In this document: positions 1 to 64,000 of the stretch, piece by piece | Numbering within the stretch: position 1 is the first letter of the stretch | How the letters are laid out: every line of letters starts with the position of its first letter | From: Patescibacteria group bacterium | GTDB lineage: Bacteria > Patescibacteriota > Minisyncoccia > Minisyncoccales > UBA10102 | Assembly: GCA_022563395.1 (NCBI GenBank) | Contig: JADFNM010000001.1 | Span: 398,342-462,341 of the forward strand | Length of the DNA: 64,000 nt | Reading direction: 5' to 3' | Program-made: the position numbers and the translations under genes | The notes under the pieces: generated by a model | Told to the model about the DNA's origin: nothing | The model's input: the letters and a program-made list of their open reading frames with translations, nothing else | The model's database searches: none

Positions 1-446
1 GGGATTGAAAGCAATAATACTTTTTTCCCAAGCTCTTCAAAAATACTCCAAACAGGAGAAACCTTTTTCGCAACAGAAGAAAAGCCCCCTACTGATGGTT
101 TTGCAAGAGGATGCCCCTCCACGTGCATAGGGCCATCGGCTATTCCGTGAACAGTGGGAAAGGCACCCGTAAAAAGAGTAGCGAAATTCGTGGGTGTGTG
201 GGACGGAAATACAGGAATTGAGTATCCATATGCACCATTATCCATCATTTTTTTTATGTTGGGTAATTTCCCTTCCTGCGCCCACTTAAAGACATCAAAC
301 TCCTCGGGATCTGCCCTCATGCCATCGGGAATAAACCAGTAAAGCTTTGATGCCTGAACTTCTTGATTAAAAACTGATTGCCAGACAAATAAAATACCTC
401 CAAGCAGAACAACAATGCTAAGAAAAATAATAGAAAATTTTTTCAT
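1..446 (-). CDS. nucleotide pyrophosphatase/phosphodiesterase-like protein (alkaline phosphatase superfamily), N-terminal part; 3' end lies outside the window
   Basis: Hand translation of the minus strand from ATG 446-444 gives MKKFSIIFLSIVVLLGG (signal/TM) .. IPDGMRAD .. FPSHTPTNFATLFTGAFPTVHGI. These are the metal-binding Asp and Thr-nucleophile motifs of NPP/AP enzymes. It is absent from the ORF track because the window edge truncates it. Confidence 0.6.
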   Translation of the reverse strand, partial: MKKFSIIFLSIVVLLGGILFVWQSVFNQEVQASKLYWFIPDGMRADPEEFDVFKWAQEGKLPNIKKMMDNGAYGYSIPVFPSHTPTNFATLFTGAFPTVHGIADGPMHVEGHPLAKPSVGGFSSVAKKVSPVWSIFEELGKKVLLLSI

Positions 447-568
447 ACTAGTTTACAAATTACTATTTTTTATCAAACAATCTTAAATTTATAATACAGG
501 AGGTTTAAAGCTTGTGCAACTGTTAGGCTCTCCCCAGTGGAGAGCTCAGTTTGCTTGGGCTTTAGCCT

Positions 569-1825
569 TTATTTTTTTGCTCCTGCAAAACATTTGTTTT
601 GCCAGAATTCAGGAAGACTGCTGCACAGGCGAAAGAATTCGTCAGACCCAGGATGAAAGTTGTATGTAGAATAGAAGAGGAGTTCTTCATAGCATTGTTC
701 ACCTATCTTGAGAAGCTCGGCTTCCCTGCACAAAGCAGCTGCTCTTTTAACCAAACTCGCATCTGTTTCAATCACCCTGGAAGCCATGCTGGCAAAACAC
801 TTTGCTTTTCTTTCTTCTAACATATTAGAACAGAAGTTTACCATCTTTACTTCATCTAAACGAAAATGGGCAGCTATGACATAAAAGAGGCCGTAGTAGC
901 AGCGGTCTTGATGCAAGGAATTTGTGGGAACCGAGCAGAATTCAACCAACCCTCCTGGGGTTGCAATCTCCTTATAATACAAGGGCCAGCCCTCGCTCCA
1001 GCAAGAGTTTTGCTGCTGCAGAGAAAACTGGCTGCAAAAAGCACCCAATTCCTCTTTTTCCGGCTGCAATCCTTCTACGATGGCAAAATCTTCGGGTTCT
1101 AAGGGCTGAAAAACCTGCATGAATACACCGTCAAAACAGAGCTGGGAATAGTCTCTGCCATCTTGTTTTCTGGTAGTTGCCTCGCACAAGCCAGCAGACT
1201 TCTCAACATTTCCACCTGTAACATACATGGTGAGGTGGCCTAAGGCATGGTAGCAGGTTGCTTGTTCTAAACGAGTGGGATTCCAGTCAGCCCGTTTCTC
1301 GCAGATATTCTCCAGCTCTGGCTTTAACTCTGCAATCTCTGCATCGGGAAGAGCGTCTGCGCGAAACCGTTCTTGAAATGCCCCGTGGATACACCCATTC
1401 GAACAAATTCCACTTGGGCATCTGGCAATAACCTCCTTCCATTTGTCTGGGTCTTTTGCCGTTTCTTTTGCGCTCAGGTTATGTCCCAAGACGTGACAAT
1501 ACCAATATTCATCATCCTGTTCCTGTACAAGCCTCGTAATTTCAAACACCTCCTCAAGAGACACAACATCAAGAAACTTGGGGATCTCTCTGTCGTAGCA
1601 TGCCGGACGATATCGCTCCTCACTGCAGATCTCGACGACCTGAGCTGCGTATCGCCGGAAAGATTCTTTATTGGTCCCCACGGGGCCCTCTGAAAGAAAG
1701 GGTAGTCGTAGAAAAACCAACAGAACACCCACCAGGAAAACAATAAAAAGCAGGGGGAGGGGGGGGATGGATTCCTTGCGAAATCCTCCGAATCTTTCTT
1801 TTCTCAGAAACTCTTGTAGACGCAT
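569..1825 (-). CDS. membrane-anchored Cys/His-rich repeat protein, paralog 1 (no cupredoxin-like domain); function unknown
   Basis: 418-aa ORF with an N-terminal TM (PLLFIVFLVGVLLVFL). Motifs YCHVLGHNL, CIHGAFQERF, TCYHALGHLTMY and CFDGVFMQVF recur every ~40-50 aa. The pattern is shared with ORFs 4835-6277, 7297-8817 and 8831-10114. Confidence 0.7.
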   Translation of the reverse strand: MRLQEFLRKERFGGFRKESIPPLPLLFIVFLVGVLLVFLRLPFLSEGPVGTNKESFRRYAAQVVEICSEERYRPACYDREIPKFLDVVSLEEVFEITRLVQEQDDEYWYCHVLGHNLSAKETAKDPDKWKEVIARCPSGICSNGCIHGAFQERFRADALPDAEIAELKPELENICEKRADWNPTRLEQATCYHALGHLTMYVTGGNVEKSAGLCEATTRKQDGRDYSQLCFDGVFMQVFQPLEPEDFAIVEGLQPEKEELGAFCSQFSLQQQNSCWSEGWPLYYKEIATPGGLVEFCSVPTNSLHQDRCYYGLFYVIAAHFRLDEVKMVNFCSNMLEERKAKCFASMASRVIETDASLVKRAAALCREAELLKIGEQCYEELLFYSTYNFHPGSDEFFRLCSSLPEFWQNKCFAGAKK

Positions 1826-1910
1826 AGTAATTCTCTCTTGGGGTCGACTTTAGGGGCTCTTTTGATTCATTATAGGGTTTGCGACACTTTTATACTATAC
1901 TTCATAAAGT

Positions 1911-3563
1911 ATGAAACGATTGATAAAAAGTAAGGCGGGGGCTTCCGCCTTTGTGCGTAGGTTTCACCTCTTTGATTTTCTTCTCATCGTTGTCTTACTT
2001 AGTGTGTTTTGGATAACAATCAATGCACCTTTTGACTACCTCGCAGAAACAGACAAAGATAAGGATTACCTGGTAGCTCGTCATATAGTTCAATACAAGG
2101 AGTTTCCTTTATCTGGGCCTTGGAATAGTATATCTGGCGCTTTTACGCATAGTCCCGTATCTTATTATTTCCTTGCTCCCTTTGTGGCGATCAAAGATGA
2201 TATCGTGTTTTTAAGGTTTGTAAATATCTTGCTTCAACTCATTACGATTGTCATAATTTACCTGCTCGCAAAAAAAGCATTTGGCTCAGGAACGGCTTTC
2301 ATTGCATCACTTTTGTTTGGTCTTAGTTCTCACATCCTACTCCTATCAAGATATCCTATAGTACCTGTTCTGGCGCATCCATTTATCAACCTGAGCTATC
2401 TCTTACTCTTATTTGCTTATGTGAAAAAAAGTTACCCATTGTTACTAGGAAGTATAGTTGCTTTGTTGTTTGCTTGGGCCATACACAGCACACCAATCCT
2501 AGTAATGCCGTTGTTCCTGGCGGTTATATTCTTGATTCTAAGAAAACAAGGTGGATCTATTGTTCATTATATCGGGGCACTCGCGGTTTTCGCTGGCTCT
2601 TTTCTTTTGTTTTATTCTTCAGTACTACTTGATTTATACAAAACAGGATTCGACACTTCCTCTCATTTTCTGACGAGTCTCGTTGTTTCATCCCCGTATG
2701 AATTTTCCCAGAACTTTTTGAGCAACCTGCAATCTCTCATAGGCTTCTTCTTTTCCTCGAATCTTCTCATGACAACTCGTTCCCTGGGTGGTCTATTGTT
2801 TTTTGTTCTTCTGCTTGGGGTTCCACTCTACTTTTTTTACTTCCAAAAAGACGCTTCCAAAAAATTCTATGCATTACTCGCTCTTCTTGGAGTCCTCCAA
2901 CTATTAGTTATGCTTTCTCTCTTAAAAGCTCCTGTGTACGGCTACATGTTTATCCCCGTGTTGGGTTTATTCATAATCTTCATTGCTGAAATTCTTAATA
3001 CCATATTATCAAAATACCACATCCTTACTGTTTTCAAGATTATACTAGTTATTCTGCTTATAAAAGTATTTTCTATGAACTTCTTCTTTCTCGAAACTCA
3101 GCCTCAGGAAAATAGGTTAGACCCTATTATTACCTCTATCAAAACAGAATTGTATGAAATCAAAACGCGGGAGGATTATAATGATTTTTCTTTTTTTCAA
3201 GTGAGACTTTATCGGGAATTGCAGCCACGTTCCACTTCAGAAAAACGGAGGTGGTTTCCCTTTGCTGATGCGGTATTTTGGACGCCCCTCGAAAAAGATC
3301 TTAATACAAAGTTAACAACAACAATTGGAAAAAACTATCAATTCTACGTATATCGATATTTTGGGTCTATGCCTATTGGTAGTGACGATTACATTTTTTT
3401 AATTTGCCAAAATCAATTTTCTCGTATTTCTGACATCGAAAATGAATGTATCGACACTTTTCTTATGGAGCATCGAACTCACTCCATTGGAAGACAACTC
3501 TATTCCCAAGATTCCTTTTCTGTTTATGTTATGAAGAAAATACCTCATTCTGATACATTGTAG
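1911..3563 (+). CDS. GT-C fold glycosyltransferase (ArnT/PMT-like, family 39/83-type) - putative
   Basis: 550 aa with about a dozen hydrophobic helices, an acidic first loop (ETDKDKDY) and a soluble C-terminal domain. TATACT box at 1891-1896. The call rests on architecture, not on alignment. Confidence 0.5.
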   Translation: MKRLIKSKAGASAFVRRFHLFDFLLIVVLLSVFWITINAPFDYLAETDKDKDYLVARHIVQYKEFPLSGPWNSISGAFTHSPVSYYFLAPFVAIKDDIVFLRFVNILLQLITIVIIYLLAKKAFGSGTAFIASLLFGLSSHILLLSRYPIVPVLAHPFINLSYLLLLFAYVKKSYPLLLGSIVALLFAWAIHSTPILVMPLFLAVIFLILRKQGGSIVHYIGALAVFAGSFLLFYSSVLLDLYKTGFDTSSHFLTSLVVSSPYEFSQNFLSNLQSLIGFFFSSNLLMTTRSLGGLLFFVLLLGVPLYFFYFQKDASKKFYALLALLGVLQLLVMLSLLKAPVYGYMFIPVLGLFIIFIAEILNTILSKYHILTVFKIILVILLIKVFSMNFFFLETQPQENRLDPIITSIKTELYEIKTREDYNDFSFFQVRLYRELQPRSTSEKRRWFPFADAVFWTPLEKDLNTKLTTTIGKNYQFYVYRYFGSMPIGSDDYIFLICQNQFSRISDIENECIDTFLMEHRTHSIGRQLYSQDSFSVYVMKKIPHSDTL

Positions 3564-3569
3564 GTAAAG

Positions 3570-4832
3570 CTACTCTTTTAAAGTCCTCACAAAGAGATTC
3601 AGTCTGAGTTCAAAAAACTCAAAGCGTATTTTTCTAGAAGAAAACCCTGCTTCACATAAAATTCTCTTGATCTCTCTTTTTGCATAATGCCTCTTGTGAC
3701 TTTCGATCTCCTTGCGAGAAATAACTCCTAATCGTGCGAGAACTTGCAATGGTATCTTCAAGATGAGGACCGGAGTAGTAAGTAAAAGCACCCCTTTTGG
3801 TCTCAATACTCTAAAGCACTCTCGTATGACTTTCTCTGGATGCTCAAGGTGTTCAAATACAGCAAGCATAGTTACCACATCGATAGAAGCATCCTGAATT
3901 GGAAAGATTTTCTTAGCTTGTTGGGGATAAAGCATAAATTTTCCAAACTTCATCTCTCTTTCAAGGTAAGGATCGATCCCGATACCTTCCGTAACACGAT
4001 CGTTAAGCGTAAAGAGAAAATGGCCATCTCCACATCCAACATCAAGCATACGGACTCCTCGAGGAATAAATGGCATGACTTGCTTTTCTCGAAAAAACCG
4101 AATTACATCATCAAGCCACCAGAAATCTTTTACTTCGCTTGTCAAACGTTCCCGAATTAAAACCCATATTGCCCTAAATCCATGAGTCCACTGCAACTTT
4201 TTCCCGTCTCGCAAGGTACGTGGTCTGTATGTAATCGGAACTTCAGATATATGATGCCCTCTCTTCAGAATTTTCGCTGTTAACTCTTCGCAAAATGCAA
4301 ACCCCTGTTCTTGAAACTCAAAATCTTTTATGACTTCTCTTCGAAATGCTTTGTAGCAAGTTGGTAAATCGGTAAGATGAGAACCAAATAGAATATTTGC
4401 AACCTGTGTTATAAAACGACCACCGAGATAAAAAAGTGTGGATACTCTTGGATTTTCCAAGAGGTTCCTTGAACCATACACCACATCGGCATCCCCTAAT
4501 AAGATTGGCTGAAGCAACTTCGAATACTCCTTTGGATTATATTCGAGATCAGCATCTTGGAGAATCACAATATCTCCAGATGCATGCGCAAGACCCGTTA
4601 TAACAGCAGCGCCCTTTCCAAGATTTCTCTCGTGACAAACATATGGGAGCCCCATTAAGTCTAAAATTTCCCTTGTATGATCTGAAGAGCCATCATCAAT
4701 AACAATCACCTCCTTCTCTTGAATACCCAAACTTTTAAGGTCTACCTCTTGGATCTTTTGAAGAATCGTATCAATGGTATCTTCCTCGTTAAATATGGGA
4801 ACGATAATGGATATTTTCATATTCACCGCCAC
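3570..4832 (-). CDS. polyprenol-phosphate glycosyltransferase (GT2, GtrB/DPM1-like) fused to a class I SAM-dependent methyltransferase
   Basis: The N-terminus has [29 protein letters not shown] (GT2 DxD). The C-terminus has [27 protein letters not shown] (Rossmann MTase motifs I-III). Confidence 0.75.
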
Positions 4833-4834
4833 TT

Positions 4835-6277
4835 TTAAGAGTTACAAAGCTTCCTATACTCTTCTGGAACTGTTTGACACACCACGCCTGATTGCTCTTG
4901 AGAATACCAAACCCTCAAGCGAGACAAAATATGCTCAAAGCACACTTCTTGTTCTTTGTTAGAAAGAATGCCAGAAGAGCAGAACGCAAGGCCTTGAACA
5001 TACTCCTCGTCGGGCTTGCCGTATTTCATGTGCCCTCCAGAAAGTCCATCAATGCAAGAAAGGTGCAGAGGGGCCTTGAGCGACCGGCACAAAGTCACTG
5101 CCTCTTTTAGGGCTGCCGGTTCTGAAAGATGAAGACGGAGAAACTCGTGGAATAAACCTGACAGCACGATGTTTCGAATCTCGTAGTCTTCGTCTTGGGG
5201 AATATCCTCTTCTATTACGCTTGCTGCCTTTGCAAAATCGTTGTTCGCAATCCTCAAAATGACAGGAATCATATTGGTATAGCAAGCTTCTCGATATTTT
5301 TCTTCTTGTACGTGACACAGCGAGAAGGGATCTTTTTGAAGTTCCTCTAGTTCATACTTTGGATCAATAGACAGAATCTCAATTGCGTTAAAGATACCTG
5401 TTGCACAAAGGTACTCTTGAAAGTTCGTCTCTGCAAATGCTTGGCAAAACTCAAAGCCCGGGGCTATCATAGCATCCACATTGCCCCAGACCCTTGGATC
5501 TCCCCCGTCAACCGCTCCATGTCCTACCCCATGGTAGCAAGCGGCTGCCGCTCCAAACTTTTGGAGGTACAACTGCTCGTCTACATATTTACAGAACTCT
5601 CGCCCTTGCCCCACGTCTCCTGTGGTCAAAAGCAGAGTCTCCATGAACCCGTGGTAGAATCCGTATCCGCAAAAAGAGGTTTTGGGGCTCAGCTCTATTT
5701 CCTTGCCTGCGGCAAACAACTCATATGCCTCCTCTCCAATCTCGTGAACGTATCCGTGGCAATCCCTTGCAAACTCGAGTTCTGAATTATACAAGGATGC
5801 CACCACTTCAAAAGCATCTGCAATGCCAGTTTCTTGAAGTGTTTTCTGTATGGTTTCTTGCCAGCACTGTCGTTGCTCTCCCCCAGATGTATCACAAGAG
5901 AAAGCATACTGAACATCAAAAGTCTTCTTCCCTACGATGACCGTGCCAACAAACAAGGGAGATAGATGATTGTGGTACTTCCATACCCCCTCCTTTTCAA
6001 AAGAAAAACTCCAGTCAAGCACGGGTTCCCGGGGGTCAAACTCTGAATAGATTCCATGACTGGGATGCAAGCTGGAAGCTGGCCAAAACAATGTTCCGTT
6101 CTTTGAAACAAACTGTACGGTATCTCCTTTTTCAATGATGACTTCTTGAGGAGAAAATCCATCCTCGCGAAGTTCTACGGTGTGGACGTTTCCATCCGTA
6201 CGCCAGATAGAAAGTAGAAATAATCCACCAACAAAAACACCAAACAGAAGTATAAGGAGAATTGTCTTTGTTCGCAT
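4835..6277 (-). CDS. membrane-anchored cupredoxin-like domain + Cys/His-rich repeat protein, paralog 2; function unknown
   Basis: 480 aa with an N-terminal TM. A beta-rich domain follows ([45 protein letters not shown]), then [28 protein letters not shown] and [13 protein letters not shown]. Roughly half identical by eye to 7297-8817. Confidence 0.75.
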
Positions 6278-6331
6278 ATGCTTGTTCTAGTCTACTCAAC
6301 CTTGCCTCTCCTGTCTAACCGGTGAACATAA

Positions 6332-6340
6332 TGGTATAAT
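6332..6340 (+). promoter_or_regulatory. extended -10 box TGgTATAAT, 6 nt before the ATG (leaderless geometry)
   Basis: The sequence atggtataatgtcgccATG places TATAAT at 6335-6340 and the ATG at 6347. Confidence 0.45.
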
Positions 6341-6346
6341 GTCGCC

Positions 6347-7300
6347 ATGCGTTTTTTCTTGCTTCTCGCTTTCCTTGGACTAGGGATTGGAGTCTTCCTT
6401 GCTGTCAAGAAGTCTGTCCCCCTGTATCAACTTCCTGAACAAGAATCAGCATTACTTGCTCTTGGAAAGTCTCACTTTCGAAAAGGAAATTTTGAGGAAT
6501 CTCTTCTTGCTTTCCAGAAAGCACTTGACAAGAACCCACAGAGTGTAAGTGCACTCATGCAACTGGCAAATTTTTACCGATATGTTGGTGGGCAGTATGA
6601 CAAAGCAGAAACTATGTTCCAAAAGGCTCTTGAGATAAATCCAGAGAATAACTGGATTCTTGTTGATCTAGGGAAGCTCTACCGTAATATGGGGCGCTAT
6701 CAAGATGCCGAAGATATGTTTTTTAAGGTTCTCGCGCGCAGTCCAGATACCGTTGCGGCATACGACTACGGACTTGGATATCTCTATCTCGAGCAAGATC
6801 AGTATGAAAGAGCGGAAGCGATGTTCAAGAAAGCCCTGGAGTTAAGTCCCGAACGTGATTTTGCATACATGGGTCTGGGAGATCTGTATCGAGAGATGGG
6901 CAGATACCAGGAATCAGAAACAATGTTCCGCAGAGCACTTGCGCTCAATCCAAAGAGCGAAGCATACCTTGGACTTGGCTGGCTCTACTTGTACCAGAAA
7001 GAACACGGGAAATCAGAGGAAGCGTTTCTCTCGTATCTTGACGTCTTGAAACCAAAAAGCGAGGTATATTACGGCTTGGGCGGCATCTATCTCTTCCAAC
7101 AGCGATATGAGCAAGCGGAGGATATGTTCCAAAAATCCGTAGACTTGAACCCAAGGCTTGGAGGATATATTGGTTTAGGATCTCTCTACGAAAAACTGAA
7201 ACAATACGACAAAGCACGAGAAATGTTTGCAAAGGAGCTTCAACTCAATCCTCAAAATCAATCTGCGAAAAACCAGATTGAATATCTTGATTCTCTTTAA
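6347..7300 (+). CDS. TPR repeat protein with N-terminal membrane anchor
   Basis: 317 aa with repeated 34-aa units (..YDKAETMFQKALEINPEN.., ..YERAEAMFKKALELSPER.., ..YQESETMFRRALALNPKS..). N-terminus is FFLLLAFLGLGIGVFLAV. Confidence 0.85.
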   Translation: MRFFLLLAFLGLGIGVFLAVKKSVPLYQLPEQESALLALGKSHFRKGNFEESLLAFQKALDKNPQSVSALMQLANFYRYVGGQYDKAETMFQKALEINPENNWILVDLGKLYRNMGRYQDAEDMFFKVLARSPDTVAAYDYGLGYLYLEQDQYERAEAMFKKALELSPERDFAYMGLGDLYREMGRYQESETMFRRALALNPKSEAYLGLGWLYLYQKEHGKSEEAFLSYLDVLKPKSEVYYGLGGIYLFQQRYEQAEDMFQKSVDLNPRLGGYIGLGSLYEKLKQYDKAREMFAKELQLNPQNQSAKNQIEYLDSL

Positions 7301-8817
7301 GGGCAAAGTTTCTTGTACTGTTGTTCTACCAGGGTGCAAACCTCTTGATATTTTTCCTCGGGGAAAAGATGCGAGGTATGTCCCAAGGCAGTTTTGTAGC
7401 AAGCATGTTGTTCCTCTTCAGTAAAGATGTTCAAGCCGCAAAACTCAAGTGCTGGAACGTACTGATATCCCGGAGGACCAAACTCAAGTAGGCCCCCCAC
7501 AAATCCTGTTATGCAAATCATATGGAGACGGTCTGATAGGGAGCGGCACGTGAGAACGAGATCTGTATTCTCTGTTGGTCTGGCAGAACGAAAGCTTGCA
7601 GCGTAACTCGCCAAACCCTCCATGGCGCGTTGAGCGTAATAATCATCGGAGATACTCTCGACCAAGAGAACTGCTTCTTGAAACTCAAAATCTGCCACAG
7701 AAAGAACGAGGGTGTTCATTTCTTCATAACAAGACTTTTGAAAGTACGGCTCCTCTTGAGTTCTGCAAGTCGCATAGGGATCTTGCCTGTCAAAAGAAAG
7801 CTTGTACTGGCCACCAACATACATAATAGCAAGGGAATTAAAAACTCCAGAACCGCAAAGATATTTCTGGAACTCGTTTGCTCCTATTAATTCACACATT
7901 TCCAAGCCCGGTTGAATGACAGATTGCGCATCTCCCCATGCCCGGGGGTCGCTTCCGTCTACCGTGCCGTGGCCAATGCCGTGATAGCAGGCGTTAGAGG
8001 CACCTGCACTTTGCTTGGATAGCTGATTGTCCACATACGCACAAAATTCTCGCGCTTCTTTGATGTCTCCTTTCGTGAACACCAGGGTCTCCATAAAACC
8101 ATGATAAAACCCATACCCACAAAATGAAGTGCTAGCGCCCAAGACAATTTCTTTTCCCTCAGCATAGAGAGCATATGCTTCTTCCCCAATGAGATGAGTA
8201 TACCCGTGGCAATCAGCTGCAAAGTCAGGGTCTGTAGTATAGAAGTCTTCCAGAACATCAAAGGCCGTCCCTACACCCTGTTCCGTAAGGACTCTCAGTA
8301 TTGTGTCTTCCTTGCATTGGCGTTTTGACCAATCGCTGGAATTGTCTTCTTCGTTGCAATTGTATGTGATTGCTGTGCCCTTTTCATCAAAAACAATGAT
8401 GGTTCCGGTATAATAAGAAGCTAAATGATTATGATATTTCCATGTGCCTACTTTATCAAATTGAAAACTCCAGCTTTCCTGTGGTTCAACGGGTTCCCCG
8501 GAATCAAACTCGGAATAAATAGTATGGCTTGGGTGTATGTTAGAAGCTGGCCAAAATTCTTTATTCTTCTTTGTTATAAAACCTACAGTCTGTCCCTTTT
8601 GTATCGTTAATTCTTGAGGATAAAAACCTTCCTCACGAAGTTCTACGGTATAATCTGGTTTTTGATTGAGCTCCGCTCTTCCTTTTGGCTCAAATCCGAA
8701 CAGGTATAAAGATAAGGGAATTATAACGAGAAGAAAAAAAATGCCCCCTAAAATACTTTTTTTAAACAATGTTTTGCCTATAAAAAACTGCATTCTCGTG
8801 CTGTATAATTTGCACAA
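7297..8817 (-). CDS. membrane-anchored cupredoxin-like domain + Cys/His-rich repeat protein, paralog 3; function unknown
   Basis: 506 aa with motifs [28 protein letters not shown] and ACYHGIGHGTVDG. The N-terminal domain is VELREEGFYPQELTIQKGQTVGF..WKYHNHL. The start may be the internal MQFFIGK (8793). Confidence 0.75.
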   Translation of the reverse strand: MCKLYSTRMQFFIGKTLFKKSILGGIFFLLVIIPLSLYLFGFEPKGRAELNQKPDYTVELREEGFYPQELTIQKGQTVGFITKKNKEFWPASNIHPSHTIYSEFDSGEPVEPQESWSFQFDKVGTWKYHNHLASYYTGTIIVFDEKGTAITYNCNEEDNSSDWSKRQCKEDTILRVLTEQGVGTAFDVLEDFYTTDPDFAADCHGYTHLIGEEAYALYAEGKEIVLGASTSFCGYGFYHGFMETLVFTKGDIKEAREFCAYVDNQLSKQSAGASNACYHGIGHGTVDGSDPRAWGDAQSVIQPGLEMCELIGANEFQKYLCGSGVFNSLAIMYVGGQYKLSFDRQDPYATCRTQEEPYFQKSCYEEMNTLVLSVADFEFQEAVLLVESISDDYYAQRAMEGLASYAASFRSARPTENTDLVLTCRSLSDRLHMICITGFVGGLLEFGPPGYQYVPALEFCGLNIFTEEEQHACYKTALGHTSHLFPEEKYQEVCTLVEQQYKKLCP

Positions 8818-8830
8818 AATATTACATGTA

Positions 8831-10114
8831 TTACCTTGAAATTACTTTAAGTGTTGCGCGACATTCCTCGGAGTATGAAGACGGCAGTTCTTCACAGAAT
8901 GTTCTTCTATATATAGGATCCTGAACATAATAAGAAACTGCTCTCATTAAATTTATAAAACAGGAACCTTGATAATAGGGATCATCAATGACATTACAAA
9001 ATGCAATTGCAATACTCCGGTCATTCTCACCTCCCCAATACAGCGAGTTTGTTGCATGCACCACGCAGGCCGCAGCGCCCTCTTTCGTATTCGCAAGCAG
9101 ACACCATTCATACACACGATTTAATGCTTCGTCTGTTATCTGTTCTATTGTAGATACTCTAATATCTCGCCCCAAAGCTAATCCTATAAACTCTTTCCCA
9201 AATCCACCGTAGCATGCATCCCGACTACGAAAATCGGCAACAGGAAGCTTATCGCAGTACAAAAATGCTTGTTTGAAGTCAGCAGGCGTCGGAAATCCCG
9301 CATCTGCTCCTGCAGCGTTAAAAAGATGAGGGGTCAAATATATATAACAAAGGGAGCGCGCCTCATCGGGCATGAAATCGCTTGAACAGGGATAGAGAGG
9401 ATTCTCCTCTTTAAAATATTTTTTATGCTGTTCCTCCCAAAGCTCCTTATCGTGAACTCCATTTATAATCTCCATAATACTCCCGCTGATACACTGATGC
9501 GCTTCCTGGTTTCCGTATTGTGGGGTACCGGTTTTCTCGCAAAGGTTGATTGCCTTCTCTAGATCATACCCAGTATAAGCTAATACTCCGTGGCCTAATC
9601 CATGGAAACACATGGTATAGGCACCGGAACCGCCCGGTGCGTTCCGACAAGCTTTTGCAATCTCATCAAGAGCAGCTTCTCCTTCTTCAAAAAATAGGCC
9701 TATGACAATGGAATGGGAGCAGGCATTACGAAAATCATGGGTGCATATGGGAATACCCCCCAACCCTTCTTGCTGATAGAGAACGCCGCCCACAACATGT
9801 GCAAGCAGATGCATATCAATGTTGGGGGGAATTGATGCAGCTCGCAACACATCAAAGGCATACCCTCCCCCTTTTTTCTTTGCAAGATCTTCAAAATACC
9901 TGCCTAACTCTTGAAATGAAGACAAGTTCTGAGTTTGGAGTTCTTGGATTTCAAGATACCTATTTTCTTTTTTACCCAAAAGCGGAGAAAAAATATTGAT
10001 GTCTCCTTTCACTAAAGGAAAATAAGCCAAGAAAACTCCCCCAAGGAAAACGAGGAGAAAGAGAATAAAAAGAAGAATATTTTTTGAAAACAGGGAGAAA
10101 ATAAAGGCAACCAT
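8831..10114 (-). CDS. membrane-anchored Cys/His-rich repeat protein, paralog 4 (no cupredoxin-like domain); function unknown
   Basis: 427 aa with an N-terminal TM. Motifs are LLAHVVGGVLYQ, CSHSIVIGLFFE, MCFHGLGHGVLAY and ACYGGFGKEFIG. Confidence 0.7.
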   Translation of the reverse strand: MVAFIFSLFSKNILLFILFLLVFLGGVFLAYFPLVKGDINIFSPLLGKKENRYLEIQELQTQNLSSFQELGRYFEDLAKKKGGGYAFDVLRAASIPPNIDMHLLAHVVGGVLYQQEGLGGIPICTHDFRNACSHSIVIGLFFEEGEAALDEIAKACRNAPGGSGAYTMCFHGLGHGVLAYTGYDLEKAINLCEKTGTPQYGNQEAHQCISGSIMEIINGVHDKELWEEQHKKYFKEENPLYPCSSDFMPDEARSLCYIYLTPHLFNAAGADAGFPTPADFKQAFLYCDKLPVADFRSRDACYGGFGKEFIGLALGRDIRVSTIEQITDEALNRVYEWCLLANTKEGAAACVVHATNSLYWGGENDRSIAIAFCNVIDDPYYQGSCFINLMRAVSYYVQDPIYRRTFCEELPSSYSEECRATLKVISR

Positions 10115-10142
10115 GATATCTCAACATACCATGGTTTCTGCT

Positions 10143-10168
10143 AACAAAAAACCGAGGGTTCCTCGGTC
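10143..10168 (-). terminator. rho-independent terminator after ORF 10201-10701
   Basis: The minus strand reads GACCGAGG-AAC-CCTCGGT followed by TTTTTTGTT. Confidence 0.6.
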
Positions 10169-10200
10169 TTTTGCTGAACTCTGAGGCAAACAACAAGATC

Positions 10201-10701
10201 TTAGGGAAGAATCTGCACCTCCAGGGGGTCCACCACCTCGTCTCCCGATTTCACGGGAACGGAACTCCGCACAAACACCTGTTCCCCAACCTTCAAATCC
10301 TCAATGGTAACCTCTTCCCTGATGGGTGTAAAAGAGGTGCCGGGGGGAGGATTGGCAATGTCAAAAGGGAATATAAGACGTATGAAGTTGGTGTTCTCTC
10401 CGAGTCTCACGGTAAAACTGCGTTCGTCCGCTGCCTGGAAGATCACAAAGGAGTTTTCTGCGATCTCTATTGACGTCACCTTTCCTGCAATGCTGCGAAC
10501 TGCGGGTTGATCAATCTCTCTTTTTTGCTGTTCTTGGCCAAGCTGTTGAGACTCGCTCTCTCCTTCTTGCTGTTCTTGGCCAAGCTGCGAAAGATCTCCA
10601 GTAGAATAGAGATACACTCCCCCAACCACTGCCACCAGAACAACAATAATACCAATGGTGCTTAAACTTAATTTAGGCATAATGCTCTTTTTGTTATTCA
10701 T
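10201..10701 (-). CDS. hypothetical membrane-anchored protein
   Basis: 166-aa ORF with an N-terminal TM (LSTIGIIVVLVAVVGGVYLY), a duplicated LGQEQQ linker and a beta-rich C-terminal domain. No recognisable family. Confidence 0.6.
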   Translation of the reverse strand: MNNKKSIMPKLSLSTIGIIVVLVAVVGGVYLYSTGDLSQLGQEQQEGESESQQLGQEQQKREIDQPAVRSIAGKVTSIEIAENSFVIFQAADERSFTVRLGENTNFIRLIFPFDIANPPPGTSFTPIREEVTIEDLKVGEQVFVRSSVPVKSGDEVVDPLEVQILP

Positions 10702-10727
10702 TATTACTTATATCATATCCCATATCT

Positions 10728-10746
10728 CCTGCCTGCGGCAGGCAGG
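10728..10746. repeat. GC palindrome CCTGCCTGCgGCAGGCAGG
   Basis: Perfect 19-bp palindrome. Relatives lie at 11797-11814 and, in-frame in tsaD, at 27202-27219. Confidence 0.8.
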
Positions 10747-10780
10747 CCCTAGCAAAACTAAGGAAAAACGACTTTCTTTA

Positions 10781-11647
10781 TTATACCCCCAGCAAAGTAA
10801 AATACCAATCCACAAGGGTCTCACCCCAGAAAAAGGCAATCAAGGTCCCAAACACCAAAAAGGGGCCAAAGGGTACCTCAGAGCGCATGGTCTTTCTTTT
10901 AAAGAAGATAAGCGCCAAACCAACAATTGTTCCGGCGGCGAATGCTAAACTCATGGCAACAAAAATATTGGGCCACGAAAGAAACAATCCCATAAAGAGC
11001 GCCAGCTTCACATCACCAAACCCCATGGCCCGTCTTTTTGAGAGAAGATAAATTGCCCAAAAAAACCCGGCCGCTCCGAGTCCTGCAAGCAGAGCCTCAA
11101 GAAAACTTAACGAGGTTAAGTTTTCTGCAATCTGAAAATGCAAAAGCAATCGCCAAAGCAATACAAGGCCTATGGCAGGATATAAAATCTTGTCTGGAAT
11201 GAGGAAATGCTTAAAATCATACACAAAAATCACCACAAGGAATGAAACTATAGCCCAAAGATAGGCAACATTGAGTACCTGTAGAAAACTTAACGGGGTT
11301 AAGTTTTCTACGCCTTGTCCCAACCAAGGAATAATTAAATAGAATACTCCAACGAACAATAGGGCGGTGGCAAGCTCTACCAAAGGATACTGTATGGATA
11401 TTGGTTTCCTGCAATATCTGCATTTTCCTTGAAGCAAGGCAAAGCTCGCCAGAGGAATCAAGTCATACCAAGCCAGCGTATGCGAACACGAAGGACAAAA
11501 CGATCTTCCGCGCATCACCGTTACGCCCGTTTTCCTGCGATCGTGAGGAATTGGGCGCAATTTCTGCCGAACTTCCAAGCGGTAGATAAAAGCGTTGAGA
11601 AAGCTTCCCACTGCCAACCCAAAGAAAAACACCACAAAAAAGATCAT
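10781..11647 (-). CDS. pilD: prepilin peptidase (A24 family) / N-methyltransferase
   Basis: 288 aa. It has the CPSCSHTLAWYDLIPLASFALLQGKCRYCRKPISIQYPLVE zinc-knuckle region and a polytopic core with GFGDVKL. Confidence 0.9.
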   Translation of the reverse strand: MIFFVVFFFGLAVGSFLNAFIYRLEVRQKLRPIPHDRRKTGVTVMRGRSFCPSCSHTLAWYDLIPLASFALLQGKCRYCRKPISIQYPLVELATALLFVGVFYLIIPWLGQGVENLTPLSFLQVLNVAYLWAIVSFLVVIFVYDFKHFLIPDKILYPAIGLVLLWRLLLHFQIAENLTSLSFLEALLAGLGAAGFFWAIYLLSKRRAMGFGDVKLALFMGLFLSWPNIFVAMSLAFAAGTIVGLALIFFKRKTMRSEVPFGPFLVFGTLIAFFWGETLVDWYFTLLGV

Positions 11648-11681
11648 TGTTACATTATATCTTATCTTGCCCCTGTGGAAA

Positions 11682-11814
11682 ACTAAACGAGATTTAGGTG
11701 GGGATAACTAAATGAGATTTAAGCAAAACTAAATCGATCCGCCTCAGGCGGACCGATTTAGGAAATAACTGTATTGTTCCTTAATTTACATTAAGGCCTG
11801 CCTGCGCAGGCAGG
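11682..11814. repeat. pile-up of six short palindromic mini-repeats (AT-type CTAAA/CTTAA..TTTAG/TTAAG and GC-type)
   Basis: The six are aCTAAACGAGATTTAGg; aaCTAAATGAGATTTAAg; CTAAATCGATCCGCCTCAGGCGGACCGATTTAG (a GC hairpin nested in an AT palindrome); CCTTAATTTACATTAAGG (11779-11796); and CCTGCCTGCGCAGGCAGG (11797-11814). Confidence 0.85.
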
Positions 11815-11831
11815 AATCATCCACTCAGAAA

Positions 11832-12344
11832 TTATTCACAAACAGCAAGGGTAACAGTTCCTGCGTCAGGTACGCTGTTTCCATCAGCATCTGCTACTTC
11901 CTTTTCAGTCACTCCTCCAGGACCCGTGGCTATAATGGCTACTTGTCCTGCGGTTGCGGCCCGCTCAAGAATGGCATAGGCGCAGTAGTCCTGGTCTGTA
12001 GCTGAGTTGTCAATCCAGGTGTAGGCAGGATTCCCAGAACCCGGATCTGTGGGAACTTTCAGGTACGTTCCAACTGCAGATGGAATGGGAGGAACCTGAG
12101 AAAGATACGCCTCGTTTGCGTTGCAGGTAGAATCGTCATAGCACAGTTCCATTGCGGTGTTAAACTGCCTCATGTCAGATTGTCTGCGTGCGTCTCTCGC
12201 ATTGGCCCGTGCTCCTCCAAGAGATACCAGCACAATACCTGCCAGAATCCCAATAATCGCGATGACCACCAAGAGTTCAATTAAAGTAAACCCGCCTAAG
12301 TTTTTCTTAGAAAAATTTTGGCGGATAAATCCTTTTTGTTTCAT
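11832..12344 (-). CDS. type IV pilin (long leader peptide)
   Basis: [18 protein letters not shown]|[19 protein letters not shown] shows the class III signal with G-1, F+1 and E+5. Confidence 0.85.
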
Positions 12345-12376
12345 TGTTGCGTTCTTGTTACTATAAAAACAGATAT

Positions 12377-12390
12377 CTCGACCTTTCTGT
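12377..12390 (-). promoter_or_regulatory. 14-nt motif ACAGAAAGGTCGAG, 32 nt upstream of the pilin ATG
   Basis: An identical 14-mer at the identical 32-nt distance precedes mini-pilin gene 33639-33995 (34028-34041). Confidence 0.4.
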
Positions 12391-12426
12391 CAAATCCGGT
12401 TCGGGTCGGACAGACACTCTACTAAT

Positions 12427-12484
12427 GTAAATCCTTTTTGTTTCACTGTTGTGTTCTTGTTCTTTAAATGCACAAGCATCAACC
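12427..12484 (-). pseudogene. orphan pilin 5' fragment (leader + first ~7 codons, ATG->GTG)
   Basis: gtaaatcctttttgtttcac tgttgtgttcttgttctttaaatgcacaagcatcaacc is nearly identical to 12961-13020, the start and leader of pilin 12486-12980. No downstream ORF follows. Confidence 0.6.
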
Positions 12485-12485
12485 C

Positions 12486-12980
12486 CTAGAGAGTACAATC
12501 ATTGGTAAACACTCCATTGGTCTCAATTGAATGTAACCCCTCTGCCAGGCTCCCGGCTCCACTCTCCAGCCAGAAACAAATCTGGTAGTCTCCCGTGGTT
12601 GCACCGAGACTTCCGTCAGCCTGACTAATAGAATACTGACAGGTGGCACTAGTACCATTGGCACAGGCTGTCCCTCCGGTTCCAACTGATGGGTCAGCAA
12701 AGTTCACAAATCCTACAATGCTATTATTGCTTGGGCATCCGCTGCACCCCGTACAGGTATTTACCTTGGCATCAGCCAAGACGCATCCTGTCAGTGCCTC
12801 TGGATTGTCTGAGGCCTCAACTTCCAAGGCAGTGGACATTTGCCGTACGTCCGTCACGCGTCTGGCGTCTCTTGCCTTGGCACGAGCAGGACCCAGGGAT
12901 ATAAGAACAATGGAAGCAAGCAAGCCAATAATCGCTATCACGATGAGCAGCTCAATTAAGGTAAATCCTTTTTGTTTCAT
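12486..12980 (-). CDS. type IV pilin, tandem paralog 1
   Basis: MKQKG|FTLIELLIVIAIIG. The start is placed at the internal Met (12980) of the 182-aa track ORF. The C-terminus reads TTGDYQICFWLESGAGSL..IETNGVFT. Confidence 0.85.
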   Translation of the reverse strand: MKQKGFTLIELLIVIAIIGLLASIVLISLGPARAKARDARRVTDVRQMSTALEVEASDNPEALTGCVLADAKVNTCTGCSGCPSNNSIVGFVNFADPSVGTGGTACANGTSATCQYSISQADGSLGATTGDYQICFWLESGAGSLAEGLHSIETNGVFTNDCTL

Positions 12981-13040
12981 TGTTGTGTTTTTGTTCTTTA
13001 AATGCACAAGCATCAACCTTTCAATCGTATTCAAAACAAC

Positions 13041-13526
13041 CTATTCTTCGCATGTGGTAAACACCCCATTGGTTTCAATGGCGTTTAAACCAGATGACAG
13101 GCTCCCGGCTCCACTCTCCAGCCAGAAACAAATCTGGTAGTCGCCCGTGGTTGCAACGGCACTTCCGTCATCCTGGCTAATGGAGTACTGGCAGGGGGCG
13201 GTGGACGGACTTACACTTTGCTGGCAGGCTGCTCCTGCGGTTCCTACTGTGGGGTCGGCAAAGTTCACAAACCCTGCTACTGCTCCGGGGCCCGTGCACA
13301 AATCCACCTTGTGGTCGGCCGAGGTACAGGTTTCTACGGCTTCTGGATTGTCTGAGGCCTCAACTTCCAAGGCAGTAGACATTTGCCGTACGTCCGTCAC
13401 GCGTCTGGCGTCTCTTGCCTTGGCACGGGCAGGACCCAGGGATATAAGAACAATGGAAGCAAGCAAGCCAATGACTGCGATAACAACTAACAGTTCAATT
13501 AATGTAAATCCTTTTTGCTTTTTCAT
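13041..13526 (-). CDS. type IV pilin, tandem paralog 2
   Basis: MKKQKG|[14 protein letters not shown]. The N-terminal ~60 aa and C-terminal ~35 aa are conserved with its neighbours, and the centre is variable. Confidence 0.9.
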   Translation of the reverse strand: MKKQKGFTLIELLVVIAVIGLLASIVLISLGPARAKARDARRVTDVRQMSTALEVEASDNPEAVETCTSADHKVDLCTGPGAVAGFVNFADPTVGTAGAACQQSVSPSTAPCQYSISQDDGSAVATTGDYQICFWLESGAGSLSSGLNAIETNGVFTTCEE

Positions 13527-13584
13527 ACAATCAATGTAAAAAATGATTTTGGCTTTTTTGCCGTTCTGTCAAATCCAAACTGGC

Positions 13585-14058
13585 CTACTGACACGTGGTA
13601 AACACCCCGTTGGTTTCAATGGCGTGCAATAGTGGGCCTCCCAAGCTCCCGGCTCCACTCTCCAGCCAGAAACAAATCTGGTAGTCGCCCGTGGTTGCAT
13701 CGGCCGTCCCGTCTGCCCTACTGATAGAATACTGGCAGGTACTGCCGGAAGCTGACGTACAGGGAGTTCCAGGCGCAGTAGATGAAGGGTCAAGAAAGTT
13801 GCCAAAACCAGCAACCGCACCAGGTCCTGTGCAATCACGCACATTATCATCCAACCCCAGACAACCTTCAATATCTTCCGGATTGTCTGAGGCCTCAACT
13901 TCCAAGGCAGTGGACATTTGCCGTACGTCAGCTACGCGCCTTGCGTCTCTTGCCTTGGCACGGGCAGGACCCAAAGCTACCAATACAATGGAAGCTAACA
14001 TCCCAATGACTGCGATAACAACTAGCAGTTCAATTAATGTAAATCCTTTTTGTTTCAT
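13585..14058 (-). CDS. type IV pilin, tandem paralog 3
   Basis: MKQKG|[14 protein letters not shown], with the same conserved ends as 12486-12980 and 13041-13526. Confidence 0.9.
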   Translation of the reverse strand: MKQKGFTLIELLVVIAVIGMLASIVLVALGPARAKARDARRVADVRQMSTALEVEASDNPEDIEGCLGLDDNVRDCTGPGAVAGFGNFLDPSSTAPGTPCTSASGSTCQYSISRADGTADATTGDYQICFWLESGAGSLGGPLLHAIETNGVFTTCQ

Positions 14059-14124
14059 AGAATATAAATAATATCGACTTTTTTACCGTTTCCTTAATGT
14101 TGAACAAAGTAAAACATCAAGGTT

Positions 14125-14144
14125 CTGAGGGGTTTACCCCTCAG
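14125..14144 (-). terminator. hairpin CTGAGGGG-TTTA-CCCCTCAG after pilin 14170-14661 (weak T tail)
   Basis: 8-bp GC-rich stem 25 nt past the stop. The minus-strand tail is AACCTTGATGTTTTAC. Confidence 0.4.
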
Positions 14145-14152
14145 GTTCTTAT

Positions 14153-14344
14153 TATACTTGACTCAAAGCTTACCAACAAGGGCATTGTCCACCGTTGGGG
14201 CTTCCTGGCAGTCCCGGGTTGTAATCCAGCTTGAGGGAACCTTTTTGTGAACCCGCAAACCAGTCCCCTTCTTCAAGCTGTATGTACACGCAATACAACT
14301 GGCTTGAACAATTGGTAGTCAATGTATTCACGTTGTCTATCCAG
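14153..14344. repeat. 192-bp segment identical to 53586-53777 (pilin 3' end + 17 nt downstream)
   Basis: Base-by-base comparison by eye found no mismatch. Identity stops abruptly at 14345/53778. Confidence 0.9.
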
Positions 14345-14661
14345 AGGTAGGTACTCCCTTGAGGGTCTTTTGGGGTTGGGTCTAAGTACTTGCCGTCATC
14401 TACACCATTGCAGGCTGGGGGATTGATGCAGGGAATCTTTGAAGGAAGAGAGGATCCTGCAATCTGGGAGTACAGCTCATCATCCGAATAATCCAGCTCC
14501 ATTGCAAGCGTTATCTGTCGAATGTCAGACTGGCGCCTAGCATCCCTGGCCTTTGCCCGTGCTCCCCCCAGGGACACTAAAATACTGGAAGACAAAATGC
14601 CAATGATAGCTATTACCACCAAGAGCTCAATTAAGGTGAATCCTTTCTGCTTTTGAGACAT
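14170..14661 (-). CDS. type IV pilin (candidate major pilin)
   Basis: MSQKQKG|[18 protein letters not shown]. It is the first pilin after pilC, is followed by a hairpin, and ends in Cys-rich ..GGQCPCW. Confidence 0.9.
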   Translation of the reverse strand: MSQKQKGFTLIELLVVIAIIGILSSSILVSLGGARAKARDARRQSDIRQITLAMELDYSDDELYSQIAGSSLPSKIPCINPPACNGVDDGKYLDPTPKDPQGSTYLWIDNVNTLTTNCSSQLYCVYIQLEEGDWFAGSQKGSLKLDYNPGLPGSPNGGQCPCW

Positions 14662-14673
14662 TGGTTTAGTATA

Positions 14674-15912
14674 TCAAAGAGAGCCTAGTTGATACAGGGG
14701 CAGCAGGACCGAAGCCAACAATCCCCCCACAATCAATCCTAAAAACACAATAAGGGCTGGCTCAATGATGCTGAGGAATGCTTCCACGGTGCGATCAACC
14801 TCTTTTTGGTAAAAGGAAACAATGTTGGACAGGGTTTTGTCTAGGCTCCCTGATTTTTCTCCCACAAACACCATTTGGGTGAATACGGGAGGAAACTCTG
14901 CGGGGTACTTTTGCAGCACGGTGCTTATTTGGTTTCCCTTTTGTACCTCACTCTTTGCCTCCTCAATAATTTCTGTATACACCGAGCTTCCCACAATACG
15001 CCCGGTGATATCCAGGGCCTGGACAATGGGAAGGCCTCCTGAAATTAAGGTGGAAAGGTTTTCTGCAAAGCGTGAAAGATAAATCATTCGCAAAAAGGAA
15101 TTCAAAAGCGGGACCTTAAGATAAAACCTGCTCAACAACCGTGTTCCCTCAGGAGTGCTTTTCCAGCGAAGGAAAAAGAATACAGCTCCCCCCGTCAATA
15201 AGAGAAAGACCCACCAGAACGCTCGAAACAAAGTGGCTAAAGTAAGAACAAACTGGGTGACGGCAGGAAGTTCCTGGCCCGTTTGCTCCAATACTTTGGT
15301 TAAGTTGGGAATAACAAAAAACATGAGCAAGGCTAACACCGTAAAGGACAGAAACACAATAAAGGCAGGATACACCAAGGCAGAACGAATCTTTGAAACT
15401 AAGTGGTACTCTCGCTCCATGTGGTCAGCTAAATACTCCAGCACAGAAGACAGGGTTCCTGATGCCTCCCCTGACTTTACCATGTTAACGTAGAAGGGGG
15501 AGAAAATATCAGGGTACTTTGATAGGGCTTTTGAAAACAGAGTTCCGCCTTTCACCTCTTCTGACAGGCGAAAGATTTTTTCTTTAAATGTTCTACTCTT
15601 GGTTTGGGAAGCTAGGGTCTGCAAGGCCTCTACCAAAGGTACGCGAGAAACAAACATGACAGATAACTGTCTGGAAAACATCATAATATCTCTCATGGAA
15701 ACCCGCTCAAAAAACCGGATGTTCCGTTCAAAGAGTGGGCGTGCCTCTGCTGCCTCAAGAAACGTGACAAACAGATTATGGGCCGCCAAGAGCGACAAGG
15801 CAGCTTCCCTGGAGGAAGCCTCAATCACGCCAGACTGCGTTTTGCCTTTGTTGTCTTTGCCCTGGTAGTTGAATTTCATCCCGTTAGAGATAAGAAATGT
15901 TCTGCGGAACAT
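14674..15912 (-). CDS. pilC: type IV pilus platform protein (GspF/PilC family)
   Basis: 412 aa with two GspF-type repeats and three TM segments. The likely true start is MKFNYQGKD at 15879. Confidence 0.9.
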   Translation of the reverse strand: MFRRTFLISNGMKFNYQGKDNKGKTQSGVIEASSREAALSLLAAHNLFVTFLEAAEARPLFERNIRFFERVSMRDIMMFSRQLSVMFVSRVPLVEALQTLASQTKSRTFKEKIFRLSEEVKGGTLFSKALSKYPDIFSPFYVNMVKSGEASGTLSSVLEYLADHMEREYHLVSKIRSALVYPAFIVFLSFTVLALLMFFVIPNLTKVLEQTGQELPAVTQFVLTLATLFRAFWWVFLLLTGGAVFFFLRWKSTPEGTRLLSRFYLKVPLLNSFLRMIYLSRFAENLSTLISGGLPIVQALDITGRIVGSSVYTEIIEEAKSEVQKGNQISTVLQKYPAEFPPVFTQMVFVGEKSGSLDKTLSNIVSFYQKEVDRTVEAFLSIIEPALIVFLGLIVGGLLASVLLPLYQLGSL

Positions 15913-16013
15913 TTCTGTAATTCATTGATGCAACCATAGAACCCTTGGTGCTTTTCTTTGTGTGAATAATAAAGTTTGCAAACATAGATATAATAATCTC
16001 TAACGGGATTCAT

Positions 16014-17078
16014 TTAGTTTCTTGCCAGAGTTCTGAGTTCTGTTGGGTTCAAGGAGTAGGCAAGGGCATTTTCTAGGGTGATGGTCTTTGAACGAACCAA
16101 GTTTGCCAAGGCCCGGTTCAAAGAAATCATGCCAATTTCAGCAGACGTCTCAATCACCAGGGGAAGCTCGTGAATCTTGTTTTCTCGAATGAGGTTGGCT
16201 ACCGCAGGGTTGGACATCATGATTTCAGCTGCGGGAACCAACCCGCCCCGCACGCTGGGAACCAAGCGCTGAGATACCACGCCCAACAAAGAACCTGACA
16301 GCTGCGCCCTGACCTGAACCTGCTGCGCTGGAGGAAAAGAGTCCACAATGCGGTGAATGGTTTGGGCGGCAGAGTTGGTGTGCAGTGTGGCAAATACCAG
16401 GTGTCCGGTTTCAGCTGCGGTGATGGCGGTGGCTATGGTTTCTGAGTCTCGCATTTCCCCTACCATGATACAGTCTGGGTCTTGGCGGAAAGTGGCGCGC
16501 AAGGCCTTTTCAAAACTCTGGGTGTCCTGATACACCTCTCGCTGGTCAATAATCGACTTGTCGTCTTCAAACACGTACTCGATGGGGTCTTCAATAGTAA
16601 TGATGTGGTCGGCTCTTGTGTGGTTAATCTCGTCAATCAAGGCAGCTAGGGTGGTGGATTTCCCATGGCTGGAAGGACCGGTAATCAATACAAAACCCTG
16701 GCGTGCAGTGGCAAACTTATGAAGTATGGGAGGAAGGTTCAATTCTTCCAGCGTCTTTATCTGCTTTGGGATAAGGCGCAAGGCAGCAGACAAAGAACCC
16801 TGCTGGTAAAACACGTTTATTCGGAACCTGGCCTTATCCTCCATGTTGTACGAAAAGTCCACCTCTTTTTCCTGTTCCAAGCGTACTTTTTGTTCTTCGG
16901 TCATCAAGGAGGTGGCGAGTTCTCTAACGAGGTCTTGTGTCATGGGTCTCTTTTTGACCAAGGGAACCAAGCTCCCTGCAATTCGAAGGGTCGGAGGATG
17001 CCCCAAAGACAAATGTAAATCAGAAGCCGCTTCTTTTACAGTCAGTTCTAATAATTCCTGCATTTGTGTGGTTGGCAT
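16014..17078 (-). CDS. pilT: twitching-motility retraction ATPase
   Basis: 354 aa with Walker A (GPSSHGKSTT), the Asp box, Walker B (DPDCIMVGEMRD) and the His box (GHLVFATLHTNSA). Confidence 0.9.
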   Translation of the reverse strand: MPTTQMQELLELTVKEAASDLHLSLGHPPTLRIAGSLVPLVKKRPMTQDLVRELATSLMTEEQKVRLEQEKEVDFSYNMEDKARFRINVFYQQGSLSAALRLIPKQIKTLEELNLPPILHKFATARQGFVLITGPSSHGKSTTLAALIDEINHTRADHIITIEDPIEYVFEDDKSIIDQREVYQDTQSFEKALRATFRQDPDCIMVGEMRDSETIATAITAAETGHLVFATLHTNSAAQTIHRIVDSFPPAQQVQVRAQLSGSLLGVVSQRLVPSVRGGLVPAAEIMMSNPAVANLIRENKIHELPLVIETSAEIGMISLNRALANLVRSKTITLENALAYSLNPTELRTLARN

Positions 17079-17130
17079 ACAGTTACATTGTTAAATTGTT
17101 ATATGGCTAAATGGCTAACAATTAAACAAT

Positions 17131-17508
17131 TTAACCATTTAACAATTCTTTTACCTCCTCTACTACCTGGGTGGGGGTAAAGTGAGCTTTAATCAGGTAG
17201 CGGTCAGCGCCAAGAGAAATTCCTTTTTCAATCTCTTCTTTTTGCCCAAGGTTAGAGAGTACTACAATCTTTGTGTTCCGCAAGTTTTCTTGTTTTTGAG
17301 CGGCTAGAAGCAATTCCCAGCCGTCCACATGAGGAAGCACAATGTCCATGACAATGACCGAAGGGCTCAGCTTAGAAAACAAGGAAAGCGCCCTTTCTCC
17401 AGAATCTGCCACCTGCACCTTAAATCCAGCTTCTGTAAACTTTGTGGTGTAAATATCAATCAGCAAGGGGTCGTCTTCAACGAGTAAGATAGTATCTTTG
17501 GGGGACAT
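17131..17508 (-). CDS. stand-alone response-regulator receiver (CheY/PilH-like)
   Basis: 125 aa with ILLVEDDPLL, VIVMDIVLPHVDG and VVLSNLG. No output domain, and no histidine kinase in the window. Confidence 0.85.
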   Translation of the reverse strand: MSPKDTILLVEDDPLLIDIYTTKFTEAGFKVQVADSGERALSLFSKLSPSVIVMDIVLPHVDGWELLLAAQKQENLRNTKIVVLSNLGQKEEIEKGISLGADRYLIKAHFTPTQVVEEVKELLNG

Positions 17509-17509
17509 A

Positions 17510-19240
17510 TCAGTCTTCGGTCACGCGAATAACCTCCTCTATTGTTGTTATACCATCAATTGCCTTTAACACGCCATCCTGACGAAGCGTGACCATGCCC
17601 TGGCGCACTGCTTCTTTTGCAATGTTTGCTTCAGACGGAGTTTGAAGAACAATGTCTGAAAGCTCGTCGGTCATTGTAAGCACCTCAAAGAGACCAATCC
17701 TACCACTGTATCCTGCGGCTCCACATTCTTTGCATCCTTTGGCAACAAACAAACTCAGGTCTTTTCCTTTGGTTGCCAGGTGCACGCTCACGGATTTTTC
17801 TTTGGCAGCAGGAATCTTTCTGAGTTCTTGCAAGATGAGCTCTTTCATTTCCGTTTTTGGCTTGATGCGTTCCTTGCAATTATCGCACAAGCGTCTCACC
17901 AAACGTTGGGAAAGGGCAATGTTAAGCGTGGTTGGAACCAGGTACTTGTCCACTCCCATGTCCAAGAGACGAGGGATGACGCCAGAAGCATTGTTCGTAT
18001 GCAAGGTGGAAAGCACAATGTGCCCTGTTAAAGCAGCGTGCACAACAAGGGAGGCCGTCTCTTCGTCTCTAACCTCACCTACCATGATAACGTCTGGGTC
18101 TTGGCGCAGAACCTGGCGTAACCCTTGGGCAAAATCGTATTGAATATCGGGCCTAACCTGGGACTGGTTCACGCCTTCCAAAAGATACTCCACGGGGTCT
18201 TCCAAACTCACAATGTTCAAGGATTCCTTGTTAATACTCTGGAGCATGGCATACAGGGTGGTGGTTTTTCCAGAGCCCGTGGGCCCAGTCACCAAAATCA
18301 ACCCAAAGGGGCGTTTCAAAGCCGCTTGTGCTTTCTCTAAACTGGAACCTCCCAAACCAAGCTCGCCAAAACCCTTTAACCCCACTTCAGGGTCTAAAAC
18401 ACGTATGGCAACCTTTTCTCCTAGGGCAGTGGGAAAAGTGGAAACACGAAAGTCTATAGAGCGCTCTCCAATGTTTGCAGAAAATCTCCCATCCTGTGGT
18501 ACTCGCTGCTCATCAATCTTTAAGTTGGAAAGAATCTTAATGTGCGACACCACGGCTTGGTGAACCCGTTTTGGCAAGAATAAAGAGGAGTACAGGTCCC
18601 CCAGCATGCGAAACCTTACTCTGAGTTTGTCTTTGGTGGGTTCAATGTGAATGTCAGAGGCCTTCCCTTCAACCGCGTTTCTCAAGATGACTGCCACCAT
18701 CTTGGTGACCGGGGCCTCCTCCACCAAACGAGCGAGTTTTTGAGCTTGGTCCTTGCCCTTTTCTTCCTTCATCTCTTCTTGGAGTTCTCCTAAGGCCTGG
18801 CTCATATCGTTCTTTTGGTTTTGATAATGGCGCATGACTGCAGCAAACTGAGAAACAGAGATGAGCTGTATCTGAAACGAAAACCCTCCCTGGCGAGACA
18901 GGAAGTTCAGCGCCTCCTTTGCTTTTACGTCCTCCGGGGCTACCATACCAACCTCAACCACTCCTGCCCGCTTAGACAAGGGAACCATGCGATAGTGAGA
19001 TGCCGCATCCTCGGGGATAAGCTCAAGAATCTTTAAGGGAATGTCTTTGGGCTCAACAGATCTCAAAGGAACCTGCAGTCCCTCTGATTTAACGCTAAAC
19101 AAGAGCTCTTCTTCCACAAGCTTCTTTTCCAAGAGTACTTCCTCAACCAACTTTTGGGACCGAGTTGCCTCCTCTTGGACTTGGGTTGCGGCCTCGCTTA
19201 AAAGAAGATTTCTCTGAACAAGGGTTTGAAGAATGTTCAT
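17510..19240 (-). CDS. pilB: type IV pilus assembly ATPase (GspE/PilB family)
   Basis: 576 aa with an N-terminal T2SSE_N-like domain, Walker A (GPTGSGKTTT) and the CxxC..CxxC tetracysteine motif (CDNCK..CKECG). Confidence 0.9.
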   Translation of the reverse strand: MNILQTLVQRNLLLSEAATQVQEEATRSQKLVEEVLLEKKLVEEELLFSVKSEGLQVPLRSVEPKDIPLKILELIPEDAASHYRMVPLSKRAGVVEVGMVAPEDVKAKEALNFLSRQGGFSFQIQLISVSQFAAVMRHYQNQKNDMSQALGELQEEMKEEKGKDQAQKLARLVEEAPVTKMVAVILRNAVEGKASDIHIEPTKDKLRVRFRMLGDLYSSLFLPKRVHQAVVSHIKILSNLKIDEQRVPQDGRFSANIGERSIDFRVSTFPTALGEKVAIRVLDPEVGLKGFGELGLGGSSLEKAQAALKRPFGLILVTGPTGSGKTTTLYAMLQSINKESLNIVSLEDPVEYLLEGVNQSQVRPDIQYDFAQGLRQVLRQDPDVIMVGEVRDEETASLVVHAALTGHIVLSTLHTNNASGVIPRLLDMGVDKYLVPTTLNIALSQRLVRRLCDNCKERIKPKTEMKELILQELRKIPAAKEKSVSVHLATKGKDLSLFVAKGCKECGAAGYSGRIGLFEVLTMTDELSDIVLQTPSEANIAKEAVRQGMVTLRQDGVLKAIDGITTIEEVIRVTED

Positions 19241-19512
19241 TATAGGGGGGGGAGCAATGGGTTGTCTCGACCAACATCCTGGGGAATTTGCGCTTTTGCC
19301 TCTGCCTCATCTAGTTTTTGGAGTATTGGATGGGAGAGAATGGAGGTATCCACCTCAACCCTGAGGGGCTGGAGAAGGATGTCGCCTGTGGGGAAAGGGG
19401 CTGTCACAAAGAATCCCCACCAGATGACAACTGCGGTAATAAAGACCACTACCCCAAGCGCGAGAATGAGGAGGCGTTGAATCTTCTTTTTCTGGAGAAA
19501 CGTTACTGCCAT
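19240..19512 (-). CDS. small membrane protein of the pilus locus (unknown)
   Basis: 90-aa ORF with a single TM (LLILALGVVVFITAVVIWWGFFV). Its stop overlaps the pilB start. Confidence 0.5.
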   Translation of the reverse strand: MAVTFLQKKKIQRLLILALGVVVFITAVVIWWGFFVTAPFPTGDILLQPLRVEVDTSILSHPILQKLDEAEAKAQIPQDVGRDNPLLPPL

Positions 19513-19530
19513 ATGTGGTTCATATGTTAG

Positions 19531-20046
19531 CTAGTAGAAATAGGTATGAAGCTGCAAAGTTACATTGAACCTTTCGGTCTCTTGGCTCCCAGAAAGGTTC
19601 AGGGATTGAAGAGAAACCATACGAGAAGCGATATTCAAACGTCCCGTCAGTTCTTTTAAAGCACTCCAGGAACCTACAAGCTCAAGTGTCACAGGAATGG
19701 TGCGTAGCTCTAAGGATTGAGCTTGGCTCTCCACTGCAGCTGAAATGTTGCGCAAGGACATTCCAGAAAGTGCGGAGCTCCGCTGCAAAAAGTCGTAGAG
19801 CGAGGGAAGCTGGGGGCCTAAGGGAAGGGCGGCCTCAACCTTTAAAAGCCCTTCTGCAAACTCCGCAAGGCTTGCCTTAACCTTTATCAAATCTGCAAAG
19901 TAGGTTTCCCGGTTTTCCAGCTCTTGCTGGCGGCCTTTAAGTTCAGACCTCAGCTGCTGGAAGGTCTGATAGTTGGGCCAGGTTAAGAAGATGCCTACGG
20001 CAACTCCTATAAAGAGCAGGATTCCAATGAGAAGGGTGCGGTTCAT
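19531..20046 (-). CDS. pilO: PilO-like pilus assembly protein
   Basis: The start is placed at the internal MNRTLLIGILLFIGVAV (20046), which abuts the pilN stop. TM plus coiled coil (QQLRSELKGRQQELENRETYF). Confidence 0.65.
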   Translation of the reverse strand: MNRTLLIGILLFIGVAVGIFLTWPNYQTFQQLRSELKGRQQELENRETYFADLIKVKASLAEFAEGLLKVEAALPLGPQLPSLYDFLQRSSALSGMSLRNISAAVESQAQSLELRTIPVTLELVGSWSALKELTGRLNIASRMVSLQSLNLSGSQETERFNVTLQLHTYFY

Positions 20047-20047
20047 A

Positions 20048-20572
20048 TTATTGAAAGAATGCGGCTGAAAATTGTATTTCCATTTGAAAGTCAACCCCGC
20101 CCTGTCCCCCAAGCTTAAGATTCGTCAGGGAAATGGAGCCTGGTTCTGACCGTGCTTCAAGCACCACAAGCTGTTCATCTAGGGCAGAGAAGGATTCTGC
20201 AGTTCCCCTAAGCTGCACAGTGTGGCTTTGCACATCAACATTCATTGAAAGAAAGGTGACCTCGGGATGTACCACGTTCTCCAAGAAAGAGAATGCGGGA
20301 AGCACGTCCTTTCGAAGCTCTACCAGTGTTGCAAAATCTTTAAGCCTGGTTCGTGCAACAAACATGTCTTGCTCCAGCTGTGCCTGCTCTGGGGTCTTTT
20401 CTGTTCTCAAGAGTATTTCTGCCTCTTTAATCTTGGTTTGAGTTCTTGATTCCAAGAAAAACAAGAGTACAAATCCTCCCACCGAAAGCACAAAGACACC
20501 AATGGACAAGGCAAAGAACACCCTCATGAACAAAGAGGAAGTTTGAGGCACTTTGGGAATGATTTCTACCAT
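20048..20572 (-). CDS. pilN: PilN-like pilus assembly protein
   Basis: 174 aa with a short cytoplasmic N-terminus, one TM and a periplasmic domain. It sits between pilM and pilO. Confidence 0.6.
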   Translation of the reverse strand: MVEIIPKVPQTSSLFMRVFFALSIGVFVLSVGGFVLLFFLESRTQTKIKEAEILLRTEKTPEQAQLEQDMFVARTRLKDFATLVELRKDVLPAFSFLENVVHPEVTFLSMNVDVQSHTVQLRGTAESFSALDEQLVVLEARSEPGSISLTNLKLGGQGGVDFQMEIQFSAAFFQ

Positions 20573-20578
20573 ATATAT

Positions 20579-21631
20579 TTACTCCAGTCCTCGTAATGCC
20601 ATTCCTACTGCGACGCAGTACGAGGGCCCCATCTCTTTTATTGTATCTTCCAACACAGGAGGATAAAAGACAGAACGAAAAGGATCAACGAATTCTATCT
20701 CTTTCTTCAGGCTCTCTTTTAAGTATTCTCTGAGCCCCGGTAGCATTGCGGACCCTCCTCCGAGAACCACCCGTTGAATTTCCTTTTCTCTGAATTCTTG
20801 GATTGCTCTTTGGATTTCCGTCACCACGGTGTCTATCAGAGGACCTAATATAGTCTTGAGTTCTTTTGACAAAAGTCCTTCGGCTATTTTCTTCTCTTCT
20901 GCTTCTTTTCGGCCAATAGACAAGGATTGCGCAATGCGTTCTGAAAGGTTTCCCCCACCAATATCAATAGACCGTGAAGACTGCAGCACTCCTTTTTTAA
21001 CCACATTAATAGTTGTGGTTTGGGCTCCCATGTCCAGCACCACAAGGGAACCTTCTCCATTTTTCAAAGAAGAGCGGATAAGACCAAAAACTTCTGCCTC
21101 TAGAGTTTGAAGCCGCAGCTTGGCCAACTTTGCTATCTCTTGATACTGATTGATTAGCTCGTTGGGGACTGCCACCATTAAAATCTTAATAGGTTCCTTT
21201 GGCAGACCAAGGCGCTTCTTGTTTAAAATCTGCCAGTCAAAGGTCACTTCAGAAAAGGGAATGGGGATGTGTTTTCTCGCCTCGTACTGAACTGCTTCTG
21301 GCAACTCCTCTTTGGTCATCGGAGGAAGCTCAAAGTGTGTGAAAAAGGAAGAGAAGTCCGGAATGGAGAATACCGCGTTCTTGGTCTCAATCTTTGCTTC
21401 CTGCAAAATGCCGCGAAGGGATCTTGCAATGTCTTTTGAAGAAAGGAGCAGGGAACTCTTTTCTGCTGTTCGAAACGGTTTGTCATACAGCATTTCAGAC
21501 CGCATCTCTCCATAGTTCTTCAAGCTTTTTTTTGCGCCCCACCGAGAAAGCTCCACCACCTTAATGGTTGAAGTTCCGATGTCAATGCCAAGAAAGCTTT
21601 TGGGAATAAATTTGAAAGAACCAAGCTTCAT
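20579..21631 (-). CDS. pilM: PilM, actin-like ATPase of the pilus inner-membrane complex
   Basis: 350 aa with LGIDIGTSTIKVVEL, LDMGAQTTTINVV and VLGGGSAMLPGL (ASKHA fold motifs). Confidence 0.85.
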   Translation of the reverse strand: MKLGSFKFIPKSFLGIDIGTSTIKVVELSRWGAKKSLKNYGEMRSEMLYDKPFRTAEKSSLLLSSKDIARSLRGILQEAKIETKNAVFSIPDFSSFFTHFELPPMTKEELPEAVQYEARKHIPIPFSEVTFDWQILNKKRLGLPKEPIKILMVAVPNELINQYQEIAKLAKLRLQTLEAEVFGLIRSSLKNGEGSLVVLDMGAQTTTINVVKKGVLQSSRSIDIGGGNLSERIAQSLSIGRKEAEEKKIAEGLLSKELKTILGPLIDTVVTEIQRAIQEFREKEIQRVVLGGGSAMLPGLREYLKESLKKEIEFVDPFRSVFYPPVLEDTIKEMGPSYCVAVGMALRGLE

Positions 21632-21802
21632 ATATACTCGCTACAGCTCGTTATTCCTTCTGGAATATACTCCCTGCAACTCGTTATTCCTTCTGGAATA
21701 TACTCCCTGCAACTCGTTATTCCTTCTGGAATATACTCCCTGCAACTCGTTATTCCTTCTGGAATATACTCCCTGCAACTCGTTATTCCTTCTGGAATAT
21801 AG
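21632..21802. repeat. 33-bp tandem repeat x5 (CTCGTTATTCCTTCTGGAATATACTCCCTGCAA) abutting the pilM start codon
   Basis: Unit starts are at 21647, 21680, 21713, 21746 and 21779, with degenerate partial copies at both ends. Each unit contains the inverted repeat TATTCC-TTCT-GGAATA. Confidence 0.95.
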
Positions 21803-21853
21803 TATATCATAAAAAATGCAAACAATCCTGTTATTTCCTGTATTATATAGTAT

Positions 21854-22501
21854 ATGCAAAGAAAACCCAAGTATTATAGGGGGCTATTTCTCTCCTCATG
21901 GCTTCCCCTGGTGTATGATTTTTGGGTGTGGCTTGCCGTGTTGGGAAACACAAAAAAACTCAGAGAAAGCATCTTAGAGTTTGTGCCGCAAAATCCAAAC
22001 GTTCTTATTGATCTTGCAACGGGAACAGGAGAGAACGCCCTGCTTCTTAAACAAAGATTTCCTTACTCCAAGGTTCTTGCCTCAGACCTGTCTCAAGGAA
22101 TGCTCAAGGTGGCAAAAGAAAAAGCAACAAGGCAGGCACGGGAAATTGAGTTCTCTTTTGAAGATGCGACAAAAACTAATTATCCATCAGAAATTGCGGA
22201 CTTTGTTGCAATCTCTTTTGCCTTACACGACCTTCCCGGAGAAAAGAGGGTAGAAGTGATGAAAGAAGCTTTGCGCCTGTTAAAGCCTGGCGGGATATTC
22301 GTAATCTATGAGTACCACCTTCCCAAGAACTTGCTTGTCCGTATTCCCCTCATCATTCAGTTCCTATTAGTAGAAAACCTGGATGCCTGGCGCATGCTAA
22401 AAGAAAACCTTACAGAAAAACTGAAAGAAGCTGGGTTCAAAAACACAAAAAAGAAAACCTATTACAAAGGGTTAGCCCAGATTGTAGTTGGGTCAAAGTA
22501 A
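21854..22501 (+). CDS. class I SAM-dependent methyltransferase (UbiE/COQ5-like)
   Basis: 215 aa with IDLATGTGENA (motif I), ISFALHDLP and LKPGGIFVIYE. Confidence 0.75.
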   Translation: MQRKPKYYRGLFLSSWLPLVYDFWVWLAVLGNTKKLRESILEFVPQNPNVLIDLATGTGENALLLKQRFPYSKVLASDLSQGMLKVAKEKATRQAREIEFSFEDATKTNYPSEIADFVAISFALHDLPGEKRVEVMKEALRLLKPGGIFVIYEYHLPKNLLVRIPLIIQFLLVENLDAWRMLKENLTEKLKEAGFKNTKKKTYYKGLAQIVVGSK

Positions 22502-22566
22502 ACTGCTTTACTTTGACGGACGATTTAGCGAGGCGTCCCTGCCGAGCGTTAAAAATCGTACCGGGC

Positions 22567-22597
22567 CCGCCGAAGGCGGATACCTTATTGTTTATTT
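22567..22597 (+). terminator. hairpin CCGCC-GAA-GGCGG + T-rich tail
   Basis: It lies downstream of the methyltransferase stop. The tail is ATACCTTATTGTTTATTT. Confidence 0.4.
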
Positions 22598-22665
22598 GGC
22601 GGAGGGGGTGAGATTCGCCATATCATTCGATATGGCGCCCTGTCGAATGACAGGGCGAACCTCAC
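22597..22665 (-). ncRNA. twin-hairpin element, copy 1 (candidate structured RNA; T-arm/acceptor-CCA-like flanks)
   Basis: The minus strand reads GTGAGGTTCGCC[CTGTC-ATTC-GACAG]GGCGCC[ATATC-GAAT-GATAT]GGCGAATCTCAC-CCCCTCCG-CCA. A second copy at 31969-32038 has compensatory stem changes. Confidence 0.4.
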
Positions 22666-22910
22666 TTTAATACGTCTCGATATTGCTGTCGAAATAATCT
22701 CTTTCCCTCGGTCGTCTTCAAGAATCGCTCTCTTCTCTGTGCATCGCTCTTCAGGAGGTATGCTTCATATCCTATCAGCTTAAGTGGTCGCAGTGATGTC
22801 GTTGCTCGCACATTTCCGATTTCGTGTTCCTTTGTTCGTCTACGCAAATCGTTCGTAGAACCAGTATAAATCCTCCTATTTCTGAGGCGAAGAAAATATA
22901 CATAGTACAT
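22662..22910 (-). CDS. small GIY-YIG nuclease family protein
   Basis: MYYVYFLRLRNRRIYTGSTNDLRRRTKEH.. carries GIY-YIG, Arg and Glu motifs. The start is trimmed to 22910 because the longer track ORF reads through tRNA-Ser. Confidence 0.8.
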   Translation of the reverse strand: MYYVYFLRLRNRRIYTGSTNDLRRRTKEHEIGNVRATTSLRPLKLIGYEAYLLKSDAQRRERFLKTTEGKRLFRQQYRDVLK

Positions 22911-22913
22911 GTG

Positions 22914-23000
22914 CGGCGGGAGAGGGATTCGAACCCCCGATACCCTTTCAAGTATAGCAGTTTTCAAGACTGCCCCATTCATCCGCTCTGGCATCCCGCC
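22914..23000 (-). tRNA. tRNA-Ser(TGA)
   Basis: Hand fold: acceptor GGCGGGA/TCCCGCC, anticodon arm GCAGT-CTTGAAA-ACTGC, long variable arm, T-loop TTCGAAT. No encoded CCA. Confidence 0.9.
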
Positions 23001-23011
23001 TATACAATAAA

Positions 23012-23101
23012 TTAAAGCTGGTGGCGGTGGGGGTGGGATTCGAACCCACGAGAGGATTTCTCCCCTAGCACATTAGCAGTGTGCTGCTTTCAACCGCTCA
23101 G
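23012..23101 (-). tRNA. tRNA-Ser(GCT)
   Basis: Acceptor GGTGGGG/CCCCACC, anticodon arm GCACA-CTGCTAA-TGTGC, long variable arm, CCA encoded. Confidence 0.9.
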
Positions 23102-23219
23102 CCACCCCACCTAACTCTTTCTATTCTATCTTATTTCCCGAATATTTCAACCTTTGAATTTCTTCTCGGATTCTGGTATATTCAAAGCGCATATCTCCTT
23201 AAGAAGACTGAGGAGCCAT

Positions 23220-23291
23220 GCTCCCGTAGTTTAACGGACAGAATGAGGGATTGCGGATCCCTTGATACAGGTTCGATTCCTGTCGGGAGCA
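23220..23291 (+). tRNA. tRNA-Arg(GCG)
   Basis: Acceptor GCTCCCG/CGGGAGC, anticodon arm AGGGA-TTGCGGA-TCCCT, T arm ACAGG-TTCGATT-CCTGT. Confidence 0.8.
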
Positions 23292-23292
23292 C

Positions 23293-25377
23293 ATGCAGCT
23301 AACCACTCCTCTCTCTGAAGTTCCACGCATTGGGCCGGTCTACCAGAAGCGACTGAAAACAATGGGGATCACAACTTGCCGTGATCTTCTTTTTCATTTC
23401 CCCAGAATGTATCACGACCTCTCTACCATCACTCCCATTGGAAAAGCAAAGGAGGGTTTTGAATACTGCTTTCAAGGAACCTTGGGAGAGCTTCAAGAAA
23501 TGAGAACATACAGGAAAAGAATATCTGTTGTAGAGGGGGTACTAAGCGACAAAACAGGGAGCATAAAGGTGGTGTGGTTTAACCAGCCCTATCTCAAAGA
23601 CACCCTGTCTTTAAGACAGGAGGTGTTTCTTGCGGGAAAGGTGGTTCGCGACCAAAATGGTATCCATCTTCAAAGCCCAGCGTATGAGAAAATGAGTAGA
23701 AACCCCATTCACATGGCAAGACTCGTTCCCGTGTACCAAGAAACCAGGGGGGTATCTTCAAAGTGGTTGCGCTTTGTCATTCATATGGTTTTAGACTCTC
23801 TTAAAAACATTCAAGACACACTTCCTTCATCCCTACTAAAAGAACGGGGGTTTCCTTCACTCAAGGATGCCTTGTTTTCTATCCACTTCCCAAACAATCC
23901 AAAAGACGCACAGCTCGCAAGGAAACGCTTTTCCTTTGAAGAACTCTTCTTCATTTCTTTGTTTGTCTTAACAGAACGAAAGAAACTTTCTGAAGTAAAG
24001 GCCCCGGTGGTTGCTTATGCCCCAGATATCATGAAGCGCTTCACCTCAAAACTCTCTTTTGAGTTGACCGACGCACAAAAGAAAGCTGCCTGGCACATCT
24101 TGAAAGATATGGAAAAGCCAAGACCAATGAACAGAATCTTGCAAGGGGATGTGGGTTCTGGGAAAACCGTGGTAGCTGCCATGGCCTCTTTGGCTGCAGT
24201 AAAGGCGGGGTATCAGGCTGTACTTATGGCTCCAACAGAGGTTTTAGCCCAGCAGCACTTCAAGACCGTGGGGGAATCACTGGCACTCTTTCGCATAACC
24301 ATTGGCCTTTTAACCGGAAAGACAGACCGATTCATTTCTCCTAAACTTCCCAATGATTCCATTGAGATCTCACGAAAGAAGCTTTTAAAAAGAGTCAAAG
24401 AAGGAACCGTTGACGTTCTCATCGGCACCCACGCCTTAATTCAAGACAAGGTAAAGTTCAACAACCTTGCCTTGGTTATTATTGACGAACAACACCGCTT
24501 TGGCGTACAGCAAAGAAAAAAGCTTCAACACAGATCACAGCTCATTCCTCACTTTCTTTCCATGACCGCAACCCCCATTCCAAGAACGTTGGCAATGAGC
24601 GTGTATGGGGATTTAGACCCCACGATTATTGACGAGCTTCCCAAGGGAAGAAAGAGGATTGAAACCAAGATTGTGGCGCCAGAAGAACGGGCAAAGGCAT
24701 ACAAGTTCATTGCAAAAGAAGTGAAAAAGGGAAGACAGGTGTTTGTGATTTGTCCTCGCATTGAGAAAGTAGAAGAAGGAGAGAAATCAGAATTGAAGAC
24801 CGTAAAAGAGGAGTATGAAAAGCTCTCAAGGGATGTATTCCCTGGCTTTGAAGTTGCAATGCTCCATGGGAAAATGGGGGCGCCAGAAAAAGAACAAATC
24901 ATGCGGCGCTTTAAAAGAGGGAAAACAGACATTCTTGTTTCAACATCGGTTGTAGAGGTGGGGGTGGATATTCCCAATGCCTCCGTCATGATGATTGAGG
25001 GCGCAGACAGGTTTGGGTTGGCCCAACTCCACCAGTTTCGAGGAAGAGTGGGGAGGTCTCGCTATCAATCATACTGCCTCTTGTTTTCAGAATCCAAAAG
25101 CGCCGCAACAAAACAACGCTTAAAAGCTTTACTTGAATCTGAGAACGGATTTCAACTAGCAGAGAGAGACTTAGAGCTCCGCGGCCCGGGAGACTTTTCT
25201 GGAAACAAGCAATGGGGGCTGCCTGACTTTGCCATGAAAAACTTGGCAAACCTTCCCTTGGTTCAAGAAACTAGGGAGGCAGCAGAAAAGCTTTTAGAAC
25301 AAGACATCTCTCTAAAAAACCACCCCTTACTTAAGAAACGAGTAGAAGAGCTCCGAGAGAAGCTGCACTTGGAGTAA
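23293..25377 (+). CDS. recG: ATP-dependent DNA helicase RecG
   Basis: 694 aa with a wedge domain followed by helicase motifs GDVGSGKT, DEQHRFG and SATPIPRT, then QLHQFRGRVGR. Confidence 0.9.
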   Translation: MQLTTPLSEVPRIGPVYQKRLKTMGITTCRDLLFHFPRMYHDLSTITPIGKAKEGFEYCFQGTLGELQEMRTYRKRISVVEGVLSDKTGSIKVVWFNQPYLKDTLSLRQEVFLAGKVVRDQNGIHLQSPAYEKMSRNPIHMARLVPVYQETRGVSSKWLRFVIHMVLDSLKNIQDTLPSSLLKERGFPSLKDALFSIHFPNNPKDAQLARKRFSFEELFFISLFVLTERKKLSEVKAPVVAYAPDIMKRFTSKLSFELTDAQKKAAWHILKDMEKPRPMNRILQGDVGSGKTVVAAMASLAAVKAGYQAVLMAPTEVLAQQHFKTVGESLALFRITIGLLTGKTDRFISPKLPNDSIEISRKKLLKRVKEGTVDVLIGTHALIQDKVKFNNLALVIIDEQHRFGVQQRKKLQHRSQLIPHFLSMTATPIPRTLAMSVYGDLDPTIIDELPKGRKRIETKIVAPEERAKAYKFIAKEVKKGRQVFVICPRIEKVEEGEKSELKTVKEEYEKLSRDVFPGFEVAMLHGKMGAPEKEQIMRRFKRGKTDILVSTSVVEVGVDIPNASVMMIEGADRFGLAQLHQFRGRVGRSRYQSYCLLFSESKSAATKQRLKALLESENGFQLAERDLELRGPGDFSGNKQWGLPDFAMKNLANLPLVQETREAAEKLLEQDISLKNHPLLKKRVEELREKLHLE

Positions 25378-25387
25378 TCTTTGTCTG

Positions 25388-25425
25388 CTTAAATTTCATT
25401 TAGGAGTTCCTAAATGGAATTTACG
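25388..25425. repeat. paired AT-type palindromes CTTAAATTTCATTTAGG-agtt-CCTAAATGGAATTTACG
   Basis: Same family as 30579-30617, 48523-48559 and others. Confidence 0.8.
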
Positions 25426-25433
25426 CTAAGGCC

Positions 25434-26993
25434 TCAACTTCTGTGTTTTGGAGTTACCCAAAAACCAAGGTATTTTCCCAACATCCATCTGGTTTGTGCT
25501 TCCAAAGCAGGGAGCGCCATGAGAAAAATCATGGACAGGGGAAGCAAGATCCACTGGGCAACAAACCAAAAGGCTTTCATCTTGCCAAAGCTCGGCTTTC
25601 GCTTTGGCAGCAGGTACAAGCTCAAGACTCCAGTTCCAATCAGTCCAAGCATGGAAAAGGTGAGCATATTGCTCACAAACCGGGGGAGGTTGTAAGAAAG
25701 TAGAGTTTCAGAAAAAGCGTCTCCTCCCAGCATCAAGGGCAACCAGCCTAAGACAAAGATGAGAAGGGGGGCTGTTGCCCAAGTCCAGTGGCTTTCCAGC
25801 AGCTCAACTCCCAGGGTCAGCTTTCTTCCCAGGGGGATGGTTTTGTCTTTTAAAAACCCAAAAAACACGTATGCTATTTCTCCTACTCCATAGGCCCATC
25901 TTCGGTGCTGCAGATAGATGTTTTTTAGCGTAGTCCACAAACTTTTTGCTGCATTGGCATCCATGGACACAGGGTAATACAAAGACTGCACCTTGTAGTT
26001 TCCCTGATACCTAAAAAAACACTGCCAAAAGATATGTGAGTCGTCATTCACCACGTTGGGGGCACGGAAGTTCACATCCACCAGTGCCTGAAATGACATT
26101 GCATGGGAAGAAAAGGTAATGAGTTTTTCTGGACGCTGTTGGTTCATGGTGTGCCAGAAGGTAGAAGAAAAGGCAAATACTCTTGAAATGGGGGGCGCCT
26201 GCCAAATGTTGTTTAAGTACAAAGGGATTGGCTGAAAGCTGGTGCGGGTTGCATCCGGGGTCGTCAAGTAATACCAAGAAAGGCAGGAGAAATACTGAGG
26301 GTACACCACGGTGTCAGCATCTAAGGAAGAAATGATGATATTTTGATAGGAAATCTTTAATTCGTCAAAATACTCTCTTGCCTTTTTTGCAGCAAACGAT
26401 TCGTTGGAACCTTTTCCGGCTATCTCTCCTTCAATGTTGTCTGGGTGCTCGGTAACCAAAAACTTTGAAAACACACCCCCAAACTCCATCTCAAGAATCG
26501 CTGCCTTCTCTTTTGCGACCTCTCCTTCTCTTTGTTCAATGCCGAGTATCACAACCATTCTGTCTTTTGGATACGAACTGTCTTTCAATGCTTGAAAGGT
26601 AGAACGCAGCACCTCTAAGGGTTCCTTGTATGTTGAAACAACAACAAGGTGCCACAGGTCTTTGAAGGAAGAAACGGGAAGCTGGTACTCTGCCTTTTGC
26701 AAGTTCTTAAGTTCCACAATCCAGTCTTTCTTCTCATTTACTCGCATATGTTGATACCCGGTCCACAAATGAAAGGCGAAGTACAGAGTACGAAGCAAGA
26801 GATAGATTACGAACGCAATCATAAAGAAAGCCACCCAGACTGGCTGCAGCCAGGAAAAGAGAATGGCAAGCGCAAAGGTTCCCCAAGCAAGAATACCCGG
26901 GAGCATTTCTAAGAACCGGTAGAGTCGCCGCTCCACTGTGTTCTTAAGGTCGCCTGCCCTGCCTACATGGGAATAGTTTTCTGGAAGAGACAT
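25434..26993 (-). CDS. processive family-2 glycosyltransferase, membrane-embedded (CesA/Chs-like D,D,D,QxxRW)
   Basis: SLDADT and LQHRRWAYG (QxxRW) with flanking TM helices. The start is trimmed to MSLPENY (26993) because the upstream part of the track ORF is tRNA-Glu. Confidence 0.65.
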   Translation of the reverse strand: MSLPENYSHVGRAGDLKNTVERRLYRFLEMLPGILAWGTFALAILFSWLQPVWVAFFMIAFVIYLLLRTLYFAFHLWTGYQHMRVNEKKDWIVELKNLQKAEYQLPVSSFKDLWHLVVVSTYKEPLEVLRSTFQALKDSSYPKDRMVVILGIEQREGEVAKEKAAILEMEFGGVFSKFLVTEHPDNIEGEIAGKGSNESFAAKKAREYFDELKISYQNIIISSLDADTVVYPQYFSCLSWYYLTTPDATRTSFQPIPLYLNNIWQAPPISRVFAFSSTFWHTMNQQRPEKLITFSSHAMSFQALVDVNFRAPNVVNDDSHIFWQCFFRYQGNYKVQSLYYPVSMDANAAKSLWTTLKNIYLQHRRWAYGVGEIAYVFFGFLKDKTIPLGRKLTLGVELLESHWTWATAPLLIFVLGWLPLMLGGDAFSETLLSYNLPRFVSNMLTFSMLGLIGTGVLSLYLLPKRKPSFGKMKAFWFVAQWILLPLSMIFLMALPALEAQTRWMLGKYLGFWVTPKHRS

Positions 26994-27002
26994 AAAATAA
27001 GG

Positions 27003-27074
27003 TGGCCCCAACGGGAATCGAACCCGTGTTACCACATTGAAAGCGTGGTGTCCTAGCCGTTAGACGATGGGGCC
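27003..27074 (-). tRNA. tRNA-Glu(TTC)
   Basis: GGCCCCATCGTCTAACGG.., anticodon arm CCACG-CTTTCAA-TGTGG, T-loop TTCGATT. Confidence 0.9.
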
Positions 27075-27136
27075 AAATCGGGTTAATATTACCTTAAAAA
27101 TTGCAAAAAATCAACCCTCTGTTATGCTTTCAATGT

Positions 27137-28249
27137 ATGACTATTCTCGGCATTGAAACCTCGTGCGACGACACAGGCATTGCAATAGTTGAAGGCAAGG
27201 GCCTGCCCGCGCAGGCAGGAAAAACCTGGCCCCGCTTTCGTATTCTTTCTAACGTTGTTGCCTCTCAAATAGAGGTACACAAAAAGTATGGAGGAGTGTA
27301 TCCCAACCTGGCAAAACGCGAGCATATCGTGAATCTTCCCGTTGTTCTCAAAGCAGCGTTGAGAAAAGCAAAGCTCCAAAAAAAGAATCTCAAGATTGAT
27401 GCTGTGGCTGTAACCTACGGCCCGGGCCTTTCTCCTTGCTTGTGGACTGGTATTAACTTTGCAAAAGAACTGGCTAAAAAATATAGCGTTCCTTTAATCC
27501 CCGTTGACCATATGGAAGGGCATCTCTTGGTTGGTCTATTCACCGGTTTGCCTAAACGAGATTTAGGCAAGATCTTTCCTGCTGTCGTTCTCTTGGTGTC
27601 GGGAGGACACACTCAGCTCTTGCTCATGAAAGGAATGGGGAAATATGAGCTGTTGGGAGAAACCAGGGATGATGCAGCAGGAGAGGCCTTTGACAAGACC
27701 GCAAGAATTCTCGGGCTTCCTTACCCCGGCGGACCCGCCGTCGCCGCTGCAGCGGCTCTGGCGGGCAAGCCCGCCATTGCAAAACTCGCAGCCATGCCTA
27801 AATCTCGTTTAGGCATTAACCTCCCAAGGCCAATGATATACACCAAGGATCTTGACTTTAGCTTTTCTGGCTTGAAAACCGCGGTACTATATGACTATCA
27901 GAAAAGAACAAAGAAAGTGCGGGAGTCCAAAGAATATGTACGCAAAATGGCACAAGAAATTCAGCAGGCAATCATTGATGTCTTGCTCAAAAAAACACTG
28001 AGGGCTGCAAAGCAATACAACGCAAAGAGTATTATCCTGGGGGGAGGAGTTTCTGCAAATGAAGAGTTACGAAAACAGCTTAAAGAAGCGGCAGGCAAAG
28101 AAAAGATAGCGCTCTTCCTTCCAAAGAAATCATTGGCAACGGACAATGGGGTGATGCCGGCTTTTGTGGGATACTTTCTCCTTGTCAAAAAGAGGTATAC
28201 AAAAGACCCCGAGTCTATTGCCGCAGACCCCAATCTGCGCTTACAATAG
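27137..28249 (+). CDS. tsaD: tRNA N6-adenosine threonylcarbamoyltransferase TsaD (Kae1/Qri7 family)
   Basis: ILGIETSCDDTGIAIV, HMEGHL, LLVSGGHTQL and DDAAGEAFDKTARILGLPYPGGP. The ATG at 27137 is preferred over the TTG at 27101. Confidence 0.9.
   Translation: MTILGIETSCDDTGIAIVEGKGLPAQAGKTWPRFRILSNVVASQIEVHKKYGGVYPNLAKREHIVNLPVVLKAALRKAKLQKKNLKIDAVAVTYGPGLSPCLWTGINFAKELAKKYSVPLIPVDHMEGHLLVGLFTGLPKRDLGKIFPAVVLLVSGGHTQLLLMKGMGKYELLGETRDDAAGEAFDKTARILGLPYPGGPAVAAAAALAGKPAIAKLAAMPKSRLGINLPRPMIYTKDLDFSFSGLKTAVLYDYQKRTKKVRESKEYVRKMAQEIQQAIIDVLLKKTLRAAKQYNAKSIILGGGVSANEELRKQLKEAAGKEKIALFLPKKSLATDNGVMPAFVGYFLLVKKRYTKDPESIAADPNLRLQ
27202..27219. repeat. GC palindrome CCTGCCCGCGCAGGCAGG inside tsaD (encodes LPAQAG)
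   Basis: One mismatch from the intergenic copies at 10728 and 11797. It lies in a segment absent from E. coli TsaD as I recall that sequence. Confidence 0.75.
27550..27568. repeat. AT palindrome GCCTAAACGAGATTTAGGC inside tsaD (encodes LPKRDLG)
   Basis: The core is identical to the intergenic copies at 30601-30617 and 11682-11699. Confidence 0.8.
27728..27814. repeat. train of four palindromes inside tsaD (GGCGGACCCGCC; GCCGCTGCAGCGGC; GGCGGGCAAGCCCGCC; GCCTAAATCTCGTTTAGGC)
   Basis: It encodes GGPAVAAAAALAGKPAIAKLAAMPKSRLG, a loop about 13 aa longer than in E. coli TsaD. Confidence 0.75.
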
Positions 28250-28258
28250 ATGAATAGT

Positions 28259-28295
28259 TCCTTAGTCTAGCTAAGGAATTTTTAGCTAGACTAAG
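28259..28295. repeat. paired palindromes CCTTAGTCTAGCTAAGG-aattt-TTAGCTAGACTAAGG
   Basis: Variant of the AT-type family, between tsaD and valS. Confidence 0.75.
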
Positions 28296-28312
28296 GATGT
28301 ACAAGGATAACT

Positions 28313-30580
28313 ATGAACGAGTTGCCAAAAGCATACAACCCCCAAAAGACGGAAGACAAAATCTATCAACTCTGGGAAAAGAGCGGCTTTTTTAATCCAG
28401 ATGTTCTTACCAAAAAGAGGGTGGCAAAGAAAACTGCCAAACCATTTTCCATTGTTCTTCCTCCTCCAAACGTGACGGGAACCCTGCACATGGGGCACGC
28501 TGCCATGCTGGCGGTGGAAGATATCCTTATTCGCTACCACCGAATGAAAGGGGAGAAGACGCTTTGGCTGCCCGGAACCGACCATGCTGCCATTGCAACA
28601 GAATCCAAGGTAGAACAAACCCTTTTGAAAAAAGAAGGAAAGACCAAACACGACCTAGGCAGGGAAAAGTTTCTCAAGCTTGTGTATCAGTTTGCAAAAG
28701 AAAGCCACGACGCCATTGTACACCAGGTAAAAAAGATGGGGGCTTCTTTGGACTGGAGCCGTGAGGCCTATACCCTGGACGAAAAGCGGAGCCTGGCTGT
28801 GAGAACTGCCTTTGAGAGAATGTATAAAGAAGGTTTAATCTATCGCGGTGAGCGCATTGTGAACTGGGATCCCAAGATGCAGACCACCGTGTCAGATGAT
28901 GAGATTGAGTGGAAAGAAGAACAAGCCCCCTTTTACTACTTGAAATACGGGCCCTTTACCATTGGTACTGCCCGTCCTGAAACCAAGTTTGGAGACAAGT
29001 ATGTGGTCATGCACCCAAAAGACAAGAGGTACAAAAAGTACAAACAGAGAGACAAAATTGAGCTTGAGTGGATACGGGGGAAAATTACTGCAACCATCAT
29101 CAAAGATAGCTCCATTGACATGAACTTTGGAACCGGAGTCATGACCATTACTCCCTGGCACGACAGAGCCGACTTTGAGATAGCTCTGCGTCACAACCTA
29201 GACAAAGAACAAATCATTGATCTGAAGGGAAAACTCCTGCCTATTGCGGGGGAATTTACAGGCCAGCACATTACAAAAGCCCGTCCCTTGATTGTAGAGA
29301 AGCTCCAAAAGAAAGGGCTCTTAGAAAAAGTGGATAAGAATTACACCCACCGCATTGCAACCAATTCCAGGGGGGGAGGCATTATTGAACCCCAAATTAT
29401 GCGCCAGTGGTTTGTGGATGTAAAGAAAGAGTTTCCGTTTCCGCATGCAGGACTTAAGGGAATAAAGAAGGGACAGAATACCACGTTAAAGAAGCTCATG
29501 CTTCATGTGGTGAAAACAAAACAAATTGAGATTCTTCCCAAACGCTTTGAGAAAATCTACTTTCACTGGATTGAAAACCTCCGCGACTGGTGTATTTCCC
29601 GCCAGATATGGTTTGGGCATCAGATCCCAGTCTGGTACAAGGGTAAAGAAACCTATGTGGGAATACAGGCTCCCAGAGGGAAGGGCCCCGCCTTCGCCAA
29701 TGCTACGGCAGGCACGTGGAAGCAGGATCCCGACACCTTAGATACCTGGTTTTCCTCTGGTCTGTGGACGTTCTCTACCTTGGGCTGGCCCCACTTCGCG
29801 CAAAGCGCTACGCGGGGCAAGCCCGGACCAGAAAACGACCTTGCTAATTATCATCCTACTTCGGTTCTGGAAACAGGGTATGACATCTTGTTTTTCTGGG
29901 TAGCAAGAATGATTTTAATGAGCACCTACCTCGTGGGCAAAGTTCCTTTTCGCACCGTATACCTGCACGGTTTGGTAAGAGATGAAAAAGGTAGAAAGAT
30001 GTCAAAGTCGCTGGGCAACGTCATTGATCCTTTAACCATGGTAGAAAAGTACGGGGCTGACGCAACCAGACTGTCTTTGATTATTGGAGCTGGTCCCGGA
30101 AACGATATCAAGCTGTCTGAAGACCGCGTTAAAGGATACCGCAACTTTGCAAACAAACTTTGGAACATTGCAAGGTTCGTTCAAATCAACACCAAAGACT
30201 ACCCTTTAACTTCGCTCGGGGCAGGCAAAGGAAAGGCAAAACCTAAACTCTCAGCCAAAGATAGAAAGATTCTCTCTGACTTTGAGAAAACCAAAAAGCA
30301 GGTGACTAAACTTATTGAGGAATACCGCCTTTCGCAAGCCGCGGAAACCTTGTATCACTATGCCTGGCACACGTTTGCTGACAAGGTGCTGGAGGATTCA
30401 AAGAAGGTGCTGGCGCAAAAGAACCAAAGGGCTGGAAGACAAAGAGTGCTGCTTTCCATTCTCCGAGAGCTCTTGTCTCTTCTCCATCCCTTCACTCCTT
30501 TTGTCACAGAAGAACTGTATCAGCAGCTTCCCTTAAAAGATAAAAAGAAAACTTTGCTGATAGAGCAATGGCCTGTGTAA
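28313..30580 (+). CDS. valS: valine--tRNA ligase (short form)
   Basis: PPPNVTGTLHMGHA (HIGH), KMSKSLGN (KMSKS), an editing domain and the WCISRQ motif. Confidence 0.9.
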   Translation: MNELPKAYNPQKTEDKIYQLWEKSGFFNPDVLTKKRVAKKTAKPFSIVLPPPNVTGTLHMGHAAMLAVEDILIRYHRMKGEKTLWLPGTDHAAIATESKVEQTLLKKEGKTKHDLGREKFLKLVYQFAKESHDAIVHQVKKMGASLDWSREAYTLDEKRSLAVRTAFERMYKEGLIYRGERIVNWDPKMQTTVSDDEIEWKEEQAPFYYLKYGPFTIGTARPETKFGDKYVVMHPKDKRYKKYKQRDKIELEWIRGKITATIIKDSSIDMNFGTGVMTITPWHDRADFEIALRHNLDKEQIIDLKGKLLPIAGEFTGQHITKARPLIVEKLQKKGLLEKVDKNYTHRIATNSRGGGIIEPQIMRQWFVDVKKEFPFPHAGLKGIKKGQNTTLKKLMLHVVKTKQIEILPKRFEKIYFHWIENLRDWCISRQIWFGHQIPVWYKGKETYVGIQAPRGKGPAFANATAGTWKQDPDTLDTWFSSGLWTFSTLGWPHFAQSATRGKPGPENDLANYHPTSVLETGYDILFFWVARMILMSTYLVGKVPFRTVYLHGLVRDEKGRKMSKSLGNVIDPLTMVEKYGADATRLSLIIGAGPGNDIKLSEDRVKGYRNFANKLWNIARFVQINTKDYPLTSLGAGKGKAKPKLSAKDRKILSDFEKTKKQVTKLIEEYRLSQAAETLYHYAWHTFADKVLEDSKKVLAQKNQRAGRQRVLLSILRELLSLLHPFTPFVTEELYQQLPLKDKKKTLLIEQWPV
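29685..29714. repeat. GC-rich element CCGCCTTCGCCAATGCTACGGCAGGC inside valS (encodes PAFANATAG)
   Basis: It shares CCTTCGCC..A(A/T)GCTACGGC with the tRNA-flanking elements at 48302-48401 and 57732-57790. Confidence 0.7.
29789..29826. repeat. GC-rich element ..CTTCGCGCAAAGCGCTACGCGGGGCAAGCCCGG inside valS (encodes HFAQSATRGKPG)
   Basis: Same word structure (CTTCGC..AAAGC..CTACG). It sits in the loop before the YHPTSVLETGYDILFFW core. Confidence 0.65.
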
Positions 30581-30617
30581 CTAAATCTCGTTTAGGAGCT
30601 CCTAAACGAGATTTAAG
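30579..30617. repeat. paired AT palindromes CTAAATCTCGTTTAGG-agct-CCTAAACGAGATTTAAG (itself a 37-bp palindrome)
   Basis: It begins at the valS stop codon. Confidence 0.85.
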
Positions 30618-30623
30618 CGGACT

Positions 30624-31328
30624 ATGAATTATCCGCTGTTTCTCTTCTTTGGTTTTGTTCCCAGTATAATCTGGCTTGCCTTTTATTTGAGAAAAGATTC
30701 CCACCCAGAGCCCAATTCCGTTATTCGAAAGGTGTTTTTCTGGGGAATGCTGGCAACGCTTCCTGCCATTGCCCTGGAACTTACCTTGCGCTCCTTATTC
30801 TCATTTCTTCCTTTCTCAGAAGGAGTCATCCTGATTTTGTACATCTTCTTGGGAGTGGCCTTGGTAGAAGAAGTGCTTAAGTTCCTGGTGGTGCGCTTTT
30901 CTGTGTATGCAAACCCAGCTTTAGACGAACCCGTGGACGTCATGCTCTACATGATAATAGCTGCTCTTGGGTTTGCTGCCTTTGAAAACATCTTAATCTT
31001 GTTTGGATTGGGGCCTACGTCCCCTGTCTCCAACATTGTGGCCTTAACCTTGGTACGCCTGGTGGGAGCCACTTTTCTGCATGCCTTGACTTCTGGAACC
31101 TTTGGATACTTTCTCGCCCGTTCCTTCTTTGACCAAAAAAGGAAGTATTGGTACGTGGCAGCTGGCCTCTTTTTGGCAACCCTCTTGCATGGCTTCTTCA
31201 ACTTCTATATACTAGAGGCAGATGGGATTCAAAAGCTCCTCTTCCCAGCCATTATCTTGCTGGGATTGGCAGTTTTTGTATCATTGGCTTTTCGACAGCT
31301 AAAAAAGATAACGAAACTACAAATGTAA
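30624..31328 (+). CDS. prsW: PrsW-family intramembrane protease
   Basis: 234 aa and polytopic, with EEVLKF (EExxK), FENIL and HALTSGTFGYF motifs. Confidence 0.75.
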   Translation: MNYPLFLFFGFVPSIIWLAFYLRKDSHPEPNSVIRKVFFWGMLATLPAIALELTLRSLFSFLPFSEGVILILYIFLGVALVEEVLKFLVVRFSVYANPALDEPVDVMLYMIIAALGFAAFENILILFGLGPTSPVSNIVALTLVRLVGATFLHALTSGTFGYFLARSFFDQKRKYWYVAAGLFLATLLHGFFNFYILEADGIQKLLFPAIILLGLAVFVSLAFRQLKKITKLQM

Positions 31329-31329
31329 C

Positions 31330-31917
31330 ATGCCTTCGTTTTTTGAAAAGTTAAGAAACAGCATGGGCATTGAAGAGAAAGAATTGGACGAGAAGGAGCT
31401 TAAGGAAGAAGAGCGGCCCAAGCAGAAGTCGCCTCAACAGCAATCCGCCGGCGAGGAGGAAAAGAAAAAGGATACTGAAGAAAAGAAGATACAGGTGAAA
31501 TCCTCAAAGTCCTCCGGAGGCGGACCCGCCTCTGGCGGGAAAGAAGATGTGGCTCCCTCAAAAGAGGAAGCCCCTGACTGGTTTGAGCCAGAAGGTGAGT
31601 TGGCTGTTGATGTATACCAGACGGATGATGAAATCGTTATTCAGTCAACCATTGCAGGGGTGAAGCCAGAGGATCTGGACATTTCCATTGAAAACGACAC
31701 CGTTAGCATTTCAGGGGAGCGAAGGAACGTTGTTGAAGACAAAGGTAAGAACTACTTTTACCAAGAGTGCTTCTGGGGAGCTTTTTTAAGGGAGATTATC
31801 CTGCCAGAAGAGGTAGACGGAGAAAGGGCAGAAGCTGTCATGAAAGACGGGGTATTTACCCTGCGCATTCCAAAGATTGAACGCCAGAAAGTAAAAAAGG
31901 TGAAGGTGAGAGGATAA
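31330..31917 (+). CDS. Hsp20/alpha-crystallin small heat-shock protein with low-complexity N-terminal extension
   Basis: The C-terminus reads LAVDVYQTDDEIVIQSTIAGVKPEDLDISIENDTVSISGER..DGVFTLRIPK. The N-terminal K/E-rich region includes palindromes CCTCCGGAGG and CCCGCCTCTGGCGGG (31511-31539). Confidence 0.85.
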   Translation: MPSFFEKLRNSMGIEEKELDEKELKEEERPKQKSPQQQSAGEEEKKKDTEEKKIQVKSSKSSGGGPASGGKEDVAPSKEEAPDWFEPEGELAVDVYQTDDEIVIQSTIAGVKPEDLDISIENDTVSISGERRNVVEDKGKNYFYQECFWGAFLREIILPEEVDGERAEAVMKDGVFTLRIPKIERQKVKKVKVRG

Positions 31918-31918
31918 A

Positions 31919-31952
31919 GCAAAAGGGGGGTCTGACCCCCCTTTTGCTTTGT
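31919..31952. terminator. bidirectional terminator GCAAAAGGGGGGTC-tga-CCCCCCTTTTGC
   Basis: A perfect long stem directly after the hsp20 stop, with T runs on both strands. Confidence 0.75.
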
Positions 31953-31968
31953 GACCCCCCTTTTGCTT

Positions 31969-32038
31969 TGGTGCGCCCGGGAGGATTCGCCCTATGATAA
32001 ACATAGGGCGCCCCGTGTTCATCACGGGGCGAACCTCA
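31969..32038 (-). ncRNA. twin-hairpin element, copy 2 (candidate structured RNA), 8 nt after tRNA-Leu(TAG)
   Basis: The minus strand reads GAGGTTCGCC[CCGTG-ATGAA-CACGG]GGCGCC[CTATG-TTTAT-CATAG]GGCGAATCCTC-CCGGGCGC-ACCA. Confidence 0.4.
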
Positions 32039-32045
32039 TGTGATG

Positions 32046-32127
32046 TGGGCAGGGTGGGAGTTGAACCCACAAGCCTTGCGGCGCTAGCTCCTAAAGCTAG
32101 TGCGTTTGCCAGTTTCGCCACCTGCCC
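32046..32127 (-). tRNA. tRNA-Leu(TAG)
   Basis: Acceptor GGGCAGG/CCTGCCC, anticodon arm CTAGC-TTTAGGA-GCTAG, long variable arm. Confidence 0.9.
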
Positions 32128-32149
32128 AGCGCTTTGAATATAGCTGAAA

Positions 32150-32187
32150 ATTGAGAGAAAAACAATACAGCGAGGGAATTCCCTCGC
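32150..32187 (-). terminator. terminator GCGAGGGAATTCCCTCGC + T-rich tail after the mini-pilin cluster
   Basis: 18-bp perfect palindrome at 32170-32187. The minus-strand tail is TGTATTGTTTTTCTCTC. Confidence 0.7.
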
Positions 32188-32218
32188 CATATTGTACTCC
32201 TTGTCTTAAAAAGAATAT

Positions 32219-32743
32219 TTACGTTACAATGCTCCGCAAGATAGCGGGGAATCCTGCTGCCATCAAAGCAATGGCAATGCCAATTAAGGCATAGATGAGC
32301 TTTTGTCTTGCACCCGAAACTTGTGCAGGATCCCCTCCTCCAGTCACAAACTGGAAGGCAGCCAAGACAATGTAGATTAAAGATATTGCCAGAAACACGG
32401 CAAAGACCCAGTTGGCAATGATTTGAATACGAGCAAGTATTGCGCCACCAGATTGTGGCACTTCACTCTCTGTTCCAAGACGGAAATTAGCTGGGGGAAT
32501 TTCGCCCGTACCTGAATTACAATCAGCCTTTGTTGCGTACACGGCACTCTTTGAAGCTTTGCAATAATCGCCTGCTTTTGCAGCAACACCTCCACATTCG
32601 CAGTCCGCTGTAACCGCTGCCTCACAATTACCTCCACCTACTGTGCTACACTCCGCCGCAGCAAAAACTGTGGCTGGAGCCAATAAGATCAGTAAGAAAA
32701 CTGCAAGAAAGAAAGTGAGGCCAATAGTTTGTATTCTTTTCAT
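32219..32743 (-). CDS. TrbC/VirB2-like mini-pilin paralog 5 (signal peptide, Cys-rich ectodomain, two C-terminal TM helices)
   Basis: 174 aa. The C-terminus reads ANWVFAVFLAISLIYIVLAAFQFVTGGGDPAQVSGARQKLIYALIGIAIALMAAGFPAILRSIVT. Confidence 0.75.
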   Translation of the reverse strand: MKRIQTIGLTFFLAVFLLILLAPATVFAAAECSTVGGGNCEAAVTADCECGGVAAKAGDYCKASKSAVYATKADCNSGTGEIPPANFRLGTESEVPQSGGAILARIQIIANWVFAVFLAISLIYIVLAAFQFVTGGGDPAQVSGARQKLIYALIGIAIALMAAGFPAILRSIVT

Positions 32744-32747
32744 AGCT

Positions 32748-33179
32748 TTACGTCACAATGCTTCGGAGAATCGCAGGGAAACCGGCAGCCATTAAGGCAA
32801 TGGCAATTCCTATGAGAGCGTAGATTAACTTTTGGCGAGCTCCTGACACCTGGGCAGGATCCCCTCCTCCAGTCACAAACTGGAAGGCAGCCAAGAGAAT
32901 GTAGATTAAAGATATTGCCAGGAATATGGCAAAGACCCAGTTTGCGATAAGACCGATACGGCCAAGAATTTCTGAACCTGAACTAGGTGCCTCTTCGGTG
33001 GTTCCAAGGCGAAAGCTGGTATCTGGTAGTTTGCTCTCATTAACACAAAGTCCGCCGCTACAAATGAAGCCAGTGCCGCACTCAGCGTTTGTGGTGCAAC
33101 TGTCTCCCTCTACAGCAAACACAGCAACTGGAGAGAAAATGAGCACAAAAAGGAAGATTATTCCCAAAAGTATTTTCAT
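32748..33179 (-). CDS. TrbC/VirB2-like mini-pilin paralog 4
   Basis: 143 aa. The last 47 aa are identical to paralog 5, but the codons differ. Confidence 0.75.
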   Translation of the reverse strand: MKILLGIIFLFVLIFSPVAVFAVEGDSCTTNAECGTGFICSGGLCVNESKLPDTSFRLGTTEEAPSSGSEILGRIGLIANWVFAIFLAISLIYILLAAFQFVTGGGDPAQVSGARQKLIYALIGIAIALMAAGFPAILRSIVT

Positions 33180-33212
33180 ACTATTGCCAAATATGCGTTC
33201 AAACTCGGCCTC

Positions 33213-33632
33213 TTAGGTTAATATACTTCTTAGCACATCATCTACCCCGTTGGCAAGGAGGGCAAGCCCAATGCCAATAATGGCATAGAGGAGACGCCTC
33301 TTGGCAGAAGAGACCTTTTCTGGGTTTCCCTCACCTGTTACGAACTCAAACGCCCCCCAAACGAGAAAGATAATAGAAATTGCAAGAAAGATGGCAAAAA
33401 CCCATTCTCCAACCCGTTGAATAATCTGTAGGACAGCTCCTGCCGTCTGGGGACCCTCTGGTAATTCTGCCAAGCACTCATTACTTATACTGCATGTCAA
33501 TCCAGAGTTACACGTTCCTCCGGGTCCGCACGGCTCTCCGAGTCCCTGTGCAAACACAGACCCTCCTGCCAGTACAAAAATAAGGAGGGCTGTTCCAATC
33601 CCAAAAAGTAAAATATACCTTGCGGGTTTCAT
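33213..33632 (-). CDS. TrbC/VirB2-like mini-pilin paralog 3
   Basis: 139 aa with GEWVFAIFLAISIIFLVWGAFEFVTGEGNPEKVSSAKRRLLYAIIGIGLALL. Confidence 0.7.
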   Translation of the reverse strand: MKPARYILLFGIGTALLIFVLAGGSVFAQGLGEPCGPGGTCNSGLTCSISNECLAELPEGPQTAGAVLQIIQRVGEWVFAIFLAISIIFLVWGAFEFVTGEGNPEKVSSAKRRLLYAIIGIGLALLANGVDDVLRSILT

Positions 33633-33638
33633 TAAGCT

Positions 33639-33995
33639 TTATCCTACCAGAATATTCCTCAAAATATCGTCAAAACCTGCAGCCAAGAGAGCAATGGCAA
33701 TTCCTACTGCAGCATAAATGAGCTTTTGGCGCGCCGCAGTCACCTGGGCCGGGTCACCACCACCGGTCACAAACTGGAAGGCAGCCAAAATAATATAGAT
33801 GATTGACATTGCCAGGAAAATGGCAAAGACCCAATTGCCAATTAAGGCAATGCGGTCAAGCAGGTCAGCTCCCGTTTGTGGGCCTTCAGGAAGCCCATTG
33901 GTAGGGTGTTCTCCTCCATGAACAGCCATTGCTACCGGGGCTCCCACCATGACCAGCAGACTCACCGCTAGCATAATACCAAATACTATTTTCAT
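33639..33995 (-). CDS. TrbC/VirB2-like mini-pilin paralog 2 (no Cys-rich region)
   Basis: 118 aa with GNWVFAIFLAMSIIYIILAAFQFVTGGGDPAQVTAARQKLIYAAVGIAIALL. Confidence 0.7.
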   Translation of the reverse strand: MKIVFGIMLAVSLLVMVGAPVAMAVHGGEHPTNGLPEGPQTGADLLDRIALIGNWVFAIFLAMSIIYIILAAFQFVTGGGDPAQVTAARQKLIYAAVGIAIALLAAGFDDILRNILVG

Positions 33996-34027
33996 TCTTT
34001 TTGTTTATTGCTTCAATTATGTGAAAC

Positions 34028-34041
34028 CTCGACCTTTCTGT
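34028..34041 (-). promoter_or_regulatory. 14-nt motif ACAGAAAGGTCGAG, 32 nt upstream of the mini-pilin ATG
   Basis: It matches 12377-12390 exactly in sequence and in distance to the start codon. Confidence 0.4.
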
Positions 34042-34064
34042 ATCATAGCACCAAATGGGAATTG

Positions 34065-34502
34065 TTAAAACCCTATGATAGCCCGCAAGACCACAATCAG
34101 TCCTTTAGCCAGCAAGATAATCACAAATCCTACCGCAGTCCATAAAAGAATACGCTTGGCAGTAGAGATGCGCTCTGGGCTTCCTCCTGCCGTTACAAAC
34201 ATAATACCTGCCACCACTATCATAAGAGGGGTTAACAGCAAGGCAAAGTTAAAGAGAATGTCAAGAATGTTGTTTACAATACCAGTGAAGTTCTCGGTTT
34301 GAAGAGGATTGCAGATTTGAATCGTATCTTTTTCTTGGCACAGTCCCTGTGCTCCCTCCACAGCTCCCTGACAGACCAGATCTCCATCACAATTTGCATC
34401 CGTCTCACAAGCACCACACACCGGAGCAGCGTCTATTCTTTCAACAAAGCTTCCTCCAAACAAGAAAGCTATAAACACAACCAAAATCAGGGCCTTTTTC
34501 AT
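34065..34502 (-). CDS. TrbC/VirB2-like mini-pilin paralog 1 (most divergent)
   Basis: 145 aa with a signal peptide, a Cys-rich region (CGACETDANCDGDLVC) and LLLTPLMIVVAGIMFVTAGGSPERISTAKRILLWTAVGFVIILL. Confidence 0.65.
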   Translation of the reverse strand: MKKALILVVFIAFLFGGSFVERIDAAPVCGACETDANCDGDLVCQGAVEGAQGLCQEKDTIQICNPLQTENFTGIVNNILDILFNFALLLTPLMIVVAGIMFVTAGGSPERISTAKRILLWTAVGFVIILLAKGLIVVLRAIIGF

Positions 34503-34646
34503 ATTAGGTCATTGTACTTGGGAGGATAAGGTATAGCAACAGGGTTATCCACAATCCCAAAAACCTCCCGGCACCATTGACATATTGACGAATTATGATA
34601 TATTTCTGCACATAGAGAAAGAACAGAGAAAGAGGGGTGCAGCACA

Positions 34647-35645
34647 ATGAGGAGACACATGGGACTGATGGTTTTCTTGCTTGCCACTGTCTTCTTGATA
34701 GCGGCATGCGTAGAGGACCCGCAAGGACCCAAGGAAGACACCGGAGGAACAGACTCACGAGGACTGCAAGGAGAACCAGGGCCTCAAGGCATACAAGGAG
34801 AACCAGGAACTCAAGGAGTCCAAGGAGAACCAGGGCCTCAGGGCATACAAGGAGAACCAGGAACTCAAGGAGTCCAAGGAGAACCAGGGCCTCAGGGCAT
34901 ACAAGGAGAAGGAGGGGAGCCGGGGCCAAGGGGAGATAAAGGAGACAAAGGAGAGTCTCCAAGCGAAGATGAGCTCATTAAGCTCCTCAACCAGATAGTG
35001 AATCCTCCTATTCCAACCCCAGAACCCTTGGAGGGCTCCTATCAAGCTCCCAATCCTCGTTTCGTGTTTAGCTACACGACAAAAGATGACGAGGAGGAGA
35101 TAGGCGGATTAGACATCTACCTCATCTCAGACCCGGTCTTTGACCACCCTGGATGCCCTGCGCAAGCCGAAGTATTCGGCCAAAGTGCGAGAGGAGATAG
35201 CGTTCGATGCAGGTTTAATCCTTTACTCCTGCTTACGTGGGTCAAAGAATTCTCTCTGGCAAGCGAGCTTCCTGAAGAAGGTATGGAGTGGGGCGTATAC
35301 GCCACTCTCACGCCCTACCAGGAACCGTGGCCTGTGCCAGAAGAAGCACAAGGACCCAAACCCAGATTCCTCGTACAGCTTGAAGCGTTTGGGCAGGAAC
35401 ATTCAGGAAACATCCTGCTCACCGTATTCCCGAAAGGCAAAGAACCCACTCCTCGGTGTCCTGACCAGGCAGATAAAGGGAACATAATAACTGAGGGAGA
35501 AACTGAGTACTATCGTTGTATCGCGTCTCCTGTGGCCACGCTTGCGTGGCTCCAGAAGTTCTCCCTTGTTAAAGATCTCCCCCCTCGCGAGGAATGGGAG
35601 GAGACCTATGCCATCTTCCCTGCGATCTTCCCCTGGGAGACGTAA
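34647..35645 (+). CDS. collagen-triple-helix-repeat lipoprotein with duplicated C-terminal domain
   Basis: Lipobox FLIAAC, about 21 G-X-Y triplets (GLQGEPGPQGIQGEPGTQGVQ..), then two homologous ~95-aa modules (PNPRFVFSY..EPWPVPEE and PKPRFLVQL..IFPWE). Confidence 0.8.
   Translation: MRRHMGLMVFLLATVFLIAACVEDPQGPKEDTGGTDSRGLQGEPGPQGIQGEPGTQGVQGEPGPQGIQGEPGTQGVQGEPGPQGIQGEGGEPGPRGDKGDKGESPSEDELIKLLNQIVNPPIPTPEPLEGSYQAPNPRFVFSYTTKDDEEEIGGLDIYLISDPVFDHPGCPAQAEVFGQSARGDSVRCRFNPLLLLTWVKEFSLASELPEEGMEWGVYATLTPYQEPWPVPEEAQGPKPRFLVQLEAFGQEHSGNILLTVFPKGKEPTPRCPDQADKGNIITEGETEYYRCIASPVATLAWLQKFSLVKDLPPREEWEETYAIFPAIFPWET
34761..34952 (+). repeat. collagen-like G-X-Y coding repeat (54-bp unit x ~3)
   Basis: caaggagaaccagggcctcagggcatacaaggagaaccaggaactcaaggagtc is reiterated. 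Confidence 0.9.
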
Positions 35646-35659
35646 AAGAAGGCAACGCA

Positions 35660-35700
35660 AAAGGGGAGGCGTGCTACAGCATGCCTCCCCTTTCCTTTTC
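35660..35700. terminator. bidirectional terminator between the collagen-like gene and gyrA
   Basis: AAAGGGGAGGC-gtgctacagcat-GCCTCCCCTTTCCTTTTC. Confidence 0.7.
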
Positions 35701-38208
35701 CTACAAACTTGCGGCTGAGGCCACCTTGTCTTTCTCGTCAAGCCTCATGATTCTGACCCCTTGCGTAGAGCGGCTTATCTTTGCAATGTCTGCAATGGCA
35801 GTACGGATAACCTGGCCCTTTCTTGAAATAACAATAAGGTCTTCTTCCTCGCCAGAAAGCGCCTTGGCATACACCAGGTTTCCTGTTTTTGCGGTAATGT
35901 TTGCGGTTTTAATGCCAGACCCCCCTCTGGTTTGTACCCGGTATTCTTTTAAGGAAGTGCGCTTGCCATACCCATTTTCCGTGAGAATCAAAAGATAATC
36001 ACCCTCTTTTGGAAGCTTAGCTTCCAAGTCCTTGGAAGCTAAGCTTCCATTATTCCCAGCAATAACATCCATGCCAACCACCTCATCTCCCTTTTTTAAG
36101 CGAATGGCCCGGGTTCCGGCCGCGGTTCTGCCCATAGCCCGTGCATCTTTTTCCTTAAACCGAATAGACTGACCCTTTTTGGTAGTGACAATAATCTGGT
36201 CTTGTCCCGTACTCTTTCTCACAATTCTCAGTTCATCCCCTTTTTTTAAGGAAATTGCAATAAGGCCGGACTTTCTCACGTTCTTAAAATCTTCCAGCGG
36301 CGTCTTTTTGACAAGCCCGTCCTTGGTAGTCATAACCATATACTTTATGCCTTGCTCAGTATCCTTTTTCCCAAGGGCAAAGAGGTTAAGAACCTTGTCA
36401 TTTGAGCTCAGCTCAACAAAGTTTAACAGGCCACGGCCTTTTGCCACCCTGGTTCCTTCTGGAATCTCGTACACGGGCAGCTGAAACACCTTTCCAGAAT
36501 CGGTAAAGACCATTAAAGAATCGTGGGTATTGCAGTACAAAAAGTGCTCTACAATGTCGTCTGACACGGTCTTCATGCCAATAATGCCCTTGCCCCCTCT
36601 TTTTTGGAGCTTGTAGGTGGCAGGGTTGATGCGCTTTATATACCCACCCTGGGTTAAGGTAATAATGGTTTCTTCTTTTGCAACCAAATCTTCTTCTGCA
36701 ATCTCCCCCACCCCAGCAACTTGTACCCTGGTTCTCCGTTCATCCCCAAAGGTTTCTTTAGCGGCCGCAAACTCTTTTTTGATGACCTCATCTATTTTCT
36801 TTGAAGATGCCAAGGTGACAGTGAGTTCTTTAATCTTTACCCTCATTTCTTTTAACTCGTCTTCAATCTTTTTGCGCTCCAGCTTTGCCAGCTGGGCTAA
36901 TCTCATATCCAGAATGGCGTTTGCTTGAAGTTCCGAAAGCCTAAAGGCTTTTTGCAATTTGATCTTTGCGTCGTCGCGGTGTTGAGCTGCCCGAATAAGC
37001 TTAATAACTTTATCAATGTTTGCCAAACACTTGTGCAAACCTTCCAAAATGTGTGCTCGGTCCTTTGCCTGAGTCAGGTCATACCGGAGGCGGCGCTGCA
37101 CCACCTGACGCCGGTGCTCTATAAAATACTGGAGAATCTCAACCAAAGAAAGAACCTTGGGCTGAATGCCGTCTACCAAAGCTAAAAGGTTTACGTGAAA
37201 GGTCTTTTGAAAGTCAGAGAACTTGTACAGACGGTTTAAAATCTTTTGGGGGTAAGCATCTCTTTGCAGATCAAAAACAATTCTCATGCCGTCCTTGTCT
37301 GACTCATCTCGAATGTCGCGGATTCCGTCAATCTTTTTTTCCTGGACCAGCTTTGCAAACTGCTTTACCAAAGATGCCTTGTTCACCTGAAAAGGAATCT
37401 CGGTAATGATAATCTGGGGTTTCTTTTGGTCTTCTGTAATCTCTGCCTTTCCTCTCATTACAATTGGTCCCTTGCCCTGAGAATAGACAGCAATGATTTC
37501 TCGTTTATTGAAAATGGTGCCTCCGGTTGGAAAGTCTGGCCCTTTGATAAAAGAAAAGAGGTCTTCGGTGGTGGCTTTTTGGTGTTCAATTAAGAAGTTT
37601 AAGGCATCAATCAGTTCCCGTAAGTTATGGGGTGGGATATTGGTTGCCATGCCCACTGCAATTCCCAGGGTTCCGTTCAAAAGCAGCTGAGGCACGGGGG
37701 AGGGAAGCACCACGGGTTCTTTTCTGGTGCCGTCGTAGTTATCAACAAAATCCACCGTATCCTTGCCAATATCACGGAGCAGCTCTTCTCCTATCTTGGA
37801 CATTCTGGCTTCTGAGTAGCGCATGGCAGCCGCACTGTCCCCATCTATAGATCCAAAGTTTCCCTGCCCATCAATTAGAGGGTATCTTAATTCAAAATTC
37901 TGGGCCATGCGAACCAAAGAATCATAGACCGCGGTGTCTCCGTGCGGGTGATAGCGTCCCAAAGTACTTCCCACTACCGTAGCTGATTTTCGGTATTTTG
38001 CAGTATGTGTTAAACCGTCCTCGTGCATGGCAAACAAGATTCTGCGGTGCACAGGTTTTAAGCCGTCTCTCACATCGGGCAGGGCGCGAGCCACAATAAC
38101 AGACATTGCATAGTCCAAGTAGGACTCGCGCATCTCTTCCACGATTTCTCGGGGCTGAACCACACCTATTGCTGCCTTTTCTTCACTATTGTCCTTGGCT
38201 TTGGCCAT
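35701..38208 (-). CDS. gyrA: DNA gyrase subunit A
   Basis: 835 aa with [15 protein letters not shown], the active-site region [10 protein letters not shown] and C-terminal beta-pinwheel repeats. Confidence 0.95.
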
Positions 38209-38452
38209 ATTCTTGTAGTTCTTTAAAAACCTCTTCTGGAATCTCTATCTCTTCAAATGCTGGGAATGTGAATTCTTCTTGCGTACGCTGTAGACTTTCT
38301 TTAAGCTCTTTTGGAACTTTGGGAAGAGAAACATTCTCTAGGGTTTCTTTAACATTCCTTCCCCACCAAAAAAAGAGCATGATTCCCAGCACCGCAACCA
38401 CCGCCCACAGAATCACTTTGCGCTGCTTTACTGGGAGCTCTTGAATCTTCAT
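38186..38452 (-). CDS. small membrane protein (unknown)
   Basis: 88-aa ORF with one TM ([18 protein letters not shown]). It overlaps the gyrA start by 23 nt and the stop of the upstream gene by 4 nt. Confidence 0.45.
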
Positions 38453-39111
38453 TGCGGCTTTAAGACCACAATCTCTGCTTCTTCTTTTTCTCCTGCAACA
38501 TCCTTTGCTTTCAAGCTAAGCTTTCCTTGGGGTTCAAGTCCCTTTTTGCCCATTGCGCGCAAAAACTCTTCTACCGGGGCCAACTTTACCTTAAGTTTTG
38601 GCAAAGCGTAGTGCATGGGAATGATAATGTTGGGTTCAATTTGCGAAATGATTTTTCCTGCGTCCTTGCCGTTGATAGTATACGTGCCCCCAACCGGAAT
38701 CAGTAACACGTTAACCTGCCCGATCCTTTCTACCTGCTCTGGGGTCAGTTCCTTTTGCCCAAAATCACCCATATGACACAAGGTAATACCTTCTGCAGAA
38801 ATGGTGTATACCGTGTTTGAGCCACGTTCTTTTCCCTCAACATCGTCATGAAAGGTTGCAATTCCCTGCACAAACACTGATTTTGCCTCGTACTCTCCTG
38901 GAGAATCAATAACAAAGGGATCTCCTTTTGCAACCTTCACATTGTTATGGTCAAAGTGGCCGTGCGTGACCAGTACAATATCTGCCTCCTGGGGAGGCAG
39001 TTTCAATCCGAGGGAATCTTCAAAGGGATCAATGAGAATCTTTATCTGCTCCTGCTTCCCTCGCGAGGTGGTAATGTGAAAGCAGGCCTGGCCTTTCCAC
39101 ACGATCTGCAT
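38449..39111 (-). CDS. MBL-fold metal-dependent hydrolase (UPF0173-like)
   Basis: MQIVWKGQACFHI.. and VLVTHGHFDHNN (HxHxDH). The start is placed at the internal Met 39111. Confidence 0.8.
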   Translation of the reverse strand: MQIVWKGQACFHITTSRGKQEQIKILIDPFEDSLGLKLPPQEADIVLVTHGHFDHNNVKVAKGDPFVIDSPGEYEAKSVFVQGIATFHDDVEGKERGSNTVYTISAEGITLCHMGDFGQKELTPEQVERIGQVNVLLIPVGGTYTINGKDAGKIISQIEPNIIIPMHYALPKLKVKLAPVEEFLRAMGKKGLEPQGKLSLKAKDVAGEKEEAEIVVLKPQ

Positions 39112-39305
39112 AATATGTCTATTATGTGCCGGCTGGCACAAATGATACTTACCTTAAATATCTAATCTACAAGTACCATTATAACAAAATTAAGTATTTT
39201 TGCAAACTAAGAAGCATTGGCCCAGCATCACTTTTAGAAGAAATTCATGGAGTAAAGGTGATGCTGGATTGACAAAATTGATGATAATAGTGTAAAGTGT
39301 AGGAC

Positions 39306-40427
39306 ATGCAAACTATGCAAGGAAGAACACCAGAAAAGCTGGAGATGCTGCGTCCGTTTCGAGTAGGAGACATTGTAGAGGGCATTGTCATTGGCATTGG
39401 AAGATCGTCTGTGTACTTAAACTTGGGCCCTCGGGGGACCGGCATTATCTTCGGCCGGGAGTTTTTGGAAGAAAAAGATCAGCTCAAAGGCGTGAAGAAA
39501 GAAGACACGGTTACCGCCAAAATCGTAGAGTTGGAAAACGAGGATGGATACATTGAGCTCTCCTTGCGGGAAGCAGGCCGAGAACTCGCCTGGCAAAAAC
39601 TCAAGGAACAAAAAGCGACAGAAGAACTCCTGAAGGTGAAAATCATAGGGGCAAACAAAGGAGGCCTTTTAGCTGATGTCTTTGGTATGCAGGCTTTTCT
39701 GCCTGTATCCCAACTTTCCCAAGAGCACTACCCAAAGGTGGAAGACGGGGACTCCATAAAAATCCTCCAGGCCTTGCAAGCTTTCATGGGAGAAGAGCTT
39801 GAGGTTGAAATCTTTGACCTGGATCCCAAGGAAGGAAAAGTCATACTTTCAGAACGCTCAAAGGAACGAAGAAAGGTAAGAGAAATCCTATCTCAGTACA
39901 AGGTAGGAGACGTGGTGGAGGGTGAGATTACCGGCGTGGTTGATTTTGGGGCTTTTGTGAAGTTTGGGGCCAAGGGAGAGGAGATTGAGGGATTGATTCA
40001 CATTTCAGAGATTGACTGGCAAATCATTGAAGACCCTTCCTTGTTTTTAAAGGTTGGGGACCGGGTGAAGGCTCAAATCATTGACATTTCAAACGGCAGG
40101 GCATCCCTTTCCTTAAAGACCTTAAAAGAAGACCCTTGGAAAGAGGCGGCCAAAAAGTACCAGAAAGGAGACGAGGTACAAGGCACGGTAACCAAGCTCA
40201 ACCCCTTTGGTACCTTTGTGGAAATCGAACCCAAGATCCAGGGGTTGTGTCACATCTCAGAGTTTGGAACAAGAAAGGCAATGGAAAAAGCACTGGGCGT
40301 GGGAGCTACCTTAAAGTTTCAAATCTTGGAGATTAATCCTGAAGAACACCGAATGTCTCTCAGGCTCGCCGGGCAAGAACCCGTCGCAGCAGCAGAATCA
40401 AAAGAGCAGACGAAAGAGCCAAGCTAA
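39306..40427 (+). CDS. rpsA: 30S ribosomal protein S1 (four S1 domains)
   Basis: Repeated S1 OB-fold units (GDIVEGIVIGI.., GDVVEGEITGVVDFGAFVKF.., GDRVKAQIIDIS.., GDEVQGTVTKLNPFGTFVEI..). Confidence 0.85.
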   Translation: MQTMQGRTPEKLEMLRPFRVGDIVEGIVIGIGRSSVYLNLGPRGTGIIFGREFLEEKDQLKGVKKEDTVTAKIVELENEDGYIELSLREAGRELAWQKLKEQKATEELLKVKIIGANKGGLLADVFGMQAFLPVSQLSQEHYPKVEDGDSIKILQALQAFMGEELEVEIFDLDPKEGKVILSERSKERRKVREILSQYKVGDVVEGEITGVVDFGAFVKFGAKGEEIEGLIHISEIDWQIIEDPSLFLKVGDRVKAQIIDISNGRASLSLKTLKEDPWKEAAKKYQKGDEVQGTVTKLNPFGTFVEIEPKIQGLCHISEFGTRKAMEKALGVGATLKFQILEINPEEHRMSLRLAGQEPVAAAESKEQTKEPS

Positions 40428-41076
40428 AAGCAAGAAACGCAGGAGGACTAAACACCGATTCTTTAGAGAAAGATCCAGCTGGGTCTTTTTTGTTTGCAAA
40501 AGAAGAAAGATTGGCAACTAATTCTTTAAACCCTTCACTGTTCTGACTTTTTGGAGTTCCACCCACTTTTGCGCTCGTCTGCCAGGCCTCCGCTAAAGTT
40601 TCGGCCTGCAAAACACCCGTCCGCTCCATGGTGCGTTTGGTTTCATTGTTTCCAGCTGGCCAGCCGTCCTGCGCGTCAATTTCATCGATAATGTTCCCAA
40701 CCCCGTCTTTCAACGCCACCCTCATACCATTATTCAAAAACTTCCCTCCAAGGTTTGCATAGTTCACATCAGCATTTGGAATCTTGTCATGAGCCGCAAC
40801 CAGAAAATATCCACCTTGAAAAATGGTGCCGGCAAGAGGAATCACGAAATACAATTCATCTTGCCGATACAGCTCAACATTCCATCCATCCAACAAAAAT
40901 GGAACATCCTTTGTATTGTGCAGTTCCAACCATTCGTAGCGCCAATACTGGTTTGCATCCACCCCGTCCACAGATGAACCCATCCATGCTATCTCGTTTA
41001 TGAGAACCGAAGAATCCTGCTGAGCAAGCACAACGCTGGGTAAAAATAGCAAGACAAGGAGAATCATAAATGCCAT
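40360..41076 (-). CDS. lamin-tail-domain (LTD) protein with C-terminal membrane anchor
   Basis: Signal peptide, VLINEIAWMGS..YEWLELHN..V.L.GW.L, and a C-terminal TM. The 3' end overlaps the rpsA 3' end by 68 nt. Confidence 0.7.
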   Translation of the reverse strand: MAFMILLVLLFLPSVVLAQQDSSVLINEIAWMGSSVDGVDANQYWRYEWLELHNTKDVPFLLDGWNVELYRQDELYFVIPLAGTIFQGGYFLVAAHDKIPNADVNYANLGGKFLNNGMRVALKDGVGNIIDEIDAQDGWPAGNNETKRTMERTGVLQAETLAEAWQTSAKVGGTPKSQNSEGFKELVANLSSFANKKDPAGSFSKESVFSPPAFLAFSLALSSALLILLLRRVLARRA

Positions 41077-41089
41077 ATCTGCATTATAT

Positions 41090-41131
41090 CCTTAATCTCG
41101 TTAAGTTATCCACACCTAAATTTCATTTAGG
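41090..41131. repeat. AT-type palindromes CCTTAATCTCGTTAAG .. CCTAAATTTCATTTAGG
   Basis: Same family. A further imperfect copy, CCTTAATTTCATTAGG, lies at 41184-41199. Confidence 0.8.
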
Positions 41132-41219
41132 CACACAGCGATAGGTTTAATTGTATTGCCTAAGCTTAGCTTGGTTTTCCACTCCTTAATTTCATTAGGG
41201 ATATATGCGGAGCGAGAGC

Positions 41220-41248
41220 TTGACAAATATAGAATAAAATGGTATAAA
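41220..41248 (+). promoter_or_regulatory. sigma70-type promoter TTGACA-17 nt-TATAAA (TG-extended)
   Basis: TTGACA at 41220-41225, a 17-nt spacer ending ..aTGg, and TATAAA at 41243-41248. An AGGAGG (41291-41296) and GTG (41303) follow. Confidence 0.6.
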
Positions 41249-41302
41249 TACACCCAGTACGAGGGTCCAAACTTAGCCCTCGACAAGGTAGGAGGTGCTC
41301 CA

Positions 41303-42124
41303 GTGGATGCATTTGGAGTGGCTGTCCTGACAAAAGGACAACAGGGAAGAGTCTTCGGCGGTCCCGGGTACAGAGGATGTTCGCTGAGTGTCGCTGGACG
41401 CCCCGATGTCATCGACATCAGGGTCCGGGCCAAGGGCAATGGGATCACCCCCATCGCCATCTACGGAGGCCAGCCCTTCGAGTACGCAGAGGACATGGAG
41501 TTCCTGCTCCAGGTCCCTGTGCAGTGGAAGCAGCAAGGAAACGTCTGGGTCCCTCACACGCGAGAGCGTGGGAAGGACAATGTGGACATCATCCTGCTGG
41601 ACTCCAACCTGCGCTTCAAGGATGTGCAGGTATCCCTGCTCTCTCGCAAGGGCCGCTTCTACGTCGTGGTCCAGGAGGTCTATGCAGGGTGGATACGGGT
41701 TGTGGAAGACGAGGTCCGCTTCGTCCCCAGCAACCCGATCTACGCCTACCCGGACGCAGACTACCGGGAAACCTGGAGAGGCATGGGCAACGTCCTCGCC
41801 ACCATGGCTAGGGTCGTCAACGGAGTCCTCGACACGATGGGGGGGACGCCGCTGGAAGAGCCCACGCCGGCGGTGTGGGAACCCAAGGAGGTCCCCAACC
41901 AGGATGGGTGGAAGAGGGGCCATGTGCTCTTCTTCAACCCAATCACGAACACGGGACGCTTGCTCGGAGAGGACGGTATCACATACCACCTCTTCGGCAA
42001 CGACCTCGTGGGTGTGCAGGGCGAGGTACACATGGTGGCTGCCATGGCCGCCGTGTACTTCCGTCCCGGGGAGCAGAAGGAGGGACAGGGCTACCCGCCG
42101 GTCCGTTCCTGTAAGCCAGCCTAG
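41303..42124 (+). CDS. GC-rich gene of unknown function (possible C-terminal cold-shock/OB-like module)
   Basis: The start is set at GTG 41303, 7 nt after AGGAGG, because the track ORF start at 41156 lies upstream of the predicted promoter. The C-terminus RGHVLFFNPITNTGRLLGEDGITYHLFGNDL loosely follows the CspA pattern G.V..FN....G.I...DG...F.H. Confidence 0.6.
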   Translation: MDAFGVAVLTKGQQGRVFGGPGYRGCSLSVAGRPDVIDIRVRAKGNGITPIAIYGGQPFEYAEDMEFLLQVPVQWKQQGNVWVPHTRERGKDNVDIILLDSNLRFKDVQVSLLSRKGRFYVVVQEVYAGWIRVVEDEVRFVPSNPIYAYPDADYRETWRGMGNVLATMARVVNGVLDTMGGTPLEEPTPAVWEPKEVPNQDGWKRGHVLFFNPITNTGRLLGEDGITYHLFGNDLVGVQGEVHMVAAMAAVYFRPGEQKEGQGYPPVRSCKPA

Positions 42125-42138
42125 GCCGCGAAGCGCAA

Positions 42139-42196
42139 GGGGTCCGGGGAGCGATTCTCTCGTAGAATCGTCTGTCCCCGGACCCTTCTTTGTTTT
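42139..42196 (+). terminator. strong rho-independent terminator
   Basis: GGGGTCCGGGGA..(nested GATTCT-ctcgt-AGAATC)..TCCCCGGACCC followed by TTCTTTGTTTTC. Confidence 0.8.
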
Positions 42197-42228
42197 CATA
42201 AACCCCTCATTTCCTCTATACTAACCAA

Positions 42229-43704
42229 ATGAACCAAGCCTTTATGCAATCTTGGGAGAAGACAGTTCCCCGGCTAAAAGAAATTCTCCAAAAGATGCAG
42301 GAAAAAACGATTATCGCTCTGGGTATTGCTCCCTACCCACGCATCGTTCCCGCGTTGTTCTTAAAGAACTACCAAATCTATGTCGTAAAAGATACTGCAG
42401 ACCTTGATGTTCTACGGAATTACGCTTCTATTTTCTGTCTGGAAGAAAAGTTTCCCAAGGTTGCACCAAAAATTCACTCTACGAACTACTTATTGGGGAA
42501 TTATGCGTTCCAGGCATTTTTGAAATCACGGCGGCGGCCCTTCCGTCTCATGTTCTATCAAACCACCCCTCCGATTATAAAGAAGTTGGAAGAACAGGGT
42601 CTTGATTGGATAGGAAACCGCCCAGAGGCTTTTGAAAACATGCTGCTCAAACGGGATTTTCGCGATGTGGTGCAGAGTCTTGATTTGGCGCATCTTAAAG
42701 AACTAAGAGGGGCAAAAGAAACATTTCTCTCCAAATCTTTTCAAGAAATCTTTGCTCGCTGGGACAAACCCTTTGTGGTTCAACGGGGCGACTTTGACGT
42801 AGCAGGAGAACAGGGCACCTTTTTCGTTCGCAACGAGAAAGAATGGCAGATCATGCATGATATCCTTTCTGTCGATGAACGATTCAAAGAGATTCAGGTG
42901 TCCCCGCTCGTGGAAGGCCACTCTACTTCCATAGTTGGGTGCATAACGCATCTGGGAGTACTCACCTCTCCTCTCCAGCTTCAACTCATTGACGTACCAG
43001 AAGCTTTACACAATCAGCTTCCAACCGGGGTATTTCTTGGACACGACTGGAGTTTTCGCTCATGGCCAGAACGGGTAGAGCGCGATGCGCAGACCATGAT
43101 GGAGCGAATCGGAGCCTTTCTTGCTAATCAAGGATTTCGAGGAATTTTTGGCGTTGACTTTATTTACGACACAGTAAAAGAAGAAATCTTCCCCCTAGAA
43201 TGCAACCCCCGCTTTACGGGAGCACTTCCCATGTATTCTTTAATGGTCATGGCTCAAAACCAGGTTCCCCCCATGGAGTTCTTCCACCTCATGGCACACC
43301 TCAACATCCAAGAACCCTTTGACTTTGAAAAAGTAAATGAGCAGCTCAAAAACAGACTTCCCATTGCGCACATATCCCTTGCCCCCAAGGGCGTATATGA
43401 AATGAAGCTGCCTTTGGGAAGCGGCATCTACTCTTGGTCCCCCGAAACCAAAGAGCTCACGTTTGAACGCCAGGGAGCTTTTCCCTGGGAGCTCAAGAGC
43501 GACTCTGAGTTTATCATGATAGATTCAGTTCCACGCATGGGTGGGCGCATCATTCAAAACGTTCCTCGCTTGTACAAACTCATCTTTGCCCGCCCCATCG
43601 CAACCTCTTCTTTCTCGGTACAAAAAGATATTGCAAGTCTTTTGCAGAATCTCTCTGGAGCTTTGCGAAAAGACCAGTCCGAGCCGAAAGAGGAAACAGC
43701 ATGA
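42229..43704 (+). CDS. ATP-grasp domain protein (substrate unknown)
   Basis: 491 aa with GIFGVDFIYD..EIFPLECNPRFTG (the Mg-ATP binding C-terminal subdomain of the ATP-grasp fold). TATACT lies 6 nt before the ATG. Confidence 0.7.
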   Translation: MNQAFMQSWEKTVPRLKEILQKMQEKTIIALGIAPYPRIVPALFLKNYQIYVVKDTADLDVLRNYASIFCLEEKFPKVAPKIHSTNYLLGNYAFQAFLKSRRRPFRLMFYQTTPPIIKKLEEQGLDWIGNRPEAFENMLLKRDFRDVVQSLDLAHLKELRGAKETFLSKSFQEIFARWDKPFVVQRGDFDVAGEQGTFFVRNEKEWQIMHDILSVDERFKEIQVSPLVEGHSTSIVGCITHLGVLTSPLQLQLIDVPEALHNQLPTGVFLGHDWSFRSWPERVERDAQTMMERIGAFLANQGFRGIFGVDFIYDTVKEEIFPLECNPRFTGALPMYSLMVMAQNQVPPMEFFHLMAHLNIQEPFDFEKVNEQLKNRLPIAHISLAPKGVYEMKLPLGSGIYSWSPETKELTFERQGAFPWELKSDSEFIMIDSVPRMGGRIIQNVPRLYKLIFARPIATSSFSVQKDIASLLQNLSGALRKDQSEPKEETA

Positions 43705-43812
43705 GAAGGCAAACAAGAGTTTTAGGATAACGCATACATGAACTACTTGACGAAACTTATAAAGTATGGTAAGAACTTGGTAGCGAAGCTCGGCAACACC
43801 AAGGAGGAAGAC

Positions 43813-44259
43813 ATGCCGCGTACCTTTGTATTCGGATACGGGAGTCTTCTCAGCGAGAATAATCTCCAGGGCACTCTTCCCGGCAAGAAGCACGCTGGAT
43901 GGGCAGACCTCCAGGACTACCAACGAGTCTTCAACAAGGCCGGCCTCGAGCACGCCTACCTCAACATCAGAAAAGAGGAGGGCAGCGTGGTCCGTGGGGT
44001 GCTCGTGGAGGTGAACCCATCGGAGCTGGCACGCCTCGCACAGCGGGAACAAGGATATGAGCTGGTCGACGTGACCGACTACATTTCCCCAGTCCCCGAG
44101 GACGCCCAGGTACTTACCTTCATCGCGCCAGGCTTGGAGTCCATGCCGGTGCGGGGCAGCTACCTCAAGCGTGTGCTGGAAGGAGTACCCAAGGAGGAGC
44201 ACGACCGATGGATAGCGGAAACCGACTTTCAGGGTCGTAAAATCGACGAGAGTTCCTAA
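43813..44259 (+). CDS. gamma-glutamylcyclotransferase-like (GGCT/AIG2 family) protein, GC-rich
   Basis: MPRTFVFGYGSLL (the YGSL motif at the N-terminus). The start is set at ATG 43813, 5 nt after AAGGAGGA. The AT-rich 25 codons upstream in the track ORF are probably not coding. Confidence 0.65.
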   Translation: MPRTFVFGYGSLLSENNLQGTLPGKKHAGWADLQDYQRVFNKAGLEHAYLNIRKEEGSVVRGVLVEVNPSELARLAQREQGYELVDVTDYISPVPEDAQVLTFIAPGLESMPVRGSYLKRVLEGVPKEEHDRWIAETDFQGRKIDESS

Positions 44260-44267
44260 GCCGCCAG

Positions 44268-44320
44268 AACCCCCATACACCTTTGCCGTGGCGCGAATGG
44301 GTACGGGGGTTATTCTTTTC
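44268..44320 (+). terminator. rho-independent terminator after the GGCT-like gene
   Basis: AACCCCCATAC..GTACGGGGGTT followed by ATTCTTTTC. Confidence 0.65.
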
Positions 44321-44322
44321 CC

Positions 44323-44350
44323 TTGAAATTCAACCCTATTTTGATATACT
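44323..44350 (+). promoter_or_regulatory. putative ftsH promoter TTGAAA-16 nt-TGaTATACT
   Basis: Extended -10 TG at 44342-44343 and TATACT at 44345-44350. The word TATACTAACC recurs at 42217-42226. Confidence 0.45.
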
Positions 44351-44365
44351 AACCCCACGGTCACA

Positions 44366-44434
44366 CAGTTTCCCCCGACCCCCCTTCTTTTCAAAACCCT
44401 CGGTTTTGAATAATTTCCTACACGGGGGAAACTG
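44366..44434 (+). promoter_or_regulatory. 69-nt stem-loop in the ftsH 5' leader
   Basis: CAGTTTCCCCCG (44366-44377) pairs perfectly with CGGGGGAAACTG (44423-44434). An inner small hairpin is AAAACC-ctc-GGTTTT. Confidence 0.35.
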
Positions 44435-44458
44435 AAATTTCACACAATAAAATTTACG

Positions 44459-46297
44459 ATGAAAAACCTAGGCAAAAACCTTTTCTTTGTCATCCTGATC
44501 TTCTTAGCAATCTCGGTTTTGTTTGCTGCGTTTGCTAAACCCTTTGAGCAAAAGGACGTCATTTCCTTGACGCAACTGGTCGCAGATATTGAGGCAGGAA
44601 GCATAGAAAAGGTAAGCGTTACAACAGGTGAACTGAACATTACCTATAAAGAAGAGGGAGTTGAGAAAACCTCAATGAAAGAGCAGGACGCAGCTCTTAG
44701 CGAAACCCTGCTTAACCTTGGCCTTTCAAGGGAAGCCCTGGCAGGGGTAGAAATTGAGACCAAAAAAGAGACCGGCATTTTAATCTGGCTGGCTCCTTTA
44801 TCTTTTATCCTTCTTCCCCTTCTATTGTTTGCTTTCTTCTTCTTCTTTATCTTCCGTCAAGCAAAAGCAGGATTGGGCCAGGCCTTTGACTTTACCAGGG
44901 CAAAAGCGCGGCTGTTTGGCGCTGAAGGAACGAGCAAGGAACGCATCACCTTCAAAGATGTTGCGGGGTTAAAAGAAGCAAAAGAAGAACTCAATGAAGT
45001 TGTGGACTTTTTAAAAAACCCTAGAAAGTACCTGCAGATGGGGGCTAAAATCCCACGAGGTGTTCTCTTGATTGGTCCCCCGGGCACAGGAAAAACCTTG
45101 CTGGCAAGAGCCGTGGCAAACGAGGCCGGCGTTCCCTTCTTTTCTGCTTCTGGGTCTGAGTTCATTGAAATGTTTGTGGGAGTTGGTTCCTCGAGAGTAA
45201 GAGATCTTTTCTCCACAGCAAAAAAGGCAGGACGCAGCATTATCTTTATTGACGAGCTGGACGCCATTGGCAGGCAGCGGGGATTCGGGTTTGGGGGAGG
45301 ACATGACGAACGAGAACAAACCTTAAACCAGATTTTAGTGGAGATGGACGGTTTTGAAAGGGATTCCACCACCATTGTGATTGCTGCCACCAACAGGCCA
45401 GACGTGCTGGACCCGGCTTTGTTGCGTCCCGGAAGGTTTGACCGGAGAATCATGCTTGACTTGCCAGATATTAATGACCGGGAGGCAATCTTGAAAATTC
45501 ACGGCAGGGGAAAGCCTTTGGCTCAAAACACCAACTTAAGAGAGGTAGCTGAACGCACTCCAGGGTTTGCGGGAGCCGATTTGGAAAACTTAATGAATGA
45601 GGCTGCCATCTTTGCTGCACGCAGAAACAAACTGCAAATTAGCCAGGAAGAACTGCTGGAATCCATTGACAAGGTGCTCTTGGGCCCCGAACGAAAGAGC
45701 CATGTCTTGAGCAAAAAAGAAAAGGAGATTACCGCCTTTCATGAAGCAGGCCATGCTTTGGTAGCTTCCTTAGTTCCTCATGGAGATCCGGTACGCAAGG
45801 TTTCCATTATTTCCCGGGGAAGAGCAGGAGGATATACTTTAAAACTTCCAAGCGAGGAGAAACACTTAAAAACCAAGGCAGAGTTTCTCTCAGACTTAGC
45901 GGTGCTGCTCGGTGGGTATGCAGCAGAACGACTCAAGTTTAAAGAAATTACCACCGGGTCCTCCAATGATTTGGAAAAGGCAACTGAAATTGCGCGCTCT
46001 CTGATAAAACAGTTCGGCATGTCAGAAAAGCTCGGCCCTGTCACCTTTGGGGAGCGCGACGATACAATAATGTTTCTGGGAAGAAGGGGGCCCGAAACCC
46101 AGAACTATTCAGAAAAGGTAGCAGAGGAGATAGACAAAGAAGTGGCAAAACTCTTAGAAAATGCCAGAAAGACTGCAGAAAAAATCCTGAGAAAAAAGAA
46201 AGCAACCCTTGAAAAGATAGCCAGGATTCTGATAGAAAAGGAGACGATAGAACGGGAAGAGTTTGAGAAAATAGTAGGCAAGAAACAAAGGAAATAA
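44459..46297 (+). CDS. ftsH: ATP-dependent zinc metalloprotease FtsH
   Basis: 612 aa with two N-terminal TMs, the AAA+ Walker A (GPPGTGKT), SRH, and the HEAGHA zinc site. Confidence 0.95.
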
Positions 46298-46306
46298 CGG
46301 ATATTC

Positions 46307-46323
46307 CCTTAATGAAATTAAGG
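46307..46323. repeat. AT palindrome CCTTAATGAAATTAAGG
   Basis: It lies between the ftsH stop and tRNA-Ile. Identical copies occur at 58651-58667. Confidence 0.85.
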
Positions 46324-46327
46324 ATGA

Positions 46328-46400
46328 GGGCACGTAGCTCAATGGTTAGAGCACCAAGCTTATACCTTGGCGGTTCCTGGTTCGAGTCCAGGCGTGCCCA
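46328..46400 (+). tRNA. tRNA-Ile(TAT)
   Basis: Acceptor GGGCACG/CGTGCCC, anticodon arm CCAAG-CTTATAC-CTTGG (anticodon UAU), T-loop TTCGAGT. Confidence 0.85.
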
Positions 46401-46413
46401 CTAGTATAATCCT

Positions 46414-46490
46414 GGGCGGTTAGCTCATTTGGTTAGAGCGTCACATTGACATTGTGAAGGTGACAGGTTCGATCCCTGTACCGCCCACCA
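46414..46490 (+). tRNA. tRNA-Val(GAC)
   Basis: Acceptor GGGCGGT/ACCGCCC, anticodon arm TCACA-TTGACAT-TGTGA, CCA encoded. Confidence 0.9.
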
Positions 46491-47131
46491 TGAGCTTGAA
46501 TATTCTCTTTGAAAATGCTACACTCCAGGTTGTAGACAAACCTGCTGGCATTGATATTGAGGGAATACAGAAACTCTTGCCAGAAGGTTTTTCTCCAGCG
46601 CACCGCTTAGACAAAGACACATCGGGAGTACTCTTGGTGGCAAAAACAAGAGATGCTCTCGAGTACTTTAGAGGACAGTTCCAAACAAGAAAGATACAAA
46701 AAACCTACCTTTGTTTAGTACAAGGCAATGTAAGAAAAGAACAAGGAGAGATTGAAGCACTGTTGGGGAGATCCCCAAACGACCGCAGAAAACAAAAAGT
46801 GTTCTTGCCGGGGGAACCTGGGGCTGAAGGAAAACGGGAAGCCAGCAGCAAATACCGGGTACTCAAACAATATCAAGGATATGCCTTCTTAGAGGTAAAA
46901 CCCAAGACAGGGAGAAAGCATCAGATCAGGATACATCTCAGCCACCTTGGCCATCCCATTGCAGGAGATAGGCTCTATGGATTTAAAGGCCAACAGGTTC
47001 CAAAAGGACTCAACAGACAATTCCTTCATGCGCACTCATTGCAGCTCACCATGCCAGATGGGACTACCAAAGAATTCACGTCAGAATTATCAGAGGATTT
47101 ACAAGAAGTTCTCATGAAACTTAAAACATGA
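46490..47131 (+). CDS. RluA-family pseudouridine synthase (no S4 domain)
   Basis: [16 protein letters not shown] and [24 protein letters not shown]. The ATG at 46490 shares its A with the CCA end of tRNA-Val. Confidence 0.85.
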
Positions 47132-47186
47132 AACGCGAAACCTTATTTTTATGTTTCACGCTTCACGTTGCATGCTTCAAGACATT

Positions 47187-47630
47187 ATGACCACAAAGCT
47201 AGAAGCAGTAGCGAATATGACACTAAAACAAAACGTGCCCGACGTTCGACCAGGCGACGTGATTCGGGTACACCAAAAAATCAAGGAAGGGGGCAAAGAA
47301 AGAATCCAGGTATTTGAGGGTATAGTGCTTGCCAAAAAGCATGGCAAGGGAATCACGAGCACCGTTACCGTAAGAAAGATAACCCAGGGCGTTGGGGTTG
47401 AGCGAATCTTCCCTTTGCACTCACCCTTGATTGACAAAATTGAGATTGTACGAAGGTCTAAGGTAAGAAGAGCAAAGCTTTATTACCTACGGGAAGCTAA
47501 AGGAAGAAAGGCGCGGCTCAAAGCAAAAGCTTTCAATCTGGAAGTCCCAGAAAAGGAACCCCAGAAAGAAGTGCCAGCACCAAAAGAACCTGTCGAGGAA
47601 CAATCTGCTGAAGAAGAGAAAGCTGCTTAA
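47187..47630 (+). CDS. rplS: 50S ribosomal protein L19 with acidic C-terminal extension
   Basis: [59 protein letters not shown]. The start is uncertain (47151-47187). Confidence 0.9.
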
Positions 47631-47635
47631 CATTT

Positions 47636-47723
47636 GCGGACGTGGTGGAATTGGCGAGACACGCAAGCTTGAGGGGCTTGTGGGAGCAATCCCGTGGAGG
47701 TTCGAGTCCTCTCGTCCGCACCA
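47636..47723 (+). tRNA. tRNA-Leu(GAG)
   Basis: Acceptor GCGGACG/CGTCCGC, anticodon arm CAAGC-TTGAGGG-GCTTG, long variable arm, CCA encoded. Confidence 0.9.
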
Positions 47724-47731
47724 TTTCGAAG

Positions 47732-47806
47732 GGGCAGCTAGCTCAACGGTAGAGCATCGCGTTTACATCGCGGGGGTTACGGGTTCAAATCCTGTGCTGC
47801 CCACCA
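47732..47806 (+). tRNA. tRNA-Val(TAC)
   Basis: Acceptor GGGCAGC/GCTGCCC, anticodon arm TCGCG-TTTACAT-CGCGG, CCA encoded. Confidence 0.9.
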
Positions 47807-47811
47807 AAAGC

Positions 47812-48225
47812 ATGGGACAAAACGATCAAATCTTCTACGTCGGCTTGAAAGCTTTTATTGCCGATGGAGAAAAACTTCTCATCGTCCAGGACCAAGATGG
47901 ACAGTGGGAGTTGCCGGGTGGTAAAGTTCAGATTGAGGAAGATGTAGCAGCTGCATTAAGCCGAGAAGTAAGAGAGGAGATTGGAGAGAGTGCAGACATT
48001 GAAATCGGCTCTGCGTTTCATGCGTGGATACGACAACCACACCCGGACCTAAAGTTCCTTCTGTTTTTGGTAGGTTTCCGTTGTTTCTGGAAAAGAGGTG
48101 AAATCTCGATAAGCCCTGAACACAAGAACTTTCGCTGGATTACCAAAGAAGAAGTTGATAGCATAGGCTTTGAAAATACGTATAAAGATGCTATAAAGTA
48201 TTATTTCCAGAGCCTTGAAAAATAA
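47812..48225 (+). CDS. NUDIX hydrolase
   Basis: Nudix box GGKVQIEEDVAAALSREVREEIGE. The start is trimmed to ATG 47812 because the upstream part of the track ORF is two tRNAs. Confidence 0.85.
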   Translation: MGQNDQIFYVGLKAFIADGEKLLIVQDQDGQWELPGGKVQIEEDVAAALSREVREEIGESADIEIGSAFHAWIRQPHPDLKFLLFLVGFRCFWKRGEISISPEHKNFRWITKEEVDSIGFENTYKDAIKYYFQSLEK

Positions 48226-48229
48226 ATAT

Positions 48230-48301
48230 GCCGCGGTAGCTCAGTGGTAGAGCAGTGGCTTGAAGAGCCTCGTGTCGAGTGTTCAATTCACTCCCGCGGC
48301 A
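48230..48301 (+). tRNA. tRNA-Phe(GAA)
   Basis: Acceptor GCCGCGG/CCGCGGC, anticodon loop TTGAAGA (one T-T mismatch in the stem), T arm GAGTG-TTCAATT-CACTC. Confidence 0.85.
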
Positions 48302-48399
48302 CAAAGTCCAGCCTTCGCTGTCTTCTTTGCGGGTCTTGCCCGCGCGCCGTCGCCAAAGCTATGGCGGCGTGCGACCGAAGCCAGCTACGGCTGGCGAAG
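48302..48399 (+). repeat. GC-rich multi-hairpin spacer between tRNA-Phe and tRNA-Gly
   Basis: The closing stem GCCTTCGC (48311-18)/GCGAAGGC (48394-401) encloses hairpins GCGGG-tcttg-CCCGC, CGCCG..CGGCG and GCCAGC-tacg-GCTGGC. It is homologous to 57732-57790. Confidence 0.7.
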
Positions 48400-48474
48400 G
48401 CGGGCGTGGTATAGTGGCTATTATGAGTCGTTGCCAACGACTAGACGGCAGTTCGATTCTGCTCGCCCGCTCCA
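48400..48474 (+). tRNA. tRNA-Gly(GCC)
   Basis: Acceptor GCGGGCG/CGCCCGC, anticodon arm AGTCG-TTGCCAA-CGACT, CCA encoded. Confidence 0.9.
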
Positions 48475-48484
48475 AAAGCAAAAT

Positions 48485-48510
48485 CGCCCCAGAAGGGGCG
48501 GTTTTGTGTT
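48485..48510 (+). terminator. rho-independent terminator after the tRNA cluster
   Basis: CGCCCC-agaa-GGGGCG followed by GTTTTGTGTT. Confidence 0.7.
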
Positions 48511-48513
48511 CCT

Positions 48514-49080
48514 TCAATATCTCCTTAATGAGATTAAGGATTCCTTAATTTCATTAAGGAAAAATTGCTTTCTATGCAACACCGCAAGGGCAAGTTCGTA
48601 TGCTCCAACAAACACTCCGACAAAGAAGAGGTCTCCCAGTAGAGTATATTTCAAGAAGGGGAGACCCATTGTATAAGAAAGCATAAGACCTTCTAGGGTT
48701 GGGGCGTACAAAGGAGAAAAAGCCCACACGGCAAAGTTGGTGAAGAGATAAAAGAGAAACGATCCTGCCAGGGTTGCCAGTGTTATGGTTCCAAGGTTCT
48801 TTCTGCCTTTGATAAGCAGGCCAAAGATACCATAGAACAGAAAGCTTCCGTACACCACAAGCATTAACTTTACATCATAAAACCCAATGACAAGGTCAGC
48901 CAAAAACATCACGGCCAATGGGAGGACAAGGGCCCACCTGCTTTTTCTGGCAAGATATATGCCGGCAAACAAAGCCAAAGCACCTACCGGAGTAAAGTTT
49001 GGGGGGTGAGGAATCAGGCGCCCTGCCAAAGCAATTCCTAGGGCAGCCAACAAAAATCCAATAAGAAGATGCCGCTTCAT
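48514..49080 (-). CDS. polytopic membrane protein, DUF6580-like putative transporter (family assignment from memory)
   Basis: 188 aa with 5-6 TMs and N-terminal LIPHPPNFTPVGALALFAGIY. The last ~15 codons read through AT palindromes at 48523-48559. Confidence 0.55.
   Translation of the reverse strand: MKRHLLIGFLLAALGIALAGRLIPHPPNFTPVGALALFAGIYLARKSRWALVLPLAVMFLADLVIGFYDVKLMLVVYGSFLFYGIFGLLIKGRKNLGTITLATLAGSFLFYLFTNFAVWAFSPLYAPTLEGLMLSYTMGLPFLKYTLLGDLFFVGVFVGAYELALAVLHRKQFFLNEIKESLISLRRY
48523..48559. repeat. paired AT palindromes CCTTAATGAGATTAAGG-att-CCTTAATTTCATTAAGG
   Basis: They overlap the 3' coding end of ORF 48514-49080. Confidence 0.85.
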
Positions 49081-49082
49081 TG

Positions 49083-49622
49083 CTATTTGTATGTTGGTTT
49101 CTTTTCTCTGATTTTACCTTCTGAAATCTCAAGTCTCGCTAAAGCATACAGGTAGCTGGAGAGCCGGTTCAGGTAAGTTATAAGCTCTTGTGGAAGTTTG
49201 TGTTTTTTGTTGAGCTTTACTGCTGATCTCTCTGCGCGGCGTGCTACCGCCCTGGCATAGTCCAGCCACGAGGCCTGCTCATTTTCTCCTGGAATGATGA
49301 ACCCACGTTCTGGCTTTATCTTCTTCTCCATCCCGTCAATCTCTTGTTCCATCTTTCGAATCTTACCTTTTGTCATCTGAGGACTTTCAAACTTTTTAAA
49401 CATCAACCAGGCTATTCTTGCCTGGATAATAAACAGGTTTTCCTGTACCAAAAAAAGCTTTTTTTGCAATTCTTTCTTTGCGGTGCTGCGAATAAGCCCC
49501 AGTAGAGAGTTTAACTCATCTAAATCACCCAGCACTTCTAAGATGGGAGAATCCTTGGGATATTTCTTTTTTCCAACAAGAGACGAACCTTTGTCTCCCT
49601 TTCCGGTATAAAATAATGCCAT
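49083..49622 (-). CDS. ATP:cob(I)alamin adenosyltransferase, PduO/MMAB type
   Basis: YTGKGDKGSS, GDLDELNSLLG and a four-helix-bundle length of 179 aa. Confidence 0.85.
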   Translation of the reverse strand: MALFYTGKGDKGSSLVGKKKYPKDSPILEVLGDLDELNSLLGLIRSTAKKELQKKLFLVQENLFIIQARIAWLMFKKFESPQMTKGKIRKMEQEIDGMEKKIKPERGFIIPGENEQASWLDYARAVARRAERSAVKLNKKHKLPQELITYLNRLSSYLYALARLEISEGKIREKKPTYK

Positions 49623-49637
49623 ATCTTAAAAGAGCGA

Positions 49638-49770
49638 GGCAACAAATTAACAAAATAGCTCTCGGAGGCAGTTTTGCATGGTCCGTTAACGAGGCGGAAA
49701 ACTGCCGAGAGCGCAGATTGCCCCGCCGTACTGGAGGCGGGGACAATCGATATTTTGGAACTTTGTTGCC
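49638..49770 (-). promoter_or_regulatory. 133-nt closed multi-helix structure filling the nrdJ-adenosyltransferase spacer (candidate cis-regulatory RNA or complex terminator)
   Basis: In minus-strand sense, outer stem GGCAACAAA/TTTGTTGCC encloses CCCCGCC-tccagtac-GGCGGGG and the long stem CTCTCGGCAGTTTT..AAAACTGCC(tc)CGAGAG. It ends about 15 nt before the ATG. Confidence 0.35.
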
Positions 49771-49775
49771 AAGCC

Positions 49776-52202
49776 TTAAGTACACCTACTAAACCCACAC
49801 ATCTTGCAGGAAATGCATCCTTCCTGCATTAAAAGTTGAGCTCCGCAATCCGGGCATCCTGGCATAAATCCAAAATCCGCCATTTCCATCTTTGCCGTAG
49901 AGTCTCCAGCAAAGGGCAGCACTTCTTGCTTTTCTGGGCGGGAGATAACTTCTTGAACTGTTCCTGTGGCTGTCACGTGCTGCTCTAAAATTTTACCCAA
50001 GGCGTCTGGCAAAGAAAGAATGGTTCCTTTGTCGGTGAATACGGGCATTGGTCCCCGAATACCTTTCAGGTGCTTCACAATCTCATCTGCTGCGACCCCC
50101 GCCCTCAAAGAAATGGAAATGAGTTTACAGATTGCTTCTGACTGTTCTTGAAAGAATCCTCCTGACTTGCCAATGGTGGCAAACACTTCAAAGGGTTTTC
50201 CCTTCTCGTCGTTATTCACGGTGACATAGAGATTACCATACCCTGTCTTGACGCGGTACGTGTTTCCCGACATGACCTCGGGTCTCTGCCTGAGCTTACC
50301 CTGTTCTGCACTAATACTCAGGGCTTTTGTACGATTTTCCAGCGCCTCGGTGGGAGCAATGATGTTGTCTCCTAAGCCCACGTTGAGAATCTGTATAACC
50401 CGGCTGCCGTCTCGATACACGGTACACGCCTTACATCCCATCTTCCAGGCCTGCACAAAAGTATCTGCAACTTCCTCTCTGGTTGCCTCGTTGGGAAAGT
50501 TTACGGTCTTTGAAATGGAGTTATCCACGTTACGCTGAAAAGCAGCCTGCATTCTCATGTGGTCCAAACCCGGAATATCCATTGCAACCACAAACGTATC
50601 TCTAAATGCTTTTGGTAAATCCTCCAAATGCTGAATAGTTCCCTTCTCAATGACTTCTTTTAAAATCTTGTCCTGTTCTTTTGCAGAAAACTTATAGCGC
50701 TCCAGAGCTTTCTTGAAATGCTGGTTGAAGTACTGGTACTGCTGGCCGTCCTTATCTTGTTTGATGTAGGCTAAGGCAAAGTTGGGCTCAATGCCAGAGG
50801 AAGCATCAAACATCATAGAGATGGAGCCCGTAGGAGCCACTGTGGTCAGGGCAACATTTCTCATCTTCTTTCCCATGCCCCACTTTTGGGCTGCAGCATG
50901 CTGAACCTTCTTTTTTCCAAAGATGGATTTCTTGTAGTTTGCGAATTTGCCCTTCTCCTTTGCCAGAACTTGGGACATAAGATACGCCTCTTTATTAACG
51001 AACCCCATCACCTTTTCTGCGGCGGCGAATCCCTGCTTTGAGTGGTACCTTATCCCCAATTGGTAGAGCATGTCTGCAAATCCCATAATACCCAAACCAA
51101 TCCTGCGGTTCTTTTGTGCAAGTTCAGTTACGTCCTTTACGGGAAAATCAAACTTGTCAATGACATTATCCATTAAACGCACTGCGGTCCTCGTTGCAAA
51201 GCGCAATCTCTTAAAATCTACCTTCTTTTGCTTCACAAAGGTTGCTAAGTTCAGGGACCCAAGGTTGCAGTTGTCATAAGCGTGCAGAAACTGCTCACCG
51301 CAGGGATTAGAGGCCTGAAGAGGGCCCATGTCAGGCAAGGGATTGGTGCGGTTGACGGTATCGATGAAAGCAATACCGGGTTCCCCGTTCAGCCAGGCGT
51401 GCTCCACCAGCAGGTCAAAGAGTTCTTTTGCGGTAATGTCTGTCTCTTCTGCCTTGAAGACCGAGCCGTTGGGGTGGCGAAACACCTTGTGAGGCTTTGT
51501 TTTCTTTCCCTTAAAGATACAGTACCATTGTTTGTCTGGGTTCTTTTCTAACTGTTCCATGAACTCGTCGGTCATGGTTACAGAAATGTTGAAGTTTCGA
51601 ATATCGCCTTCGGTTTCCTTGCAAGAAATGAAGTCTAGAACATCGGGGTGGTCTATTCGCATCATTGCCATGTTTGCCCCGTGTCGTCCTTGCTGCTTGA
51701 TGGTTCCAAAGGCAGCATCATACACCTTTAAGAAGGAAACAGGACCCGATGCCTTGCCGCGGGATTTCTTGGTGGGGAAGTCTGCCGGGCGCATTTCAGA
51801 CAAATCAAAACCAAGGCCAGAGCCTGCCTGCTGCAAGAGGGCGGCATCTTTCAAGGTTTGAAAGATGCTCTCCATAGAGTCATGGATGGGGAGCACAATG
51901 CAGTTTGCAATGAGGGGAGTTTCAGACCCTCCATTGGTGAGTGTTCGACCAGCCGGGGTGTATTCTTTGCTGGCCATGATGGAGAGAAAATCCTTTGCAA
52001 TCTTGTCGGTAAACTTTTCGTTTCTTCCGTACTTTTTTTCTTGCTGCGCCAAGTCGTTTGCCACCCGCAGAAACATGTCAGCTGGGGTTTCTTGCGTTCC
52101 ATCATCTCGCGGAATAAGGTATCGTTTCTTCATCATCTTTAAAGCATTCTCTGAGAATCGAGCGTTGATGACATTCTTTTCTTTCTTGGTGAGCTGCAGC
52201 AT
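49776..52202 (-). CDS. nrdJ: adenosylcobalamin-dependent ribonucleotide reductase, class II
   Basis: 808 aa with the SNPCGEQ active-site loop and the C-terminal zinc ribbon CPDCG..CISCKMCG typical of NrdJ. Confidence 0.9.
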   Translation of the reverse strand: MLQLTKKEKNVINARFSENALKMMKKRYLIPRDDGTQETPADMFLRVANDLAQQEKKYGRNEKFTDKIAKDFLSIMASKEYTPAGRTLTNGGSETPLIANCIVLPIHDSMESIFQTLKDAALLQQAGSGLGFDLSEMRPADFPTKKSRGKASGPVSFLKVYDAAFGTIKQQGRHGANMAMMRIDHPDVLDFISCKETEGDIRNFNISVTMTDEFMEQLEKNPDKQWYCIFKGKKTKPHKVFRHPNGSVFKAEETDITAKELFDLLVEHAWLNGEPGIAFIDTVNRTNPLPDMGPLQASNPCGEQFLHAYDNCNLGSLNLATFVKQKKVDFKRLRFATRTAVRLMDNVIDKFDFPVKDVTELAQKNRRIGLGIMGFADMLYQLGIRYHSKQGFAAAEKVMGFVNKEAYLMSQVLAKEKGKFANYKKSIFGKKKVQHAAAQKWGMGKKMRNVALTTVAPTGSISMMFDASSGIEPNFALAYIKQDKDGQQYQYFNQHFKKALERYKFSAKEQDKILKEVIEKGTIQHLEDLPKAFRDTFVVAMDIPGLDHMRMQAAFQRNVDNSISKTVNFPNEATREEVADTFVQAWKMGCKACTVYRDGSRVIQILNVGLGDNIIAPTEALENRTKALSISAEQGKLRQRPEVMSGNTYRVKTGYGNLYVTVNNDEKGKPFEVFATIGKSGGFFQEQSEAICKLISISLRAGVAADEIVKHLKGIRGPMPVFTDKGTILSLPDALGKILEQHVTATGTVQEVISRPEKQEVLPFAGDSTAKMEMADFGFMPGCPDCGAQLLMQEGCISCKMCGFSRCT

Positions 52203-52206
52203 AGAG

Positions 52207-52656
52207 TTATTTTTTTTCTAATTTTTTGATTTCCTTTTCAAAGGCCTTCGTGCTCTTAAAGTTTCGGTGCACAGAGACAAATCTTATGTAGGCAACCTTG
52301 TCTAATATTCTGAGGTGCGAAAGAACGATTTGCCCTATCTCTTCTGAACGAACAGTCTCTTTTTCCAAGTTAAAGATGTCGTTTTCAACCGCAGAAACCA
52401 GCTTCTGGAACTGTTCTTCTGACACCGGGCGCTTTTCCAAGGCCTTTCTCAATCCAAGCTCTAGCTTGTGACGCAAGTAGGGTTGTTTTTCCCCGCTTCG
52501 CTTTACCACCTGGAGCCCAAAAAGCTCGATGCGTTCGTACGTAGTAAAACGCCGGTTGCACTCCAGGCAAACCCGGCGACGCTTCACCGCTCTCCCATGG
52601 TCAGCTGATCTTGAATTGCTAACCTGAGTAGAGTTTTGACAGACAGGGCATTTCAT
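52207..52656 (-). CDS. nrdR: transcriptional repressor NrdR
   Basis: MKCPVCQNSTQVSNSR..CLECNRRFTTYERIE (zinc ribbon) plus an ATP-cone. Confidence 0.95.
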   Translation of the reverse strand: MKCPVCQNSTQVSNSRSADHGRAVKRRRVCLECNRRFTTYERIELFGLQVVKRSGEKQPYLRHKLELGLRKALEKRPVSEEQFQKLVSAVENDIFNLEKETVRSEEIGQIVLSHLRILDKVAYIRFVSVHRNFKSTKAFEKEIKKLEKK

Positions 52657-52662
52657 TCCCTA

Positions 52663-52691
52663 ATTAGTCAACATATTGTATAGAATGTCAA
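52663..52691 (-). promoter_or_regulatory. putative nrdR promoter TTGACA-17 nt-ACTAAT, -10 box 6 nt from the ATG
   Basis: The minus strand reads CCCTTGACATTCTATACAATATGTTGACTAATTAGGGAATG. Confidence 0.4.
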
Positions 52692-52823
52692 GGGTACTGT
52701 ACTATGAAATATTTAGCAGTGCACTTCACATTGTAAAAGGCCAGGGGGTTGGTGTCAAACTGCAGACTGTGGAGAAATGCAAAGACTCCATACCAGAGAT
52801 TGATTTTGCAGGGTTCTCAGGTC

Positions 52824-52852
52824 TTGACTTTCCCTCATTTCTGGTATATACT
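52824..52852 (+). promoter_or_regulatory. putative promoter TTGACT-17 nt-TATACT for the 3D-domain gene
   Basis: gtcTTGACTttccctcatttctggtaTATACT, 29 nt before ATG 52882. Confidence 0.5.
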
Positions 52853-52881
52853 TTTTGCATACCCCGTGAAGGGGGTTTTCT

Positions 52882-53367
52882 ATGAAACAAACAATTGCAA
52901 GAACAATTTTTGCCTCCCTTGCGGCATTTGGAATGGCTATTATCCCTATTTTTGGGGAAAAAATAGATAAGGGACCTATCTTTTTAGAAGAACCCCCGGC
53001 ATTGATGGGAGAACTATCTTTCTCGCAGGCAAACGCTCTCCTTCCTATCCCATCGCCTACTCCAGAAAAGGTGGTTAAAACAATTCGTGTGGTGGTAACC
53101 GCCTACTCTTCCACCCCAGAGCAAACCGATGATACCCCCTTTATCACAGCATCTGGAACCAAAGTGCGAGAAGGTATTGTGGCAGCAAACTTTTTGCCCA
53201 TTGGAACCAAGATTAAGCTTCCTGACATTTACGGAGACAAGATTTTTGTGGTGGAAGACCGCATGCACCCTAGGAAAAAATACATGGTAGACATTTGGTT
53301 TGCCAGCTTTCAAGAAGCAAAAGCATTTGGAGCAAAGCTCACCTACGTTGAAGTTTTAGAGGGGTGA
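52882..53367 (+). CDS. 3D-domain protein (MltA/RlpA-like double-psi barrel)
   Basis: N-terminal anchor, then VVVTAYSSTPEQTDDTPFITASGTKVREGIVAAN..IGTKIKLP..VVEDRM..VDIWF. Confidence 0.8.
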   Translation: MKQTIARTIFASLAAFGMAIIPIFGEKIDKGPIFLEEPPALMGELSFSQANALLPIPSPTPEKVVKTIRVVVTAYSSTPEQTDDTPFITASGTKVREGIVAANFLPIGTKIKLPDIYGDKIFVVEDRMHPRKKYMVDIWFASFQEAKAFGAKLTYVEVLEG

Positions 53368-53585
53368 AGTTTCAACTGCTTGAAACTTCACGGATTTGCG
53401 CGCCCCGAGTCCCCGAGGGGCAATAATGCAAATCCTGGTCCTGCTTTGGAAAACTGCTGAAAGCAAATCGTTTTTCAAAGCAGGTACCAAAAAAAACAAA
53501 AAATAGCTCAGACATGAAGCTGTTTTTTGTTAGTGCCCAGGGTGTACTATTAGACCTCCGAAGTCTAACACTCCTACGCCTTATT

Positions 53586-53777
53586 TATACTTGACTCAAA
53601 GCTTACCAACAAGGGCATTGTCCACCGTTGGGGCTTCCTGGCAGTCCCGGGTTGTAATCCAGCTTGAGGGAACCTTTTTGTGAACCCGCAAACCAGTCCC
53701 CTTCTTCAAGCTGTATGTACACGCAATACAACTGGCTTGAACAATTGGTAGTCAATGTATTCACGTTGTCTATCCAG
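53586..53777. repeat. 192-bp segment identical to 14153-14344
   Basis: See 14153-14344. It covers the last 58 codons plus stop of ORF 53603-55081 and 17 nt downstream. Confidence 0.9.
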
Positions 53778-55081
53778 GCATACGAACCTCCCCCTTGAGG
53801 ATCTGTGGGGACGGGATCTAAATACTTGCCATCACCTATACCATTGCAGGATGGAGGATTGGTACAGGGAATCTTTGAAGGAAGAGAGGATCCTGCAACC
53901 TGGGAATACATCTGATCATCCGAATAATCCAGCTCCATTGCAAGGGTAATTTGACGAATGTCAGCCTGACGCCTGGCATCGCGTGTCGTTTCTCTTGCCA
54001 AATTGAGACTCAAATCAGATTGGCTGCGTGCGTCGCGCGTCGTTTCTCCTGCCGAATTGAGACTCCAAAAAAGGGTTGAAAGAATTATGGCAAGGATAAT
54101 CAAAATTCCAAGAATTCCAAGAATTCCAAGAATTCCGATAATAATAAAAGTTGCCTTCTTTCTTCTGGTTGGCGTAAAAACAACCTCTCCTTTTACGGCT
54201 TTTAGATTGCTATACACTAAAAACGCATAAGTCATTGTCAATGGGGTCAAAAACAATCCAATAACAATACGACTAATTTCCTCCCCGAAAGGAATCTTCA
54301 GAAAGCTAAAAATAAGAATTGGAACTAAAGAAATTATAAAAGATATTACGCCGATAAAAAAGAAACGCCAAAATACACTACCCCATTTACCTTTTACATA
54401 CTCACGACTCTTTAATAGAGCGTTCATTCCTTTTAGGTCTTCTGCAATTAAAACAAACACTGCCAAACTAAACCAGACAGCAAAAATAATTCCGGGCACA
54501 ATCAAAAGAAAAAATCCACCAAGAGTAATAAATCCTACTAACAAAGAAACCCACCAGTAGGAAAATATTTTGTGCCATCCCCGCCGATACGACTCCATTA
54601 CTCCAATCCTCTCTTGACTATCTTTCACAGCATACAGTAACGCTATTTGCCCCCATACTTGGCTAATAAAAGTAATTACAAAAAATAAAATAGCCAAAAG
54701 AATAAGCAAGCCAATGCCACCAGCAGCAAATTTTGAAAAAAGTAGACTAGTACCCAAAAGTCCACCGCCGGCAGAAATAGCGAGGACCGCTATTGATACT
54801 AACATCGGAATTACCATCACACCCAAAAATGTGCCAAGCCTTTGTTTATATATAGTCCATGCTTGGCCAAAAATCGCTGTAGCACCCGGTAAAGAAGAAA
54901 TGGTTTGCGCTGGCGGCGGGGCTGGTTGCGATTGGTTAGTAGGATTTTCTATAAGAGAAAAAGCCTCATCAATATCTTGCATCTGCCAACCATTAGCCAT
55001 TAGAGAACTTTTAATTTGTTCTTTGTTCGCTCCTTGTTGTAGCTGTTGCTTGATATAATCAAGCAATTGTTGATTAATCAT
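53603..55081 (-). CDS. chimeric polytopic membrane protein with C-terminal type IV pilin head domain (no prepilin cleavage site)
   Basis: 492 aa. The order is an N-terminal helical domain (MINQQLLDYIKQQLQQGANKEQIKSSLMANGW), about 7 TMs, duplicated ETTRDAR(S/R)Q linkers, then a ~125-aa domain colinear with pilin 14170-14661. Confidence 0.8.
   Translation of the reverse strand: MINQQLLDYIKQQLQQGANKEQIKSSLMANGWQMQDIDEAFSLIENPTNQSQPAPPPAQTISSLPGATAIFGQAWTIYKQRLGTFLGVMVIPMLVSIAVLAISAGGGLLGTSLLFSKFAAGGIGLLILLAILFFVITFISQVWGQIALLYAVKDSQERIGVMESYRRGWHKIFSYWWVSLLVGFITLGGFFLLIVPGIIFAVWFSLAVFVLIAEDLKGMNALLKSREYVKGKWGSVFWRFFFIGVISFIISLVPILIFSFLKIPFGEEISRIVIGLFLTPLTMTYAFLVYSNLKAVKGEVVFTPTRRKKATFIIIGILGILGILGILIILAIILSTLFWSLNSAGETTRDARSQSDLSLNLARETTRDARRQADIRQITLAMELDYSDDQMYSQVAGSSLPSKIPCTNPPSCNGIGDGKYLDPVPTDPQGGGSYAWIDNVNTLTTNCSSQLYCVYIQLEEGDWFAGSQKGSLKLDYNPGLPGSPNGGQCPCW
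54104..54139. repeat. 9-bp tandem repeat AATTCCAAG x3 (+1 partial) encoding (GIL)n in the last TM helix
   Basis: aattccaag aattccaag aattccaag aattccgat. Any length change would stay in frame. Confidence 0.85.
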
Positions 55082-55261
55082 ATTTTCACTTAAAAAATTA
55101 GTTAATTATTTTTTTGACTCCACCATTACTTATAGCTTACCCTTACCGACACCTTTTGCAACAATCGTTTAGTTATCTTGTTAATACTTACCTTAAGAGC
55201 TTTCGCAATTTTCTTGAGTGTATCAAATGTTGGGCTCTGATTTTTACCAGCTTCAATTTAG

Positions 55262-55343
55262 TGCCGAGGGAGAGATTCGAACTCTCACGCCATTGCTGGC
55301 AGGGATTTTAAGTCCCCCGTGTATACCGTTCCACCACCCCGGC
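55262..55343 (-). tRNA. tRNA-Leu(TAA)
   Basis: Acceptor GCCGGGG/CCCTCGGC region, anticodon arm GGGGA-CTTAAAA-TCCCT, long variable arm. Confidence 0.9.
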
Positions 55344-55363
55344 AAACTTAATCTCGTTAAGTT
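55344..55363. repeat. AT palindrome AAACTTAATCTCGTTAAGTTT filling the whole 20-nt gap between two tRNAs
   Basis: It runs from the 5' end of tRNA-Leu to the CCA end of tRNA-Cys. Confidence 0.85.
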
Positions 55364-55438
55364 TGGAGGCACAGGCGAGAATCGAACCCGCTCATAGGAG
55401 TTTTGCAGACTCCTGGCTTCCCATTTGCCTACTGTGCC
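55364..55438 (-). tRNA. tRNA-Cys(GCA)
   Basis: Acceptor GGCACAG/CTGTGCC, anticodon arm GGAGT-CTGCAAA-ACTCC, CCA encoded. Confidence 0.9.
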
Positions 55439-55439
55439 A

Positions 55440-55781
55440 TTATTCTTCTTTCTTGATTTTATCTAAAATCTCATCAATCTCTTGTGCCTCTGCGGTCTTT
55501 TCTTCCAAGACCCACTCAATGCGGGGAACAGGGCGCATGTTGAGACGCTTGTTTAAAAGCTGCTGCATTGCATACACCTCCTTTTTAAGAAGCTGTAACA
55601 CCTCTTTTGCCTTTTCTTCTGGCATTACACTAATATATATCTTGGCCTGCTGCAAGTTGGGAGCTGTATCTACCCTGGTTAAGGTCACAAGGGTATTTTC
55701 TGGCACATCAAACTCACGAAGTAAGATTGTTCCCAGCTCTTGCTGCAAAAGCTCGTTGACCTGTGGGACGCGCTCGGTCAC
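55440..55781 (-). CDS. rbfA: ribosome-binding factor A
   Basis: 113 aa with RVPQVNELLQQELGTILLREF..VTLTRVDTAPNLQQAKIYISV. It is 4-nt coupled to infB. Confidence 0.9.
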   Translation of the reverse strand: MTERVPQVNELLQQELGTILLREFDVPENTLVTLTRVDTAPNLQQAKIYISVMPEEKAKEVLQLLKKEVYAMQQLLNKRLNMRPVPRIEWVLEEKTAEAQEIDEILDKIKKEE

Positions 55782-57307
55782 AAGGCAACTTGCTGTGTTT
55801 CTTGGATAAAGGATTTCAAGAAATCTCCCTCCTGGACGCGCTCTGACCCTTCATACATTAACCCACATTCTTCTCCAGTTTTGGCAGACCCCACATCCTT
55901 TTTGTTTTTCTGGAGATTCACAATTTTCCCTGTTCCAATAAAATCTTCTCCCCGAAACACCTCCACCTTACTGCCCTTTCGAATCTCGCCAGCCACAACC
56001 TTTCCTCCCAGAATCTGTCGATTCTTGTTGGTCAAAAACACTGCCAACACTTTTAAAGAACCGAGTTCTGTCTTTACCGATTCTGGCTCAATGCTCTTTT
56101 CCATTAAGGTGCGTACTCGCTGGATTAACTCGTAGATAACATCAAAAGTTTCAATCCTTACGTGTTCACGTTCAGCCAAATCAGCTGCCGTGCTTTGGAC
56201 TTTGGTACGAAAACCAATAATCCTTGCTTTGGTCCCAATTGCTGTTTTCACATCTTTCTCGGTAATCTCCCCGACCCTGGCATCCACAAAGCGCAAGGCA
56301 ACCTTTTCTTGTGGGATTAAAAAGAGGGCCTGCTCCAATACTTCCAGAGAACCTACCACATCGGTCTTCAAGATAACGTCTAGGGTGGGAAGGCCAGCTT
56401 TAAGCTCGCGGGGTGGCCGAGTCTGACTCGGTTGTGGCAAAGAAATGTTGGCTGGCGCAAGAAATGCCTTCGCTTCTTCTGCGCTGTCAAATACCTTAAA
56501 CTCCTCTCCCACCCGGGGAGGACTTTCAAACCCAATGACAAGGCAGGGAAAGGAGGGGGGGACCTTGTCCATTGCCTTGCCCTGGAAATCTTCTACAATG
56601 CGCGCCTTGCCAAAAGAAGATCTGGTGCCCACAAAAGATCCTGGGGTCAAAGTTCCTTCTTTCACCAACAGGGTTGCTGCTGGTCCTCGTCTTGAATCCA
56701 GATAGGATTCAATAACAATGCCTTGTGCTGGTTTTCCTGCGTTGGCCTTTAAATCCTCAATATCTGCCACTAAAAGAATGGTTTCTAAAAGCTCTTGTAT
56801 ACCTTGTTTCAAAACCGCAGAAGTTGCAACCTCTGGCACCTTTCCTCCGTATGACTCCACCACAATGCCCTCTGAGGAAAGCTGCTGCTTTACCTTCTCC
56901 AAGTTGATTTCCGGCTTGTCTATTTTATTGAAAGCAACCACCACGGGGATTCCAGCTTTCTTTGCCTGCTCAATTGCTTCTTTGGTCTGGGGTTTTACTC
57001 CCTCGTCTGCTGCCACCACCAAAACTGCAAGATCTGCTACCTTAGCTCCCCGGGACCTAACTGCAGAAAAGACCTCATGGCCCGGGGTATCAATAAAGGT
57101 AATAGGCCTGCCTTCAAACTCTGCAACGTAGGCCCCGATATGTTGCGTGATGCCTCCAGACTCTTTTGCAATAATCTTGAAATCCTCTCGAATTGCTTCC
57201 AATAAAGAGGATTTACCGTGATCAACATGACCCAGTATTACGACAACCGGGGGGCGTATAACCATAGTTGTATCATTATTCAAATGTGTGATGTTTGGTG
57301 TCGCCAT
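55778..57307 (-). CDS. infB: translation initiation factor IF-2 (short N-terminus)
   Basis: 509 aa with the G domain VVVILGHVDHGKSSLLEAIR, DTPGH and NKID, followed by domains II-IV. Confidence 0.95.
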   Translation of the reverse strand: MATPNITHLNNDTTMVIRPPVVVILGHVDHGKSSLLEAIREDFKIIAKESGGITQHIGAYVAEFEGRPITFIDTPGHEVFSAVRSRGAKVADLAVLVVAADEGVKPQTKEAIEQAKKAGIPVVVAFNKIDKPEINLEKVKQQLSSEGIVVESYGGKVPEVATSAVLKQGIQELLETILLVADIEDLKANAGKPAQGIVIESYLDSRRGPAATLLVKEGTLTPGSFVGTRSSFGKARIVEDFQGKAMDKVPPSFPCLVIGFESPPRVGEEFKVFDSAEEAKAFLAPANISLPQPSQTRPPRELKAGLPTLDVILKTDVVGSLEVLEQALFLIPQEKVALRFVDARVGEITEKDVKTAIGTKARIIGFRTKVQSTAADLAEREHVRIETFDVIYELIQRVRTLMEKSIEPESVKTELGSLKVLAVFLTNKNRQILGGKVVAGEIRKGSKVEVFRGEDFIGTGKIVNLQKNKKDVGSAKTGEECGLMYEGSERVQEGDFLKSFIQETQQVAL

Positions 57308-57363
57308 GTTACTTGTATCTAGTATGAAAAACTTGAAATATACAAAATACTATATACTCACTA

Positions 57364-57720
57364 CTAGCTTCGTGCCTTCTTGATTGCCTCCTCTTCCTCC
57401 ATAGACAAGGAATGTTCGGACTTTCCCTCTTTGATTGGCTTGGCATATATTCTTTGTATATCCTTTCCGTAATGGGAGGTAATAACAACTCCTGAATCTT
57501 TACTGTCTAGTAAGGCTATGGAAAAACTCTGGTCTCCTCCTATCTCGCCAAAGGGATTAAACCTCACCATACCAACCTTAGTGACTGCTTTCTCGTGGGC
57601 CTTTTGTAAAAGAGCAAGCTCTTTTGCGGTTTTTTCCAAGCGTTCTTCCAAGGACTTTACCTCTTTTACTAATTCCTTTGTAGTGGTTGCCTGCTTTTTC
57701 TTTTTTCCAAAGTTGAACAT
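57364..57720 (-). CDS. DUF4446-like protein (family from memory)
   Basis: Coiled coil followed by VGMVRFNPFGEIGGDQSFSIALLDSKDSGVVITS. The start is trimmed to MFNFGKKKK (57720) because the upstream codons lie in the GC-rich repeat. Confidence 0.65.
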   Translation of the reverse strand: MFNFGKKKKQATTTKELVKEVKSLEERLEKTAKELALLQKAHEKAVTKVGMVRFNPFGEIGGDQSFSIALLDSKDSGVVITSHYGKDIQRIYAKPIKEGKSEHSLSMEEEEAIKKARS

Positions 57721-57731
57721 ATATTCTCGAC

Positions 57732-57790
57732 CCACCTTCGCGGTCTGGCGGACTTTGTCCGCCAAAGCTCGCTACGGCGGGCGAAGGCGG
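57732..57790. repeat. GC-rich hairpin element abutting the 3' end of tRNA-Ser(CGA)
   Basis: CCACCTTCGC..GGCGGAC-ttt-GTCCGCC-AAAGCT..CTACGGCGGGCGAAGGCGG. The words are shared with 48302-48401 and with the valS inserts. Confidence 0.7.
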
Positions 57791-57870
57791 AGGGTGCAGG
57801 ATTCGAACCTGCAAGGGATTGCTCCCAATGGTTTTCGGGACCATCGCAATAGCCGTTCTGCCAACCCTCC
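57788..57870 (-). tRNA. tRNA-Ser(CGA) (putative; C at position 33)
   Basis: Acceptor GGAGGGT/ACCCTCC, anticodon arm ATGGT-CCCGAAA-ACCAT, long variable arm, T-loop TTCGAAT. Confidence 0.75.
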
Positions 57871-57875
57871 TTTTG

Positions 57876-57948
57876 TGGACCGTACCGGGCTCGAACCGGT
57901 GACCTCCTCGATGCCATCGAGGCACGCTACCAACTGCGCCAACGGCCC
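57876..57948 (-). tRNA. tRNA-Ala(GGC)
   Basis: G3:U70 in the acceptor (GGGCCGT/ACGGTCC). Anticodon arm CCTCG-ATGGCAT-CGAGG. Confidence 0.9.
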
Positions 57949-57961
57949 ATACTCTTTTGTG

Positions 57962-58033
57962 TGCCCCCGGGAGGAATCGAACCTCCATCGGCTCGTTAGG
58001 AGTGAGCTACTCTATCCGTTGAGCTACGGGGGC
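57962..58033 (-). tRNA. tRNA-Arg(CCT)
   Basis: Acceptor GCCCCCG/CGGGGGC, anticodon loop CTCCTAA, T arm GGAGG-TTCGATT-CCTCC. Confidence 0.85.
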
Positions 58034-58238
58034 CAAAAGCAGCAATAATGCAAATCCCGAGCCTACCTTAATTTTACCCTTAAAATATAGCACAAAATGC
58101 TCTCTTTTACAACCTTTGCTCTCCTGTGCAAAACCTCAGTTGACAGAGTTTTTAGGGCAGATAATAATGATATTTATAATAAAGAAAAGGTCGGAAAAGA
58201 ACACTTTTCTTGTCTTAAAATTCATTTCTACACAAAGT

Positions 58239-58415
58239 ATGTTAATAGACCAAAAACTCAACAATCAATTCCCTTCGTTTGAAGATAACGAAAACACGGA
58301 GATCCCCTTGGAAGAACCGGGGAGCGGTTCTTTTGAAGATGTAGATGACGAGGAAGAGGATGACGATGACGATGACGATGACGACGTAGAAGACGACTCG
58401 GAAAAAAAGGAGTAA
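58239..58415 (+). CDS. small hyper-acidic protein (hypothetical)
   Basis: From the internal ATG: MLIDQKLNNQFPSFEDNENTEIPLEEPGSGSFEDVDDEEEDDDDDDDDDVEDDSEKKE (58 aa). Confidence 0.35.
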   Translation: MLIDQKLNNQFPSFEDNENTEIPLEEPGSGSFEDVDDEEEDDDDDDDDDVEDDSEKKE

Positions 58416-58641
58416 AAAAAACGGTTCTGCAATCCTTTCAAGAGAATATTGGTTTCATGGTCTTGTTCAATGAGCTAACCTTTTGTATCAACCACCTTTT
58501 GCAAGGTTGTAATCATATCATTTTTCGCAGAGAGCAAATCTGAGGATTCTTCCTTCTCTTCGTGGTCATGCTCTCATGGAAGTTCCTTTTTGGAGGAGCT
58601 TCCTTTTTCTTATTATATCTGCCTAAAAACACATAAAAGTC

Positions 58642-58860
58642 CGCATATCGCCTTAATGAAATTAAGGATTCCTTAATTTCATTTAGGAACTATTCGAGTG
58701 TTTGAACTGGGGTCCCACTCCACAGCTTATTATAACCTTAGAGGACTGGAAATATATGTCTATTATGCGAGAAAAACTCCTGGAAATCAAAGCGTTGTGC
58801 CCAACCTAACTCCCCAGTCCAAAGCTTATTATACTTTTAGAAGATACAGAATATATGGCT
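58642..58860 (+). repeat. 219-bp direct repeat, left copy (AT palindromes + two promoter/RBS/micro-ORF units)
   Basis: It aligns without indels to 60042-60260 at a constant 1400-bp offset, and is roughly nine-tenths identical by eye. Confidence 0.9.
58756..58809 (+). CDS. micro-ORF L1, MSIMREKLLEIKALCPT
   Basis: Preceded by TATAAC..AGAGGA-N10-ATG. Compared with R1 there are 5 synonymous and 0 nonsynonymous differences across REKLLEIK. Confidence 0.45.
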   Translation: MSIMREKLLEIKALCPT

Positions 58861-58893
58861 GGTTTAAAGCAGAATTTATTGCAATTGACTTAA
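58855..58893 (+). CDS. micro-ORF L2, MAGLKQNLLQLT
   Basis: Same upstream unit (TATACT..AGAAGA..ATG). The body lies outside the repeat. Confidence 0.25.
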   Translation: MAGLKQNLLQLT

Positions 58894-58926
58894 CCTCGGA
58901 ATCCACCCTCCCATAGAAGACATAAA

Positions 58927-59955
58927 TTACGTAAAGAAATCACGCTTGGTTTCGTCTGAATTAAACCCCGAAAAACCACCTTCTTTGATAGAAAACATTT
59001 CCCCATGTGTCGATATGCTCTTTTTCACTTTTCTAACGACTTTCTCAGCGTTCTCTGCTGTATCTGCTACAACCAATGCCTTATACCCCATTTTGGGTAA
59101 ATTATTCTTTAAGATTTCCAGCAACAGTGGATCGCCAGCACTCCACCCGATAATCAGGACTCTATCTATGTTTGGAAGAACACGCTCAAGTGTTTGGATA
59201 TGACTTAACGGACATATATAATCATCTTTCTCGTTCAATGGAAGTGCAAGAGCAGGAAATTTAAGGAATTCTCGACTGCCAGTATTTTTACGAGCAAATT
59301 CTTGTTTATGGTAGGGCGCTATCTTTTCTTTCCGCAGATTCTCAAGAAGTCCGGGATTTTCAAGATACAACTGAAAATTGGTTTTTCGTTCTTCGCTACT
59401 AGATGCAAAACTATCCCTTGGTAAGGCATATATCCAATCATGAGAACCATGCAATTTAATCACTTTCAGATCACCCTCTACATAGTCTTTCATCGCTTGG
59501 GGTGGCCCGCCCGGAATATTGCGTTCAAATAACGTATCGTAGTTAAATGTCACTATACATGCCTTGCCGTCCGCATAAGTATCTATGCTATTAATAAGGT
59601 CTCTATAATTATTTATACTATGCATTCTTTTTTTTCTAGGAACACCAGCGTCAACTGAAATAGTCTCAAATAATACCTGTAGATAAAATTCTAATGCGGC
59701 AAAATGAGAACGCATCCGAGAGGAATGACTTGATTGTTTTTTTAACTCAGTTAGTACTTCTTCAAAGCTACGCTTCTTCCCCTTTACCTGTTGAATAACA
59801 CTAGAAAGCAAAGACCCAGCCCCAGGATACCTATCTAAAAGTTCAGGGTTAAGAAACTCATCATCAGTTAAATGTATGGTCAAAGGACCAACTTTCCCCA
59901 GAGGAGAGTAATCATATGATGCACCTGCACCGAAAATAATAAGTGGATACGCCAT
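58927..59955 (-). CDS. stand-alone SIR2-like (SIR2_2-type) domain protein, predicted NAD-consuming enzyme
   Basis: MAYPLIIFGAGASYDY, VTFNYDTLFE, VIKLHGSHDW and VLIIGWSAGDP. The start is trimmed to ATG 59955 because the longer track ORF reads through hairpin 59967-59998. Confidence 0.75.
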   Translation of the reverse strand: MAYPLIIFGAGASYDYSPLGKVGPLTIHLTDDEFLNPELLDRYPGAGSLLSSVIQQVKGKKRSFEEVLTELKKQSSHSSRMRSHFAALEFYLQVLFETISVDAGVPRKKRMHSINNYRDLINSIDTYADGKACIVTFNYDTLFERNIPGGPPQAMKDYVEGDLKVIKLHGSHDWIYALPRDSFASSSEERKTNFQLYLENPGLLENLRKEKIAPYHKQEFARKNTGSREFLKFPALALPLNEKDDYICPLSHIQTLERVLPNIDRVLIIGWSAGDPLLLEILKNNLPKMGYKALVVADTAENAEKVVRKVKKSISTHGEMFSIKEGGFSGFNSDETKRDFFT

Positions 59956-59966
59956 GTCAGATAGTC

Positions 59967-59998
59967 TACCAAAAAACCGCCTCAAAGGCGATTCTTTG
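59967..59998. repeat. conserved hairpin junction element, copy 1 (TACCAAAAAACCGCC-tcaaa-GGCGATTCTTTG)
   Basis: Its flanks are nearly identical to those at 61836-61867 and 62577-62607, and the loops differ. Confidence 0.8.
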
Positions 59999-60009
59999 AT
60001 TGAACATAT

Positions 60010-60026
60010 CCTAAATCTCGTTTAGG
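60010..60026. repeat. AT palindrome CCTAAATCTCGTTTAGG
   Basis: Same word as at 30581-30596 and 27797-27813. Confidence 0.85.
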
Positions 60027-60041
60027 AACTAATGATTCTGA

Positions 60042-60260
60042 CGCATATCGCCTAAATGAAATTAAGGAATCCTTAATTTCATTTAGGAACTATTCGAGTG
60101 TTTGAACTGGGGTCCCAGTCCAAAGCTTATTATAACTTTAGAGGACTGGAAATATATGGCTGGCATGAGAGAGAAACTCTTGGAGATTAAAGTGTTGTGC
60201 CCAAGATAGCTCCCCAGTCCAAGGCTTATTATACTTTTAGAGGATGCGGAGTATATGGCT
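60042..60260 (+). repeat. 219-bp direct repeat, right copy
   Basis: See 58642-58860. Confidence 0.9.
60156..60209 (+). CDS. micro-ORF R1, MAGMREKLLEIKVLCPR
   Basis: Same frame and length as L1. The stop is TAG versus TAA. Confidence 0.45.
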   Translation: MAGMREKLLEIKVLCPR

Positions 60261-60299
60261 AGTATCAGGGAAAAGCTTCAATATGTTGCTAGTTTTTAG
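60255..60299 (+). CDS. micro-ORF R2, MASIREKLQYVASF
   Basis: It shares M-x-x-[MI]-R-E-K-L with L1 and R1, and ends 81 nt before the methyltransferase ATG. Confidence 0.3.
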   Translation: MASIREKLQYVASF

Positions 60300-60380
60300 C
60301 CTTAGAACTTAAAGGAAAACAGGTATTCTGCTCAGAAGTATCCGCAAGAAAGCGAAATAGCAATATGCTACAATAAATCA

Positions 60381-61217
60381 ATGAATAAGAAGTTTGAAGA
60401 GATAAAAAAGAAAGTTGGGATTCCTTATTTTGAGGATGAAAACTTTTTACTGTTCAACCAAGATGCCATTGCATCCTTAGAAAAACTAACCTCTCGGATA
60501 TTTGATCTAACTGTAACAAGTCCTCCTTATAATATAGGTAAAGAGTATGAGAAGATTAGGGGGCTAAAAAACTATATAGCTTGGTCTCATCAATGGATAA
60601 AAGCTGTCTATGAATGTACTAAACCCCAGGGGTCTTTCTGGCTTAATCTTGGATACCTTGATATGAATAATAAGGCAAAAGCTATCCCCATTATATATCT
60701 TTTGTGGGAGCACATTCCTTTCTACTTAATTCAAGAAGTCATCTGGCACTATGAAGCAGGGGTTACTGCAAAAAAGTTCCTTGCTCCAAGGAATGAAAAA
60801 TTCCTCTGGTACGTAAAAGACGCCAGATCCTATACTTTCAATCTTGATAATATTAGAGATCCAAACGTTAAATATCCCAACCAAAAAAAGAATGGGAAAT
60901 TACGATGTAATCCGTTTGGAAAAAATCCTGGAGACGTTTGGGATTTTCCAAAAGTTACTTCTGGAGACAAGCGTAGTTCCAAAGAACGCACAAAACATCC
61001 TGCTCAATTCCCAATCGCAATTATAGACCGTATCCTTAAAGCATCTTCTAACAAAGGGGATTTTGTACTAGATCCCTTTATTGGTTCAGGTACTACCGCT
61101 GAATGTGCGTTAAGAAACGGACGAAAAGTGGTTGGTTTTGAAATAAAAAAAAGCTATTGCGATATCGCTATAGATAGATATAAGTCTGCAAAAGATAAGC
61201 TCAAAAAAACTATCTAG
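60381..61217 (+). CDS. DNA methyltransferase, beta-class N4-cytosine/N6-adenine (SPPY)
   Basis: DLTVTSPPYNIGKEY (motif IV) precedes FVLDPFIGSGTTAECA (motif I). Confidence 0.85.
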   Translation: MNKKFEEIKKKVGIPYFEDENFLLFNQDAIASLEKLTSRIFDLTVTSPPYNIGKEYEKIRGLKNYIAWSHQWIKAVYECTKPQGSFWLNLGYLDMNNKAKAIPIIYLLWEHIPFYLIQEVIWHYEAGVTAKKFLAPRNEKFLWYVKDARSYTFNLDNIRDPNVKYPNQKKNGKLRCNPFGKNPGDVWDFPKVTSGDKRSSKERTKHPAQFPIAIIDRILKASSNKGDFVLDPFIGSGTTAECALRNGRKVVGFEIKKSYCDIAIDRYKSAKDKLKKTI

Positions 61218-61792
61218 AGTAAGTTTAAAAGCTTAAACTTCATAGCTTCTACGCTGAGCCTAGATTGCTGCCCTGTAGGGGCTTTTTGTGCTATCCAATC
61301 AGAATGCTCAATCCATCCAAATCTTATCTTCGTTATTTGAGGTAACTCTTGCTGTACTTTCTTGTCAAAATTTATGACGAGATAATATCCTTCTTTGGAC
61401 TTTTGAGTACCTTCTGTTGCCTCTTGACCATAACTCCGGTTTCCATACACTCCACTATTACTTGAAGATGTCTTAATCTCAAAAGAATAATCATCATTAG
61501 AAAAATATACCATATCCTTTTCCTTTTTAGATTTTCCAATTCGCCAAGCACTAGGATCTTTTTTTTGCAAATTATAGGCAATAAGAATATGCAAAAAATT
61601 GCCTATCATCTGAGGAGTAAGATTAATGTCCTTCCCTATCTGAAGAACTCCTCCTATCTTGCTCTTAAAAATCTGCTCCCACGATTTAAGACAAACTTCA
61701 AGAATGCCTTCCTTATCTAAAGGATGCTCTTCAACTAATTTTTCAGTAATAGCTAACCAATCCTTTGGCTGTTTTTTAGTATATGGATTCAC
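61214..61792 (-). CDS. putative type II restriction endonuclease (PD-(D/E)XK-like)
   Basis: 192 aa, convergent with the MTase and overlapping it by 4 nt. It carries a candidate D..E-x-K motif (DDYSFEIKTS). No family name assigned. Confidence 0.5.
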   Translation of the reverse strand: MNPYTKKQPKDWLAITEKLVEEHPLDKEGILEVCLKSWEQIFKSKIGGVLQIGKDINLTPQMIGNFLHILIAYNLQKKDPSAWRIGKSKKEKDMVYFSNDDYSFEIKTSSSNSGVYGNRSYGQEATEGTQKSKEGYYLVINFDKKVQQELPQITKIRFGWIEHSDWIAQKAPTGQQSRLSVEAMKFKLLNLL

Positions 61793-61835
61793 TCAAACAC
61801 AATTATACTCTAATTCCTTCAACATGACTCAAGTA

Positions 61836-61867
61836 TACCAAAAAACCGCCTATATGGCGATTCTTTG
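61836..61867 (-). terminator. conserved hairpin junction element, copy 2 (terminator-like)
   Basis: The minus strand reads CAAAGAATCGCC-atata-GGCGGTTTTTTGGTA, 9 nt after the stop of ORF 61876-62061. Confidence 0.6.
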
Positions 61868-61875
61868 GTTTAAAA

Positions 61876-62061
61876 CTAACTTTTTAATTCTTCTAGCTCT
61901 AAATTGAAGTTGCAGTAAAATTTCTTGGAGCACTTATTGCATACAAAACACCTATCTGGCTCTGTAACCATTAAGATTCCGCCACATGCATAGTTTTCGT
62001 CTTCAGAATTTCCGCTACCAGGACACTGAGTAGCTCCGTATTTTTTAATCCACTCATCCAT
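61876..62061 (-). CDS. small zinc-ribbon protein (hypothetical)
   Basis: 61 aa with CPGSG..CGG..CFVCNKC (four Cys in two knuckles). Confidence 0.5.
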   Translation of the reverse strand: MDEWIKKYGATQCPGSGNSEDENYACGGILMVTEPDRCFVCNKCSKKFYCNFNLELEELKS

Positions 62062-62068
62062 AATAATT

Positions 62069-62566
62069 TTACTTACAAGTCCCGTGCGATACTAAGGTAT
62101 CCAAACCAAATCCAACTGTCTCAATATACTTGTTATCAAGTGATAACTTTATCGAAAAGGCTCTTGCCTCTATTGGTTCTAAAATAGTAAACAACCCGCT
62201 TTCATTGCTTACAACATTATAACTATCACACGGCTTATTGTCGCACCTGTATACTATACTATTGTTCTCGTCATATAAAATAAACACCGTTGGCTTTACT
62301 GGCTTGCAACCTGTCTCACTACATTGTTGCTTTGTCTCTGGCAAACATATTTTAGTATAAAGCGGTAGTTGATAAGAGAGAGCAGATACATCAATATCAA
62401 ATGTTAAACCACCTTTAACCCCACCTAAAAACTCATCAACTTCTTCGTTGACCCCTTCTTTTCCTGTTTGTGGCTGGCTCTGTTGTGATGTATACCAATA
62501 AAAACCAACTCCTAAAACTACCAAACCGATACCGATGATATATTTGTATTCCTTGAGTTTTTCCAT
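62069..62566 (-). CDS. membrane-anchored hypothetical protein
   Basis: 165 aa with TM IIGIGLVVLGVGFYWY and a Cys-containing ectodomain. Confidence 0.55.
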   Translation of the reverse strand: MEKLKEYKYIIGIGLVVLGVGFYWYTSQQSQPQTGKEGVNEEVDEFLGGVKGGLTFDIDVSALSYQLPLYTKICLPETKQQCSETGCKPVKPTVFILYDENNSIVYRCDNKPCDSYNVVSNESGLFTILEPIEARAFSIKLSLDNKYIETVGFGLDTLVSHGTCK

Positions 62567-62576
62567 ATCCCAATTC

Positions 62577-62607
62577 TACCAAAAAACCGCCTGTCTGGCA
62601 ATTCTTT
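62577..62607 (-). terminator. conserved hairpin junction element, copy 3
   Basis: The minus strand reads AAAGAATTGCC-agaca-GGCGGTTTTTTGGTA, 10 nt upstream of ATG 62566. Confidence 0.5.
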
Positions 62608-62719
62608 AAAAAGTATAATAAGGCCAATCACTTCCCCCTATGGGACACGTTTAGAACTTTAGATTGGAAACAAATTATACAGGAATTACTGAGTTAGAAT
62701 ATGACCATTACCTCAAAAT

Positions 62720-63274
62720 TCAGTTGATTATTTTTACTTGCCTTAACCTTGCCCCTTGCATATGAGGTATATCAAGTGATGCATTAAGATCTTCAACGTC
62801 TTCTTTTTTTAACGAGAAGCTGACTTTCTTACATATGTTACTATCTTCTCCCATCCCCTTATTAGACCATCCTGAGATACTGAAATCATATCTTCCCTCA
62901 ACCCATTTAAATGTATCTGATGAAATAAATTCTATACCCTGAAAGGCGCTACTTTTAGCTAATACAGCTATTGATGTTGGAAGCTGTTCAAGCTCACTGC
63001 TTACAGCTTTTAATCTATAGAAAACATTCCACACATACGTATACTGCTTATTACCAGGAATATCTAAAGTAGCCGCAAGTTTATTTACTACTAACAGTTT
63101 ATTCGTAGAATTAGTAAAATTAAAATTAATCTGTATTTTATTTCTCGCTGCATAAACTATCTGTAAACTATCACCGACAAAGATCTTAAGCTTCGCTGGT
63201 AAAATATAATCTTTCAGGAGAATAAATCCAGAGATAAGTAATGCGGCTAATGATATGATTATAGATATGTCCAT
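62720..63274 (-). CDS. membrane-anchored hypothetical protein
   Basis: 184 aa with N-terminal TM ISIIISLAALLISGFILL and a beta-rich remainder. Confidence 0.55.
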   Translation of the reverse strand: MDISIIISLAALLISGFILLKDYILPAKLKIFVGDSLQIVYAARNKIQINFNFTNSTNKLLVVNKLAATLDIPGNKQYTYVWNVFYRLKAVSSELEQLPTSIAVLAKSSAFQGIEFISSDTFKWVEGRYDFSISGWSNKGMGEDSNICKKVSFSLKKEDVEDLNASLDIPHMQGARLRQVKIIN

Positions 63275-63342
63275 TTGTATAGATAGAAGAGATTTTTACT
63301 GGTTAGCTCTATCTTAGACGGTGTTAAACGCATGTTTAACTA

Positions 63343-63984
63343 CTACGTAACTTTTATGGAATCGTGGGGAATCGCAATTAGACAATCTGAGTCGGGCATT
63401 GGGTTATTGTCTTTTACTACAGCAATATGTAAACGCCTCAACTCCTGCTCTGGAAATTGAACAAGGTATTGCTTACCAACTCGAGCATTCACAATCGTGT
63501 CCATAATAGGTTTCATTTCCCCCTCTTCAGTTTTTCCTTCAAAAGAAAAAACTATCGCTACCTGATCCTTTAATTCTGGGTGGTCAATAATAATATCCTC
63601 ATTTGAAGGTTTGATAGATTTTAAAGATTCTTGATTTCTTATTATAACAGTAAATAAATTCCTAGTAATAGGCATCTCGACAAGATAAAAACTCCGGTCT
63701 ATTGATCCATCTTTGATTTCTCTCTTAAGCTCTATTTTGTTATCCTTAAATTTAAAAGAAATCTCTATACTTTCCCCATCTTCAACTTTTTTCACAGTAT
63801 GTGGCTGTTCAAAATCTAATTTCTCTAGACCACCATAATGTTTTTTCCATGTCCTTACCGGACTTATTTTGTTTTTAAAGGAACACTTAAAACTATATCT
63901 TCCTTGGGAATCAATAAGATATAATAAATCGGCTAGATGCAAATTTTTATTTAAGATTATTCGTTTCTTAAAAAGTGGCTTCAT
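63343..63984 (-). CDS. hypothetical protein
   Basis: 213-aa ORF, AT-rich, with no recognisable motif. Confidence 0.5.
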   Translation of the reverse strand: MKPLFKKRIILNKNLHLADLLYLIDSQGRYSFKCSFKNKISPVRTWKKHYGGLEKLDFEQPHTVKKVEDGESIEISFKFKDNKIELKREIKDGSIDRSFYLVEMPITRNLFTVIIRNQESLKSIKPSNEDIIIDHPELKDQVAIVFSFEGKTEEGEMKPIMDTIVNARVGKQYLVQFPEQELRRLHIAVVKDNNPMPDSDCLIAIPHDSIKVT

Positions 63985-64000
63985 ACTCTTTAATTCCTAT

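Follow-up and report, generated by a model that had tools for sequence, protein, structure and literature searches.

The locus analyzed here raises the question of why a pilin gene and a distant membrane-protein gene share a perfectly identical 3′ end, whereas the homologous sequences just upstream are clearly diverged. In the window (the whole 64-kb stretch of DNA that was analyzed), direct string comparison of the assembled sequence revealed an exact match of 193 nt between positions 14152-14344 and 53585-53777. The two copies are located at the 3′ ends of two genes carried by the minus strand 39 kb apart: gene A, which encodes a type IV prepilin, and gene B, which encodes a 492-aa membrane protein. 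Most probably, this identity is a recent ectopic gene-conversion tract from gene A to gene B, acting on a homology that would result from the earlier insertion of a pilin head into gene B. According to this explanation, a recent non-reciprocal homologous recombination, for which we propose a RecA-type mechanism, would have replaced the 3′ end of gene B with a copy of the homologous 3′ end of gene A. The 64-kb window contains no recA gene but only recG (23293-25377).

The tract comprises the third base of codon 106 of gene A, its codons 107-163 (57 sense codons), the TAA stop codon and 18 nt of 3′ flank. The base-for-base equality of 14153-14344 and 53586-53777 announced by the original prediction thus withstands exact alignment and string comparison, and even extends one base further. 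The content given for it (58 codons, a stop and 17 nt of flank) needs to be amended, since the figure of 58 codons holds only when it includes the stop and the identical flank is one nucleotide longer. Upstream of the tract, homology between the two genes reaches 14562 in gene A and 53998 in gene B, at the codons for DARRQ. As also predicted, identity is lower there: these ~220 nt are 82-85% identical, with indels that sit in the loop just before the tract break. Ungapped comparison gives 84% over 207 nt and codon alignment 85.2% over 63 codons, with 16 codons differing only by synonymous changes and 10 by nonsynonymous ones. In gene A, this diverged part (14345-14562, minus strand) encodes the alpha1-C helix and the variable middle of the head, whose identities with gene B are 80.6% and 82.4%, respectively. 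Its counterpart in gene B (53778-53998, minus strand) probably originates from an older transfer of an A-type head, as suggested by the alignment and by five polarised sites described below.

Both borders of the tract are sharp. The 5′ border coincides with an indel-rich hypervariable loop (DPQG..Y.W) and the 3′ border with the end of the shared flank. Past this latter border, a 1-nt indel is followed by six matching bases (14146-14151 and 53578-53583, minus strand), beyond which no homology is found. In gene A, these last six bases are within a TATAAT-containing motif conserved in the intergenic region between this gene and the next pilin gene. A GC-rich hairpin (14124-14145, plus strand) starts exactly where the A/B homology ends and lies inside a spacer insertion specific to the A locus; this spacer (14059-14169), which separates gene A from the following pilin gene, is 111 nt long compared to 36 nt in the L004 and L005 loci. 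Scans for promoters and terminators around both loci did not exceed the level obtained with shuffled sequences.

Gene A (14170-14661, minus strand; MCH7828676.1) is a genuine type IV prepilin gene. Its 163-aa product has a canonical N-terminus, MSQKQKG/FTLIE (the slash preceding position +1), with a short leader ended by a glycine, a phenylalanine at +1, a glutamate at +5 and a hydrophobic helix. It matches PF07963 (E = 2.9e-10, 39.7 bits for a cut-off of 21.2) and TIGR02532 (E = 1.7e-9). Its AlphaFold2 model (pLDDT 86.6) displays the lollipop fold of pilins, with a helix at residues 10-61 and strands at residues 124-145. When this model was compared to the PDB, 11 of the 13 top matches were pilins or pseudopilins (PulG, an ETEC T4b pilin, GspG, PilA1), with weak E-values of 0.06 to 2.3. 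The gene belongs to a complete type IV pilus operon (10781-21631, minus strand), identified by Pfam, that includes pilM (20579-21631), a pilN-like gene, pilO, pilB (17510-19240), a response regulator gene, pilT (16014-17078), pilC (14674-15912), gene A, four further pilin genes and a prepilin peptidase gene (Peptidase_A24, 10781-11647). Gene A is therefore the first of five pilin genes that follow pilC. Two other features of this operon deserve mention. Directly upstream of pilM, at the operon head (21632-21801), a 33-nt unit (ATATACTCCCTGCAACTCGTTATTCCTTCTGGA) is repeated head to tail about five times with 96% identity, and could be a regulatory or copy-number-variable element. Within the tandem pilin genes 2 to 4 (12486-14058), a conserved-variable-conserved pattern is found at the DNA level, with 90-98% identity for the N-terminal ~60 codons, 33-57% for the central part and 95% for the C-terminal block; it suggests that local homogenisation may occur there too.

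Gene B (53603-55081, minus strand), characterized by family search, head classification and modelling, has a quite different architecture. In its AlphaFold2 model (pLDDT 84.5), a three-helix N-domain is followed by a helical membrane domain, a last transmembrane (TM) helix (309-341), a low-confidence linker (341-354), an alpha1-C-like helix (354-389) and a beta sheet. Together, the helix 354-389 and the sheet form a pilin-like helix and head. The pilin-like module is preceded by about six TM helices. The last TM helix and the N-terminal helix of pilins align residue for residue, including the phenylalanine at +1. However, the prepilin cleavage motif is absent (...RRKKAT/FIIIGILG) and no N_methyl match was found. 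Since it has a threonine at -1 and a glycine at +5, gene B does not encode a cleavable prepilin. Considering the predicted topology, with a cytoplasmic N-domain and seven TM helices, the head should face outward. The fold search with the whole model retrieved CysZ as best match, with a weak E-value of 0.044, and no pilin, because the membrane domain dominates the model. The product of gene B has no Pfam match at E ≤ 0.01 and shows a weak YciC/UPF0259 similarity (NF002774, 21.8 bits for a cut-off of 227).

Several hundred relatives of gene B were found in Patescibacteria metagenomes, many of them with precomputed UPF0259 (PF06790) matches. In the majority of the ~423-aa proteins of the family, the C-terminus is formed by a short GspG-like head (...IQVGLEIYYSEQNKYPFSLNEL...KCVTSQF). 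Of the 120 best hits, just two have an A-type head, namely the window's gene B and P0001, which are 85% identical, and a few others possess a different pilin-like head, a non-pilin domain or no head. The description of gene B as a chimeric membrane-protein gene in the original prediction is thus borne out, since most members of its family carry another head and since, as shown below, a related species retains the displaced native head downstream of the gene. An HMMER search with the B head among 1.84 billion representatives gave 216 matches, of which 147 were retrieved. Forty-seven of these 147 proteins have at least 230 aa; all but one of the 47 (46/47) lack the GFxxxE prepilin motif, most carry the head at or near their C-terminus and five have a B-type N-domain. 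These matches show that the head carried by gene B is a widely shuffled module, found on many different anchors. To see whether the heads of B proteins generally match a pilin of the same cell, the head of P0037 was used as query; the only free pilin retrieved was 54% identical, and P0037 itself was not among the matches. No mention of the B family (pilin helix and head located behind a multi-pass membrane domain, without cleavage motif) was found in the literature that we searched. Two repeats were also detected in gene B, both absent from its orthologue in the related species L003: (i) an imperfect 54-nt tandem duplication (53957-54064, minus strand; SLNSAGETTRDARSQSDL / SLNLARETTRDARRQADI) of the sequence encoding the junction, located at the 5′ recombination anchor and corresponding to the low-confidence linker 341-354 and (ii) a 9-nt sequence repeated 3.7 times (54104-54136), encoding GILGILGIL in the last TM helix.

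The origin of the A/B homology was clarified by L003, a locus from a related species (~87% nucleotide identity) that is syntenic to that of gene B and where the B orthologue (B′) is followed, as in the window, by a gene of 161 aa, nrdR and a ribonucleotide reductase (RNR) gene; the rbfA/IF-2 side is beyond the covered part of L003. In L003, an A-type spacer, TGAGTTTTGAGTCAAGTATAATAAGGCAACGGTGAAAAGTCGATATT, comes after the stop codon of B′. Indeed, the spacer that separates gene A from the following pilin gene (TATAAT...AACGGTAAAAAG-ATG) is conserved in seven syntenic pilin loci, and the L003 flank also matches the window's own A-to-next-pilin spacer (AACGGTAAAAAAGTCGATATT). The 3′ flanks of both gene B and B′ carry the motif AAGTATAATAAG(GC)AACGGT..AAAAG, which is conserved downstream of gene A in the seven syntenic pilin loci. 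Just past the A-type flank, L003 (positions 1520-1747) harbours an intact but untranslated native head of 75 residues (VDIKQIQRGLKIYYSEHDSYPFSPNELSSKYLPNVSVDPSTNQSYQYQLQPDGRDYKVCTQLESTKTQKCVTSQF, with its stop), 72-80% identical over 74 residues to the C-terminus of standard 423-aa B proteins and ending at the same residue. The 3′ junction of the insertion is located at GTCGATATT.

The presence of an A-type spacer in B and of a native head displaced downstream in L003 shows that the ancestral swap ran from the pilin locus to B. A piece of pilin locus, from the sequence encoding the A head through its stop codon to the spacer that precedes the following pilin gene, was inserted into B at the codons for ...ARDARRQxDIRQI, a stretch common to pilins and to the B family, and pushed the native short GspG-like head of B out of the reading frame. 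This swap dates back to an ancestor common with the L003 species. The homology that allows conversion between genes A and B would thus itself derive from this insertion. In gene B of the window, the A-type flank is retained over its first ~24 nt, whereas tblastn found no match to the native-head relic in the window, L003:1509-1830 having no counterpart there; from this comparison, the window lineage has lost the relic since then. Downstream of other head-swapped B members (L035-L039), no native-head relic was found, and it was seen in L003 only. The L003 relic (1520-1747) is flanked by imperfect direct repeats of DI(R/K)QI codons, and recombination between them would restore the original B gene.

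To reconstruct the subsequent exchanges, genes A and B of the window, B′ of L003 and gene A of L040 were compared, with four more distant pilin loci as outgroups, by a four-point analysis with 1000 bootstraps on three adjacent segments. In the alpha1-C segment (14530-14470), gene B groups with B′ of L003 (bootstrap 99.6%). In the middle segment (14469-14345), B′ of L003 groups with gene A of the window (98.9%; 84.6% with gene A of L040). In the tail segment (14344-14173), the window sequence groups with gene A of L040 and not with B′ of L003 (96.3%). Three adjacent segments therefore give three conflicting trees, with bootstraps of 96-99.6%. Furthermore, at five polarised sites of the middle segment, gene A of the window, gene A of L040 and B′ of L003 share a derived state whereas gene B of the window keeps the state of the outgroups. 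The A and B copies would thus have swapped sequences repeatedly, by different tracts in different lineages. The simplest history would comprise three steps: (i) a single ancestral insertion of the pilin-locus piece into B, attested by the shared junction, (ii) a later exchange from pilin to B over the middle segment in the L003 lineage and (iii) a very recent conversion from pilin to B over the tail in the window lineage, so that gene B and its relatives would have undergone at least three exchanges.

As regards the latest tract, identity by itself is silent on direction. A small probability must be left to the same mechanism working in the opposite direction, in which the tail of B would have overwritten that of A and gene B would be a donor of partial pilin sequences similar to pilS. 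The head copy of gene B is indeed devoid of pilin 5′ end, like silent pilin cassettes, and the window tail groups with B′ of L003 in 3.7% of the bootstrap replicates. However, it groups with the stand-alone pilin gene of L040 in 96.3% of them, which argues that the recent tract ran from A to B, the copy at 53585-53777 being the likely recipient. This comparison covers 172 sites, of which a single one is a polarised synapomorphy, and a single close orthologue of each gene (L040 for the pilin and L003 for B). The residues encoded by the tail had seemed to hint at a transfer from B to A, since the 20 stand-alone pilins first examined all carry GGKCPCW whereas A and B of the window and B′ of L003 carry GGQCPCW. 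This hint was dropped because a closer free pilin (P0392/L040) also has the glutamine as well as GSLKL, the other residues supposed to be typical of the B lineage. A search of genome contigs with the head alignment identified eight loci, one per genome, none of these genomes carrying both A and B and the genome of the window not being among the species representatives, and a scan of metagenome contigs identified 23 loci, none of which came from the L003 sample.

Before an A-to-B conversion is accepted, it should also be considered that the identity could be an artefact, the assembler having collapsed or copied one version of two tails that truly differ, or having mis-joined the contig at the repeat. 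The source is a metagenome-assembled genome, the coverage of an independent assembly is just ~5x according to its contig names and the 193-nt repeat exceeds common k-mer sizes. De Bruijn-graph assemblers may also pop bubbles in near-identical repeats, which can erase isolated SNPs and hide a few true differences. However, in this independent SPAdes assembly (ERZ24945681 from ENA), separate contigs cross each copy into unique flanks on both sides: NODE_6098 extends from pilB through gene A to 275 nt past the tract and NODE_399 crosses gene B. These two contigs show a single mismatch with the window, 2 nt from a contig end. The break of the pilin contig occurs 275 nt further on, in the tandem-pilin repeat and not at the tract. 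In addition, the proteins A and B are found on three contigs each, the tract borders (hypervariable indel loop and end of the shared flank) are biologically sensible and another species (L003) shares this gene architecture. Misassembly is thus unlikely, and the whole artefact hypothesis retains only a very slender probability. A few SNPs may have been hidden by bubble popping, but their restoration would leave a step from ~83% to ~98% or more, so that the conclusion would not be affected.

The hypothesis that no exchange occurred, the 57 C-terminal codons being strongly constrained in both paralogues, is exceedingly improbable. At the protein level, no part of the head is better conserved than the tail. 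However, such a constraint leaves synonymous sites free, and none of the 57 codons of the tract differs at the third position compared to 16 of the 63 codons upstream (P ~ 6e-8). The two copies show no synonymous and no non-coding difference within the tract. As the 18 identical bases of the flank are non-coding and beyond the reach of protein constraint, the latter cannot account for the pattern. Nor does the tract appear to be a constrained nucleic-acid element: the Rfam scan found only tRNAs, none of which overlaps it, and no other nucleic-acid element was found there. Moreover, the tail does evolve in relatives, with 3.5-19% of its sites differing among orthologues. It differs from that of gene A of L040 at 6 of 172 sites (for a locus 92.6% identical) and from that of B′ of L003 at 14 of 172 sites (for a locus ~87% identical). 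Chance was evaluated by random placement of the 46 differences in the 421 aligned columns: none of 200,000 permutations gave an identical run of at least 191 columns, the maximum being 118, and the analytic estimate for such a run is ~4e-11. Both chance and protein-level selection are therefore excluded as explanations of the identical tract. Taken together, the lack of synonymous and non-coding differences, the evolution of the tail in relatives and the conflicting trees fit only with a recent non-reciprocal exchange. The view of the original prediction, which considered the sharp switch from diverged to identical sequence as the signature of a recent gene conversion, is thus supported by the permutations, the synonymous sites and the segment trees. 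A diversity-generating retroelement, already dismissed in this prediction, or another targeted mutagenesis of the diverged part, suggested by nothing more than a variable region adjoining a constant one, has practically no probability, since the substitutions are not adenine-specific but concern all base classes (C>T 10 and A>N 14 of 42) and since a search of the window ORFs of at least 120 aa revealed no reverse transcriptase, transposase or integrase.

Ectopic gene conversion, which leads to concerted evolution between dispersed bacterial paralogues, is classically illustrated by tufA and tufB of Salmonella. The case of genes A and B, as we interpret it, is similar in being non-reciprocal, in concerning paralogous stretches carried by the same strand tens of kb apart and in producing a tract with sharp borders within an older diverged homology. 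However, one partner is here a pilin gene and the other is the 3′ module of a gene encoding a polytopic membrane protein, and the homology itself would have been made by an earlier insertion of pilin-locus DNA. The mechanism is of a known kind, a textbook ectopic gene conversion between paralogous segments, and its general significance is modest. The pilin head in a membrane-protein gene, the relic in a sister species and the repeated independent tracts are new details and not a new principle.

The antigenic variation of Neisseria pilins by pilE/pilS recombination (PMC3547852, PMC3899283, PMC4023411) offers another point of comparison. In both cases, conversion involves the sequence encoding a variable pilin head and a distant partial copy devoid of pilin 5′ end, and homology does not end at the stop codon but continues in a shared 3′ flank. 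However, a Neisseria-like pilS system is not supported here. Whereas pilS cassettes are silent, untranslated, promoterless and usually several, the copy found here is translated, in frame within the 492-aa gene B, and is the only extra head copy (two in total) in the 64-kb window. The probable direction is also opposite, from the expressed pilin gene to the partial copy. Furthermore, the expressed pilin gene of Neisseria is preceded by a sequence that forms a G-quadruplex (G4), whereas a scan of the window did not identify any G4 motif near either locus, the only G4-like motifs being at 19804 and 41421, with the nearest one ~5 kb off. The operon of gene A, which includes pilB, pilT, pilC, pilM/N/O and a prepilin peptidase gene but no secretin gene, resembles the type IV pilus gene set described in CPR bacteria (PMC6744442). 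The B family differs from the pilins described in these bacteria by its pilin helix and head fused behind a multi-pass membrane domain and by its lack of cleavage motif.

Several implications can be drawn from these results. They attest, directly at the sequence level, to active homologous recombination between dispersed paralogues in a small genome of uncultivated Patescibacteria. They also give a stepwise view of the replacement of a surface-protein domain, in which an insertion at an anchor encoding a shared helix leaves a displaced relic and is followed by repeated homogenisation. In addition, this work draws attention to a widespread undescribed family in which a multi-pass membrane domain precedes a pilin helix and head, and the presence of such heads on many anchors (46 of the 47 long representatives lacking a prepilin motif) bears on the annotation of "pilins" in these genomes. 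The type IV pilus is central to the epibiotic life of Patescibacteria. It is conceivable, although rather doubtful, that the B family is a membrane-anchored and non-cleavable pilin mimic whose exposed head would be kept matched to the major pilin of the cell by recurrent conversion, or else that it serves for head switching. As a mimic, it might act as a partner of the pilus base or of pilus assembly, as a sensor of the pilin pool or as a surface decoy, with a putative benefit for gene B of a head resembling the pilin of the cell. In the second case, the B copy and the native head that is silent in L003 could form a reservoir from which heads are switched. If true, either possibility would bring a new accessory component into the type IV pilus of Patescibacteria, together with a new mechanism that keeps this component in step.

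Other repeated or unusual sequences were observed elsewhere in the window. A second cluster of tandem paralogues (32219-34502) includes three repeat copies, two of which show 69-80% DNA identity to the reference copy, and three of its four scanned genes match T4SS_pilin (PF18895, TrbC/VirB2-like), one of them below the curated cut-off. Close to this cluster, an ORF encoding collagen-like GXY repeats (34647-35645, plus strand; PF01391) carries 27-nt tandem units at 34743-34915 and overlaps an ORF of the opposite strand (34504-34962). A palindromic motif (CCTTAATGAAATTAAGGATTCCTTAATTTCATTAAGG) recurs in intergenic DNA at 41158, 46283, 48517, 58645 and 60045. Finally, two 233-nt copies that are 88% identical (58642-58874 and 60042-60274) bracket a SIR2-like gene (58927-59985), which adjoins genes encoding a restriction enzyme of the ScaI type and a DNA methylase (60381-61792).

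Follow-up and report, generated by a model that had tools for sequence, protein, structure and literature searches.

A 33-bp minisatellite at the head of a type IV pilus assembly operon in a Patescibacteria genome, probably amplified from the pilM leader

Intergenic minisatellites, or variable-number tandem repeats (VNTRs), are found in bacteria, examples being the MIRU-VNTR loci of Mycobacterium tuberculosis and MLVA loci. In Haemophilus influenzae, a heptamer repeat of hmw1A is transcribed in the 5′ UTR, where it takes part in RNA structure, and expression is inversely proportional to repeat number (PMC12721329). The 7-bp tracts of hmw1A and hmw2A lie between the promoter and the start codon of a gene for a surface structure (PMC12721329; PMC8262952). 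In the divergent fimbrial promoter of hifA and hifB in the same organism, a TA-repeat is placed between the -35 and -10 elements and alters their spacing (review PMC3899988).

Here we describe an array of tandem 33-bp units that directly precedes pilM, the first gene of a pilus assembly operon, in a 64-kb stretch of DNA from a Patescibacteria bacterium (referred to here as the window; all coordinates are positions within it). Type IV pili are central to host attachment and DNA uptake in CPR/Patescibacteria, and to our knowledge almost nothing is known of their regulation in these organisms. As an object, the array appears to be an intergenic minisatellite (VNTR) formed by lineage-specific tandem amplification of the pilM leader, with units of more than 10 bp arranged head to tail and without spacers. 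It resembles the VNTR and MIRU loci in having head-to-tail units of tens of base pairs in an intergenic position, with identical interior units and a diverged edge unit, in breaking or possibly collapsing short-read assemblies, and in having a unit length that is a multiple of three and an open reading frame (ORF) that ends on the start of the next gene. It differs from these families in being a single locus rather than a dispersed one, its unit recurring neither elsewhere in the window nor in the collections scanned, and from MIRUs in lying in a divergent promoter region rather than between cistrons, its unit being, on our reading, the gene's own 5′ leader. A divergent locus and a unit found nowhere else place the array outside the MIRU-like intercistronic repeats.

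As a possible mechanism, the closest parallel is the hmw1A repeat of H. influenzae. In both cases the tract lies between a promoter, here a putative one, and the start codon of a gene for a surface structure, and by this analogy a transcribed 5′ UTR and a graded effect of length, with no frameshift, are predicted for the array. In Haemophilus, 7-bp units are present in at least 11 copies and form one long hairpin with a G-rich arm; here the units measure 33 bp, number at least five and are each predicted to form a local hairpin. RNase III processing and the effect on expression are features of the Haemophilus system. The hifA/hifB repeat shares with it a location in the divergent promoter region of pilus or fimbrial genes, but the array follows the -10 box and does not reach into the methyltransferase promoter on the other side. 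Iteron and operator arrays likewise consist of regularly spaced identical sites with dyad symmetry; unlike them, the array has no cognate regulator nearby and no other sites in the 64 kb, and its DNA dyad is not conserved in the relative L031. By position, between a -10-like box and the ATG of the first type IV pilus operon gene, the array is placed as a contingency locus would be; its unit of 33 bp exceeds the 1–9 bp of the short-unit repeats of such loci.

Tandem Repeats Finder, applied to the window, places the array at 21632-21801 (period 33, 5.2 copies, 97% matches, no indels, score 319) and reports no other strong non-coding tandem array within the 64 kb. A search with the unit returns five copies. 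Adjoining pilM is unit 1 (21632-21664; minus strand TCCAGAAGGAATAACGAGCTGTAGCGAGTATAT), the ATG-proximal and ancestral-like copy, which differs from the other four at three positions, 21640, 21643 and 21646. Units 2–5 (21665-21796; minus strand TCCAGAAGGAATAACGAGTTGCAGGGAGTATAT), the recently amplified part, are 100% identical to each other over their full length. The 5-bp word TATAT closes every unit and, as seen in the sequence and in alignment A2, also precedes the first (21797-21801, minus strand); this extra word accounts for the '0.2 copy' reported by the program, and the units are thus framed by microhomology. The periodic run in the window measures 155 nt. Five 16-bp dyads (TATTCCTTCTGGAATA) lie within 21652-21799, starting at 21652, 21685, 21718, 21751 and 21784. 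With up to one mismatch allowed, TATTCC-N4-GGAATA occurs at five sites, all of them in the array, against 0.16 expected in shuffles.

Starting at the base next to the pilM ATG (21631), the array accounts for 170 bp of the 222-bp gap that separates pilM from the divergent methyltransferase gene. The initial annotation, which had described five tandem 33-bp units that abut the pilM start, fill most of the divergent region and each carry TATTCC-N4-GGAATA and a TATATT word, therefore holds on all these points. It had also set a CRISPR array aside for want of spacers; we agree, the units being contiguous and without unique spacers.

The operon lies on the minus strand and begins with pilM (20579-21631; PF11104 PilM_2, E=1.4e-44). 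The N-terminus MKLGSFKF is kept in more than 20 close PilM homologues that were read, and the ATG at 21631 is therefore the true start, with the array beginning at the next base. Following pilM are a pilN-like gene (20048-20572), pilO (19531-20112), an ORF of 90 aa (19240-19512), the pilB ATPase gene (17510-19240) and a gene for a receiver-only response regulator (17131-17508), all on the minus strand; pilT and pilC also lie further downstream. The nearest named homologues of PilM are from Patescibacteria, with Candidatus Wildermuthbacteria at about 60% identity, and other relatives reach 80–89%. Because all four pilM SNPs in strain L004 are synonymous, the gene is still in use and remains under purifying selection with the array in place. 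Divergent from pilM is a UbiE/COQ5-type SAM methyltransferase gene (21854-22501, plus strand) with a -10-like box of its own, TGTTATTAT (21838-21846, plus strand), which is located 7 nt 5′ of its ATG, outside the array, and is conserved in the relative L012.

Related species provide the reference against which the array can be read. In L031 and L032, from Tara samples (PilM 84% identical), a single 33-nt element occupies the same place, the sequence reading ...TGCTACACTATAT, then TCTAGGAGGAATAACGAGCAGGGGCGAGTATAT, then the ATG. Exactly these 33 nt are absent from L012/L013 and L028/L033/L034 (PilM 87–88% identical; alignment A2, with L012 and L028), in which the homologue of window positions 21802-21853 runs directly into the ATG (...TATGGTACGCTATGT and ...GAGGTACACTATAT, each followed by ATG). 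The element is also absent from the more distant L014, L015, L016 and L027, where TGGTAYRAT and 4 nt directly precede the conserved N-terminal codons of pilM; L015 has ATA in place of the ATG.

The L031 copy matches the ATG-proximal unit of the window at 28 of 33 positions and has in common with it C19 and C25, two of the three bases specific to that unit. On these grounds the proximal unit is ancestral-like. The four distal units, being identical to each other, arose recently when a duplicate that had diverged slightly was amplified. Microhomology for duplication, and equally for precise loss, is provided by the word TATAT at either end. The distribution of the element is at odds with the ranking by PilM identity, as it is absent in relatives at 88–89% and present in the relative at 84%, which implies either loss in some lineages or a gene tree unlike the PilM ranking. 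No similar array lies 5′ of pilM in the loci of nine relatives, and no repeated N-terminal extension is present among the longer PilM calls.

Upstream of the array is a putative promoter, the extended -10-like box TGATATACT (21801-21809, minus strand; alignments A1 and A2). It corresponds to TGGTATAAT, GGTACACT and GGTACGCT, located 4 nt before the pilM ATG in element-free relatives, and to TGCTACACT in L031, and its position upstream of the element is conserved in all relatives. In the window, 165 bp of array lie between the box and the pilM ATG. The sole sigma-70-type match found by a consensus scan, and as such a match to consensus only, also lies upstream of the array (21806-21834, minus strand; -35 ATAACA at 21834-21829, a 17-nt spacer and -10 TATGAT at 21811-21806); the scan calls no such promoter inside the array. 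The initial annotation had proposed that a change in copy number would move or multiply promoter or operator elements. The promoter part of this proposal is reasonable, since the array parts the box from the ATG by 165 bp; the operator part gains no support.

Boxes at start codons are common in this genome. A strong -10-like hexamer ends 4–9 nt before the start in 11 of the 42 genes with an upstream gap of at least 50 bp, against a background of 3% (p=3e-8), often with a TG extension and most often 6 nt before the start codon (examples at 6332-6346, 42214-42228 and 60366-60380, and on the minus strand at 11648-11662, 14662-14676 and 62567-62581). There is thus a tendency in this organism for promoters to lie immediately at the start codon. 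Shine-Dalgarno-like motifs, found for five of 61 genes, are no more frequent than the 10.7% background. These patterns in the sequence suggest widespread leaderless mRNAs in this Patescibacteria genome. In element-free relatives the box stands only 4 nt from the ATG, a spacing that leaderless starts usually match at the least or exceed, and the proposed start of pilM transcription is uncertain for this reason. The GGGAG of the consensus units was considered as a Shine-Dalgarno site and rejected, as such motifs are not enriched here and the proximal unit has GCGAG instead.

We favour, with moderate confidence, an origin of the array as a species-specific minisatellite, by tandem amplification of the short 5′ leader of pilM itself, and its likely transcription as that leader. 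The starting point was the single 33-nt element that a related species carries between the -10-like box plus ATAT and the pilM ATG. In the species of the window this element was duplicated, with TATAT at both ends as the microhomology, and the distal copy gained three changes before being amplified to at least four identical copies. The most likely transcription start would lie a short way past the conserved box, near 21793-21797 (minus strand); the pilM-pilN-pilO-pilB operon would then carry the whole array as a leader of some 165 nt, to which every unit contributes a 6-bp hairpin. The most economical reading of the locus is that the 33-nt element is the pilM 5′ leader and that the array comprises five tandem copies of it, putatively transcribed from the conserved box. 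Such a leader would gain or lose 33 nt at a time by slipped-strand mispairing or unequal recombination, and any effect on expression would be graded, acting through leader length, hairpins and mRNA stability or processing, with no on/off switch of frame. Internal transcription starts may occur at the junction hexamers TATATT (minus strand) and TATACT (plus strand).

In the minus-strand RNA, each unit can form the hairpin UAUUCC-AGAA-GGAAUA, with a 6-bp stem and a predicted energy of -5.2 kcal/mol in its native flanks, or -7.3 kcal/mol in a constructed 21-mer that has two extra pairs. The predicted fold of the 191-nt leader, at -58.3 kcal/mol, is far more stable than that of shuffles (-33.5 kcal/mol, z=-7.6), which any repeat of this kind would be expected to show. 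L031 has TATTCT as the left arm of the dyad, which breaks the DNA palindrome but still lets the RNA hairpin form by means of a G.U pair (-3.0 kcal/mol predicted); this single, one-sided change is weak support for an RNA rather than a DNA reading of the dyad. No match to Rfam 15 at gathering score besides tRNAs was found in the window, and none at E≤1 in 21400-22000. A CsrA-type decoy RNA, suggested by the two GGA motifs per unit, was set aside because the GGA lies in the stem rather than in the loop and Rfam gives no match.

The proximal unit is predicted to keep the start codon itself open. A stem GAGC(U)/(A)GCUU, formed by this unit with codons 2–3 of pilM, is predicted in the window and in L031 alike and leaves the AUG in a loop of 17–19 nt, of 17 nt in the window. 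With the real proximal unit, the AUG is predicted to be unpaired with a probability of 0.70-0.74, which falls to 0.35 when a consensus unit is substituted; of the eight combinations that the three bases allow, the observed one gives the highest predicted openness of the AUG, and only 3% of random variants with three substitutions are predicted to be as open. According to the folding model, the proximal ancestral-like unit alone would contact the start region, leaving the AUG unpaired. For leaders of 0–8 units the predicted accessibility is flat, at 0.65-0.75, and folding therefore predicts no effect of copy number on initiation itself.

The array is not an artefact of one assembly, because contigs of six other samples, with an identical PilM or methyltransferase protein, carry it or end inside it. 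Outside the array, these contigs are 99.8–100% identical to the window. Two MEGAHIT k141 contigs (ERZ27267515 and ERZ27267519) span the region with two units, namely unit 1 and one consensus unit. SPAdes and Logan contigs stop within the array, which in one scaffold is interrupted by a gap of Ns; four samples, comprising two SPAdes assemblies, one Logan assembly and the N-gapped scaffold, have at least three units, and L004 directly shows unit 1 and two consensus units. The periodic sequence at the broken contig ends measures 55–88 nt for SPAdes (assumed k=55) and 30 nt for Logan (assumed k=31), the lengths expected of an unresolved loop, and at least three units are therefore present in those samples. 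A search for a further assembly that spans the array, by way of the pilN-like protein, gave no new contig.

The periodic run of the two-unit form is 56 nt, and collapse at low k (29 or 39) would leave the same. The two-unit contigs lie on two SNP haplotypes, each of which has at least three units in other assemblies: that of L001 (20365C, 23783G and 24429T) is common to L002 and L008, and that of L003 (21149G and 23023A) to L004 and L007. Either the assembler collapsed both haplotypes, or the array contracts and expands quickly. The apparent copy numbers of two, at least three and five are confounded with the assembler used, and assembler collapse explains the two-unit contigs equally well as true polymorphism does. 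Five units may be a lower bound, because the 155-nt periodic run of the window is within the range expected for collapse at k=127-141. In practice, the array causes short-read assemblies to break, or perhaps to collapse, at precisely the point where the pilus operon begins. Two strains, L007 and L010, show a further feature in the 5′ half of recG (23376-24461), where they differ by about 100 substitutions (roughly 9%, over 1.1 kb); they are otherwise near-identical to the window (<0.1% divergence), and the recG stretch resembles a recombination import.

The interpretation of the array as a candidate switch, as put forward in the initial annotation, is plausible in outline. In its fullest form, which we offer only tentatively, a hypermutable minisatellite built from a complete 5′ UTR would set type IV pilus assembly, as a copy-number rheostat or as a switch for bet-hedging at the population level, in an episymbiotic CPR bacterium largely without Shine-Dalgarno-led initiation; two as against at least three units would then reflect real rapid turnover rather than collapse. 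If copy number truly varies within populations, the array would represent, in an uncultured lineage, a contingency locus whose units are unusual in size, and if it does not, simply a tolerated minisatellite. The locus and its relatives also provide a series of states at one promoter–start junction, in which the leader is absent, present as one copy of 33 nt or amplified, usable for learning how leaders work in a genome without a Shine-Dalgarno signal and with many boxes at start codons.

A selectively neutral minisatellite, that is, a tolerated product of slippage without effect on pilus expression, in which the proximal unit alone matters, would account for a predicted AUG accessibility that is independent of copy number and for the identity of the interior units next to a diverged edge unit, as slippage dynamics expects; moreover, each relative has gained small insertions of its own in the intergenic region. 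Repeat DNA is scarce in small CPR genomes, however, and the array is the only strong non-coding one in 64 kb. The addition of 132 nt of structured leader is also unlikely to be wholly without effect on the fate of the mRNA, and we regard neutrality as doubtful.

The pilM/methyltransferase junction gathers small insertions in each lineage. In L012 (PilM 88%), an insertion of about 100 bp (at about 680-830) interrupts the 5′ end of the methyltransferase gene, which is called from a new start; it carries two palindromes, GGGCCGAGC...GCTCGGCC and GCCAAAACTCAAGCAGTTGAGTTTTGGC. Different palindromic inserts are present in the same intergenic region of L028. In L014 (1470-1523), L015, L016 (565-620) and L027 (265-320), three close GGTATRAT boxes lie 5′ of pilM, the last of which is overlapped by a conserved mini-ORF of 4–6 codons (ATG TTT TTG GTA ...), and two of the modules of box, 4 nt and ATG look like a duplication.

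Owing to its dyad, the unit had been taken to offer an operator typical of dimeric DNA-binding proteins. Each 16-bp dyad would then bind a dimeric transcription factor, and five sites at a spacing of 33 bp would repress or activate pilM, the methyltransferase gene or both, with copy number setting occupancy. The dyad is a perfect 6-N4-6 in five of five units, the spacing is close to three helical turns, and all three substitutions of unit 1 fall outside the dyad, though this has a chance of about 24%. Against this, the 64 kb hold no further dyad site at up to one mismatch, and at two mismatches the six additional sites, against 2.7 expected, are within the shuffle range and mostly in genes. 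The element is absent in L012, L014-L016, L027 and L028, several close relatives among them, and in the single-copy homologue of L031 the DNA dyad is imperfect (TATTCT...GGAATA). Whole units are identical, without a conservation signal specific to the site, and this identity reflects recent duplication rather than selection on the dyad. The flanking genes (pilM/N/O/B and those for the receiver-only response regulator, the methyltransferase and the GIY-YIG protein) include no DNA-binding regulator. Apart from its symmetry, the dyad finds no support as an operator, and we consider an operator array improbable.

Little credence is also due to the units as multiplied promoter modules, in which the junction hexamers TATATT, directed to pilM, and TATACT, directed to the methyltransferase gene, would act as weak -10 boxes and give more starts and more transcription with more units. 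Both hexamers match TATAAT at five of six positions, with A2 and T6, and boxes of like quality precede many starts here, including GAGTATAAT before the gene at 61214-61792. The consensus scan nevertheless calls none inside the array, and the hexamers have neither a TG extension nor a -35 element at 16–18 nt. The junction nearest the ATG, moreover, gives no usable box, and pilM would still be translated from a leader.

A minus-strand ORF, running from 21870 or 21810 to 21628 and encoding the repeat peptide IPEGITSCREY, crosses the array. An upstream ORF with MIRU-like translational coupling, in which the 11-codon unit would keep coupling at any copy number, is very improbable: no unit interrupts the ORF, the last codon, TGA, shares bases with the pilM ATG (ATGA) and the unit length is a multiple of three, but the ATG that might serve as a start, at 21810, falls within the predicted -10 region and would not be transcribed, the TTG start at 21870 is inside the methyltransferase gene, two of three frames open across 11 codons are unremarkable, the peptide has no significant Pfam match (one GATA_AreA at E=6e-4, below the cut-off) and the region that holds the array is divergent, not intercistronic. 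A protein-coding repeat was rejected as well; the array has ORFs in several frames, the 80-aa minus-strand ORF, when scanned, gave no significant Pfam match, and the genes on either side are fully explained. As for a replication origin with iterons, the cumulative GC skew is essentially monotonic through the region, with no turning point.

Searches for a source of the unit covered several collections. Exact scans of GTDB genomes (TATTCCAGAAGGAATAACGAG), JGI metagenomes (TTCCAGAAGGAATAACGAG) and viral contigs (TATTCCAGAAGGAATAACGAG and GGAATAACGAGTTGCAGGGAG) gave chance matches or none, each being a pattern that the diverged L031 version escapes. A blastn search with three units against phages and plasmids returned no match. 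Derivation of the unit from the adjacent promoter or another part of the window was rejected, as local alignments score no better than shuffles.

Some further features of the window are recorded here. The longest GIY-YIG ORF (22662-22994, minus strand) overlaps tRNA-Ser(UGA) (22913-23000, minus strand); its Pfam match begins at residue 29, and the Met at residue 28 puts a start at 22913, the last base of the tRNA, so that the gene probably starts directly at the end of tRNA-Ser. A tRNA-Ile(UAU) is present at 46328-46401. Within the ORF at 34647-35645 (plus strand) is a coding tandem repeat (34760-34910) with a period of 27/54 and a score of 281, which on inspection by eye resembles the Gly-X-Y triplets of collagen (GVQGEPGPQGIQGEPGT...). 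Smaller repeats, perfect or near-perfect, comprise 3.7 copies of AATTCCAAG at 54104-54136, inside the ORF at 53603-55081, two copies of a 19-bp unit at 31933-31970, downstream of a gene that ends at 31917, and two copies of a 20-bp unit at 48522-48560, which looks palindrome-like by eye.

Follow-up and report, generated by a model that had tools for sequence, protein, structure and literature searches.

What are the two twin-hairpin elements that lie among tRNA genes on the minus strand of this Patescibacteria chromosome, each ending in what looks like the 3' half of a tRNA? We addressed this question within a window of 64 kb, the whole stretch of DNA analyzed here, and then in other genomes that carry similar elements. 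"TH" denotes the twin hairpin throughout.

Results

Two twin-hairpin elements form perfect three-way junctions

The elements span 22665-22597 (copy 1) and 32039-31969 (copy 2), both on the minus strand. As the initial annotation had recognized, they share a frame, GGTTC-GCC-(5/6 bp arm, loop, arm)-GGC-GCC-(arm, loop, arm)-GGC-GAATC, which matched twice in the window and never in 100 shuffles. The TH core of copy 1 (22617..22656, minus strand) reads GCCCTGTC-ATTC-GACAGGGC, then GCCATATC-GAAT-GATATGGC; that of copy 2 (31989..32030, minus strand) reads GCCCCGTG-ATGAA-CACGGGGC, then GCCCTATG-TTTAT-CATAGGGC. Folding and a covariance model support both cores. Each is preceded by a pseudo-T-arm flank on the same strand: GTGAGGTTC at 22657..22665, corresponding to the T-stem 5' strand plus the TTC of the T loop, and ATGAGGTTC at 32031..32039, about 6 nt past the end of tRNA-Leu(TAG). 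Between the copies, the four arm pairs have different sequences but remain complementary, as first described. The stems are longer than had been thought, 8 bp, since the supposedly invariant GCC/GGC triplets belong to them.

Either strand of both elements folds into a perfect three-way junction, in which a T-arm-like outer stem encloses two adjacent 8-bp hairpins. The TH consists of two adjacent perfect palindromes, GCC-NN-GTC-ATYC-GAC-NN-GGC followed by the same unit on the opposite strand. RNA folding returned the three-way junction at -39.2 kcal/mol for copy 1 and -37.7 kcal/mol for copy 2 (z -8.8 and -4.3, respectively), and DNA folding gave about equal energies for the two strands (-20.3/-19.0 kcal/mol for copy 1 and -21.3/-22.1 kcal/mol for copy 2). 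Scanned over the 64 kb with filters off, a covariance model recovered just these two, at 79 and 46 bits, the next best hit scoring 14 bits.

The view that no described family has this layout was borne out: an Rfam gathering scan of the window yielded 16 tRNAs only and no TH family, and for the TH itself, E-value scans of both elements against Rfam 15 returned nothing better than chance. Our search of the literature on GIY-YIG nucleases, tRNA genes, Patescibacteria/CPR, hairpins, and UPF0213/YhbQ found no description of such an arrangement; a study of CPR rRNA insertions mentions GIY-YIG solely within those insertions (PMC11270868). The THs do not resemble intrinsic terminators, in which a GC-rich hairpin is directly followed by a U run: no T run follows either TH.

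The 3' flanks are displaced ends of tRNA genes

Both 3' flanks are genuine tRNA 3' ends. The one at copy 1 (22597..22616, minus strand; GAAT-CTCAC-CCCCTCC-G-CCA) is a displaced remnant of a tRNA-Ser gene, comprising positions 57-76, and its sequence, GAATCTCACCCCCTCCGCCA, shares 19 of 20 residues with the 3' end of a tRNA-Ser(TGA) on another contig. That at copy 2 (31969..31988, minus strand; GAAT-CCTCC-CGGGCGC-A-CCA) comes from an Arg-type tRNA gene, and its sequence, GAATCCTCCCGGGCGCACCA, is identical over 20/20 residues to the 3' end of a tRNA-Arg(GCG) on another contig. Only tRNA positions ~49-76 are present at the elements, interrupted at 56/57; each element holds a truncated copy of a tRNA gene in which the TH falls exactly between C56 and G57 of the T loop. 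ARAGORN and Rfam called no tRNA at either element and no 5' half before either copy, and pattern and covariance-model scans found no 5' partner half in the 64-kb window. Intact Ser, Leu, and Arg tRNA genes are all present according to ARAGORN.

These identities and tRNA searches uphold the earlier description of the flanks as a T-stem, acceptor strand, discriminator, and CCA lacking a 5' half. The tail cannot, in turn, be read as the element's own tRNA-like end: it is the displaced 3' end of a tRNA gene, and in other genomes the TH follows tRNA 5' halves, where the CCA tail is absent. In the window, the remnants do not derive in any simple way from their present neighbors. The copy 1 remnant mismatches the adjoining intact tRNA-Ser(TGA), with only 13/17 identical positions, and the copy 2 remnant is unrelated to the adjoining tRNA-Leu (10/17). 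Because of these differences, extra steps (co-conversion, rearrangement, or age) must be assumed.

A small GIY-YIG nuclease gene lies between tRNA-Ser and copy 1

The copy 1 unit begins with a promoter-like site (23150-23123) ahead of its first gene, an intact tRNA-Ser(GCT) (23022..23111, minus strand). An intact tRNA-Ser(TGA) (22913..23000, minus strand) follows, and directly downstream lie an ORF for an 82-aa UPF0213/Slx1-like GIY-YIG nuclease (22662..22910, minus strand; assigned through PF01541 and a structure model), the TH, and the 3' remnant of the Ser tRNA. Copy 1 is the distal end of this apparently complete unit. The ATG of the ORF is placed 3 nt past the discriminator base of tRNA-Ser(TGA), and its TGA stop codon (22664-22662) falls inside the outer stem of copy 1. 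At copy 2, an intact tRNA-Leu(TAG) (32045..32127, minus strand) is followed by the TH and the Arg-type 3' remnant with no nuclease ORF between them; copy 2 is an ORF-less derivative or relic. Downstream of it, outside the element, an intrinsic-terminator-like hairpin (31921..31944, minus strand) puts the TH within the tRNA transcription unit. The intact tRNA genes were all called by ARAGORN and Rfam. The initial annotation placed both copies at the 3' end of tRNA units; copy 1 does not directly follow a tRNA, as the protein-coding ORF intervenes. Neighboring ORFs encode a methyltransferase, RecG, Hsp20, PrsW, and pilins, with no integrase or recombinase nearby, and both elements are internal to the chromosome (671-kb contig). 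A candidate mobile GIY-YIG nuclease cassette bordered by hairpins had been missed in the earlier description.

The ORF product is identical to the NCBI Patescibacteria protein P0001. It matched PF01541 in Pfam (E 2.3e-12) and 1ZG2 among PDB sequences (E 1.6e-5), and the catalytic Tyr/Arg/His/Glu residues of GIY-YIG enzymes are conserved. Among 41 homologues, Y3, Y5, G17, R25, and E61 are invariant, and Y15 and H29 are conserved in at least 90%. The structure of the 82-aa protein was predicted with a pLDDT of 95.4. Residues 1-70 make up the catalytic domain, and the remainder is a short conserved basic C-terminal helix; Pfam, the alignment, and the structure model gave no indication of a separate sequence-specific DNA-binding domain. 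Foldseek placed 1ZG2 and the Slx1 entries 6SEH, 7CQ3, and 6SEI on top (probability 1.00, TMq 0.63-0.65), with I-TevI (1LN0) below at a probability of 0.38. The nearest folds were UPF0213 1ZG2 and 1YWL, then Slx1 6SEH and 7CQ3 with branched DNA, at 27-34% identity and an rmsd of 2.0-2.5 Å. Judged by sequence and by the structure model, the ORF product is closer to the UPF0213/Slx1 subgroup than to I-TevI-type homing enzymes. A check for phage origin gave no matches in viral contigs and none in PHROGs.

Twin hairpins mark tRNA gene breakpoints in many genomes

Pattern scans provided the further copies that the initial annotation had called for: 92 THs at 76 loci, mostly in Patescibacteria and nearly always next to tRNA genes. 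About two-thirds of the pattern matches in the genome collection came from GC-rich genomes and lacked the hairpins; these were discarded as chance. The invariance of the GGTTC, GCC, GGCGCC, GGC, and GAATC blocks is imposed by the search pattern, and the same bases vary at loci selected through the GIY-YIG gene. That gene is present at 39/76 loci; 37/76 have no GIY match, and as many contigs are short, an ORF may have been cut off at such loci. All nine GIY-YIG homologues taken from a protein search, chosen without regard to the TH, have twin hairpins at the truncated-tRNA breakpoint by the ORF. The divergent GIY-YIG genes at L096, L101, and L106 go with hairpins of other types.

At every locus collected, the TH marks the breakpoint of a truncated tRNA gene copy. 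One flank is a real tRNA fragment, and the other consists of only 5-8 nt of T arm followed by the nuclease gene or by a short spacer next to an intact tRNA. The intact tRNA gene beside the TH is usually a duplicate of the fragment, and the duplicated segment measures ~80-430 bp. The order 5' tRNA fragment-TH-ORF-intact tRNA was found in 24 cases, the 5' fragment being mostly identical to the intact gene at 54-56 of 56 positions; four cases, copy 1 among them, have the order tRNA-ORF-TH-3' remnant. Many show tRNA-TH-3' remnant, at least 22 of them with a remnant that is 17/17 identical to the adjoining tRNA. The ORF starts a median of 18 nt after the TH in the commonest layout, or 1-3 nt after a tRNA, and ends a few nucleotides ahead of a tRNA or TH. 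The position of the TH is constant relative to the tRNA breakpoint and inconsistent relative to the ORF.

None of the 89 oriented THs was a simple insertion into the T loop of an otherwise complete tRNA. We therefore rejected a T-loop intron, since the halves duplicate adjoining intact genes. Terminal inverted repeats of a transposon were likewise rejected: the upstream TH at locus L003 is the reverse complement of the downstream THs, but the repeats are direct at L015, L079, L087, and L131.

The position of the cassette varies among syntenic Ser(GCT)/Ser(TGA)/Arg(GCG) tRNA clusters, and the Ile(TAT)/Val(GAC) spacer, empty in the window, holds a TH and a remnant at L072 (the genomes are distant). 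Among the fetched loci, there was no closely related contig pair with and without the cassette. The arm pair ATATC + CTGTC adjoins Ser, Arg, and Asn tRNAs in different organisms.

The pairing pattern points to a DNA structure

Covariation was kept in the larger set. Pairing reaches 99.0% in the first hairpin and 98.5% in the second across 49 distinct TH copies, with both partners substituted at 10/10 variable pairs. Hairpin 1 has the same base profile as the reverse complement of hairpin 2, and the covariance model scored the two strands nearly equally (79.3 versus 74.9 bits). G·T pairs account for 8 of 687 stem pairs and A·C pairs for 14 of 687; the tRNA stems on the same contigs contain 4.0% G·U, above the TH stems (Fisher p = 5e-4). 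Flip/flop inversion of the core was seen in 4/17 arm-pair groups and within L003; it also distinguishes window copy 1 from L026, the two cores being exact reverse complements. The near absence of G·U, the match of each hairpin to the reverse complement of its partner, and the flip/flop inversion together point to a DNA-level branched structure over an RNA. From these sequence patterns, the TH is most likely a DNA cruciform or branched structure, which fits better than a functional RNA. Where the initial annotation had left the choice between these two, the strong constraint stands and the DNA option is favored, whereas the idea of a separate RNA gene that ends in a tRNA-like CCA is not upheld. 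Perfect palindromes could also stay perfect by template-switch correction alone, without selection for function.

Two further pairings were considered and rejected. A kissing interaction between the two loops is suggested by ATYC/GRAT, which are complementary on average, yet no covariation links the variable positions of the loops (Fisher p = 1). A riboswitch-like pairing with the upstream TTTCGACAGCAATATCGAG was dismissed as this stretch encodes the conserved nuclease motif FRQQYRD and the resemblance is absent at other loci.

Discussion

We propose, with a probability of roughly 70%, that both elements represent borders of selfish GIY-YIG nuclease cassettes invading tRNA gene loops in Patescibacteria, the TH most likely being a DNA-level branched structure of the cassette. 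In this model, the nuclease would break a tRNA gene at a loop, and repair would then copy the cassette into the broken gene. As the cassette would bring along the tRNA part that it replaces, the gene would stay functional, and the old part would be displaced and capped by the TH. We infer homing from the layouts of the loci; points against this reading are that the intact tRNA next to the cassette usually keeps its T-loop motif, that the 82-aa protein lacks a separate DNA-binding domain to account for specificity, and that both window remnants differ from the intact tRNAs they adjoin. The TH itself would act as DNA: folded as a cruciform or three-way junction, it could be bound or cut by a structure-selective nuclease of the Slx1-like kind, and it would also split the T-arm motif within the remnant. 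This mechanistic role, too, is one that we infer.

Could the TH work as RNA? It would then be a very stable three-way-junction module that, within a tRNA/nuclease co-transcript, shields one end of the nuclease mRNA or guides its processing; the end concerned would be the 5' end in the fragment-TH-ORF-tRNA layout and the 3' end in the tRNA-ORF-TH layout. The RNA fold is indeed extremely stable, the THs lie within tRNA transcription units (with the promoter-like site before tRNA-Ser(GCT) and the terminator after copy 2), and the ORF starts and ends hug the TH or tRNA, so that RNase P/Z-type processing would release an mRNA with the TH at one end. We nevertheless consider such a role unlikely, given that the two-fold symmetry, with hairpin 2 the reverse complement of hairpin 1, has no RNA rationale, that G·U pairs are rarer than in tRNA stems and do not exceed A·C pairs in number, and that the core is found in both orientations. 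Moreover, the TH keeps its position relative to the breakpoint and not to the ORF, and many THs have no ORF nearby. These ORF-less THs (37/76 loci) would fit an independent MITE-like palindromic insertion or repair scar targeting TTC|GAA in T-arm-like DNA, for which the GIY-YIG link would be hitch-hiking without any cassette function. Single hairpin units inserted elsewhere within a tRNA remnant at L161, unrelated tRNAs adjoining identical arm pairs, and the TTCG...CGAA around the core, readable as a 2-bp CG duplication, agree with this explanation as well. We see only a slim chance for it, however: twin hairpins stood at the breakpoint for 9/9 independently sampled nuclease genes, 0/89 oriented THs lay inside a complete tRNA T loop, and tRNA sequence always gives out after 5-8 nt on one flank, a pattern not expected of a simple insertion; the short contigs may also account for missing ORFs.

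The remaining explanations start from the tRNA fragments. Duplication of a tRNA 3' end from the T arm on is the classic signature of tRNA-targeted integrative elements, and the elements might be attachment-site remnants of an integrase-mediated genomic island. An "island" of merely ~80-430 bp, with duplications of 5' halves as well, a GIY-YIG nuclease as the associated gene, and no recombinase with a TH at any locus read (the window neighbors being methyltransferase, RecG, Hsp20, and pilins), makes this very improbable. We give next to no credence to split tRNA genes whose halves are joined or assembled in trans with the TH as a joining or processing signal. Both 5' and 3' halves do meet the TH at T-loop position 56/57, and the 3' halves still end in a discriminator base and CCA. 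The halves, however, duplicate the adjoining intact gene (54-56/56 or 17/17 identity), the window has no 5' partner, the remnants meet no need with intact Ser, Leu, and Arg genes present, and complementary leader/trailer sequences and a bulge-helix-bulge motif are absent.

For the nuclease cassette that we favor, the closest precedent, by analogy, is T4 SegB, a GIY-YIG homing endonuclease in a tRNA gene cluster. SegB recognizes GGTTCRANTCC, the motif of the TΨC stem-loop, and promotes the inheritance of its own gene along with that of the tRNA genes that flank it (PMC2330249). Its recognition site is 27 bp long and is cut near the CCA end (PMC2330249). In both systems, a GIY-YIG gene lies among tRNA genes, and the breakpoints described here fall within the TΨC motif of SegB. 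SegB is larger, whereas the present protein is an 82-aa catalytic domain alone, of UPF0213/Slx1 type, and the conserved twin-hairpin border has no counterpart in the available part of PMC2330249. The cassette also differs in that it leaves partial tRNA duplications and its host is cellular (Patescibacteria), without viral-contig matches.

Slx1 contains a RING domain and partners with Slx4. We know of no mobile-element role or tRNA-gene association for UPF0213 proteins. Slx1 processes branched DNA, according to PDB entry titles. Slx1 and UPF0213 (YhbQ-type) proteins are the best sequence and fold matches of the ORF product, and the TH is three-way-junction DNA on either strand.

Resemblances to other mobile elements are partial. 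The inverted terminal repeats (ITRs) of parvovirus/AAV form a T-shaped hairpin, A-B-B'-C-C'-A', with flip and flop forms; they terminate a linear ssDNA genome, and the HUH Rep nicks them in rolling-hairpin replication. Similarly, the outer stem of the TH closes a pair of short palindromes that abut each other, leaving no junction base unpaired, and the internal pair occurs in both orientations relative to the outer arms. The TH differs in being chromosomal, internal, and paired with a GIY-YIG nuclease, with no HUH Rep, and we take the resemblance, an analogy, as only a lead. Integrative elements that target tRNA genes place their integrase att sites in either the T loop or the anticodon loop; they share the target, the restored gene, and the displaced partial copy with our elements, which, by contrast, lack a recombinase, span tens to hundreds of base pairs, show both 5' and 3' duplications, and have a hairpin border. 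REP/REPIN-RAYT and IS200/IS605 systems rely on HUH (Y1) transposases and GTAG/CGTC-tagged hairpins. They, too, combine short extragenic covarying palindromes with a small nuclease gene, and non-autonomous copies outnumber autonomous ones; here, the gene is of GIY-YIG type, the hairpins form a head-to-head pair, and the site is a tRNA loop breakpoint.

More tentatively, and with a good deal of doubt, we suggest that the TH might be the branched-DNA handle of an undescribed class of mobile elements. An 82-aa Slx1-like nuclease lacking a DNA-binding domain would use DNA shape to locate the TH as well as the T and D arms of tRNA genes, which are prone to form hairpins; it would break tRNA loops and spread the cassette with a replacement tRNA piece, in autonomous (with ORF) and non-autonomous (TH plus remnant) forms, across Patescibacteria and occasionally other phyla. 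Were guidance by DNA shape true, this would be the smallest known homing-type system and would follow T4 SegB as the second case in which selfish GIY-YIG genes take advantage of the universally conserved T arm of tRNA.

The arrangement described here explains a recurrent oddity of Patescibacteria, namely orphan tRNA halves and genes for a "GIY-YIG nuclease family protein" between tRNA genes, and annotators could use it to recognize tRNA pseudo-fragments. It also links stand-alone UPF0213/YhbQ-type nucleases to a concrete, testable candidate DNA substrate. For organisms with minimal genomes, the cassette may be a driver of tRNA gene turnover and of horizontal exchange.

Among the loci collected, L003, L087, L154, and L079 carry tandem arrays of TH plus remnant. 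The TH of copy 2 belongs to a subclass with ATGAA/TTTAT loops that is also present at L045, L077, L104, L143, L149, and L160.

Twin hairpins border partial tRNA copies

Both elements lie on the minus strand where the initial annotation had located them, copy 1 at 22665–22597 and copy 2 at 32039–31969. The frame GGTTC-GCC-[arm-loop-arm]-GGC-GCC-[arm-loop-arm]-GGC-GAATC was verified for both, occurring twice in the window and in none of 100 shuffles, and the hairpin arms differ in sequence between the copies with complementarity kept. In both elements, the fold is a perfect three-way junction that leaves no base unpaired at the branch point (copy 1, −39.2 kcal/mol, z-score −8.8; copy 2, −37.7 kcal/mol, z-score −4.3); in copy 1, the outer stem GUGAGGUUC/GAAUCUCAC encloses two neighboring 8-bp hairpins. 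Without the 40–42-nt core, the leftover reads GAGG-TTC joined to GAAT-CCTC, followed by 7 nt, a discriminator base, and CCA. These parts make up the T arm and 3' acceptor strand of a tRNA, as had been proposed for the flanks of both elements, with the core of the twin hairpin (TH) placed exactly between T-loop positions C56 and G57. No tRNA 5' half was found before either element.

Both copies lie within tRNA transcription units, as proposed. Copy 2 sits ∼6 nt past the end of tRNA-Leu(TAG) with no intervening ORF, whereas copy 1 follows an ORF and not a tRNA directly. In the copy 1 unit, a promoter-like site (23150–23123, minus strand) precedes tRNA-Ser(GCT) and tRNA-Ser(TGA); the 82-codon ORF starts at 22910 (minus strand), 3 nt past the tRNA-Ser(TGA) discriminator, and its TGA stop codon (22664–22662, minus strand) lies within the copy 1 outer stem. 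The genes around the elements are bacterial, encoding RecG, a PilB-type ATPase, PilM, PilO, TsaD, a class I aminoacyl-tRNA synthetase, Hsp20, and PrsW.

A terminator-like hairpin is found downstream of copy 2. Immediately past this copy (31921–31970, minus strand), the 18-mer AAAGCAAAAGGGGGGTCA is tandemly doubled, its second copy providing the 5' arm in a bidirectional terminator that also serves the convergent Hsp20 gene. Just upstream of tRNA-Leu(TAG) are at least four tandem type IV secretion pilin paralogues (PF18895, TrbC/VirB2-like; 32219–34502, minus strand); a fifth ORF beside them (32219–32743) gave no match in a Pfam search, and a collagen-triple-helix-repeat protein is encoded on the opposite strand (34647–35645, plus strand). 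Two adjacent 15-nt palindromes, GGAAGCTTAGCTTCC and GGAAGCTAAGCTTCC, lie 8 nt apart at 36012–36047; their match to the TH covariance model is weak (14 bits), and their sequence type is unrelated.

The ORF encodes a minimal GIY-YIG nuclease

The product of the ORF beside copy 1 is a GIY-YIG nuclease (PF01541, E = 2.3e-12), identical to an NCBI protein of "Patescibacteria group bacterium" from a 671,501-bp contig. Homologues share Y3, Y5, G17, R25, and E61 without exception, conserve Y15 and H29 at ≥90%, and retain a highly conserved basic C-terminal segment, KTTEGKRL..QQYRD. PDB sequence matches were the UPF0213 proteins BH0048 (1ZG2) and EF2693 (1YWL). The structural model is confident (pLDDT 95.4) and has as its closest folds 1ZG2 and the Slx1 nuclease domain of Slx1-Slx4 branched-DNA complexes (27–34% identity, rmsd 2.0–2.5 Å), which ranked above the I-TevI catalytic domain. 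An extra DNA-binding domain is absent from the 82-aa protein.

The FRQQYRD codons (TTTCGACAGCAATATCGAGAC, 22680–22700, minus strand) echo copy 1, namely the loop and 3' arm of hairpin 1 and the 5' arm and loop of hairpin 2. Other loci encode the motif without likeness to their own hairpins, suggesting that this repeat is probably a coincidence.

Relatives in other genomes

Scanning for further copies, as the initial annotation had proposed, revealed many beyond the window that are tRNA-adjacent and covarying. In genomes sampled at one per species, the exact pattern matched 34 loci, ∼10 of which are true twin hairpins, mostly in Patescibacteria, with single cases in Bdellovibrionales, Victivallales, and Gammaproteobacteria MAGs; the others were chance matches in GC-rich genomes. 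A metagenome pattern scan returned at least 120 loci. Among the matches listed, a hairpin-pair finder identified 92 THs in 76 loci, which were annotated with ARAGORN (tRNAs) and tblastn (GIY-YIG ORF). Within these listed matches, tRNA genes adjoin THs almost without exception (Ser far ahead, then Gln, Lys, Leu, Arg, Tyr, Thr, Ile, and Asn), and 39 of the 76 loci carry a homologue of the window ORF at most a few hundred nucleotides away.

Nine nuclease homologues on long contigs were chosen from a protein search, independently of the hairpin pattern, and their loci fetched. Twin hairpins stood at a truncated-tRNA breakpoint directly beside the ORF in all nine, upstream of it in eight; at one fetched locus, L158, they are downstream, and the stop codon falls within the second hairpin. 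The GCC/GGC hairpin bases and GGTTC/GAATC flanks had been imposed by the search pattern; nuclease-selected loci vary there, showing that neither is obligatory, and conserve the core ...GTC-ATYC-GAC... in each hairpin. At loci L155 (1800–2330), L156/L157 (L156: 1800–2330), and L163 (1000–1530), with intact tRNAs Arg(TCT), Lys(TTT), and Lys(CTT), the truncated copy breaks in the D loop instead of the T loop, and the ORF stop codon lies within the 5' part of the intact tRNA.

Layouts of the unit

The layouts were established by reading loci L008 and L015 and classifying all TH flanks in the tRNA sense. Layout A (24 ORFs) consists of a tRNA 5' part (1–56), the TH, GAATC(C), the ORF, and an intact copy of the same tRNA, to which the 5' fragment is mostly identical at 54–56 of 56 positions. 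Layout B comprises an intact tRNA, the ORF, (N)GGTTC, the TH, and a 3' part (57–76), and holds four ORFs (window copy 1, L040, L139, and L150). Layout C, represented by many units including window copy 2, has an intact tRNA, a short spacer, GGTTC, the TH, and a 3' part without an ORF; at least 22 of its remnants (the displaced partial tRNA copies) are identical to the adjoining tRNA at 17/17 positions. Layout D combines A and C around a single intact tRNA (L003, L015, L079, L087, L131, and L160), and tandem arrays of TH, 3' part, and spacer occur at L003, L087, L154, and L079. The ORF starts a median of 18 nt past the TH, or 1–3 nt past the tRNA, and ends a few nucleotides ahead of a tRNA or TH. 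Within the remnant, the TH splits the GGTTCGAATCC motif; among the oriented THs of the matches listed, none lies inside an otherwise complete tRNA.

Both window remnants deviate from the adjacent intact tRNA genes. The copy 1 tail is identical at 19/20 positions to tRNA-Ser(TGA) of another contig and at 13/17 to the local tRNA-Ser(TGA); the copy 2 tail matches the tRNA-Arg(GCG) 3' end at 20/20, although it lies behind tRNA-Leu. Judging from these alignments, the window remnants may be older, rearranged, or co-converted copies. The anticodons of the window's tRNA-Ile(TAT) (46328–46401) and tRNA-Arg(GCG) (23220–23292), both uncommon in bacteria, recur in many fetched Patescibacteria loci.

The twin hairpin is constrained and probably acts as DNA

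A gap-free alignment of 49 distinct canonical THs showed 99.0% and 98.5% pairing in the helices of hairpins 1 and 2. All ten variable pairs changed on both sides, with 128 compensatory cells versus 4 one-sided; the covariation score was 0.320, compared with 0.103 for shuffles (0/500 reached 0.320) and at most 0.073 for slid controls, so the covariation noticed between the two window copies extends to the wider set. In the outer stem, the outermost three pairs formed in only about half of the 49 THs, as expected if a true tRNA lies on one flank only. Template-switch correction can keep palindromes perfect, and hence covariation alone is no proof of TH function.

Of the functional RNA or DNA cruciform initially proposed, the constrained structure stands, and five results point to the TH acting as DNA. 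Hairpin 1 and reverse-complemented hairpin 2 have the same column profile, making the TH one hairpin type present once per strand. A covariance model built from one strand scored the opposite strand nearly equally (79.3 versus 74.9 bits and 46.1 versus 41.4 bits), and DNA folding energies are equivalent for both strands. TH stems rarely contain G·T (8 of 687 pairs), which is no commoner than A·C (14). By contrast, in 145 tRNAs of the TH-bearing contigs, G·U makes up 4.0% of acceptor- and T-stem pairs and other mismatches are almost absent (Fisher p = 5e-4). Finally, the core is found in both orientations relative to its flanks: the L026 core is the exact reverse complement of window copy 1, at L003, the downstream THs are reverse complements of the upstream one, and of the 17 arm-pair groups that recur across loci, 4 show both orders. 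The TH is certainly co-transcribed, which is compatible with a role as RNA, but that role explains fewer of the facts; the symmetry, rare G·T, and both orientations favor DNA. A kissing interaction between the TH loops is unlikely, as the two loops do not covary.

Proposed mechanism, mobility, and precedent

Starting from the observed layouts, breakpoint positions, nuclease-gene association, and TH symmetry, we infer a mechanism in which the nuclease would cut a tRNA gene at the loop, and repair by recombination from a cassette-bearing copy would add [TH–ORF–tRNA 1–56] or [tRNA 57–76–ORF–TH] at the break, rebuilding the tRNA gene and pushing the old part aside. A D-type donor with alternative homology choices could give layouts A and C, repeated invasion of the rebuilt T loop could give tandem arrays, and ORF-less units would be non-autonomous derivatives. 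The TH would act as branched DNA (T-shaped hairpins or a cruciform) bound or cut by the Slx1-like nuclease, a role that we favor, yet the weakest step of the mechanism.

Mobility is supported by the varying cassette position in conserved Ser(GCT)/Ser(TGA)/Arg(GCG) clusters, by the Ile(TAT)-Val(GAC) spacer, empty in the window and filled with a TH and remnant in the distant genome of L072, and by an identical arm pair adjoining different tRNA species in different organisms. No near-identical empty/filled pair was found among the fetched loci. Where the remnant has diverged (L072, L104, L143, L148, L149, and window 32045–32127), comparison with the intact neighbor often revealed a non-GAATC T loop (GAGTC, GATTC, or AACTC), hinting that these neighbors may be nuclease-resistant alleles.

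Phage T4 SegB is a direct precedent, a GIY-YIG homing enzyme against the same tRNA motif as the cassette breakpoints; it recognizes GGTTCRANTCC in tRNA genes and promotes inheritance of its own gene and neighboring tRNA genes (PMC2330249). The principle of a selfish GIY-YIG gene exploiting tRNA genes is already known; the novelty lies in an Slx1-like enzyme of minimal size, partial tRNA duplications that are precise to the loop, and a conserved border of twin hairpins. In agreement with the earlier view that no described family has this layout, Rfam holds no family matching the TH, and a full-text literature search found no account of the TH/nuclease/tRNA arrangement; a study dealing with insertions in the rRNA of CPR bacteria names GIY-YIG only there (PMC11270868).

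Variant loci

At L161 (1020–1200), single units of the same hairpin type (CCCGGTC-ATCC-GACCGGG and TCAGGTC-GAAT-GACCTGA) occupy two further sites upstream of the twin hairpin, within the 5' remnant of a tRNA-Ser. At L162 (1610–1720), a tRNA-Lys(CTT) 5' part, a different short hairpin pair, and a 3' part from another Lys tRNA follow consecutively, in what looks like a T-loop-interrupted chimeric tRNA gene; a further, longer twin hairpin lies past it (1800–1830). Divergent GIY-YIG genes (36–45% identity) at L096 (790–870), L101, and L106 stand beside tRNA fragments with other hairpin pairs upstream of the ORFs, e.g. CCGCC-TAC-GGCGG and CCGCC-AAA-GGCGG, which suggests that each nuclease subfamily may have its own hairpin type.
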